Below, piece after piece: positions 1 through 46,721 of a stretch of 46,721 nucleotides of DNA (position 1 is its first letter; the number at the start of each line of letters is the position of its first letter). Made by a program: the position numbers and the translations under genes. Below the pieces are notes generated by a model. It was given only the letters and a program-made list of their open reading frames with translations. It made no database searches and was not told where the DNA came from. This DNA is from an uncultured bacterium (GTDB lineage Bacteria > Chlamydiota > Chlamydiia > Chlamydiales > SM23-39). Location of the stretch: positions 1 through 46,721 of the forward strand of contig CAYPMA010000001.1 in the NCBI GenBank assembly GCA_964411685.1, given 5' to 3'.

Positions 1-97
1 TTTTTTTTGTTAAATAATAAAGCTAAAAATCATAAAAAAAAGTTATTTTTGATGTCAATACATCTTTAAAATAATCTTTAACATCAATTTTAAGATT

Positions 98-856
98 TTA
101 TTTTCTTATTTCTTCATGATTTTTATCTAGAGCAAGCAATTTTTTTTCGTATGGTAAATTCCAACTTTCAGGATAACAATAAGAAGGAGATAAAACTACA
201 TCAGGTTTATTATTTATTAAATATCTGTTCAGGTGGCTTTCATCATGCCATACTGCAATATAGTCTTTCTTCAAATCCTTTTCAATATTGTCAATATTGG
301 ATTTTAGTAGTTTAATAAAGTTGTCTTTTTTACCGCCGTAGAATCCTCCTGCAAAGTAACATTTGCCTTCTTTTTTTTCCACATATGCAGTAGATTTTTT
401 ATTAGTTTCGTAAGATCCTCTCTTATCAACAAAGCCAGGATGCTGTGTTGCTACTAAGCTTCCGAGTATTTCATCTCCAACAGGAGCCACAAACAACATG
501 TCTGCATCAATTGCAAAAAGATAGTCCATTTTATCGAATAATGATTTGTTTTTATAATATACGTGAAATCGTTTTAATGTATCATTTGGCCATCCAAGCC
601 TTTTTTGAAAAACGGATGTAACATCAGCATTATTTGGGAAATCTTGATCAGTAAAAACAAAAAATGAGACATTATGATTGTTTAAAAAAAACTTTCTTGC
701 AGAGTCTATCATTTTAATAGCGTATTTATCGTATTTCCCAGTTGCCATAACACAAAGGCCAATATTATATTTTTTTAATTGTATAGGTTTTTCGTAAGCA
801 GATACCATTGAGCAAATTGAGAAAAACATAACAAGAAGAAAAGTTTTTTTTATCAT
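98..856 (-). CDS. GT6-family glycosyltransferase (histo-blood-group A/B, alpha-1,3-Gal/GalNAc transferase-like) with N-terminal signal peptide or signal anchor
   Basis: 252-aa ORF. The C-terminal block IAVWHDESHLNRYLINNKPDVVLSPSYCYP matches the recalled vertebrate ABO/alpha3GalT signature AVWHDESHLNKYLL..KVLSPEY. It has a DxD-type motif AIDADM and a donor-pocket-like block CYFAGGFYGG. The N-terminus MIKKTFLLVMFFSICSMVSA/YE is hydrophobic with an AXA-like site. Confidence 0.85.
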   Translation of the reverse strand: MIKKTFLLVMFFSICSMVSAYEKPIQLKKYNIGLCVMATGKYDKYAIKMIDSARKFFLNNHNVSFFVFTDQDFPNNADVTSVFQKRLGWPNDTLKRFHVYYKNKSLFDKMDYLFAIDADMLFVAPVGDEILGSLVATQHPGFVDKRGSYETNKKSTAYVEKKEGKCYFAGGFYGGKKDNFIKLLKSNIDNIEKDLKKDYIAVWHDESHLNRYLINNKPDVVLSPSYCYPESWNLPYEKKLLALDKNHEEIRK

Positions 857-1004
857 AATTAAGTCTCCAGAATTTTTTTTAATTTATCGTAGTATTTTAT
901 AAAATATATTGAAAATAAATTTTTAAAAAATATAGTCTTGAGCTCTTTGTTATCAAAAAATTTGTGTCGTAAATGAATAAGTTTTAAAACAGGAAAAATC
1001 TTAA

Positions 1005-2564
1005 ATGAAGAATAAAATAATCACTTTTCTATATGTGTTTTTAGCTGTAATAATTATTTCAACTTTTACATTTGTAAGAACAAAAAGGATTTCTAAATTA
1101 AAAAGGAATAATGTATCTAGTGATATCATAGGTCAATCTCTATATCATCCAATTTCAAATACATTATATCCTATTTATGAGAACAAAAAATTTGTTGTAA
1201 TAATACCTTCATATAACAACGAAAAATGGTGTGAAAGAAATTTAAGGTCTGTATACGAGCAGGAATACAAAGAGTACAGAGTTATATATATTGATGATAA
1301 TTCAAAAGACAATACCTATGAAAGGGTAAAAAAATATGTAAAAGACCATAATGAGGAACACAGAACTACTCTAATACGAAACAAAAATAACAAAGGAGCA
1401 TTATTAAATCTTTATAATGCTATTCACTCATGTAAGGACGATGAGGTTGTTGTTACACTTGATGGAGATGATTGGTTCCCGCACGAGTTGGTTCTTTTTA
1501 AATTAAACGAATGTTATGCAAATCCCAAGGTTTGGTTAACTTTTGGCCAATATTTGGATTATCCTTCTTATACTAAAGGAATGGGAGGCCCCATATATAA
1601 AAACAGACTCAATGACACAAGAGGTTTTCGACTTCATGAGTGGGTCTCAACGCATTTAAGAACTTTTTATGCAGGCTTATTTAAAAAAATTAAAATAAAA
1701 GATTTTTTCTATAAGGGAACGTTTTTCAAAATGGGATGGGACTATACTTTTATGCTCCCTATGTTGGAAATGTGCCATGATTGTTTTATGTACATTCCTG
1801 AAATAATGTACATCTATAATCGCTGTAATCCAATAAGTGATGACAGATTAAATGTACATCTTCAAAGTCAGTCAGCAATATATGTAAGATTTAAAGATCC
1901 TTATATGCCAATTAACACTCCTCCGTATTTAAAGATTAAGGATAAAAAATATTATGCTGATATATATTATTTTTCAAAAAATCCTGAAAAATTAAAAACC
2001 AGTTTAAATTCCATTGTTGAAAATATAAGCAATTATCATTCAATAAATGTATTTTTTTCATTAAATGAAGATAATGAATATTTATATAAAGAAATACAGG
2101 AGTTGTTTCCTAAAGTTTCTTTTTCATTGATAGATGAAAAGAATTATAAATCAACTATTTGCAATAAAATACTTAAAAATGATTGTTCTTTAAGATGTTC
2201 TTATATTCTTTTCCTTAATGATGAAACAGTAATAGATAAGCCTTATAATTTAAATGATTGTATTACACTGTTGGAAAAAACAAATGCTGATGCATTTTAT
2301 TTGTCCTTGAATAAAAATGCTTTTAAGGAAAATGAAAATAAACTCATGTCATTATGGGATGGTGTAAGCGCTTGGCAATATAATGATAAGGTAAAGCTAG
2401 GACAAAGTGAAATGTTATATAACATGGTTTTAGTAAAGAAAAATGAACTTAAGAATATTGCTAAGAATGAAAATTATAATTCTTTAGATGAATTAAGTAG
2501 TTTATGGAAAAAAAACAGAAACCCAGAAGAAGTAGGTCTGTTTTTTGATTATGAAAACAATTAA
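1005..2564 (+). CDS. Membrane-anchored two-domain glycosyltransferase, N-terminal GT2 (GT-A) domain, tandem paralog A
   Basis: 519 aa. One N-terminal TM helix is followed by a basic stretch (RTKRISKLKRNN). GT2 motifs are VVIIPSYNNEKW, RVIYIDDNSKDNT and TLDGDDWF. It is clearly paralogous to the next two ORFs (WLTFGQYLDYPSY, HLRTFYAGLFKKIKIKDFFY). Confidence 0.8.
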   Translation: MKNKIITFLYVFLAVIIISTFTFVRTKRISKLKRNNVSSDIIGQSLYHPISNTLYPIYENKKFVVIIPSYNNEKWCERNLRSVYEQEYKEYRVIYIDDNSKDNTYERVKKYVKDHNEEHRTTLIRNKNNKGALLNLYNAIHSCKDDEVVVTLDGDDWFPHELVLFKLNECYANPKVWLTFGQYLDYPSYTKGMGGPIYKNRLNDTRGFRLHEWVSTHLRTFYAGLFKKIKIKDFFYKGTFFKMGWDYTFMLPMLEMCHDCFMYIPEIMYIYNRCNPISDDRLNVHLQSQSAIYVRFKDPYMPINTPPYLKIKDKKYYADIYYFSKNPEKLKTSLNSIVENISNYHSINVFFSLNEDNEYLYKEIQELFPKVSFSLIDEKNYKSTICNKILKNDCSLRCSYILFLNDETVIDKPYNLNDCITLLEKTNADAFYLSLNKNAFKENENKLMSLWDGVSAWQYNDKVKLGQSEMLYNMVLVKKNELKNIAKNENYNSLDELSSLWKKNRNPEEVGLFFDYENN

Positions 2565-2578
2565 AAAGAAATAGGCAT

Positions 2579-4138
2579 ATGAAAAAATTATATATTTTAT
2601 TGATTATACCTTTAATTTTGGGATCATTTTTGGCTGGTAAGCAGTTAAAAAAGAGATTAATAAAGATAAAAATGGAAGAGGAATCTATAGTTGATTCTGA
2701 AATGAATCATGAATATTTAAAGCGTGAAGAAAAGCCTTTTGTTGTAATAATTCCATCATATAATAACGTAAAGTGGTACAAAAAAAATATCCAGTCTGTT
2801 TTGGATCAAAAATATTCTAATTATAGAGTTATATATATTGATGATTCTTCTAAAGACGGTACTTATGAGGCTGTAAATCAATATCTAAAGGAAAATGATA
2901 TTGATAACAGGGTTACTCTAATTCATAATGAAAAAAATAATGGAGCCCTTTCAAACTTATATTCTTCTATTCATAGCTGTAAAGATAATGAGATAATAGT
3001 CACTTTGGATGGAGATGACTGGCTTGCTCATGAATTTGTTTTAAAGAGATTAAATGATTATTATTATGATAAAAATGTGTGGCTTACTTATGGACAATAT
3101 TTAGACTATCCTTCATTAGAATGGGGAATGTGTCTTCCAATAAATGGACATATAGAGAAAAAATATGGCATAAGAAAGCATCCCTGGGTTACTTCTCATT
3201 TAAGAACATTTTATGCAGGTCTATTTAAAAAAATAAAAATTGAAGACTTTTTTTATAAAAACAAATTTATGGATATGAGTTGGGATTATGCTTTTATGAT
3301 TCCTATGCTAGAGATGGCAGATAAACATAGAGTATTTGTTAAAGATGTTTTATATATATACAACAGGCTTAATCCAATAAGTGATGATAAAAAAAACATT
3401 CAGCTTCAAATTGAATCTGCTTCTTATGTTCGTAATAAAAAACCATATTTACCATTAGCTTCATTCCCATATGCAAAATATTCTGATTCAAGGGAAATGA
3501 TAGATATTATTATTTCTTCTAAGGATCCATTATCTCTTGCTGTTAGTTTATCTTCCATTTTCGAAAAGGTTGATAATTATCAGGAAATATTTGTTATATA
3601 TAATTCTAATGATGAAATCAGTAAAGATGGTTATGCAAAAATAAAAGAACTTTTTCCAAATGTTAATTTTTTAAATCAAGACGAAAATCTATCTTTTATT
3701 TTAAAAGAGACCTATAATACCAGTTCTTATGTATTATTGTTAAAAGATGATTATGTTTTTAGCGATTATTTAGATTTAAATACTTGTATAAAACTACTTC
3801 AAGACAGTTATTCAAAAGTTTTTTCTCTTAAAGATAGTGATGGCCAGAAATTTTCTATTGATGGAAAGGTTAAGATTTATAGTTCAAATATAGAAGATAT
3901 TTTTGATGGTAATATTGTCAAGAAAGAGCTCTTTTCAAATATGTCCAATCCTTTTTCAGGTGAATCTAAAAACAATATTGTTTTGTTTTTTGATACTTAT
4001 AATATTCAAAAGTTGAACTTAGTAAACGATGAGAATATTAATTCTCAAATAGCAAAATGGGAAGAAAAGTTTAATTTAAATTTAGATGATCTAAAAAAAA
4101 TAAATTTCAATACTAATTGTGAAATTACAAATAGGTGA
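2579..4138 (+). CDS. Membrane-anchored two-domain glycosyltransferase, GT2 N-terminal domain, tandem paralog B
   Basis: 519 aa with the same architecture and motifs (VVIIPSYNNVKW, RVIYIDDSSKDGT, TLDGDDWL, HLRTFYAGLFKKIKIEDFFY). It starts 14 nt after paralog A. Confidence 0.8.
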   Translation: MKKLYILLIIPLILGSFLAGKQLKKRLIKIKMEEESIVDSEMNHEYLKREEKPFVVIIPSYNNVKWYKKNIQSVLDQKYSNYRVIYIDDSSKDGTYEAVNQYLKENDIDNRVTLIHNEKNNGALSNLYSSIHSCKDNEIIVTLDGDDWLAHEFVLKRLNDYYYDKNVWLTYGQYLDYPSLEWGMCLPINGHIEKKYGIRKHPWVTSHLRTFYAGLFKKIKIEDFFYKNKFMDMSWDYAFMIPMLEMADKHRVFVKDVLYIYNRLNPISDDKKNIQLQIESASYVRNKKPYLPLASFPYAKYSDSREMIDIIISSKDPLSLAVSLSSIFEKVDNYQEIFVIYNSNDEISKDGYAKIKELFPNVNFLNQDENLSFILKETYNTSSYVLLLKDDYVFSDYLDLNTCIKLLQDSYSKVFSLKDSDGQKFSIDGKVKIYSSNIEDIFDGNIVKKELFSNMSNPFSGESKNNIVLFFDTYNIQKLNLVNDENINSQIAKWEEKFNLNLDDLKKINFNTNCEITNR

Positions 4139-5865
4139 TGGGTAATGTCATGAAAAAAATATTATATTTGTCAGTTATATTAATGGTTGGGATTTCAGTA
4201 ATTAGTGGATATAAATATGATTCTTTTAAAAAAAGAAAGGTAAAAGAAAAGCTAGGGCAGTATGAATCTTTTCCTGTAACCGAGAACAAAGAATTTGTAA
4301 TCATTATTCCTTCATACAATAACGAAGAATGGTATGAAAAGAACCTATATTCAGTTATAAATCAGGACTATGATAATTACAGGGTAATATATATTGATGA
4401 TGCATCAAAGGATGATACTTATGACAAGGTAAATGGTTATTTACAAAAACATGATGAGAAAAATAGAGTTACTTTGATTCATAATGAAAAAAATGTTGGA
4501 GCCTTGGCAAATCTATATAAAGCTATTCATGGCTGTAAAGATAATGAAATAATAGTTACTGTCGATGGTGATGATTGGCTTGCCCATGAATATGTATTAA
4601 CAAAGTTAAATGAGTCATATGCAAATCCTAATGTATGGCTTACCTATGGACAATATAGGGATTATCCTAGTTATGATCAGGGTTTATGTAGGTCGTATCA
4701 TACAAAATCATTAATTAAAAAAGGCGGATTTCGCAATCATTCATGGGAAGCTTCCCACCTACGAACTTTCTATTCCGCTTTATTTAAAAAAATAAAAATT
4801 GAAGACTTTTTTTATGAAGGTCAGTTTCTTCCTATGAGCTGGGACCTTGCCTTTATGATACCTATGATGGAGATGGCATATGATAATATACAATTCATAA
4901 AAAATTACCTCTATATTTACAATAGGACTAATCCAATATCTGATGGAAATAAAAATAGAGAATTTCAAATTAAGTGCGATCAATATGTAAGAAGTTTAAA
5001 AAAATATGAAAGAATAGATACTCTTTTTGAGAAAACAAATATTAAATCTAATAAAGCAGATTTAGTCATTTTTTCATTTGACAGGCCCATGCAGTTATAT
5101 GCTTGTATTGAATCCATTAATAAGTATATTTCCGGTCTGGGTAATATTTCAGTTATATATCGAATTAGCAATGTCAAATATGAAGATGGATATAATGAGG
5201 TTAAAAAATCATTTCCTGAAGTTAATTATGTTAAGCAAAATGAAAAGCCTTTAGATGATTTTAAGCCTTTGTTAATTCAGGAGACATTTTCTTCTAAGAA
5301 TAATCACATATTATTTTGTGTAGATGATGATATAGTAAAAGATTATATTAATTTATCTAAGTGCATTGAAGCATTAGAAAATACAAATGCTTATGGTTTC
5401 TATTTAAAATTAGGTACTCATGTTGACTATTGTTACACTATGGACTCAAGACAAAGAATTCCTAGGATGTATCCTGTTTTTGATGATGTATATGCTTGGC
5501 AGTTTAGAGATGGTGAATATGACTGGAAATATCCAAACACAGTAGATATGACCTTATATAGAAAGTCAGATATTGAAAAGAATTTAAGAAAATTAATTTA
5601 TGTTAATCCAAATTCATTTGAAGGAAATTGGGCTTCAAAGGCTAATTACAATAAAATTGGGCTTTGTTTTTCGCAGTCAAAGATTATTAATATTCCAATG
5701 AATTTGGTTAATACTGAATGTAAAAATAGACATATGAATTTCAACAGCGCTGAACAACTTTTAGATAAATTTAATGAAGGATATAAAATTGATATTTCAA
5801 AATTTGATAAAGTTGAAAATAAGTCCGTTCATGTTGAATATATTCCAGAATTTATTATAAGATAA
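4135..5865 (+). CDS. Membrane-anchored two-domain glycosyltransferase, GT2 N-terminal domain plus best-preserved C-terminal GT-A-like domain, tandem paralog C
   Basis: 576 aa. Motifs are VIIIPSYNNEEW, RVIYIDDASKDDT and TVDGDDWL. The C-terminal domain has LVIFSFDRPMQLYA and a DxD-like LFCVDDDIV. Start choice is GTG 4135, ATG 4138 (1-nt overlap with the upstream TGA) or ATG 4150 (AGGTGA lies upstream). Confidence 0.8.
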   Translation: MMGNVMKKILYLSVILMVGISVISGYKYDSFKKRKVKEKLGQYESFPVTENKEFVIIIPSYNNEEWYEKNLYSVINQDYDNYRVIYIDDASKDDTYDKVNGYLQKHDEKNRVTLIHNEKNVGALANLYKAIHGCKDNEIIVTVDGDDWLAHEYVLTKLNESYANPNVWLTYGQYRDYPSYDQGLCRSYHTKSLIKKGGFRNHSWEASHLRTFYSALFKKIKIEDFFYEGQFLPMSWDLAFMIPMMEMAYDNIQFIKNYLYIYNRTNPISDGNKNREFQIKCDQYVRSLKKYERIDTLFEKTNIKSNKADLVIFSFDRPMQLYACIESINKYISGLGNISVIYRISNVKYEDGYNEVKKSFPEVNYVKQNEKPLDDFKPLLIQETFSSKNNHILFCVDDDIVKDYINLSKCIEALENTNAYGFYLKLGTHVDYCYTMDSRQRIPRMYPVFDDVYAWQFRDGEYDWKYPNTVDMTLYRKSDIEKNLRKLIYVNPNSFEGNWASKANYNKIGLCFSQSKIINIPMNLVNTECKNRHMNFNSAEQLLDKFNEGYKIDISKFDKVENKSVHVEYIPEFIIR

Positions 5866-5869
5866 ATTC

Positions 5870-6931
5870 ATGAAAATAACCTGTTTATTTGTTTTTTCTA
5901 TTATATTTGTCTCAAATATCTTTTCCAATAATTCATTTGTACATGCGGATTTTGAATATCTATTAGGAAAAAATACTATTACATGGAAACATATACAAAC
6001 AAAAGATGATGCTGACCAGCTATCTTTCTATAAGAGCTTATATGAAAAAAATAAGTTAGAACAGTTCTCAGATTCTCAGAATTATAAGATTCCAAAAATT
6101 GTGCATTTTATTTGGATAGGACCTAAAAATTTTCCAAGAGAATCAATTAAGAATGTAAGAACCTGGATGGCTAATCATCCTGATTGGGAGTTTATTTTCT
6201 GGACAGATAGAGATAGACCTGCGCCATGTAATGGAATGAGAGTTAAATTTATTAAGGACTTAAAATTTAATAAATTGCAACACATATATGAGTCTGCAAC
6301 AAATTGGAGCCAAAAAGCGGATATAATTACATATGAAATATTATATAATTATGGGGGAATATATTCAGATCATGATGCAAATAGTTTGAAGTCTTTTGAT
6401 AAATTGAATAAAGCATATGATTTTTATTCCTGTTTAGAACTTCCTCAAGAAAGGATTGGAAAGTTTACTTTGGCGATAGGGCATGGGCTGATGGGAGCAA
6501 AAAAACACCATCCTGTAATAAAAAAAACCATTGATATTCTCATGCTAAGATGGGAAGACGTTAAATCTAAATATCCTGAAGATACTGAAGATCATAAAAT
6601 AAAAAGAATTATGGAAGGGTCTTATATAGCACTTACGTATGCAGCTCAAACTGAATTACAAAAAGATGGAAATGTTGATATAGTTTTTCCAGCAAGTTAC
6701 TTTTTTGCCAATATGGGACTTACTCCAATTTATTCTAAGCATTTTTTTGCAAGCACTTGGATCGAGAGCAAAAATAACAATGACTATCATAATTATATAA
6801 GGAATGAATTGGGTTTTATTATAAAGAAGATAAATAGGCTATCTGCTCTTCAATATTTATTAATGGGTATAATGTTTATTATGTTGAGCTCAATATTAGT
6901 TTCCATAATTAAAAAGAGAAAAACTACATGA
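5870..6931 (+). CDS. GT32-type / DXD sugar-binding-region glycosyltransferase with signal peptide and C-terminal TM anchor
   Basis: 353 aa. IPKIVHFIWIGPKNFP and YGGIYSDHDAN match the Gly_transf_sug/OCH1-type (and toxin-glucosyltransferase-like) pattern. The N-terminus MKITCLFVFSIIFVSNIFSNNSFVHA/DF is signal-like. The C-terminal hydrophobic helix is followed by KKRKTT. Confidence 0.75.
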   Translation: MKITCLFVFSIIFVSNIFSNNSFVHADFEYLLGKNTITWKHIQTKDDADQLSFYKSLYEKNKLEQFSDSQNYKIPKIVHFIWIGPKNFPRESIKNVRTWMANHPDWEFIFWTDRDRPAPCNGMRVKFIKDLKFNKLQHIYESATNWSQKADIITYEILYNYGGIYSDHDANSLKSFDKLNKAYDFYSCLELPQERIGKFTLAIGHGLMGAKKHHPVIKKTIDILMLRWEDVKSKYPEDTEDHKIKRIMEGSYIALTYAAQTELQKDGNVDIVFPASYFFANMGLTPIYSKHFFASTWIESKNNNDYHNYIRNELGFIIKKINRLSALQYLLMGIMFIMLSSILVSIIKKRKTT

Positions 6932-7950
6932 GGAAATTGATTTTTTTTATTTTAGCATGCTCAGTAATCTTTGCTGAAGAGTTTGATTTTGATTATCTTA
7001 TGGGTAAAAATTCCAATAGTTTCAAATATGTGCAAACTAAAGAGGATTTAGAACGATATGACGCATTTAAATCAATTTATAATAAAAACATTGATAGAAA
7101 AATAATTGATAATTCAATACCAAAAGTTATTCATTTTATCTGGCTTGGGCCTAAAAAGATTTCAAATGAAAGAAAGAGAAACATTAATTCTTTTATTAAA
7201 AAACATCCTAATTGGAAATTTAAATTGTGGACTGATTATTCCAGAAAATTGACAAATAGCAATTTAGAAATATGTTATGTGGACCAGGATAAACTTTTAT
7301 TGTCTGAATTTTATAAAGATACAATTAACTATATTGAAAAAGAAGACTTATTGAGAATGGAGATATTGCTTAAGGAAGGTGGAATATATGTTGATACGTC
7401 TTTATTCTGTTATAAGAATCTAGATGATTTATCTAATGGATATAATTTTTTTGCAGCTCTTTCAATACCTCACGATCCAATATTAAGCTCTTCCATTTTG
7501 GTGTCTAATTCTATAATTGGAACAATTCCTAATCATCCAATATTGCAGCATTGTATTTCATATTTGGAAGATAACTGGAAAAAGGTTGCAACTCAATTCT
7601 CAAGCAATAATGATGAATCATATTTATATAGGGCTGCATATAGGTCATATTACGCATTAAATGATGCTATATTAAATAAAAACAACATGAATGGTAACAG
7701 GGATGTAATATTGCCTTGTGCATATTTTATTGATATCGACAAGAATAGAGCTGTCTATGCAAAAAACATGAGATTGAACACTTGGATAAAAGTACAGCCA
7801 ACAGAAAAAGATAAGCTTGAAAGAAATGTTAAATATATAAAACTTAAGATTTTCAAGCTTTTTGTAATAAATGGAAGTCTTCTGTTTATTTCTTGTTTTT
7901 TAATTGCTTCTTATTGGTTTTTTACACGATCAAAAAAAGCAGATGTCTGA
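6928..7950 (+). CDS. GT32-type glycosyltransferase paralog with a degenerate DXD motif, signal peptide and C-terminal TM anchor
   Basis: 340 aa. It overlaps the upstream paralog by ATGA. IPKVIHFIWLGPKKIS is conserved, but the DXD position reads GGIYVDTS. The signal-like N-terminus is MRKLIFFILACSVIFA/EE, and the C-terminal TM is followed by TRSKKADV. Confidence 0.7.
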   Translation: MRKLIFFILACSVIFAEEFDFDYLMGKNSNSFKYVQTKEDLERYDAFKSIYNKNIDRKIIDNSIPKVIHFIWLGPKKISNERKRNINSFIKKHPNWKFKLWTDYSRKLTNSNLEICYVDQDKLLLSEFYKDTINYIEKEDLLRMEILLKEGGIYVDTSLFCYKNLDDLSNGYNFFAALSIPHDPILSSSILVSNSIIGTIPNHPILQHCISYLEDNWKKVATQFSSNNDESYLYRAAYRSYYALNDAILNKNNMNGNRDVILPCAYFIDIDKNRAVYAKNMRLNTWIKVQPTEKDKLERNVKYIKLKIFKLFVINGSLLFISCFLIASYWFFTRSKKADV

Positions 7951-8165
7951 TCTAGTGCTGATCTATTTGTTACTATAGTTCCTTTAGGTTTTATGGAAGC
8001 AGTAAATGGTTTAGGAACATAAGTTTTTAAAGGCTCAGCTGCTCTTTTTACAGTGTTAACTTGTACATGTTTTACTTCTTTAGCTTCTTTTTTTAAATTA
8101 TCTAGATCCAGTTGTTGCTTGTTATGATGATTTCCTGTTCCTTCTGACCTTCTTACTTTACTCAT
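7911..8165 (-). CDS. Small hypothetical protein (84 aa, basic)
   Basis: The ORF is preceded by AGAGG about 6 nt upstream of the ATG (minus-strand AAAGAGGTACAATATG). Its 3' end overlaps the convergent GT32 gene by about 40 nt. No recognisable domain. Confidence 0.45.
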   Translation of the reverse strand: MSKVRRSEGTGNHHNKQQLDLDNLKKEAKEVKHVQVNTVKRAAEPLKTYVPKPFTASIKPKGTIVTNRSALDQTSAFFDRVKNQ

Positions 8166-8267
8166 ATTGTACCTCTTTATTATAATTTCACTTTTTAGGG
8201 ATTAAACTTACCCCATCAGTCATTATAGCAAATATTTGAATAATTCCAACAAAATCTTTACAAAAAA

Positions 8268-8296
8268 TTGATAATTTTTTTTTTATTTCTTATAAA
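8268..8296 (+). promoter_or_regulatory. Candidate sigma70-like promoter upstream of aas
   Basis: TTGATA (8268-8273), a 17-nt spacer, then TATAAA (8291-8296), about 95 nt upstream of the aas start. Chance matches are common in AT-rich DNA. Confidence 0.25.
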
Positions 8297-8390
8297 AAAA
8301 ATTTTTTTTGATACAAAAATCAAAGAAAAACAGTGGCTCAAAATACAAACTGAAGTAAAATGAATACTTTTAAATAATATAAAGGGTTTT

Positions 8391-11081
8391 ATGCGATACT
8401 TGTTAATTTCATTGGTATGCTTTATTGGCAGAATTTTGCTTTCCTTAAGATATAAGATAAAAATAAAAGGCAAAGATTTATTAACAAAGGATAATTTGAA
8501 TAAAAAAGGTGGTATTCTTTTTTTACCAAATCACCCAGCACAGATGGATCCAATTATTTTGTCTTTATTATTGTGGCCTAAATTTAAAACGCGTCCAATT
8601 GCTGTTGAATACATGTATAGGCAGCCGGGAATGCATTTTGCAATGAAACAGATCAAAGCAATTTCAATACCTAATCTTGAAACATCATTAAATGAATTGA
8701 AATTACAAAAAGTTAAAGAGGTATTTCAAATTATTGCTGATGGATTAAAGAATAAGGAGAATTTTTTAATTTATCCTTCAGCACGATTAAAACATACAGG
8801 AAAAGAAATATTGGGCGGTTCTTCAGGGACATATTCAATATTAAAAGAATGCCCTGAAGCAAATGTTGTTTTAATAAGGTCTGTAGGACTATGGGGAAGC
8901 AGTTTTTCAAGGGCTATCGAGAAAAAATCTCCTAATTTTGGGAAACAGGCTTTTAATGGGATTAAATATTTATTTTTGAATTTAATCTTTTTTATGCCTA
9001 GAAGAAAAATTGAAATTGAATTTTTGCCAAATCCAGAGGATTTTCCAAATCAGCCGTCTAAACTAGAGTTAAATAGGTATTTAGAAGCTTGGTATAACAA
9101 ATATCCAATGGAAAATAAAGTTGTGGCAACAGAACCTATGAAACTGGTGTCATATACTTTTTGGAAAAAAACATATCCAAAAGTAATAGAAAATAAAGAA
9201 TATAAAGAAGTGTTTAATGAAAACGTTTTTTCTTCTGACATACAAAAAGAAATAGTAAAAGAATTATCTCGTATATCTCATTTTTCAATAAATGAAATAA
9301 ATCCAAAAATGAACTTGGCCTTAGATTTGGGATTAGATTCTTTAGATTTAACAGAATTAATAACATTTTTATCAGTACATTATGAAACTAAGGAAATTCA
9401 TCCGGAAGATATTGAAACTGTAAAAGATTTATTTGAAGTGGCAGAAGGTAAAAAAACAACTAAGAAAAAGCATGAGCCTGCAAGTCAATTTACATGGCCG
9501 AAAGAAGAAAAAAGAATGCCTCCGGACCTTCCAAAGGGGAAAACGATTCAGGATTCGTTTTTTAGAATTTGTGATAAGATGAAGAATTCTTATGCATGTG
9601 CGGATGATTTGGTAGGTTCATTAACTTATAAGAAATTAAAGATTGCTGTTCTCTTATTGGCTGAAGAAGTAAAAAAAATGCCAGGTAAGTATATATCTGT
9701 TCTTCTTCCATCATCTGCCGGTGCTTATATGTTAACCTTTGCAATACTTTTAGCCGGGAAGATTCCTGTTATGCTCAACTGGACATTGGGAAGAAGATTT
9801 TTAGATCATATGATACAGGTAACTAATTCAGAAGTAGTTATTTCTTCTTGGAAGTTCATGGAAAAACTAACAAACGTTGAATTTGGAGATCTTACAAAAA
9901 AGATAGTATTTCTTGAGGACATTAAAAAGAGAATAACCCCATTGAAAAAGGTTAAAGGTCTTCTTTCATCAATGAAATCCTCTAAAAGTTTATTGAAAAA
10001 ACTTAAACTGAATAAAGTTAATGAAGATGATACAGCTGTTATTCTATTTACAAGCGGAACTGAAGCAGAACCAAAAGGTGTTCCGTTAAGTCATAAAAAT
10101 ATTATTTCAAACTTAAGATCGGCTATGCAGTGTATTAATTTGAAAGCTGATGAAATGTTATACGGAATATTACCGCCATTTCATTCATTTGGATTTTCAG
10201 TAACAGGAATTTTTCCAATTCTAGCAGGTATTAGAGTTGTTTATTTTCCTGATCCAACAGATAGCTATGCCCTTGCAGAAGGAATTAAAAGATGGAATAT
10301 AACTATGATTTGTTCTGCTCCAAGCTTTTTAAAAGGCCTTCTTCAGGCTGGAACTAAAGAAGAATTAAAATCTTTGAGGCTCTTAGTAACAGGAGCTGAA
10401 AAAACACCTAATGATTTATATGAGAAAGTTAAATCACTAGGAGGGAATAAGTATTTAATTGAGGGATACGGAATAACTGAATGTTCTCCAATAATATGTT
10501 TGAGCAGAGCTAATTTACCAAGAAAAGGTGTAGGACAGATTATTCCGGAATTTGAAATTTGTACTGTAGACCCTGAAACGCATGAACCGCTAAAAAAAGG
10601 AAAAGAGGGTGAATTATGTGTTATGGGACCTAGTGTTTTTAATGGTTATTTAGGTAATCAGAAAGATCCATTTATAATGATAGATAATAAAAAATGGTAT
10701 TGTACAGGTGATCTGGGTTATGTTGATGATAAGGGATATGTAATATTGTCAGGACGATTAAAAAGATTTACGAAAATTGGCGGCGAAATGATAAGCCTTG
10801 GTGGATTGGAAGAAGCAATTAGTAATTATTTAGTTGAAAAGCATATGATAGAACAGGATGGTCCTCAGGTTGCTGTTTTAGCAAAAGAAAGCGAGGAAAA
10901 TAGAGCTCATTTGATTGTTGTATCAACTGTTGATATAGATAAACATGAAATTAATCAAATGTTGAAAGATACAGGATTTAGCAGAATTGCAAAGATATCA
11001 GACGTAAAACAAATTGATCAGATTCCTCTTACTGGAACTGGTAAAATTGATTATCGTTATCTGCAAGGCTGGATAGAATAA
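8391..11081 (+). CDS. aas: Tri-domain acyltransferase / carrier-protein domain / acyl-ACP synthetase (Aas-like)
   Basis: 896 aa. It has a PlsC-type NHPAQMD (HX4D) motif, a phosphopantetheine-attachment-like LGLDSLDLTELITFL, and adenylation cores LFTSGTEAEPKGV, GYGITE, TGDLG, GRLKRFTKIGGEMIS and PLTGTGKID. Confidence 0.9.
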   Translation: MRYLLISLVCFIGRILLSLRYKIKIKGKDLLTKDNLNKKGGILFLPNHPAQMDPIILSLLLWPKFKTRPIAVEYMYRQPGMHFAMKQIKAISIPNLETSLNELKLQKVKEVFQIIADGLKNKENFLIYPSARLKHTGKEILGGSSGTYSILKECPEANVVLIRSVGLWGSSFSRAIEKKSPNFGKQAFNGIKYLFLNLIFFMPRRKIEIEFLPNPEDFPNQPSKLELNRYLEAWYNKYPMENKVVATEPMKLVSYTFWKKTYPKVIENKEYKEVFNENVFSSDIQKEIVKELSRISHFSINEINPKMNLALDLGLDSLDLTELITFLSVHYETKEIHPEDIETVKDLFEVAEGKKTTKKKHEPASQFTWPKEEKRMPPDLPKGKTIQDSFFRICDKMKNSYACADDLVGSLTYKKLKIAVLLLAEEVKKMPGKYISVLLPSSAGAYMLTFAILLAGKIPVMLNWTLGRRFLDHMIQVTNSEVVISSWKFMEKLTNVEFGDLTKKIVFLEDIKKRITPLKKVKGLLSSMKSSKSLLKKLKLNKVNEDDTAVILFTSGTEAEPKGVPLSHKNIISNLRSAMQCINLKADEMLYGILPPFHSFGFSVTGIFPILAGIRVVYFPDPTDSYALAEGIKRWNITMICSAPSFLKGLLQAGTKEELKSLRLLVTGAEKTPNDLYEKVKSLGGNKYLIEGYGITECSPIICLSRANLPRKGVGQIIPEFEICTVDPETHEPLKKGKEGELCVMGPSVFNGYLGNQKDPFIMIDNKKWYCTGDLGYVDDKGYVILSGRLKRFTKIGGEMISLGGLEEAISNYLVEKHMIEQDGPQVAVLAKESEENRAHLIVVSTVDIDKHEINQMLKDTGFSRIAKISDVKQIDQIPLTGTGKIDYRYLQGWIE

Positions 11082-11101
11082 CAAAAAAAGAGAATGTTAT
11101 T

Positions 11102-12502
11102 ATGAAATTATATAATACTGAATCAAAACAAAAAGAGAATATTTCTACGTCAAAGGATAATCAGATTCGTATTTATACCTGCGGCCCTACAATATATGAC
11201 TATGCTCACATTGGAAATTATAGAACATATGTATTTGAAGACCTGTTAATACGCTCATTGAGATATTTTGGATATGATGTAAAACATGTCATGAATTTGA
11301 CAGACGTTGATGATAAGACGATTAAAGGGGCTAATAAGCATAATATTAAACTAAATGAATATACCGATAAGTTTAAGAAGGCTTTCTTTGAAGATTTAAA
11401 ACAGTTAAATATTAAACCTGCAGATTTTTTCCCGGAAGCTACTCAATACATCCCTCAGATGATAAAGTTAATATCATCTCTAATAGAAAAGGGTTACGCA
11501 TATAAAGGTGATGATAATAGCATATATTTTTCTATTTCAAAATTTCCATCATATGGAAGGCTTTCTCATTTAAAACTTGATGAACTTAAAAAAGGTGCTT
11601 CAAAAAGATCTGTTCATGATGAATATGATAAAGAGAATGCATCTGATTTCGTATTATGGAAAAGTTATAATCAAAAAAGAGATGGTGATATTTTTTGGGA
11701 AAGTCCGTTTGGCAGGGGAAGACCTGGATGGCATATAGAGTGTTCTGCCATGGCGATTGAACTATTGGGAAATACAGTTGATATCCATTGTGGTGGAGTT
11801 GATAATATTTTTCCTCATCATGAAAATGAAATTGCTCAGTCTGAAGCATATACAGGTACACGTTTTGTAAAGCACTGGGCTCATTCACAGCATTTGATTG
11901 TTGATAACAAGAAGATGTCTAAAAGCCTTGGTAATTTTTATACCTTACGTGATTTGTTAGATAAAGGATACACAGGAAGAGAAGTGCGATATATGCTTCT
12001 TCAAACTCATTATCGTATACAGCTGAACTTTACTTTTGAAGAATTACAAGCAGTAAAAAATTCTATTAAAAGATTAAAAGATTTTATAGTCCGCCTTAGA
12101 AATATTAATGATGAAAAAAGCAGTATTATTGTTGAAGAAATAATTGATAACTATAAAAAGAAGTTCGATGAAGGACTTTTAGATGATTTGAATATTTCTG
12201 TTTCATTATCTTCTATCTTTGATTTGATTAGAGAGATAAATACTTATTGTGATGAAGAAAAATTATCAAAATATGATGCTGATAAAGTATTGAGTTTGTT
12301 ACAAGAATTTGATTCAGTGTTAGCTATTCTTCCTTTTGAAAAGGAAGAAGTGCCTGAAGATATTTTAAAAGCTCTTGAAAAACGAAACGAGGCCAGAAAA
12401 GAAAGAAATTTCAATAAGGCGGATGAGTTAAGAGATTATATTACATCAAAAGGCTATGTTATTGAAGATACAAAAGAGGGTTCAATAGTTAAGAGGAAAT
12501 AA
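11102..12502 (+). CDS. cysS: Cysteine--tRNA ligase
   Basis: 466 aa with class I HIGN (AHIGNYRTY) and KMSKS (NKKMSKSLGN) motifs and a typical CysRS N-terminus. Confidence 0.95.
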   Translation: MKLYNTESKQKENISTSKDNQIRIYTCGPTIYDYAHIGNYRTYVFEDLLIRSLRYFGYDVKHVMNLTDVDDKTIKGANKHNIKLNEYTDKFKKAFFEDLKQLNIKPADFFPEATQYIPQMIKLISSLIEKGYAYKGDDNSIYFSISKFPSYGRLSHLKLDELKKGASKRSVHDEYDKENASDFVLWKSYNQKRDGDIFWESPFGRGRPGWHIECSAMAIELLGNTVDIHCGGVDNIFPHHENEIAQSEAYTGTRFVKHWAHSQHLIVDNKKMSKSLGNFYTLRDLLDKGYTGREVRYMLLQTHYRIQLNFTFEELQAVKNSIKRLKDFIVRLRNINDEKSSIIVEEIIDNYKKKFDEGLLDDLNISVSLSSIFDLIREINTYCDEEKLSKYDADKVLSLLQEFDSVLAILPFEKEEVPEDILKALEKRNEARKERNFNKADELRDYITSKGYVIEDTKEGSIVKRK

Positions 12503-12503
12503 A

Positions 12504-12725
12504 ATGGCAAAAACTAAAGAAGAAAAATTTTTAATTAAACTTCATGAAATGAATGATAATCAGAATATTTTTGATGTTGGACATGCTATGGGATTAAATG
12601 ATACAAGCATAAAAACCATTGTGAGGATATTGCTTCAGTCCAATTTTATTAAGAAAGCGGAAGAGAATATAGTTTATCTTACCTCTAATGGACAATCATT
12701 AGTGAACACTTTGATACAAGGTTAG
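12504..12725 (+). CDS. Small hypothetical protein, possibly winged-helix-like
   Basis: 73 aa. It starts 1 nt after the cysS stop with AAGAGGAAATAAAATG upstream. It overlaps the convergent lysS stop by 4 nt. No diagnostic motif. Confidence 0.5.
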   Translation: MAKTKEEKFLIKLHEMNDNQNIFDVGHAMGLNDTSIKTIVRILLQSNFIKKAEENIVYLTSNGQSLVNTLIQG

Positions 12726-14299
12726 TTTTCTTCTTTTCTCATCATTGGGAAATAAATTACGTCCCTAATTGAGCTCGCTGATGTAAACAGCATTACAATC
12801 CTGTCAATACCGGCGCCGAATCCTGAGGCAGTTGGCATGCCTTGACACATGGCTTCTAAAAACTCTTCATCTAAAGGATGAGCCTCTTCATCGCCTTCTT
12901 TTTTGTTTTGTTGCTGCTGTTCAAATAACTCTCTTTGAAATATTGGATCATTTAATTCACTATAAGCATTTACTATCTCAGAGCCTAAAGCAAAGCTCTC
13001 AAATCTTTCAACTAGATGTTCTTTATGATTTTTTGGATCTCTTAGAGATTTACAAAGAGGGGTTGTTTCGATTGGGTGATCAGTAATGTGATGAGGCTGA
13101 ATTAAATGATGTTCAGCAAATTCCTCAAAGATAAATGAAATCATAGTACCTCTTGTAGCTTTTTTTATTTCTTTTGGAGAAATTTTTGTTTTTTCTAGAA
13201 GAATATTTCTCATATCATCATCAGATAATGAATCAATATCAATATCAGCATATTCTTTTATGCTTTCTTTCATGGTAAGTCTTTTCCATGGAGATTTAAA
13301 ATCAAGCACTACAGATTCTGATTCATTTTCTCTTGCAAATCTAACTTTAGTGTCTCCAAATAGTTTTAAAGCAACATTTTCAAATAGATTTTCAATAAAG
13401 CTCATCATCTTATTGTAATCCCAATAAGCAGCATATCCTTCGATCTCTGTAAATTCAGGATTATGAGTCCTGTCAAGGCCTTCATTTCTAAAAACCTTTC
13501 CTAGTTCGTATACTTTTAGAAGTCCTCCTACAAGAAGTTTTTTAAGAGGAATTTCTAGAGATATTCTCAAAAACATATCTTGATGCAATGCATTTAAATG
13601 CGTTTTAAAAGGTTTTGCATTTGCTCCTCCATATAGTGATTGTAAAACAGGAGTTTCAACTTCTAAAAATCCCGCTTCATCCATATATTGCCTGATAATT
13701 TTAATTATTTTACTTCTTAATATAAAAGTATCCTGGACATTTTTATTAGCTATGAGATCAAGCCATCTTTTTCTATATCTCATTTCCTTATCTGCAAGGC
13801 CGCTATGTTTGTCGGGAAGTGGAAGAAGAGACTTGGATAATAAAATTAAAGATTTTACGAAAATTGTTATTTCACCTTTTTGAGTTCTAAATATATTCCC
13901 TTTGATTCCAATGATGTCTCCCAAGTCAATTTTTTTCTCAATGAATTTTATATTTGACAGTTCACTTGTAGGGGAAAATCCTTCAACTTTTGTAATATCC
14001 CTATTACACATAAACTGTATTCTTCCTGTTTCATCCTGTAATTGTCCAAAAGCATTTTTACCCATAGGACGAAAAAGAACTAATCTTCCAGCTGTTATAA
14101 TCTCTTTTGTTTTTCCTTCCTGAGCTTCATCAAAACTGCCAATTTCTTTTTGAGAGAATTCTTCATGTATATCTTTAGGTGTATGTGTGGGTGAATAAGA
14201 GTAAGGGAAAGGGTTAACCTTAAAATCCTTAATTTCTTTTAGTTTTTTCAATCTATTTTGAAATTCTTCTATTTCATAATATTCTGGCTTGTCTGTCAT
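12722..14299 (-). CDS. lysS: Lysine--tRNA ligase, class II
   Basis: 525 aa with an OB-fold N-domain and class II core motifs (KVFRNEGLDRTHNPEFT, GFGAGIDRIVM). Confidence 0.95.
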   Translation of the reverse strand: MTDKPEYYEIEEFQNRLKKLKEIKDFKVNPFPYSYSPTHTPKDIHEEFSQKEIGSFDEAQEGKTKEIITAGRLVLFRPMGKNAFGQLQDETGRIQFMCNRDITKVEGFSPTSELSNIKFIEKKIDLGDIIGIKGNIFRTQKGEITIFVKSLILLSKSLLPLPDKHSGLADKEMRYRKRWLDLIANKNVQDTFILRSKIIKIIRQYMDEAGFLEVETPVLQSLYGGANAKPFKTHLNALHQDMFLRISLEIPLKKLLVGGLLKVYELGKVFRNEGLDRTHNPEFTEIEGYAAYWDYNKMMSFIENLFENVALKLFGDTKVRFARENESESVVLDFKSPWKRLTMKESIKEYADIDIDSLSDDDMRNILLEKTKISPKEIKKATRGTMISFIFEEFAEHHLIQPHHITDHPIETTPLCKSLRDPKNHKEHLVERFESFALGSEIVNAYSELNDPIFQRELFEQQQQNKKEGDEEAHPLDEEFLEAMCQGMPTASGFGAGIDRIVMLFTSASSIRDVIYFPMMRKEEN

Positions 14300-14395
14300 T
14301 TGAAACTTCCAACGTTTTTATTTATATATGATAATTTCTTACTTTTTATAAGAAAATAATATTTTATAATAACAGATAAAACATTAATGAAAAAA

Positions 14396-16624
14396 TTAAA
14401 AAAATATTGATGTTGGATCGATATCAATAAAAACTTTGATGCTTTTAGATTTGCATAGTAAAGTTTTTACTTTAAGCGCTGATGAGGATATAGAAAGACG
14501 AGCTGACCCTTTAATTAAAAAGAAGAAACGATGATTATCTTTTATTTTCTTTCTTCCTGACGGCACAACAGGAAATATCTTGTCTTTTGAAGATAGCAGA
14601 TTAATAATCATATTTTTAAATTCTTCAGCAAACGATAATGTCTTTTGTTCATCAAGACCTGAAAAATTAATTTTTACAAAAGATGAAAAAGGAGGATAAT
14701 CAAATAGTTCTCTTTGTTGTATTTCCTCATTATAGAATTTGTCAAAATCCTGATGTTTTGCAAGCTTGATTATAGGATTGTCAGGTATATGCGTCTGTAT
14801 TATCACTTCTCCTTTTAGTCCTGCTCTTCCTGCTCTTCCTGATACCTGTGTCAGTAGTTGAAAAACATATTCAGAAGATCTAAAGTCCGGTATGTTCAAA
14901 GCCATATCGGCATGAAGTACGCCTACAAGAGTAACAGAAGGAAAATGTAGGCCCTTTACAATCATTTGAGTTCCAATTAATACATCTGCCTTGCCTGATC
15001 TGAATTCTTTAAATAAGTTCTCAAGGTCATGTTTTTTCTGTGTTGTATCTCTGTCTATTCTTATTGTTCTTATTTTAGGAAATATGGCATTTAAGCTTCT
15101 TTCTACGTGTTCTGTCCCAAAACCTTTATATTTTATGAAAGAGCTTTCCTTACAAGATGGACATGTATTTATTGGTTTCATTTTATATAAGCATGCATGA
15201 CATAAAAGAAGGTTTGATTTCTTATGATATGTTAATGACACATCACAATGAGGGCATTTTATGGTGTAGGAGCAATTGCTGCAGAATACAAAGTGATTAT
15301 ATCCTCTTCTATTCAAAAAAAGAAGCGTCTGCTCTCCCTTTGAATGTCTGTTTTTAATCCCTTCTAATAATTGTTCTGAGAAATGTGTGAAACCTTTTGA
15401 TTTCTCAAATTCACGCTTCATATTAACAATATGTACTTCCGGAAGATTTGAATTAACAGGACGGTTTTTTAATATGCATAAATCATATTTATTTCTTTTA
15501 GCATTATAATAGCTCTCAAGAGAGGGTGTCGCGCTTCCCAATACAACACACGCATTTGAAAGATGTGCTCTTTTAATAGCTATATTTTTTGCATTATACG
15601 ATGGAGACTCTTCAGACTGTTTATATGACGTTTCATGTTCCTCATCAACAATTATTAGCCCAATGTTTTTCATGGGGCTGAATATTGCAGACCTTGCACC
15701 GATTACTATTTGAATTTCTTCATTTATAAGGCTTTCCCAGGCCTTATACCTTTCTCCCTGGCTTTTTTTATGGTGAAGGACAGCTATCTTGTTTTTAAAT
15801 CGTGATCTAAACCTTTCTATTGTTTGCGGGGTAAGTGAGATTTCAGGAACTAACATTATTACTGTTTTATTTCTATCTAGTGTTTTCTGTATTGCCTGGA
15901 GATAAACCTCTGTTTTTCCGCTACCAGTTATTCCATATAATAAATGAGCATGAAATTTATCACTTTCTATGCTTTTTACAATGTTTGAAAGAGCTAAAGA
16001 CTGTTCATCAGTTAGAGTTTTTTTTGATGATTGAAAAAACTCTGCATTTTCCAATAAATGAGCATCATCGATTATAATTTTTTCAGAGGTTAGTATTTTT
16101 TTCTCTATTAATGTATTTATCGGAGCTTTAGATATTTTCGCATCATTTATAAGATCTGTTAATAACACAGCTTTTTTATACTTTAAAAAAACAGCTATTG
16201 CATGGGCCTGGGCAGGAGAAGTTTTTTGTAATGCTGAACATATAGATAAAAGTTCTTTTTTTGTTTTTTTTGATTTTATTAACAATTGAGTTTTTGGCTT
16301 TATTTCTTCACGGATTGCAGTTGGTATTATACATCGTAAAACTTTTGAAAGAGATGTTGCATAATATTTTGACATCCATATGGCAAGTTCGAACAAATCT
16401 TTGGGAAGAGGCTTTTCTGTTAATATATTTTCTAAAAATAATAAAGATGGAAATGAAGATGATTTTTTTGTTTGAAATACATATCCTTTAGCGGTTTTAC
16501 CACGAAGAGGAACGGATACCCTCATTCCGGGCTTTATTTTATTAATTAATTTTTCAGGTATTTCATAATCAAGCGTTTTTTGAATGTCTGCATCTAATAT
16601 TATTGAGGCATATTTATCCGTCAT
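14396..16624 (-). CDS. priA: Primosomal replication restart helicase PriA
   Basis: 742 aa. It has Walker A GITGSGKTEVY, DEEH (IVDEEHE), and a Cys-rich zinc region CSNCSYTIKCPHCDVSLTYH...CHAC...CPSC. Confidence 0.95.
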   Translation of the reverse strand: MTDKYASIILDADIQKTLDYEIPEKLINKIKPGMRVSVPLRGKTAKGYVFQTKKSSSFPSLLFLENILTEKPLPKDLFELAIWMSKYYATSLSKVLRCIIPTAIREEIKPKTQLLIKSKKTKKELLSICSALQKTSPAQAHAIAVFLKYKKAVLLTDLINDAKISKAPINTLIEKKILTSEKIIIDDAHLLENAEFFQSSKKTLTDEQSLALSNIVKSIESDKFHAHLLYGITGSGKTEVYLQAIQKTLDRNKTVIMLVPEISLTPQTIERFRSRFKNKIAVLHHKKSQGERYKAWESLINEEIQIVIGARSAIFSPMKNIGLIIVDEEHETSYKQSEESPSYNAKNIAIKRAHLSNACVVLGSATPSLESYYNAKRNKYDLCILKNRPVNSNLPEVHIVNMKREFEKSKGFTHFSEQLLEGIKNRHSKGEQTLLFLNRRGYNHFVFCSNCSYTIKCPHCDVSLTYHKKSNLLLCHACLYKMKPINTCPSCKESSFIKYKGFGTEHVERSLNAIFPKIRTIRIDRDTTQKKHDLENLFKEFRSGKADVLIGTQMIVKGLHFPSVTLVGVLHADMALNIPDFRSSEYVFQLLTQVSGRAGRAGLKGEVIIQTHIPDNPIIKLAKHQDFDKFYNEEIQQRELFDYPPFSSFVKINFSGLDEQKTLSFAEEFKNMIINLLSSKDKIFPVVPSGRKKIKDNHRFFFLIKGSARLSISSSALKVKTLLCKSKSIKVFIDIDPTSIFF

Positions 16625-17451
16625 TATTTTTCTATATTTAATCTATTTATTTTGTGGCTAAGGGCTTTCCACAAATTGCTTTTTAGTTTTGGATTTTTTC
16701 TATATAAGGATAAATCAGGAAGTAAAAATATTGGAATATTAAATAAATATTTCTCAGATTTATTGGGAATTTCCTTTAAATGACATAATAAGTTTGAGTT
16801 TTTCATCAAATCATTTTCCATAACGATAATAAGCTTTATTAAGCTGTTAGATAAAAAATTGTGCCAATTATCATTTTTTTCTAATTCTTTTGATGCAATT
16901 ACATTTGTTTCTTTAAATGATAGGTCTATTGCCTGGGCTAAATTTTTTAAAAACTGCCTGTCATGAATATTTTCTGAAAAAGATAATATGCATATTTCTT
17001 TAGCCTGAGACTTATATTTCCATGCATTTGATATTTTTTTTGCATTTTCATCTGAAGGAATATTTTCGATATATTTTGTGTCTGGAGCAATTTTCCCAAG
17101 CAGTATTTTAATGTTGTCGTCATAGAGGTCTTCTCTTATTATTGGCTCTAATTTAATAGTTTTTACAGGTTCTTTTTTCTCTTCATCATTTTCAAGTACA
17201 AGTTCAATAATTTCTTTATTCTTAAGTGGATATTCAGTTTTTTTATTTGTTTTTTGTTCGTTGTATGATGGATAAGGATTTGAGTTATTAAAATTAACAA
17301 TTATTTCTTCATTTTTCTTAGGTAATACAGATTTTATTTCTTCCTGAAAATATTCATAATCAGAAGAAAAAATAAAATCTTCTTTATTTTGCTTAAGAAT
17401 ATAAAGAGTATCTTTTATCAATTTTGAATATTCATCAGAAAATGTATGCAT
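16624..17451 (-). CDS. Hypothetical protein co-transcribed with priA
   Basis: 275 aa. Its stop overlaps the priA start by 1 nt (TAATG). No recognisable motif. Confidence 0.6.
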   Translation of the reverse strand: MHTFSDEYSKLIKDTLYILKQNKEDFIFSSDYEYFQEEIKSVLPKKNEEIIVNFNNSNPYPSYNEQKTNKKTEYPLKNKEIIELVLENDEEKKEPVKTIKLEPIIREDLYDDNIKILLGKIAPDTKYIENIPSDENAKKISNAWKYKSQAKEICILSFSENIHDRQFLKNLAQAIDLSFKETNVIASKELEKNDNWHNFLSNSLIKLIIVMENDLMKNSNLLCHLKEIPNKSEKYLFNIPIFLLPDLSLYRKNPKLKSNLWKALSHKINRLNIEK

Positions 17452-17515
17452 ACGATCTATTGGTTTTTATATAAATATATCAATTTTTTTTCGCAAAACA
17501 AGGGTAAAAAGATTT

Positions 17516-18430
17516 TTATTCGCTAATAGATAATAAATCTTTGGTAAATTTTTCAGGATTAAAGATATCGATGTCTTCAATACTTTCACCTGTGCCTACC
17601 CATTGAACCGGAATATTCATGTTTTTCTGAATTGATACAATTATTCCACCTTTAGCAGTGCCATCAAGTTTAGTTAAAATTATTCCGGAAATAGGCGTGT
17701 ATTGATTAAATATTTTTGCCTGGTCTAAAGCATTTTGACCTATTGTGGCATCAAGAACTAACAATGTCTCATGAGGAGCTGTTTCAATAAGCTTTTTGCA
17801 AACTTTTTTTATTTTTTCTAATTCGTTCATAAGGTTGGTTTTTGTATGAAGCCTTCCGGCAGTATCAATTAGAACAACATCAACACCTCTTGTTTTTGCT
17901 GCCTGCAGCCCATCGAATACAACAGAAGAAGGGTCACTATTAGGCTGGGACTTAATTATGTCTATCTTTGTCTTTTCAGCCCATGATGTAAGCTGTTCCA
18001 CTGCTGCGGCCCTGAATGTATCGGCTGCAATGATAAGAACCTTTTTCTTTTTATTTTTGTAATAATTTGCAAGTTTGGCAAGGTTTGTTGTTTTTCCGCT
18101 TCCATTAGCTCCTACGATCATTATTACATGACATTTTTCAGTTGGCTCAGAGGTAGGAATATAATTTTCTTTTATGTTTTTTAAAATATCCTGTTCTATG
18201 TAAGAAATAATTTCATTTAATGAGATATCTTTATTTTTTCTATAAAGTTCCTCAATTTTTTTTGTTAAACTTATAGATATATCAACGCCAAGATCAGCTT
18301 CATAAAATAATTTCTCAAGGTCATCATAAGGGAAAACATCTCTTTTTCTAGAGAAGAGATCTTTGATTTTTTTACCTATAGAGAATAAAACGTGTTTTTT
18401 TTCTTTTTTTCTTTTAAAAAAACCAAACAT
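17516..18430 (-). CDS. ftsY: Signal recognition particle receptor FtsY (short form)
   Basis: 304 aa with SRP-GTPase motifs GANGSGKTT, DTAGR and TKLDGTAKGG. Confidence 0.95.
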   Translation of the reverse strand: MFGFFKRKKEKKHVLFSIGKKIKDLFSRKRDVFPYDDLEKLFYEADLGVDISISLTKKIEELYRKNKDISLNEIISYIEQDILKNIKENYIPTSEPTEKCHVIMIVGANGSGKTTNLAKLANYYKNKKKKVLIIAADTFRAAAVEQLTSWAEKTKIDIIKSQPNSDPSSVVFDGLQAAKTRGVDVVLIDTAGRLHTKTNLMNELEKIKKVCKKLIETAPHETLLVLDATIGQNALDQAKIFNQYTPISGIILTKLDGTAKGGIIVSIQKNMNIPVQWVGTGESIEDIDIFNPEKFTKDLLSISE

Positions 18431-18504
18431 ATTTCTTTTATCTGATTTTTAGTTGAATGAAATCAAAATCTATCACATAAAGGAATTAAAACAAAGGTAT
18501 TAAA

Positions 18505-19629
18505 ATGAGAGGCATACCCATACGTATACAGCCCTTTTTTTGGCTTGTAGCAGCATTAATTGGATGGTTTGGATCCAGGACTCTGGTAGGGACACTCATT
18601 TGGGTGGCTATTATTCTTGTATCAGTATTAGTTCATGAGTTGGGTCATGCCTTGGCTGCCAAGGCTTTTGGGTTAAGCCCAAGAATTGATTTGGTGGCTA
18701 TAGGAGGGGTTACTACATACGAAATAAAAAATTTGAAGTATTATAAACAATTTTTAATAACACTATCCGGTCCTGTTTTTGGATTTTTGCTTTTTGTATT
18801 AGCTTCAGTATTATTGTATTTTAAAGTTTTTACTAATCCCTTGGCAATAACCGTTACTGCTACTATTCAAATGATCAATTTATTTTGGACTATAGTAAAT
18901 TTGGTCCCTGTTCTTCCACTAGATGGAGGGCAGCTGTTACGTATTGCCTTAGAAGGGTTCTTTGGAGTAAAAGGGTTCAAGCTTTCATTATTCATCGGCA
19001 TGACGATCTCACTTCTAATAAGCTTATTTTTCTTTTTAATAGGATATTTTTTAGTAGGGGCTATATTCTTTTTATTCGCTTTTCAAAGCTTTGATGCCTG
19101 GAAAAAATCAAAAAATATTTCATCGGAAGATAGAGAAATAAATTTGTCAGAAGAATTTCAAAAAGGTGAAACAGCCTATTTATCTGGTGATTTAAAATCT
19201 GCAAGAGATATTTTTAAAGATCTTAGAGAAAAATCTCATAAGGGTATGATATTTTCTTCTGCGACACATTATTTGGCCTTGATGGAATATGAACAGGGAA
19301 ACAAACATGAGTCTTATGAATTATTATTATCTGTAAAAGAACATCTTTCTGAAGAAGCTCTTTGTTTATTGCAACGACTTGCCTTTGATGAAAAGAATTA
19401 TCATTTAGTTGTTGAATTATCATCAACATGCTTTCAGTTAACACAAAATCAGGAAGTAGCTCTTATTAATGCAAGGGCATTTGCAAGCATTAATGAACCA
19501 AAACCTGCTGGCGGATGGCTTCAAACAGCGCTTAAATATGGTAATTTAGATGTGGAAAAAATATTGAACGAGAATTTTTTTGATAAAGTTAAAAATGATC
19601 CGAAATTTTTATCTTTTTTTAAAAAATAG
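18505..19629 (+). CDS. M50 (site-2 protease family) membrane metalloprotease with C-terminal helical-repeat (TPR-like) domain
   Basis: 374 aa. HELGHAL sits in the first TM region, with NLVPVLPLDGGQL and several TM helices. The soluble C-terminal ~170 aa looks like a helical repeat. Confidence 0.8.
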   Translation: MRGIPIRIQPFFWLVAALIGWFGSRTLVGTLIWVAIILVSVLVHELGHALAAKAFGLSPRIDLVAIGGVTTYEIKNLKYYKQFLITLSGPVFGFLLFVLASVLLYFKVFTNPLAITVTATIQMINLFWTIVNLVPVLPLDGGQLLRIALEGFFGVKGFKLSLFIGMTISLLISLFFFLIGYFLVGAIFFLFAFQSFDAWKKSKNISSEDREINLSEEFQKGETAYLSGDLKSARDIFKDLREKSHKGMIFSSATHYLALMEYEQGNKHESYELLLSVKEHLSEEALCLLQRLAFDEKNYHLVVELSSTCFQLTQNQEVALINARAFASINEPKPAGGWLQTALKYGNLDVEKILNENFFDKVKNDPKFLSFFKK

Positions 19630-19630
19630 A

Positions 19631-19656
19631 GCCTTCACCACGATTGTGATGAAGGC
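19631..19656. terminator. Hairpin between convergent M50 protease and htrA genes (bidirectional terminator candidate)
   Basis: GCCTTCACCAC-GATT-GTGATGAAGGC gives 10 of 11 stem pairs. It is GC-rich relative to its surroundings, with A/T runs on both sides. Confidence 0.6.
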
Positions 19657-19664
19657 AAAATAAG

Positions 19665-21116
19665 TTAGTTAAGTTTTACTGTAATAAACTTCGTCATGTT
19701 TTGATGCTTGATAAGTAACAATACATGTTTTTTCTTATCAATATCTTTTAGAGCTTCATGAAAGTCTGCAATATCTTTCAACTTAATCTGATTAAGTTGT
19801 AAAAGAAGCATGCCAGGCTTTATTCCTGATCTTTCAGCGAGTGAATTTGGTTTAACTGAAGTAATAATAATATTATTCATATTTTCATTATATCCCCATT
19901 TATTTAGCGTATTTGAAGGGATGTCCTTTATTTCAGCAACTTCAATTCCTAATTGGTCCATTTCTTTTGCTGAAATCTCTTTATCGGCATATGCCTCTAG
20001 AGATAATGTGATATACTGTATTTTATTATTACGCAAAACCTTGAATTTAACTTTGTCATTTGGGGACATTAAGGCAATTTTATTTCTAAAATCTCTTGCA
20101 TCAGTAATCTTATTATCATTGTACTCAATGATAATATCGCCTTGTTTTATTCCGGCTTTATGGGCAGGTGAATTATTTGGAACTTCGGATATTAAGACTC
20201 CTTCAGCTTTTTCCATATTCAATGTTTCTGCCATGTCTTTATCTATTGGCTGAAAAAATATTCCAATATATCCGCGTTTAACAGACCCATATTTTATTAT
20301 TTGATCTGTAACGTGTTTTGCCATATGGCTTGGTATTGCAAAGCCTATTCCCATATATCCTCCGCTTTTTGAGAGGATGGCTGTATTTATTCCAATTACT
20401 TCTCCATTAAGGTTTAATAGAGGTCCGCCGGAGTTGCCAAGGTTAATAGCAGCATCTGTTTGAATAAAATCTTCATAGCCTGATTGATCTGATATTTGAA
20501 GGTTATTTCTTCCTTTAGCGCTAACAACACCTACAGTAACTGTTGATTGAAGTGTAAAAGGATTTCCGATAGCAATTACCCATTCACAGATTTTTAATTC
20601 ATCAGAATTTCCAAATGAAAGGTGAGACATGTCATTTTTATCAATTTTTATTACTGCGATATCTGTTTTTGCATCTATTCCTATTAATCTTGCATCACAT
20701 TCTTCTCCATTATTTAATGTAGCAGTAATTTTATCTGCATCCTTCACTACGTGGTAGTTTGTTATTATGTATCCATCTTTAGAGATTACAAACCCAGAGC
20801 CTCCGGATATTTGTGTGTTTTGTTGAGGGGTTTGTTTATTTTTAAATTTTCTTGGGCCTCCAAAAAAATGCTTAAAAAAATCTTCTCCAAATAATTCTAA
20901 TGGATCTTCAAATCCTTCAAAATTATTTGATGAAATATTTTGTGTATAATGTGCCTTTATATAAACAACTGAAGGTGTTGCTTTTTTTGCAATTTCAGCG
21001 AAGCCTTTAGACATTTCTTCAAGATATTCTGTATTTTTTGCAGATAATGAAGAAATGAAAAATAATGGAATCAATAAGGTGGTTAATGCTAATTTTTTTA
21101 TGAAATTTTTTGTCAT
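19665..21116 (-). CDS. htrA: Periplasmic serine endoprotease HtrA/DegP (trypsin domain plus two PDZ domains)
   Basis: 483 aa with a signal peptide. Triad contexts are TNYHVV, DIAVIK and GNSGGPL. The C-terminal half is PDZ-like. Confidence 0.95.
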   Translation of the reverse strand: MTKNFIKKLALTTLLIPLFFISSLSAKNTEYLEEMSKGFAEIAKKATPSVVYIKAHYTQNISSNNFEGFEDPLELFGEDFFKHFFGGPRKFKNKQTPQQNTQISGGSGFVISKDGYIITNYHVVKDADKITATLNNGEECDARLIGIDAKTDIAVIKIDKNDMSHLSFGNSDELKICEWVIAIGNPFTLQSTVTVGVVSAKGRNNLQISDQSGYEDFIQTDAAINLGNSGGPLLNLNGEVIGINTAILSKSGGYMGIGFAIPSHMAKHVTDQIIKYGSVKRGYIGIFFQPIDKDMAETLNMEKAEGVLISEVPNNSPAHKAGIKQGDIIIEYNDNKITDARDFRNKIALMSPNDKVKFKVLRNNKIQYITLSLEAYADKEISAKEMDQLGIEVAEIKDIPSNTLNKWGYNENMNNIIITSVKPNSLAERSGIKPGMLLLQLNQIKLKDIADFHEALKDIDKKKHVLLLIKHQNMTKFITVKLN

Positions 21117-21189
21117 ATTTCTCTTTCTCCGTTTTAAAATTCCTTTTAATTAATATATCTAAAACAAATAAATAAAAATAGTTCTTTTG

Positions 21190-24150
21190 TTAAACAGGAA
21201 TAATATTTAATTCTTTCATATTAGCAGCTATAAACTTTTTGTTTTCATTTTCTAATAATGATTTATTGGCAAATGAAACAACTGTTTCTTTCCCTCTTTT
21301 TGATATTAAGTGCTCTTTTACAGCTTTTTCAATATCTTCTTTTTTAGCTTCTAATATTTTTTTTCTAAACTCCTGGCGTATTTTTTTTGTTAGACCTTTT
21401 CTTTTCCATACATAGCCTGTTATAGCCCTTCCTCCAGGGAATATAGGCTTGTCTAAAGATTGAATAATGCTAAGTTTTGCTTCTTCTAGTTCTTCATCTG
21501 TGAATAACCCTTTTGCAATTTCATCTTGGGCAATATGGCATGCTTCAACTGAAGATGCTAAATTAGGATCTCTGAAAGCAAAGAAATAAAATTTACCCTG
21601 CAATGGAAAGAAGTTTGCCCCACTTCCATAAGCACCGCCTTGTTCTCTAATTTTTTGATGAAGAACAATATGTTCAAATAATGAAGATCCAACAAATAGG
21701 TATGGGGCATCAGGATGGTAATAGTTAATTGTATCATATGCAATGCTCGTAAACGATACAGGGGATGGAATAATTCTTCCTTGTGACTCTACATTTTTAA
21801 ATGTGAAATTGTTTTCCCATGAAGTTATTTTTTTTGGTTCTAAAGCATCTAAACCATAAAAATTATTATCTTTCATTGTTTTAAAATGGTTTTTGCAGCA
21901 TGAAATTACAAGATCAAGATTATTGTATGTAAATATCTTATTCTGAAGCGCAGTAAGGCTCTCTATTAATTGCGGTAATTCATTATCGATATTATTAACA
22001 ATTTTTTGTAATTGATGATAATAGTCCAGTCCATGCCATTTATAATTAATATAAGAAGGTATGTCCATTCCTGCAAAAGATAAGGATACGGCATATCCCA
22101 TTGCATTGTTAACTAAGCTGTTTTGAATAAATGTATATTGCTGCAAAAGTAATTCTTTTATTCTGTCTTTATTACTCCAGTTAGGCGAGGTAATAGCATC
22201 AATTATTAATGAAATGAGCTTATCCGTATTTTTATATAATGCTTTTCCTCCAATAACAAATGAGGGAGAACACGTTTTAATATCTTTTGAACTTATATTT
22301 AATTCCATTGAACTAGCTATACCACCGGTATAAGAATGAATCATTTGCAAATTCTCTTCATAACTTCTTTGGTTTGATCCTATTTCAGTTAATAATGAGG
22401 AAAATAATGATGATAAAAAGAGTTCCTCATCAGATAGCTTCGGCATATCAAAAAGCAGGTTCACATAAACAATTTGATTTGTGAAACAGTCATGATGATA
22501 TATGTTAAAATTTTTCCATTTTTCTTCTGATAAGGTAAAATCTTTTACAGTTTTAGGTATTTCATTTATATGAATTTTAGGAAGACAATCTGAAGATTGT
22601 TTTGCCTGTGCAATTTGAAAGTCTTTTAGTTTTTGTGTATTTTCAATGATTTTTTTTGTTTCTGCTTCTGATAATTTGCTTTTTATCTTTTCTAATTCAT
22701 CAATTTCATCTTGTCGTTCTTCTTTTTCGAGATTCTTATCTGGAATAAGCGTTAAATCTAGCCTATGCTTATTGTTTAATAAGTATTTTTCTATTACGGA
22801 AGGTAAGTAGTCGGGGTCTTTTAACTTATTGTTTATTGATTCAAAAAGAGAATGAATCATCAGGCCATTTTCAGGTTCACATTTATGTTGCTTTAGCAAT
22901 GCCGATCTAAAAAATAATATTAATCCATATGGAGATCTTGATCTTACAATTTCCGATCTTGAAAATTCAAGCTGATGAAGCGATGCATCAATAAGTTTTT
23001 TATTAATTTTATTCTTTACTAGATCTCTTAGTGTATTTTCAATTATTTCAAATAACTTGTGTTTATTTTTTTTATCAGTTCCTTTGCATACTATTACCCA
23101 TGGAAGTTCATTAATTTCAGAGTCAATAAAGCTATATACCTGAGTCGTTAGATTTGATTTTAATAGAGCATGTTTAAGAGGTGAGGCATCCGTGTCCATC
23201 AAAATGCTCTCAAGTAATGTGATAGCAATTACATCTTCCTGATTAGCTATAGGGCATGTGAGCCAGCTGAAAGAAATGATATCTTTATTCTTATCATCTT
23301 CATTTTCAGAAATTGGATATTTAATTTCCTTTTCTATTGGGCTATTGAATCTTTTTTGTAATTTAATAATTGGCAGATCCTTTGGCTTTTCAATATTATT
23401 TAATGCATGCTCTTCAATAAAATCCAAATGTTTTTCTAACGGTATATTTCCATAGAAAAAGAATAAACAATGCCCCGGATGATAATAAGTACGATGGAAT
23501 TCTTTTAACTGCTCATATGTAATTTGAGGTATGATTTTTGGTTCTCCTCCGGAATTATAAGAATAAGGAAGATCAGGCATTAAGTTTTTTTTAATCTCTT
23601 CCATTAGCCTTGAATCGCTCGATGCCATGGCGCCTTTCATTTCATTATAAACAACACCTTTTCTTGTTAATGAACTTTTAGGGTTGTTAGGTTCTTTGAA
23701 TTCAAGGCGGTGTCCTTCCTGCATGAAGCTGAGCTCCTTTAATGAAGGATTAAAAACTGCGTCAATATATACTTCAAATAAGTTATAAAAGTCTTTTTCA
23801 ACTAATGAGCTTGCAGGGTAGCATGTAAAATCTTCACCGGTCATAGCATTCATGAAAGTATTAACGCTTCTTCTTAACATTGAAAAGAAAGGATCTTTTA
23901 CAGGGAATTTTTTAGATCCGCATAATACAGTATGTTCTAATATGTGGGGAGCTCCGTTTGAGCTTAGTGGATATGTTTTGAATGACAATGAAAATAAATT
24001 TTCCTCATCATCATTTTGCAAATGTATGACTTGTGCTTTTGTTTTGTCATGAACAAGTTCTATCAAGGTGTTTTTAATTTCTGGCAGAGGTAAATATTTT
24101 GTTACTGTAAAATTTTTATACTTTTGATCTTTTTTTAAAATTTTTGACAT
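21190..24150 (-). CDS. M16-family (insulinase/pitrilysin) zinc metalloprotease, long PreP/falcilysin-like form
   Basis: 986 aa with the inverted zinc motif HILEHTVLCGS (HxxEH). The length and four-domain layout are typical of presequence-protease-like M16C enzymes. Confidence 0.9.
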   Translation of the reverse strand: MSKILKKDQKYKNFTVTKYLPLPEIKNTLIELVHDKTKAQVIHLQNDDEENLFSLSFKTYPLSSNGAPHILEHTVLCGSKKFPVKDPFFSMLRRSVNTFMNAMTGEDFTCYPASSLVEKDFYNLFEVYIDAVFNPSLKELSFMQEGHRLEFKEPNNPKSSLTRKGVVYNEMKGAMASSDSRLMEEIKKNLMPDLPYSYNSGGEPKIIPQITYEQLKEFHRTYYHPGHCLFFFYGNIPLEKHLDFIEEHALNNIEKPKDLPIIKLQKRFNSPIEKEIKYPISENEDDKNKDIISFSWLTCPIANQEDVIAITLLESILMDTDASPLKHALLKSNLTTQVYSFIDSEINELPWVIVCKGTDKKNKHKLFEIIENTLRDLVKNKINKKLIDASLHQLEFSRSEIVRSRSPYGLILFFRSALLKQHKCEPENGLMIHSLFESINNKLKDPDYLPSVIEKYLLNNKHRLDLTLIPDKNLEKEERQDEIDELEKIKSKLSEAETKKIIENTQKLKDFQIAQAKQSSDCLPKIHINEIPKTVKDFTLSEEKWKNFNIYHHDCFTNQIVYVNLLFDMPKLSDEELFLSSLFSSLLTEIGSNQRSYEENLQMIHSYTGGIASSMELNISSKDIKTCSPSFVIGGKALYKNTDKLISLIIDAITSPNWSNKDRIKELLLQQYTFIQNSLVNNAMGYAVSLSFAGMDIPSYINYKWHGLDYYHQLQKIVNNIDNELPQLIESLTALQNKIFTYNNLDLVISCCKNHFKTMKDNNFYGLDALEPKKITSWENNFTFKNVESQGRIIPSPVSFTSIAYDTINYYHPDAPYLFVGSSLFEHIVLHQKIREQGGAYGSGANFFPLQGKFYFFAFRDPNLASSVEACHIAQDEIAKGLFTDEELEEAKLSIIQSLDKPIFPGGRAITGYVWKRKGLTKKIRQEFRKKILEAKKEDIEKAVKEHLISKRGKETVVSFANKSLLENENKKFIAANMKELNIIPV

Positions 24151-24205
24151 AAAAAATTCCTATTCCTTCTTAAAGATAATAACTTTAGGAAAGATAGGAA
24201 TTTTT
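24151..24205 (-). terminator. Rho-independent terminator candidate after the 89-aa basic-protein gene
   Basis: AAATTCCTAT (24154-24163) pairs perfectly with ATAGGAATTT (24194-24203). An inner TAAAG/CTTTA pairing encloses an internal loop. On the minus strand the hairpin is followed by a T6 run that leads into the M16 start codon. Confidence 0.5.
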
Positions 24206-24224
24206 GCCAACTCAAGAAGATTAT

Positions 24225-24494
24225 TTATTTAAGTCTTCTATCCCATTTTTTATGGGAATTCCATTCTTTAGCTAAGTAATTGCATTCTCCAAATATTAAT
24301 AAAATATTTGCGTGATCTTTCATCAATGTTTCTTTACTTGCTTTTCTAATAATGTCTTTATGAAGTTTGTGTATTGCGCTATGTAGTTTTTTTTCTGATT
24401 GTGTGATTATTTTTTCCTGGGCCTTTATGTCAGATTCAGTATATGTTGCAGTTCTTTTTTGAGACTTAGTCTTTCTTTTTTTTATTTTGGCCAT
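24225..24494 (-). CDS. Small basic hypothetical protein (89 aa)
   Basis: ORF with a Lys/Arg-rich N-terminus (MAKIKKRKTKSQKR) and a terminator hairpin downstream. No recognisable domain. Confidence 0.5.
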   Translation of the reverse strand: MAKIKKRKTKSQKRTATYTESDIKAQEKIITQSEKKLHSAIHKLHKDIIRKASKETLMKDHANILLIFGECNYLAKEWNSHKKWDRRLK

Positions 24495-24506
24495 TTTTAA
24501 ACCTTT

Positions 24507-24596
24507 TTATTTGCATTTACATTTATTTTTGTGGTGGCATTTTTTTCTTTTTGCTTCCCACTTATTGTTTTTTTTATTCTTTTTCTTTTTATTCAT
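24507..24596 (-). CDS. Candidate 29-aa Lys-rich, Cys/His-containing micro-ORF (MNKKKKNKKNNKWEAKRKKCHHKNKCKCK)
   Basis: Hand-translated; not in the ORF track because it is too short. A strong GGAGGA lies 5 nt upstream of the ATG (minus-strand TTGGAGGATAAAATG). Its stop is 12 nt before the start of the 89-aa basic ORF. Confidence 0.3.
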   Translation of the reverse strand: MNKKKKNKKNNKWEAKRKKCHHKNKCKCK

Positions 24597-24883
24597 TTTA
24601 TCCTCCAAACAAAGAAGAAATTAATAATTAAGAGCGATGTTAAGTCACTCCATTAATATTATTATAATTTATTTATATATAAGAATGTCAAATTAAATAT
24701 TTAAATTATTGAATTATTTTGCAATTAACCTGTTAGTGCTTTACGATAAGGAGGTTAAGTGCTTAATTTATCTTTTATAAATTGGCAAGTATTTAATTTT
24801 TAGTGGTTAATGCAAAAATTAAGAATTATCTTTTTTGTGTTTTTAATTTATGATATATTCAATATTAGAAATTGAGAGACCAT

Positions 24884-25717
24884 ATGAAAAGGATTTACCT
24901 AATACCCAACATGATTACAGCATTTGGTCTTGCATGTGGACTTTTCGTAATATTTAAGGTCAACATGATAGAGCCCGGAAGCGGGTATTTTCAGGTAATG
25001 ACAACATCCGCTCTTTTCTTGCTTTTGGCTGCTGTTGCAGATTTTGTTGATGGCGCTGTGGCAAGGGTATTGAAAGCTGAATCTTCTTTTGGGGGAGCAT
25101 TTGATTCTTTGGCTGATGCCATTTCATTTGGTGTGGCCCCTTCTGTTTTATTATTAAAGAGTCTTTCTTTAGAGCAGGGCACAACACTATCATTTTTTGC
25201 TGCTACAGGTGCTATGATATATTCATTATGTGGAATATTGAGGCTTGTTAGGTTTAATGTTCAAAAGGAAGAGGCTAAGTCAGATGAATCAAAACTGGCA
25301 AGTAAGAGCAAGCATTTTACAGGGCTTCCTATAACGGCTGCTGCTGTGGCTGCAATATCTATGAATTTATTGCTGCTTTCACATTTCCCTAGGTTTATAG
25401 GCATGATTTCAGAGACGTCAAGGGCAGTTTTTTTAAGTACAATAATGATTTTGTTAGGATATTTGATGGTTAGCAGGTGGAAATTCCCTAGCTTGAAATT
25501 CTTACATTTCAGAGTAGCCTCATTTCATTTAGTTTGGCTTACTGTCTTGGTAGCTGTTTTTATCTTTTACGGCTTTTTATATTATTTCCATATAGTTTTA
25601 TTAATTTTATCATGGGGATATATAGTCTTAGCCCTTATCTTATCTCTAATTAGAGTAATAGCAGGAAAAAAATCTAAGACACTTAAGGATTTTGAGCCTG
25701 ATTCAGATGATGAATAA
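24884..25717 (+). CDS. pssA: CDP-alcohol phosphatidyltransferase (phosphatidylserine synthase-type)
   Basis: DFVDGAVARVLKAESSFGGAFDSLADAISFG matches DGx2ARx8Gx3Dx3D, and the protein is multi-TM. I prefer ATG 24884 (MKRIYLIPNMITAF) over the TTG at 24872 in the track. Confidence 0.85.
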   Translation: MKRIYLIPNMITAFGLACGLFVIFKVNMIEPGSGYFQVMTTSALFLLLAAVADFVDGAVARVLKAESSFGGAFDSLADAISFGVAPSVLLLKSLSLEQGTTLSFFAATGAMIYSLCGILRLVRFNVQKEEAKSDESKLASKSKHFTGLPITAAAVAAISMNLLLLSHFPRFIGMISETSRAVFLSTIMILLGYLMVSRWKFPSLKFLHFRVASFHLVWLTVLVAVFIFYGFLYYFHIVLLILSWGYIVLALILSLIRVIAGKKSKTLKDFEPDSDDE

Positions 25718-25793
25718 AATATTCTGGTTAAAAATATTTTAAAAAATTTTTGTTACAAATAATCCTTGCAACCAAGTATTTATTTAAATCAAG

Positions 25794-26612
25794 ATGTTGT
25801 TTGAGGATAAATATATGGAAAAAAGATTGTTTTTTGGGATGGAAGTAAGTTCTCCATGGCCTTCAAAATATCCCAATGGAAATATAATAAAAGAAAATAA
25901 TAGGCATCTAACGTTATCTTTTTTAGGAAGTATTGATTATGAAATAGTTAATTCAATGTTAGAGGATTTCCCTAAACCTCCATTTGATATTTCTAAGTGC
26001 GGGATTTTTGATAAATGTGTTTTTCTGCCTGAAAAACATCCTAATGTTGTTGCTTGGCATATCGAATGGCTAGATGGAATTGAAATAGAAGGGTATGCAA
26101 AAGAAATTGCAAATTGGATAAAGAATAATAATATTAAGCTGCATAATGAGAACAGAAAGTTTTTATCTCATGTAACTTTATGTAGAAAACCGGATAATGT
26201 TGAAGCATGGGAAAAATCTTTTGTAAGGCTTCCTATGATTACTAAAAACATCAATCTTTATGAGAGTTTAGGTAATTCAAATTACAATGTTCTTTGGAGT
26301 TATAATATTTTAAAATCTTTTGAGGAAATAGAACATACTGCAGATCTTGCCTTTTCTATAAGAGGTAAAAATATATTGGAAATATTTACAAATGCAAAAA
26401 TAGCTTTAAGCTTTAAATTTCCAGAAATAATCAATTATTTTTCAGAAGATGTACCTATTAATTCAATAGAAGATGTAATGGTTTCCTTAAATGACTTAAT
26501 TTCTATAGCTGATCAAAATACAGGTTGTCCTTTTAAAGCTGTAAGTCTTCATGGAGATTTAAAAAAAGATAAACATGATATTTTTTCATGGGAGATGCTT
26601 GTTGATGTATAA
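25794..26612 (+). CDS. Fusion protein: N-terminal 2H phosphoesterase (LigT/ThpR-like, 2',3'-cyclic phosphodiesterase family) plus C-terminal archease
   Basis: 272 aa. Two HxT/Sx motifs have LigT-like spacing (NRHLTLSFLG and LSHVTLCR). The C-terminal ~95 aa begin FEEIEHTADLAFSIRGKNILEIFTNA and end FKAVSLHGD...WEMLVDV, as in archease. The start could be ATG 25815 (MEKRLFFG). Confidence 0.75.
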   Translation: MLFEDKYMEKRLFFGMEVSSPWPSKYPNGNIIKENNRHLTLSFLGSIDYEIVNSMLEDFPKPPFDISKCGIFDKCVFLPEKHPNVVAWHIEWLDGIEIEGYAKEIANWIKNNNIKLHNENRKFLSHVTLCRKPDNVEAWEKSFVRLPMITKNINLYESLGNSNYNVLWSYNILKSFEEIEHTADLAFSIRGKNILEIFTNAKIALSFKFPEIINYFSEDVPINSIEDVMVSLNDLISIADQNTGCPFKAVSLHGDLKKDKHDIFSWEMLVDV

Positions 26613-28026
26613 TTTAGAAAAAATTGATGAATGTACATATCTTTTACCTAAAGAAAAAGACATGCTTGTTCCCGGTCTTATTATTGCCTCAGAAGAGTTA
26701 TTAAAATCTTTGGATAAATCTTTAGACCAGGTAAGAAATGTTGCATGCCTTCCTGGAATTGTTGGGTATAGCATTGCAATGCCGGACATCCATTGGGGAT
26801 ACGGGTTCCCGATCGGAGGGGTGGCAGCAATGGATATTAATGAAGGGGTTATAAGTCCTGGCGGGGTTGGATATGATATTAATTGCGGAGTTAGGATAGC
26901 AATAATAGAGGAGGAATTTAAAAATTTTGATCAAAATACAAAAGAAAAGCTGATCAATCAAATTTATGAACTTGTTCCATCAGGTGTTGGACATGGACAT
27001 AGAGATAAAAAAGGACTTTCCGATGAGGACTTTAAAAATTTAACTTCTCAAGGAGTTCGTTGGGCAATTGATAATGGATATGGACTAGAAGAAGATTTAT
27101 TGCATACTGAAAGCAATGGAAGGATTGATGGGGCTGATATTGATGCAGTATCGGAATATGCAAAGGAAAGGGGCAAAAAGCAGCTTGGAACGGTAGGTTC
27201 TGGGAATCATTTCATTGAGATAGGATATGTTGAAAAGATATATGATGAAGAAGTTGCAAAAAAATGGAATATAGCCATTGGAAAAACTTATGTTCAGGTT
27301 CATACCGGATCAAGAGGATTTGGTCATCAAGTTTGTCAAGATACTCTAAATGAGTTTTTAAAAAAAGGATTTCAAAAAGGACTTCCGGACAGGCAATTGG
27401 TTGCAGCCCCAATACAAAGCGATGAAGGGAAAAGATATTTTAAGGCTATGGCCGCAGCTGCTAACTTTGCTTTTAATAATAGACAGAGAATACTTCATTA
27501 TGTGCGTGAGGCATTTTTAAATGTATGCAATATTGGTCATAATAAGGTTAATCTTTTATATGATGTTTGTCATAATGTTGCAAAATTTGAAGAGCATATA
27601 GTTAACGGTAAAAAAATGAAATTATGTGTCCATAGGAAAGGAGCTACAAGAGCTTTTAAAAAAGATTCTAAGGAGCTTCCAAAAATATATCAGGAAACAG
27701 GGCAGCCTGTATTAATACCTGGCGATATGAAAAGAGCAAGCTACATAATGGTTGGCCTCGGCAATCCTTTAACATGGCAGTCTTCATGTCATGGAGCAGG
27801 AAGAAGTAAAAGCAGGATGCAGTCATTAAAAGATTGGAAAGGAAAAGATTTAAGGAAAATAATGGCAGAGGATAATATTTATGTAAAAGCATCATCTTAT
27901 AAGACTATAGCAGAAGAAATGCCGGATTCTTATAAAGATATTGATCAAGTAGTACAATCAGTTCATAATGCAAAGTTGGCTAAGATGGTGGCAAGATTAA
28001 AACCATCTTTAGTTATAAAGGGTTAA
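26605..28026 (+). CDS. rtcB: RNA 3'-phosphate/2',3'-cyclic phosphate ligase RtcB
   Basis: Motifs are GYDINCGVR, GSGNHFIE, HTGSRGFGHQV and SCHGAGR. I prefer ATG 26605 (MYNLEKID), which overlaps the upstream stop by 8 nt (ATGTATAA), over the track start at 26575. Confidence 0.95.
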   Translation: MYNLEKIDECTYLLPKEKDMLVPGLIIASEELLKSLDKSLDQVRNVACLPGIVGYSIAMPDIHWGYGFPIGGVAAMDINEGVISPGGVGYDINCGVRIAIIEEEFKNFDQNTKEKLINQIYELVPSGVGHGHRDKKGLSDEDFKNLTSQGVRWAIDNGYGLEEDLLHTESNGRIDGADIDAVSEYAKERGKKQLGTVGSGNHFIEIGYVEKIYDEEVAKKWNIAIGKTYVQVHTGSRGFGHQVCQDTLNEFLKKGFQKGLPDRQLVAAPIQSDEGKRYFKAMAAAANFAFNNRQRILHYVREAFLNVCNIGHNKVNLLYDVCHNVAKFEEHIVNGKKMKLCVHRKGATRAFKKDSKELPKIYQETGQPVLIPGDMKRASYIMVGLGNPLTWQSSCHGAGRSKSRMQSLKDWKGKDLRKIMAEDNIYVKASSYKTIAEEMPDSYKDIDQVVQSVHNAKLAKMVARLKPSLVIKG

Positions 28027-28030
28027 AATA

Positions 28031-29191
28031 ATGTTAAATATTATAGCGATATCATTAATTGGTATATTTTGTGTTTTTTTATTAATTAAAGGGATAATTT
28101 CTTATTCCAAAAAATCAATGATGGATACTTTTAAATCCTTATCATTTGATTTAATGGAAAGAAATAACAGGTCTTTTTTAGACTTGGCTTCCAATTTTTT
28201 TGAAAGATATCAGGACAAGGCGAAAGATCAGCTTGAAATAAAACAAAAAGAAATGCAGTCAATAATTAATCCCCTAAAAGAATCTGTAGATAAAATGGAT
28301 TTCTTTACACGGGATATTGAAAAACAACGTCAGTCAGCTTATGTGTCTTTAAGCAAGCAGATTGATTCATTAATCAAATCAGAAGATATTCTTAGATCAG
28401 AAACAAAGAATTTAACTAAAGCCTTAAAATCTCCAAATATTAGAGGAGCCTGGGGGCAAATACATTTAAAAAGAGTTATAGAAATAGCTGGAATGCTTGA
28501 TCATTGTGACTTTTTTGAACAGAAAACTGTGGGAGATGAAAAGATTTTTCGTCCTGACTTGGTTATTCAATTGCCGGGAGAAAGGCAAATAGTAATAGAT
28601 GCTAAGACGCCAATAGACGCTTATTTGGAGGCAGCTGAATCAAATGATGAGGAATATAAGAAAAGAAAGCTCAAAGATCATGCTCAGCACATTAAAAAAC
28701 ATATAAAGGATTTAAGTTCTAAAGAATATTACAAACAATTTTTTCCATCTGTTGAGTTTGTCATAATGTTTTTACCGGCTGAAGCTTTTTTTAGTGCTGC
28801 TATAGGGGAAGATCCAACTTTGCTTGAAATCGGCGCAAAATATAATGTTATTATTGCAACACCAACTACTTTAATAGCTATATTGAGAGCTATCTCATAT
28901 AGCTGGAAACAGGATAATATATCAAAAAGTGCTAAAGAGATTGCAAAAATTGGAAAAGAGCTTCATGAAAGGCTTCTGATTATGACTTCTCATTTTTCTA
29001 ATGTTGGAAAGTCAATATCGCAAACCGTTGATTCATATAACAAAACAATTGCTTCCTTTGAATCGAGAGTATTGGTAAGTGCAAAAAAATTAAAAGAAAT
29101 GGGCCTTGCAACACAAGAGGACAACCCTGTATTAAAAGAAATAACTAAAATATGCCGTTCTTCATATGCTGATGAGATTGAAAATGGCTAA
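28031..29191 (+). CDS. rmuC: DNA recombination protein RmuC
   Basis: 386 aa with an N-terminal TM, a coiled-coil region, and an RmuC nuclease-like core RPDLVIQLPGERQIVIDAKTP. It starts 4 nt after rtcB. Confidence 0.9.
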   Translation: MLNIIAISLIGIFCVFLLIKGIISYSKKSMMDTFKSLSFDLMERNNRSFLDLASNFFERYQDKAKDQLEIKQKEMQSIINPLKESVDKMDFFTRDIEKQRQSAYVSLSKQIDSLIKSEDILRSETKNLTKALKSPNIRGAWGQIHLKRVIEIAGMLDHCDFFEQKTVGDEKIFRPDLVIQLPGERQIVIDAKTPIDAYLEAAESNDEEYKKRKLKDHAQHIKKHIKDLSSKEYYKQFFPSVEFVIMFLPAEAFFSAAIGEDPTLLEIGAKYNVIIATPTTLIAILRAISYSWKQDNISKSAKEIAKIGKELHERLLIMTSHFSNVGKSISQTVDSYNKTIASFESRVLVSAKKLKEMGLATQEDNPVLKEITKICRSSYADEIENG

Positions 29192-29209
29192 AAAAATAAT
29201 GGAGTTTTT

Positions 29210-29701
29210 ATGCAGAATTTAAAGTCTGTCAATTTGTCTAAATCTATGTATATAACAGTCTATTTTATTTTGTTTTTTATTATTTGCTTGATGCCGGCTA
29301 TTTCTTCGAGTCATATTGTAGTAGGTTCACTTGTGAATTTTTCTCTTATTATTGCTACATATTATTTCGGGATAAGACATTCTTTGATAATGTGCTTTTT
29401 ACCTAGTCTTGTCGCTTTAGCTTTTGGATTAATATTTTATCCAATGCTTATTCCATTTATTATGATATCAAATTGTTTCTTGGTATTAGTTTTTAATTAT
29501 TTTTCTAAAAAAAATAAAAGTTCATTTTCAATATTTATGGCTTCATTAATAAAAGTTGTGTTTTTAAGTGTTTCTTTTGCTTTTATGGAATTTTCTTATG
29601 CAATACTATTTTGTTTAATGCAGGCTGCATCTCTTTTATTGGGCGGAACTTTAGTTTATTCATTTTTAAAAGTATTAGATATTAAAAAAGCTGCTAAATA
29701 A
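29210..29701 (+). CDS. Small polytopic membrane protein (about 5 TM), function unknown
   Basis: 163 aa, almost entirely hydrophobic helices. It lies 18 nt downstream of rmuC. Confidence 0.6.
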   Translation: MQNLKSVNLSKSMYITVYFILFFIICLMPAISSSHIVVGSLVNFSLIIATYYFGIRHSLIMCFLPSLVALAFGLIFYPMLIPFIMISNCFLVLVFNYFSKKNKSSFSIFMASLIKVVFLSVSFAFMEFSYAILFCLMQAASLLLGGTLVYSFLKVLDIKKAAK

Positions 29702-29716
29702 GATTAGCAGCTTTTT
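29685..29716. terminator. Rho-independent terminator hairpin between convergent genes
   Basis: AAAAAGCTGCTAA (29685-29697) and TTAGCAGCTTTTT (29704-29716) form a perfect inverted repeat with a 6-nt loop. It is flanked by A and T runs, so it could work in both directions. Confidence 0.6.
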
Positions 29717-29723
29717 ATAATTC

Positions 29724-30875
29724 TTATTCAATTATGTGAACAAAATATGCAGGAAGAGCAAAATTGTTATTAGGCCTTGGAGATATCTGCATGCTAACTT
29801 CTTTGCCAACATATTTTTCTAAATCGATCTGTGTGCTGTAAAGATATGCTATAGGTATGCCGTCTTTGTTTTTCAGTAAGTAATCACCGGGTTTACTTTT
29901 TGAAACTAAGTTATATGTCTGAATTGTTCCAGAAAATGATAAGGCATTAGCTTTTTGTTCTTCATAAAAATCATCTACTTCTTTTTCAGGATGAAATGTG
30001 CTCCATGCTTGAAATAATGAATCTTCGATTGAAGCCCATGTTTTCATTTTGTCAGGAATAGATCTCTTCCAGAAAGATGCTTTTTTAGCAATTTTATCTT
30101 TTTTGTCTTTTTCAATAGAGATTTCGCTGAATAGCTGCTGTTTTTCTGTTTCAGATAAAGCAGATTTTTCTTCTAAATAGGCTATTTTCTTTTGAAGATA
30201 ATTATCCTGAAGAAGAGAAAGGCCTTCTTTTGCCTGCTGAACTATTGCTGGAAAGTCTGAATATTCCTGTACAATTGCTTCAAACTGCTTAATAGCAGAA
30301 TGAGGGGTCATTTCGTTAAATGGTTTTTTGCATTCGCCCTGAGTAATGAAATAAGCTGAGTTTAAAAGACGGGTAGCTTCTTCTTTTCTTGTTTTCATTA
30401 TTTGGGCATATTCAGCATTTCCGGCTTTTTCTATATAATCTTTTGCAATGTAGAACTTAACATTTTCAGGAGGTGTAAATTCTATCCATTTAGGATCTTT
30501 TTCGCATGTCCTGCCTTCAATTTTGTCACCCCTTTGCATTTTACCAATAATAGGTGCTTCTGTGTTTGGCTCTAATCTTAGATTAACACGATCAGCTTCT
30601 ATAACATTGTCTATTACATAGCTTCTAAAGATATATGCTTTAGTTGTGCTGGTAGGCTGTATTGAATAAAACTCATTTTCTTCGCCAACAATAACTAATA
30701 AATCATCTTTATTGCATTGGCATATTATGTGACTGTCTAAGTCTGGACTTGTGCGCATTCTAACTTTATTTCCAATAACTTTACCTGTAAAAGCATCAAA
30801 TGCTTTGTCAGGATTTTCTTGTGCTGTTAAAGATGCACAGAACATTAACATTAGGAAAACAATGATCTTTGGCAT
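29724..30875 (-). CDS. Exported protein with two bacterial SH3-like domains
   Basis: 383 aa with signal peptide MPKIIVFLMLMFCASLTAQ. There are two SH3b-like segments (GNKVRMRTSPDLDSHIICQ..., DRVNLRLEPNTEAPIIGKMQRGDKIEG). Confidence 0.65.
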   Translation of the reverse strand: MPKIIVFLMLMFCASLTAQENPDKAFDAFTGKVIGNKVRMRTSPDLDSHIICQCNKDDLLVIVGEENEFYSIQPTSTTKAYIFRSYVIDNVIEADRVNLRLEPNTEAPIIGKMQRGDKIEGRTCEKDPKWIEFTPPENVKFYIAKDYIEKAGNAEYAQIMKTRKEEATRLLNSAYFITQGECKKPFNEMTPHSAIKQFEAIVQEYSDFPAIVQQAKEGLSLLQDNYLQKKIAYLEEKSALSETEKQQLFSEISIEKDKKDKIAKKASFWKRSIPDKMKTWASIEDSLFQAWSTFHPEKEVDDFYEEQKANALSFSGTIQTYNLVSKSKPGDYLLKNKDGIPIAYLYSTQIDLEKYVGKEVSMQISPRPNNNFALPAYFVHIIE

Positions 30876-30986
30876 TGTGTCTTCACTCCTTTCTTTTTGC
30901 CGAAACTGGCAAATTGAGGTTTAATAGTATGTAATTAAAATACTAGAGCGAAAGACTTTTTTTAACCAAGCTTTTTTGAAAAATTT

Positions 30987-31667
30987 TTAACTTTGAAGAA
31001 CAGCTTTTATATGTTCGCAATTGTCTTTTCCGCAAGTACATCCTATAGGATTACCTAAAAACACATTGTATTCTTCTTTTTTTTCTAAAGGATTTGACAC
31101 CACATACAAGTGCTTATCTTTTTGTTCTATGTCCCATGTGCGGAATTTTAAATCTTCATCGGATACTGCTTCTCCTCCATTTTGATCTTCTAGTGAATTA
31201 GGGTTTAATGCTCTTGCAACCTGGCAGTGTATGCAATTACAGTTTGCTTCAGGTTTTGGTAAGTTTTCAGGCTCGTCCAAGCCCATCATTTTTGCGATAT
31301 TTGCAATTTTTTGTATAAGTTCATCAGGTAGTTTTGGGATGCTGGAATGATTTGGGTTGTGCTGCATTGCATTGCCAATAGTTTCAATGTTTCCGCTTTC
31401 TTCTGATAAAGGTATGCTGAATCCAAATCCTAAAGGATTGGTTTTTGCGGTTACAGTCTCTTCCTGTTCTAGGAATCTCCTATGATATTCAAATATTAAC
31501 TTGATATTGTCTGCATCAAGTTCTGGTATCTCTATCTGTTTGCCGCTTTTAATTATGACTATTAAAACAGGCTTTTGTTTTCTTTCTTCTACTGTAAGAG
31601 AGACAATGTTTTTCCAAGTTGTTGATATATAAGGAGGTATGATTATGACCTTTTCGTTGATTACCAT
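30987..31667 (-). CDS. Hypothetical protein with two Cys clusters (SWIM-like CxCx4CxH at C-terminus)
   Basis: 226 aa with CNCIHCQ and GCTCGKDNCEHIKAV. The spacing is shorter than canonical SWIM, so the assignment is tentative. Confidence 0.55.
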   Translation of the reverse strand: MVINEKVIIIPPYISTTWKNIVSLTVEERKQKPVLIVIIKSGKQIEIPELDADNIKLIFEYHRRFLEQEETVTAKTNPLGFGFSIPLSEESGNIETIGNAMQHNPNHSSIPKLPDELIQKIANIAKMMGLDEPENLPKPEANCNCIHCQVARALNPNSLEDQNGGEAVSDEDLKFRTWDIEQKDKHLYVVSNPLEKKEEYNVFLGNPIGCTCGKDNCEHIKAVLQS

Positions 31668-31786
31668 ATTTACTCCTTTTTATTATTTATTTTTTAAATC
31701 TTTACCTTTAATTGTAAAAAAGAACAACTGTTTTGTCAATGCATTTTTAGCAGGCAGGAGTAGAATCTGCTAACGGCATCATAAGC

Positions 31787-31805
31787 CCCATTGATTGTCA
31801 ATGGG
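31787..31805. promoter_or_regulatory. Perfect 8-bp-arm palindrome in a divergent promoter region (candidate operator)
   Basis: CCCATTGA-TTG-TCAATGGG. The half-site TTGTCAATG recurs at about 31733-31741. A second hairpin, TAGCAG...CTGCTA, lies at 31748-31772. Confidence 0.25.
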
Positions 31806-31905
31806 TTGCAAATAGTTAAAAAAATTTTATAAAAAAATATTGTAATACTTTTTTTATTTGTATATTGTCCCCTTTAGGTCAACATCATACTTTGGGGGGA
31901 GAGAG

Positions 31906-33216
31906 ATGGATCAAAAAAGTTTTGTTATTGATACAAATGTTTTTTTACATGATCCATCAGTTCTGAAAAGATTCGAAAAAAACAAGGTTATAATACCTAT
32001 CATTGTCTTAGAAGAATTAGATGCATTAAAACGAAATACGGATGAAAGGGGAAAAAATGCTAGAGTAATAATGAGGTATATTGATTCTTTAAAAACAAAA
32101 AATGCAGATTTTGATAAAGGAATAGATATACCGGAAGGTCCTAACGTTCGTATAAAATTAGATAAAAACTTACAGAGGATAAAAGGATTTCCTCTAACTT
32201 TAGATAGAAATAGCAATAAGATATTACATATTGCTTATCACTTGAAACAAAAGGGTGAAAAAATAGTTTTTGTTTCCAAAGACTTTATAAGCCGTGTTAA
32301 GGCTGAGTCGATGGGAATAGAAGCTGAAGACTATTTTAATTTGAAATCATCTTATGATGAGGTTTTTAAGGGACTTAAAACATTAGAAGTTCAAAAAAAA
32401 GAAATTGATTTATTTTATAAAAATAAAAAAATCGAGATTAAGGATACAGCTTTTCATCCTAATGAATTTTGTATAATGAAAAGTCCTGAAAGATCTTCTG
32501 CTGTATGTACATTTAATGGTAAAACAAAGAAATTAGAACCATTAATTCAGATGGACAAGGGTATTTGGGGAATACAGCCATTAAACATAGAGCAGCGATG
32601 TGTTATTGATTTGTTGTTAAGAGATAATATCGACCTGGTAACTCTTGTAGGACATGCAGGAACAGGCAAAACGCTTCTTGCGTTATGCTGCGGGTTATAT
32701 AAGGTCTTCGATGAAGGGCAATATTCAAAGATTTTAGTATCACGGCCAATAATTCCATTAGGAAAAGATATTGGATATCTTCCAGGAACTAAAGAAGAAA
32801 AATTATATCACTGGATGCAGCCAATATATGACAATTTGGAGTTTATATGTGAATGCGCAAATGGCGAGGGAAATGGTTCTTCAACTTTAGAATGGGTTAT
32901 GAAAAGTAGAAAATTAGAAATGGAAGCAGTAACTTACATCAGAGGAAGGACGCTTCCAAAAGTATTTATGATTATCGATGAAGCGCAAAACCTTACTCAT
33001 CATGAAGTGAAAACAATAATATCAAGGGCTGGAAAAAATACTAAAGTGATATTAACAGGTGACCCAACTCAGATTGACAATCCTTATTTGGACAAGGATT
33101 CAAATGGATTGACATATGTTATTAATAAATTTAAAGGGCAGTCGTTATATGGACATGTCCTTTTAGATAAAACTGAAAGGTCAAAACTTGCAGAAATAGC
33201 TACAAAAATAATGTAA
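31906..33216 (+). CDS. PIN-domain plus PhoH-like ATPase (YlaK-type)
   Basis: The N-terminus has the PIN pattern FVIDTNVFLHD...VLEELD. Walker A is GHAGTGKT and Walker B is MIIDEAQN. I prefer ATG 31906, preceded by GGGGGGAGAGAG, over the TTG at 31858. Confidence 0.9.
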   Translation: MDQKSFVIDTNVFLHDPSVLKRFEKNKVIIPIIVLEELDALKRNTDERGKNARVIMRYIDSLKTKNADFDKGIDIPEGPNVRIKLDKNLQRIKGFPLTLDRNSNKILHIAYHLKQKGEKIVFVSKDFISRVKAESMGIEAEDYFNLKSSYDEVFKGLKTLEVQKKEIDLFYKNKKIEIKDTAFHPNEFCIMKSPERSSAVCTFNGKTKKLEPLIQMDKGIWGIQPLNIEQRCVIDLLLRDNIDLVTLVGHAGTGKTLLALCCGLYKVFDEGQYSKILVSRPIIPLGKDIGYLPGTKEEKLYHWMQPIYDNLEFICECANGEGNGSSTLEWVMKSRKLEMEAVTYIRGRTLPKVFMIIDEAQNLTHHEVKTIISRAGKNTKVILTGDPTQIDNPYLDKDSNGLTYVINKFKGQSLYGHVLLDKTERSKLAEIATKIM

Positions 33217-33218
33217 GG

Positions 33219-35282
33219 CTATTTTTTATCAATATCTATGCTTTTAAGGAAAGCCTTTTGATTAGGCTTTCTTTTTAAGTAATTATATAAAAGTATATTT
33301 GGGTCTAAGCTTCCGCCTTTTCCCAATATATTTTCGACCAATAATAATCCTGCATCAGGATTTAATAGCCCTTGTTGTTCGATCTTTTCGAAGATATCCA
33401 AAGCAAATACTTTTGACCATAAATATCCATAATATCTGGAACCATATCCTATTAAATGTCCAAATGATAAATATCCATAATCATAATCAGATTGAGAAAC
33501 ATTTGGAATATAATGCTTTTTATTTTTTTTCCATAATGAGTCAATATTATCGCATGGATATGAAAAGATGCTCAAAGAATAATTTGAGAACATCAATTGT
33601 CTCATATAATGTATCCCGGAAAAGGCAGTTTTTGATTCAAGTATTTTATTAATTAATTCATCAGGTATTTTTTCATTTGTCTTATAATGTCCGCTGCATA
33701 ATTTTAAAATCTCTTTATTATCAAGCCACTGTTCAAATAGCTGTGAAGGCAGTTCTACAAAGTCCAGCTTAGTATTTAATCCCGCATTTAATAATAAATC
33801 AGTTCTTCCAAAAGTATGATGCAGTGCATGACCGAACTCATGGAAAAATGTGTTTACATCACCTAAAGTCATTAAAGAAGGGTAATCATCTGTTCCTTCA
33901 GGGAAATTGCAAATAACAACACAAAGAGATGGAATATCTTTATTATTTAGTTTTAAAGATGGAAGAAGGGGAATAGCACATGCATGATTAAATTTTCCCT
34001 TCCTGGGAAAAAGGTCTAAAATAATGTATCCTAATAAGATGGCTGAATCTTTTTTTGTTAGCTTTAAAAGACGAACTTTTTTATCCCAAAGTTTAATGTT
34101 TGGAATTTGTTCTATTTTGATAGCAAAAAATGCTTCATAAATGCCTAGCATGCCACTTATTGTTTTTTCTAAAGGGAAGTATTTTTTTATTTCGTTTTGA
34201 TCAACATCAAAATGATTTTTCATGTATGAGGAAATGGTAAATTCTAAATCCCAAGGGTTAATTTGTCCTTTTTTATTTAATACAACTCCTTCCGGAAGGT
34301 TTTCTTTTAATATTTCAAATTCATATGACTGTTTTGGTGCAATTTTTTTTGTAAGGTCATTCAGAAACTTTTTAGCATTTTTCGAAGACTTAACCATTTG
34401 ATTATCTAATTCCATATCGGCATAGGAATCGTATCCAAGCATATTAGCCAGCTTATGTCTTTTTTTTGATATCTGTTTTAAAAGCTCAATGTTTTCAGGG
34501 AAGCCTCTTTTATTAAATGCCTGATACATTTTTTTTCTTGTACTTTCAACTTGACAATGAGAAAAAATAGGAAATGCAATAGGATAATCTGTATTTAATA
34601 TATAATTACCTTTTTCATCTTTCTTTAGTGATCTAATAAAATCGTGGTCCATTCCTTTTAATTCTTCTAAGGAAACAGTAAAAGTTGGAGAACTTTCCTT
34701 AATATTATTGCTAAATTTCTCTGATAAATTAACTATTTCTTTAGTTAAAGCGATAATTTTTTTTCTTTTTTCAAGAGGATACGATAATCCCATTGATTCA
34801 AGTTCTTTTTTTGTCTCTTGAACATAATATTTATGTTCGGGTGTTAGTTTTTTTTGGTCTATTGATACAAATTCATCATATATTTTTGGATTGTTATATA
34901 TGCTTGATGTAGATGTGTTTACAATCTCTACGAGTGAATTTGAGGCTTTTTCTCTAATATTTTTATCTTGATAAGTTAAAGATAGCATTTCAAGTAGTGC
35001 GGTTTTATTATGAAGGATGCCAAATGCCAAATCAAATAATCGTGCTGTGTTGTCGAATGTATAAGTTGTTTCATTTACAAGAGAGTGTATTTGTTTATTG
35101 AATGATTCTATTGTTGATGTTTTCTCATTTTCTACTTCATCTATGGTTTTTGGGAAAAATTTTTCTATGTCAGATGGATCTTTTATGAACGTTATGTTTT
35201 CATAAATATTTAGAGTGTGATCAGCAAACAGAAAGCTTGAAAATATTAGTAATAAAAATAATTTTTTCATCAAATTCCTCAT
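33219..35282 (-). CDS. M3-family zinc oligopeptidase (thimet oligopeptidase / Dcp-like) with signal peptide
   Basis: 687 aa with FFHEFGHALHH (HEXXH). The N-terminus MKKLFLLLIFSSFLFA is hydrophobic. Confidence 0.9.
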   Translation of the reverse strand: MRNLMKKLFLLLIFSSFLFADHTLNIYENITFIKDPSDIEKFFPKTIDEVENEKTSTIESFNKQIHSLVNETTYTFDNTARLFDLAFGILHNKTALLEMLSLTYQDKNIREKASNSLVEIVNTSTSSIYNNPKIYDEFVSIDQKKLTPEHKYYVQETKKELESMGLSYPLEKRKKIIALTKEIVNLSEKFSNNIKESSPTFTVSLEELKGMDHDFIRSLKKDEKGNYILNTDYPIAFPIFSHCQVESTRKKMYQAFNKRGFPENIELLKQISKKRHKLANMLGYDSYADMELDNQMVKSSKNAKKFLNDLTKKIAPKQSYEFEILKENLPEGVVLNKKGQINPWDLEFTISSYMKNHFDVDQNEIKKYFPLEKTISGMLGIYEAFFAIKIEQIPNIKLWDKKVRLLKLTKKDSAILLGYIILDLFPRKGKFNHACAIPLLPSLKLNNKDIPSLCVVICNFPEGTDDYPSLMTLGDVNTFFHEFGHALHHTFGRTDLLLNAGLNTKLDFVELPSQLFEQWLDNKEILKLCSGHYKTNEKIPDELINKILESKTAFSGIHYMRQLMFSNYSLSIFSYPCDNIDSLWKKNKKHYIPNVSQSDYDYGYLSFGHLIGYGSRYYGYLWSKVFALDIFEKIEQQGLLNPDAGLLLVENILGKGGSLDPNILLYNYLKRKPNQKAFLKSIDIDKK

Positions 35283-35415
35283 AATAAAATGAATTATATT
35301 TTTAACAGTAAAAATATTTGAAATAAAGTAAAACAGGAATTTTTTTGTTAAAGTTTTGACTTATTTTTTTTAAGCAACTAAAATTCATATACAAAAATAT
35401 TTTAAGGAAATTTTT

Positions 35416-35985
35416 ATGAAATTAGAAGTCGATTGCTCATGGAATAACAAAAAAAATAGAGCCAAACTAATTATTTGTTATAAGTACGTTCCTAAAAATA
35501 TTTTCTTGATGCCGGAGGAAATTATTCGAAAATCCCAAGATTTGTCATTTAACGGCAAACAGATGGGGCCTCCTGCTTTAAAAGAATTAAAAGAAATAAA
35601 AGAAAAGTATCCTAAAAGCCTTTATGCTGCATTTTCATACTATAAATTATTGGATTTCTTTGAGTACGAAGACGAAGCCGAACAGCTCTATAATGAAGTA
35701 ATAAAAGAATTTCCTTCTCAGGTTTTAACTGAATGTTTAAAGGCTAATTTATTTTTAGTAAATCATGAGTATGAAGCATTTAAAAAAATATTTAATAATG
35801 TTGAGGTCCTAAAAGGGTCTTTCCCTAATAGAAAGATGTATTATTTTGAAGAAGTCCTTTTTTTTCATAATCTATGGGCAAAATATTCTTACGATATGAA
35901 AAATGAAGTTCAGCAAAAAAAGCATTTAGCTTTTATACAGCTTATACTTAACACTCTTCAAACATGCACTTTAGCTAATGTTTAA
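35416..35985 (+). CDS. Hypothetical protein
   Basis: 189-aa ORF with no recognisable motif. Its 3' end overlaps the convergent MBL gene by 11 nt. Confidence 0.5.
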   Translation: MKLEVDCSWNNKKNRAKLIICYKYVPKNIFLMPEEIIRKSQDLSFNGKQMGPPALKELKEIKEKYPKSLYAAFSYYKLLDFFEYEDEAEQLYNEVIKEFPSQVLTECLKANLFLVNHEYEAFKKIFNNVEVLKGSFPNRKMYYFEEVLFFHNLWAKYSYDMKNEVQQKKHLAFIQLILNTLQTCTLANV

Positions 35986-37006
35986 AACTATATGACTGGC
36001 CATTTTTTAAATGCAGGCATTTTGATTTGTTCTTATTTTTAAAACTATCTAACAGAGCGTTTATCGGATCTATTAGTTTTTCATTGTTGTATATGTAAGA
36101 TCCCCAGTGCATGGGTATGAGCGTTTTTGCTTGTAATATGTCAAAGGCCTCTATTGCCTGTTTAGGGTCCATATGTTTGTCGTTAAATTTTAAAGGGGAA
36201 ATCGGAAGAAATGCCACATCTACAGAAAAGTGTTTTTTTATCTGAGAGAACATCTCTTTATTAAATGCTGTATCTCCAGCAAAATAAAGAACGTGTTTTT
36301 TATTGGATATTATCCACCCACACCAAAGGGATGTGTTTTTTTTCATCCAGTCCCTATTCATTGATTCATGAATTGCAGGAACACAGCAAAAAGTTTCATT
36401 ATTATTTTTGCTCTTAAAGGAAGTCTCTTCCCACCATGTGCTTTCTAAAATGTTTTTATAGCCTCTTTCAGAGAAAAATGATTTTAACCCTTTGGGAATC
36501 AAAACATATGGCTGATCTTTTGCAATATGCAAAATTGCATTTTCTTCTAAGTGGTCATAATGGTTGTGAGAAATTATTAAAAAATCAATCTTTGGAAGAT
36601 CTTCAAGTTTTATGCCCGGAGGGATTTGTCTTTTATACAATTTTGTATTTAAAAATGGATAAAAGTCATCAAAAACAGGGTCTGTTAAAATATTTATATC
36701 ATCAAGCTGTATTAAAAAGCATGAGTGTCCAATCCATTGGATCCTTAAATTTTTTGATCTTTCAATTACATTATCAGGAAAATAAAAATTATTTTCATAT
36801 TCATTGAAACTATAAAATCTTCCCTTAATAAATCCTGTCATTTCATCAAATTCTGAATATGAATAATTAACCGGATTAAAATACTTTCTGTTATTAATGA
36901 TAGGCTTCATCAAAGAATTGTCATTGATCATGATTTGATTAACAGTCCATTCATTGGAATATGCAGAGCAAAAAAATAGTATGAATAAAAGTAATTGTTT
37001 TATCAT
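35975..37006 (-). CDS. Exported metallo-beta-lactamase-fold hydrolase (NAPE-PLD-like subfamily)
   Basis: 343 aa with signal-like MIKQLLLFILFFCSAYS. It has IQWIGHSCFLIQ and the HxHxDH motif ISHNHYDHLE, and its length and layout resemble NAPE-PLD-type MBL proteins. Confidence 0.8.
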   Translation of the reverse strand: MIKQLLLFILFFCSAYSNEWTVNQIMINDNSLMKPIINNRKYFNPVNYSYSEFDEMTGFIKGRFYSFNEYENNFYFPDNVIERSKNLRIQWIGHSCFLIQLDDINILTDPVFDDFYPFLNTKLYKRQIPPGIKLEDLPKIDFLIISHNHYDHLEENAILHIAKDQPYVLIPKGLKSFFSERGYKNILESTWWEETSFKSKNNNETFCCVPAIHESMNRDWMKKNTSLWCGWIISNKKHVLYFAGDTAFNKEMFSQIKKHFSVDVAFLPISPLKFNDKHMDPKQAIEAFDILQAKTLIPMHWGSYIYNNEKLIDPINALLDSFKNKNKSKCLHLKNGQSYSFKH

Positions 37007-37080
37007 ATTTTAATAAGTTTTAATTTTAGTATTACATAACTTATATTTAATATGAAAATAAGTAATGCACAAGAGGATAT

Positions 37081-46721: not shown

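Follow-up and report, generated by a model that had tools for sequence, protein, structure and literature searches.

A conserved glycosyltransferase module of environmental Chlamydiota with enzymes predicted to work outside the bacterial cytoplasm

Why should a bacterium encode six adjacent glycosyltransferases, several of them apparently bearing export signals, when to our knowledge bacteria normally have no activated sugars outside their cytoplasm? The question is raised by positions 98-7950 of the window analysed here, a whole NCBI contig of 46,721 nt, whose left edge is therefore the contig end. GT6 lies on the minus strand (98..856; 252 aa) and is separated by a divergent intergenic region of 148 nt (857..1004) from five plus-strand genes: GT2a (1005..2564; 519 aa), GT2b (2579..4138; 519 aa, with a GT2a-like architecture), GT2c (4150..5865; 571 aa), GT32a (5870..6931; 353 aa) and GT32b (6928..7950; 340 aa). 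The ORF coordinates bear out the strands and tight packing described in an earlier note on this DNA, with gaps of 14 nt between GT2a and GT2b and 4 nt between GT2c and GT32a, and an ATGA overlap of GT32a with GT32b. An overlap of GT2b with GT2c, also reported there, exists if GT2c starts at GTG 4135 or at ATG 4138 (the latter giving the 575-aa record P0135), but not with ATG 4150, the start backed by the 82%-identical ortholog P0136, which leaves a gap of 11 nt. Searches of the 46.7-kb window agree with the note in finding no wzx flippase, wzy polymerase, chain-length regulator, priming transferase or gene for sugar-nucleotide synthesis, and they found no ABC exporter or ligase either; because one contig of the genome is available, assembly genes may be encoded elsewhere.

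Pfam matches agree with the six family assignments proposed earlier: PF03414 for GT6 (1.8e-45, residues 24-251), PF00535 for GT2a (3.8e-26), GT2b (1.6e-22) and GT2c (6e-22), and PF04488, the Gly_transf_sug family, for GT32a (9.6e-16) and GT32b (2.3e-13), both of which exceed the 23-bit cut-off. The best PDB sequence match of GT6 is BoGT6a of Bacteroides ovatus (4ayj, 5e-51), aligned over residues 31-248, and human GTA/GTB match at about 1e-35. Because the BoGT6a alignment begins at residue 31, residues 1-30 form an extension, of which residues 1-20 (797-856, minus strand) resemble a signal peptide (...MVSA/YEK). The D-A-D motif (residues 117-119; 500-508) and HDES (residues 204-207; 236-247) align to NAN and WHDES of BoGT6a, and GT6 carries the metal-binding DXD of the metal-dependent clade. 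The catalytic motif HDES, which contains the catalytic Glu, is common to both enzymes, whereas BoGT6a (4AYJ/4AYL) has N-A-N for D-x-D, is metal-independent and starts at the catalytic domain with no signal. The C-terminal membrane-binding domain of the BoGT6a-type bacterial clade (PMC3516806) is absent from the chlamydial type.

Like PaGT6 of Parachlamydia acanthamoebae, the window GT6 is a minimal chlamydial catalytic domain of ∼27 kDa with an intact D-x-D. PaGT6, which belongs to the DXD-type minimal GT6 clade that also includes the cyanophage P-SSM2 enzyme, acts in vitro as an A-antigen synthase, a metal-dependent UDP-GalNAc:Fuc-alpha1,2-Gal alpha-GalNAc transferase (PMC3516806, PMC3961637); only for this Parachlamydia enzyme, in vitro, is retaining alpha-1,3-Gal/GalNAc transfer to a Gal acceptor known (PMC3516806). 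No Parachlamydia-named protein occurs among the best 120 matches to the window GT6. The words 'signal peptide' do not occur in the text of PMC3516806, and we found no published description of the gene cluster.

All three GT2 paralogs carry DGDD in the N-terminal GT-A domain (1461-1472 in GT2a, 3008-3019 in GT2b and 4564-4575 in GT2c, plus strand), and GT2a and GT2b are respectively 42% and 45% identical to GT2c (alignment A3). The second domain, which has no Pfam match, is complete and GT-A-like in GT2c only (from ∼5035, with FSFDRPMQL at 5056-5097 and VDDD at 5320-5331); it is diverged and truncated in GT2a (NDET, 2217-2228) and has internal deletions in GT2b (KDDY, 3743-3754). Among these paralogs, called two-domain proteins in the earlier note, GT2c alone shows two complete GT-A domains in one chain. 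In related loci, L001 has a GT2c ortholog with 49% identity, and of the L002 protein only the second domain is left. The AlphaFold model of GT2c (pLDDT 90.7) aligns over both domains, in 540-580 columns, with polymerases that have two GT-A domains, the Pasteurella heparosan synthase PmHS2 (8vh8, 2.6e-19) and the Escherichia coli chondroitin polymerase K4CP (2z87, 1e-12), its best Foldseek matches. This whole-chain likeness suggests one protein with two transferase activities, whose domain orientation would differ from that of both polymerases because the TM-score is ∼0.3. Both polymerases work in the cytoplasm, as soluble or peripheral enzymes that are coupled to ABC exporters of capsule, whereas the GT2 proteins of the module (hereafter GT2x) start with a helix or signal at the N-terminus and have no exporter nearby; a KpsMT-type ABC exporter is absent from both the window and the flank of the closest related locus, L138.

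The two GT32-like proteins are 29% identical to each other. In GT32a, for which 158 homologs were found, D-H-D (6368-6376) comprises an invariant D167 and nearly invariant H168 and D169 (alignment A1). GT32b, which also matches PF05704 at 2.4e-9, has D-T-S at the same position (7393-7401). This loss of the second Asp is confined to the window and L138, whose ortholog also reads D-T-S; the second paralogs of L001 and L002 keep D-x-D. The missing Asp of GT32b counts against the explanation that we favour below. PF12919, the profile of GT44-like toxin and effector glycosyltransferases, covers only ∼40 residues of each protein, scoring 21.5 bits for GT32a, below its cut-off of 23.6, and 27.4 bits for GT32b, above it.

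The AlphaFold model of GT32a (pLDDT 91.7) finds its best Foldseek matches in YeGT, SetA and PaTox (5e-12 to 1e-10, with TM-scores of 0.4-0.57), and its best PDB sequence matches are likewise toxin and effector transferases, at 1e-6. The fungal alpha-1,6-mannosyltransferase Och1 (9n3s), a eukaryotic GT32, follows behind these at 3e-7 by fold and matches only weakly by sequence (E 0.18). To call GT6 and GT32 eukaryotic-type families, as had been done, was therefore an overstatement: besides this ranking, GT6 has a bacterial enzyme as its nearest structure, and its clade also occurs on phage-like contigs. GT32a shares the GT-A fold and DXD with Yersinia YeGT, Legionella SetA and Photorhabdus PaTox-G (related to GT44), which are effectors or toxin domains with host proteins as their targets. 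What sets the chlamydial GT32-like proteins apart is a C-terminal anchor combined with a Sec or lipoprotein signal, and their occurrence as tandem paralogs within a multi-transferase cluster. With Och1 they share the PF04488 DXD region and a predicted non-cytosolic catalytic domain. In the Golgi, GT32 enzymes have a type II topology, anchored at the N-terminus and with the catalytic domain in a non-cytosolic compartment, whereas the window GT32-like proteins are predicted to be type I, with a cleaved signal or lipid anchor and a C-terminal transmembrane segment.

We then considered how widely the locus is conserved. A genome scan found 270 relatives, and among its best 80 loci those that are named are all environmental Chlamydiota. 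By tblastn, the module [GT6]-[GT2x]-[GT32 x2-3], with its core of GT2x and tandem GT32 genes, is found again in almost every one of the first 83 related loci (L001-L083; environmental Chlamydiota wherever a name is given), usually between topA and rpoN, and the island is thus not strain-specific, a point for which the earlier note had called for a neighbourhood comparison. Recent acquisition of the island was considered and rejected, as the GC content of the six-gene region (25-30%) lies in the range of the remaining window and the core is widely conserved. In L138, gene order is kept at 76-85% protein identity, and the island continues to the left of GT6, as had been thought possible, with a NodZ-like fucosyltransferase, two FkbM methyltransferases and two other glycan enzymes, all five of them signal-bearing.

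These data bear on whether the six genes might be remnants without a coherent function, decaying or non-functional, that were acquired from phages, giant viruses or eukaryotic hosts. The degenerate second domains of GT2a and GT2b, the lost DXD of GT32b and the signal-less copies of GT6, GT2N, GT2C and a '290' family on phage-like contigs would be in keeping with this. We nevertheless regard it as most improbable, since none of the six ORFs is broken and they lie close together, GT6, GT2a-c and GT32a keep their catalytic motifs, the order is maintained in L138, the module is conserved across chlamydial families and the GC content is not atypical.

Export signals were scored by hydropathy, charge and motif counts, a crude score that gives false positives with GT9 (25/33) and also with epimerases; the controls TopA, RpoN, UvrD, GT4 and ManC scored ∼0. 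Signal- or membrane-segment-like features were found in 6/6 island proteins and in 10/29 proteins elsewhere in the window. Of three N-terminal signals proposed earlier, those of GT6, GT32a (residues 1-26; 5870-5947) and GT32b (residues 1-16; 6928-6975) do look cleavable, but a hydrophobic start is common to all six proteins. A C-terminal transmembrane segment followed by a basic tail is present in both GT32a (6854-6910, then KKRKTT at 6911-6928) and GT32b (7858-7923, then TRSKKADV at 7924-7947), in support of the type I topology already suggested for them.

The same features recur in homologs. A signal-like N-terminal extension is present in 104/108 close database homologs of GT6 and in 14/14 full-length chlamydial GT6 proteins of related loci, four of which have a lipobox; the copies on phage-like contigs begin directly at the catalytic domain, with no signal. 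Among GT32 homologs of related loci, the N-terminal signal occurs in 150/168, with a lipobox-like form in 47, and the C-terminal transmembrane segment in 156/168, with a median of four K/R in the last 12 residues, and 90/110 full-length database homologs have hydrophobic segments at both ends. The lipobox L-[AS]-[GA]-C aligns across a whole clade of GT32 homologs. By these counts, GT32 and GT6 proteins carry a conserved n-h-c signal with either small residues at -3/-1 or a lipobox, as expected of Sec or lipoprotein export. The case for export becomes much stronger through this comparison, in which hundreds of homologs share the signals, lipoboxes and C-terminal anchors, and we predict from these sequence features that GT6, GT32a and GT32b work outside the bacterial cytoplasm. 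The GT32-like enzymes would stay on the bacterial inner membrane, because they have the C-terminal anchor and lipoboxes. The second of the GDP-mannose dehydratase paralogs in locus L088 bears a signal-like extension of 16 aa, which we count in favour of possible sugar-nucleotide chemistry outside the cytoplasm.

The GT2x proteins are less straightforward. Each of the three begins with a hydrophobic segment of 17-20 aa followed by six K/R in 12 aa (the segment lies at 1017-1076 in GT2a, ahead of a basic linker, and at 4159-4209 in GT2c), and at least four K/R directly after the helix are found in these three and in 53/83 homologs. By the positive-inside rule, this basic stretch would place their catalytic domains in the cytoplasm, which conflicts with the existence of signal-bearing GT2x orthologs. 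The fusion P0232, canonical signals in 14 GT2c homologs and signal-bearing stand-alone GT2N and GT2C domains in L087 and L088 would instead speak for a shared compartment of GT2x and GT6.

We tentatively propose that the six genes are this lineage's copy, relocated and expanded, of a glycan-building module conserved across environmental Chlamydiota, in which Leloir transferases act outside the cytoplasm, possibly fed by host sugar nucleotides; we consider this a real possibility, though somewhat short of probable. GT6 and both GT32-like enzymes would be exported through Sec, GT6 becoming a soluble periplasmic protein (or, in some relatives, a lipoprotein) and the GT32-like enzymes type I inner-membrane proteins with a periplasmic catalytic domain and a cytoplasmic basic tail. 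The GT2x proteins, with two GT-A domains each on one N-terminal membrane helix, would make a beta-linked backbone to which GT32a would add alpha-linked sugars, and GT6 would cap a Fuc-alpha1,2-Gal acceptor with terminal alpha-GalNAc or alpha-Gal, in keeping with what PaGT6 does in vitro. Fucosylation and methylation, in close relatives, would fall to the NodZ-like fucosyltransferase and the methyltransferases. The outcome would be a decorated glycan of blood-group-A-like type, carried by an acceptor of the envelope or the vacuole lumen, and donors from the host would reach the periplasm through that lumen. The sequence comparisons show the families and the conservation of the module and of its export signals, whereas the topology, the succession of steps, the acceptor and the route of the donors are inferred.

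An ordinary pathway on the cytoplasmic face would dispense with such donors: the N-termini would be mere anchors, the cell's own sugar nucleotides would be used to build a lipid-linked outer core of LOS or an O-antigen- or capsule-like glycan, and a Wzy_C-type ligase or polymerase encoded elsewhere would then flip and attach it. Loci for Wzx/Wzy- or ABC-dependent O-antigen, LOS and capsule also contain runs of glycosyltransferase genes. The transferases of such loci normally lack signals. Unlike these loci, the window and the left flank of L138, over 4.7 kb to the left of GT6, lack genes for a priming transferase, a flippase (wzx), a polymerase (wzy) or ligase, a chain-length regulator, an ABC exporter and sugar-nucleotide synthesis. 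In relatives, on the other hand, genes for Wzy_C-like proteins (27 loci), ManC (26), GT4 (28), GT9 (33) and epimerases (12) lie within 10 kb of the module, which in part contradicts the earlier verdict that this is not an O-antigen or capsule layout. The signal-less ManC, GT4, epimerase and Wzy_C-like neighbours also fit a conventional lipid-linked pathway. The strongly basic linker after the GT2x helix, the resemblance of GT2c to cytoplasmic polymerases and the fact that only one contig of this genome is known also speak for the cytoplasmic face. Against it, TopA stands between the module and the ManC, GT4 and Wzy_C genes, and the K/R-rich C-tails and basic N-termini of the GT32-like proteins would both lie outside, violating the positive-inside rule at either end. 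Nor does it explain the lipobox Cys aligned in a whole clade of GT32 proteins and in several GT6 proteins, the small residues at -3 and -1 followed by acidic residues, or why phage-borne homologs have no extension. We consider this pathway unlikely, if still a serious contender.

The earlier note had instead read the enzymes as secreted effectors. On this reading they would leave through Sec and type II secretion and, with host donors, glycosylate host or vacuole proteins or glycoconjugates. The nearest structures of GT32a are indeed host-targeting, including PaTox, SetA, YeGT and domains of large clostridial toxins; neither GT6 nor the enzymes of the L138 flank add a membrane anchor to their signal; and related clusters in Babeliales, another intracellular lineage, adjoin ankyrin-repeat proteins. 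However, TM-scores to the toxins reach only 0.4-0.57, the C-terminal segments with basic tails and the lipoboxes counted above would both hold the GT32 proteins on the inner membrane, and a set of enzymes for backbone, alpha-capping, fucose and methylation resembles stepwise glycan building rather than a single-target toxin. The Sec or lipoprotein signal and C-terminal anchor argue against delivery to the host cytosol, although action on host glycoconjugates is possible. Overall, we think secretion as effectors quite improbable.

For the extracytoplasmic module that we prefer, a precedent for donor supply exists in C. trachomatis, where secreted GlgA is reported to make glycogen in the vacuole lumen from UDP-glucose imported by the host SLC35D2 (PMC4829429). 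In both cases a chlamydial Leloir transferase would work outside the cytoplasm on a host-derived sugar nucleotide. GlgA is a GT-B enzyme that leaves by type 3 secretion and makes a storage polymer, whereas the module has Sec or lipoprotein signals, GT-A enzymes and membrane anchoring, and its product is probably a heteroglycan with decorations. We identified no transporter, and no other source, that would supply sugar nucleotides to the periplasm. More broadly, environmental Chlamydiae, and possibly Babeliales and other obligate intracellular bacteria, may run a Golgi-like extracytoplasmic Leloir pathway, a generalization that we regard as doubtful but worth stating. GT2, GT6, GT32-like, NodZ-like and GT61 enzymes, SAM-dependent methyltransferases and the GDP-mannose dehydratase paralog would be exported to the periplasm or vacuole lumen, and this exported toolkit would draw on sugar nucleotides and SAM that the host supplies and that are on their way to the bacterium. 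If this is true, such a pathway would build fucosylated, methylated, blood-group-A-like glycans.

Two minor features of the locus remain. The 148-nt intergenic region contains sigma-70-like matches at 909-936 (plus strand) and 956-929 (minus strand), in a scan that did no better than shuffles (60 found, 61 expected). An 84-aa basic ORF on the minus strand (7911..8165), which has no Pfam match, overlaps the 3' end of GT32b, and its membership of the module is uncertain; an 83-aa gene is called at the matching position and strand in L138.

An open reading frame map and Pfam searches placed six glycosyltransferase genes at 98-7950, exactly as the earlier note had claimed: GT6 on the minus strand (98-856) and, on the plus strand, GT2a (1005-2564), GT2b (2579-4138), GT2c (4150-5865), GT32a (5870-6931) and GT32b (6928-7950). 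The Pfam assignments of all six proteins are unambiguous: PF03414 at 1.8e-45 for GT6, PF00535 at 4e-26 to 6e-22 for the GT2 proteins, where it covers only the N-terminal half of each, and PF04488 at 1e-15 and 2e-13 for GT32a and GT32b, with weak matches to TcdA_TcdB and Caps_synth. The 14-nt gap, the 4-nt gap and the ATGA overlap described for the cluster were all borne out; the overlap claimed between GT2b and GT2c depends on the start codon chosen, and the ortholog-supported ATG at 4150 leaves an 11-nt gap. All six proteins have a hydrophobic segment at the N-terminus, and GT32a and GT32b also have a C-terminal transmembrane (TM) helix followed by a basic tail. The remainder of the window encodes housekeeping functions (an Aas fusion, CysS, LysS, PriA, FtsY, HtrA, PssA, RtcB, RmuC and others), and homologs of the window proteins come from Chlamydiota. 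A scan for promoters and terminators was uninformative, with 60 promoter-like sites where 61 were expected by chance and not a single terminator. The 3' end of GT32b is overlapped by a basic ORF of 84 aa on the other strand (7911-8165, minus strand); this ORF has no family match, and a counterpart was called at the same place (12600-12851, minus strand) in L138, the locus from the closest relative.

Flippase, polymerase, priming transferase, exporter and sugar-nucleotide genes are all absent from the 46,721 bp of the window, in line with the earlier note, and the Wzy_C, ManC, GT4, GT9 and epimerase proteins of relatives, used as tblastn queries, gave zero matches within it. The wider idea that such machinery is lacking everywhere is weakened, however, because relatives carry Wzy_C-like, ManC, GT4 and GT9 genes near the module. 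These neighbours favour a conventional lipid-linked pathway operating at the cytoplasmic face of the membrane, a reading that the export signals described below oppose.

With one genome scanned per species, 270 relatives were found, and names were assessed in the best 80 of the 270 loci. Every meaningfully named record among these 80 is an environmental chlamydia (Simkaniaceae, Rhabdochlamydiaceae, Parachlamydiales, Neptunochlamydia), and a Chlamydia species name is attached to only one of them (L032, a metagenome bin with the title Chlamydia trachomatis); no such name occurs among the named protein matches listed for GT32a. That protein has 158 database homologs, nearly all of about 350 aa, and the named ones are chlamydial. 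The first 83 loci (L001-L083) were compared for gene order by tblastn and by clustering of ORFs, with neighbours identified by Pfam. The recurrent map begins with an epimerase, GT4, ManC and a Wzy_C-like gene, passes topA (minus strand), continues with GT6, one or two genes for two-domain GT2 proteins (GT2x), two or three GT32 genes, a gene for a 262-aa HExxH membrane protein and another GT2x gene, and ends with rpoN (minus strand), GT9 and uvrD (minus strand). GT32 genes, usually in tandem, occur in 77 of the 83 loci, the 262-aa protein in 73, GT2x in 58, GT9 in 33, GT4 in 28, ManC in 26, GT6 in about 20 and Wzy_C-like genes in 16 + 11. The protein of about 262 aa is encoded immediately 3' of the GT32 genes in L002-L083 (for example at 12075-12863 in L079), has central TM helices, no Pfam match and, in 70 of 73 cases, the HExxH motif; it is missing from the window.

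The suggestion of a strain-specific island is therefore rejected: its GC content (25-30%) does not stand out from the 25-35% seen elsewhere in the contig, and the module is conserved in relatives. This conservation, together with intact motifs, also argues against acquired genes in the course of decay. The Aas-CysS context of the window is common only to the closest relatives (L001, L004 and L138), and the module was thus relocated in this lineage; the six-gene cluster is a conserved chlamydial module that has been moved. GT2x is expanded to three copies in this lineage, and also in L138 and L140; the three genes of L140 are in tandem, as in the window, and the third is fused to GT6.

The window's own left flank is absent from the assembly, as the window is an entire contig; a contig look-up did not recover the exact GT6 protein, and the closest match in a metagenome scan with its GT6 was no better than 64%. 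The flank was read solely from L138, in which the gene order from GT6 to PriA is kept (identities of 82% for GT2c, 85% for GT6 and 76% for GT32b). The island does extend leftward there, as had been supposed, by five further genes, which encode a 262-aa protein weakly resembling Methyltransf_24, a 290-aa protein with a D-S-D motif and no Pfam match, a NodZ-like fucosyltransferase (PF05830 at 1.2e-8) and two FkbM-type methyltransferases. All five proteins have signal-peptide-like starts, and no wzx, wzy or ABC system was found among the L138 genes left of GT6. By these gene assignments, the extension consists of more tailoring enzymes, not assembly machinery.

The proposal that these enzymes are exported was strengthened by comparison across homologs, in which signals, lipoboxes and C-terminal anchors are conserved; topology was read from this conservation together with our own hydropathy, charge and motif counts. 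Both terminal hydrophobic segments are present in 90 of 110 full-length database GT32 homologs. Among the 168 GT32 proteins encoded in the loci, 150 have the N-terminal segment, 156 have the C-terminal TM helix, the last 12 residues contain a median of 4 K/R, and 47 carry an L-[AS]-[GA]-C-type lipobox, the Cys of which is aligned throughout one entire clade (GT32 alignment A1). In the controls TopA, RpoN, UvrD, GT4 and ManC, the N-terminal segment was scored 0-2 times and the lipobox 0 times. The hydropathy measure gives positives on GT9 (25/33) and some epimerases too, because their N-terminal Rossmann strand is hydrophobic, and we therefore give more weight to the lipoboxes, the charge pattern and the presence of an extension ahead of the catalytic core than to raw hydropathy counts. 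The n-region is basic, the h-region is followed by acidic residues and the C-terminal tail is again basic, features that would together place the GT32-like catalytic domain outside and the tail inside. This double positive-inside argument and the lipoboxes count against a pathway confined to the cytoplasmic face. The same enzymes could instead be secreted effectors directed at the host, as their toxin-like fold might suggest: the GT32a model (pLDDT 91.7) is a retaining-type GT-A fold whose closest structures are YeGT, SetA and PaTox, and then Och1. Against the effector reading stand the C-terminal anchors and the lipoboxes, as well as the cluster's multi-enzyme logic.

Signal-like starts are found in 14 of 14 full-length chlamydial GT6 copies in the loci, with lipoboxes on four of the listed chlamydial copies, and in 104 of the 108 closest GT6 database homologs, where the extension (median 27 aa) precedes the conserved start of the catalytic domain. 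More distant GT6 genes begin straight at the catalytic domain; their contigs also carry HNH endonucleases and PhoH and look phage-like, and the genes adjoin signal-less stand-alone genes for the N-terminal and second GT2x domains (GT2N and GT2C) and for relatives of the 290-aa protein. The lack of an extension in these copies indicates that the GT6 export signal is a derived feature that the chlamydia-type clade has retained, and it is a further point against purely cytoplasmic assembly. Four metagenome contigs of phage-like look (L094, L096, L097 and L124; GC 26-34%) carry the signal-less split set GT2N, GT2C and GT6, with genes of the 290-aa protein family in L094 and L124 and an HNH endonuclease or PhoH in L096 and L097. 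The shared set suggests a mobile glycan cassette common to phage-like contigs and the chlamydial module.

For GT2x the indications are contradictory. The AlphaFold model of GT2c (pLDDT 90.7) comprises a long N-terminal helix and then two GT-A domains. The second domain has no family match in Pfam or PHROGs, and its GT-A nature rests on the whole-chain AlphaFold and Foldseek result; it is strongly conserved (FS[FY]DRP.QLYA, VDD), is alone intact in the GT2x of L002, and is degenerate in GT2a and GT2b. At least four K/R directly follow the helix in the three window paralogs and in 53 of 83 homologs, which predicts a cytoplasmic catalytic domain and favours the conventional pathway. In 14 GT2x orthologs, by contrast, short canonical cleavable signals replace the basic linker; L087 and L088 encode GT2N and GT2C separately, each with its own signal; and natural fusions join a signal to GT2x and GT6 with no TM helix between the domains (P0232; L140 3326-5809; 827 aa) or to a methyltransferase and GT2x (P0184; 757 aa). 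Such proteins would place GT2x and GT6 together in one compartment. The best whole-chain PDB matches of GT2c are the two-domain polymerases PmHS2 and K4CP, at fold level only (TM about 0.3). A heparan-sulfate-like chlamydial glycan was reportedly described long ago, and because the match is at fold level any tie between it and GT2c is speculation only.

For exported GT-A enzymes to function, sugar nucleotides would have to be available outside the cytoplasm, as would SAM for exported methyltransferases. Chlamydiae import host nucleotides and cofactors through the vacuole and periplasm. Locus L088 contains, at 1990-18419, at least 14 consecutive glycan-related genes, almost all with signal-like starts, including stand-alone GT2N and GT2C, GT6, two GT32, GT61, CmcI/Methyltransf_24-like methyltransferases and relatives of the 290-aa protein. 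One of its GDP-mannose 4,6-dehydratases is normal, and a second paralog, for which no alternative start exists, is extended by 16 signal-like residues, a single case that is suggestive of extracytoplasmic donor chemistry. No transporter for donor supply was found in this analysis. With one suggestive case and no transporter, a host origin of the donors is something that we infer, and we regard it as possible but rather doubtful. In C. trachomatis, UDP-glucose has been reported to reach the vacuole lumen via host SLC35D2 and to be used by secreted GlgA (PMC4829429).

GT6 retains the D-A-D and HDES motifs. A fucosylated Gal acceptor, as used in vitro by the Parachlamydia acanthamoebae enzyme PaGT6, would fit the fucosyltransferases that adjoin the module, a NodZ-like enzyme in L138 and a GT10 enzyme in L139, the Babeliales locus. 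In GT32a, D167 is invariant and H168/D169 are nearly so in alignment A1. GT32b has D-T-S at the DXD position, both in the window (7393-7401) and in its L138 ortholog (11611-12639), and the second GT32 paralogs of L001 and L002 retain D-x-D; GT32b may be inactive, regulatory or altered, either as a lineage-specific pseudo-enzyme or through changed metal use. We envisage that GT2x might build a beta-linked backbone, to which the GT32-like enzymes would add alpha-linked sugars, and that the chain might then be decorated by fucosyl- and methyltransferases and capped by GT6. A mixed arrangement, with a cytoplasmic GT2x backbone and periplasmic decoration, is also compatible with the data and is folded into this scheme. 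Given the activity of PaGT6, the predicted glycan is possibly a histo-blood-group-like mimic.

To our knowledge, extracytoplasmic glycosyltransferases of bacteria are GT-C enzymes that take their sugars from lipid-linked donors, and GT-A Leloir enzymes, which require sugar nucleotides, work in the cytoplasm. If GT-A enzymes with export signals do occur across the phylum, they would break this rule, and their existence would be understandable only in an organism surrounded by host metabolites. The metabolically active vacuole lumen of C. trachomatis (PMC4829429) would then be extended to complex glycans and to most of the phylum, and the enzymes would point to a glycan of the envelope or lumen, not yet described in environmental chlamydiae, with a bearing on host recognition. 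Should the topology prediction prove wrong, the cluster is no more than a conserved glycan locus resembling those for LOS or O-antigen. Each enzyme family was already known and PaGT6 has been assayed; on exported chlamydial transferases, our literature search brought up nothing beyond the papers on PaGT6 and the one on GlgA/SLC35D2, and it found no description of the cluster, of its phylum-wide conservation or of export signals on its enzymes. What would be new is that the Leloir enzymes of a bacterial glycan locus are predicted to act in an extracytoplasmic compartment.

A related glycan cluster is present at 1290-14245 of L139, a MAG contig from Babeliales (Dependentiae, another obligate intracellular lineage). 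It encodes a GT2x with a cleavable signal, two short GT32-like proteins, a GT10 fucosyltransferase, ManC, Gmd, Fcl, a PMT_2 GT-C enzyme, a small GT2 and two ankyrin-repeat proteins.

Elsewhere in the window, an adenylate kinase (45197-45844, minus strand; PF00406 from residue 24) has a signal-peptide-like extension, MRLKIICVFIFFTSTLLSVDH, ahead of its P-loop, and may be an exported nucleotide-handling enzyme. Signal-like starts are also seen on an M3 oligopeptidase (33219-35282, minus strand; MRNLMKKLFLLLIFSSFLFA...) and a metallo-beta-lactamase-fold protein (35975-37006, minus strand; MIKQLLLFILFFCSAYS...). Two paralogs in tandem, eukaryotic-type Ser/Thr protein kinases with lengths of 543 and 550 aa, are encoded at 38216-39847 and 39972-41624 (both minus strand; PF00069 at 2e-14 and 5e-17), and at 25794-28026 (plus strand) an RtcB RNA ligase gene overlaps the preceding 2',3'-cyclic phosphodiesterase/LigT-like gene, forming an RNA-repair pair.
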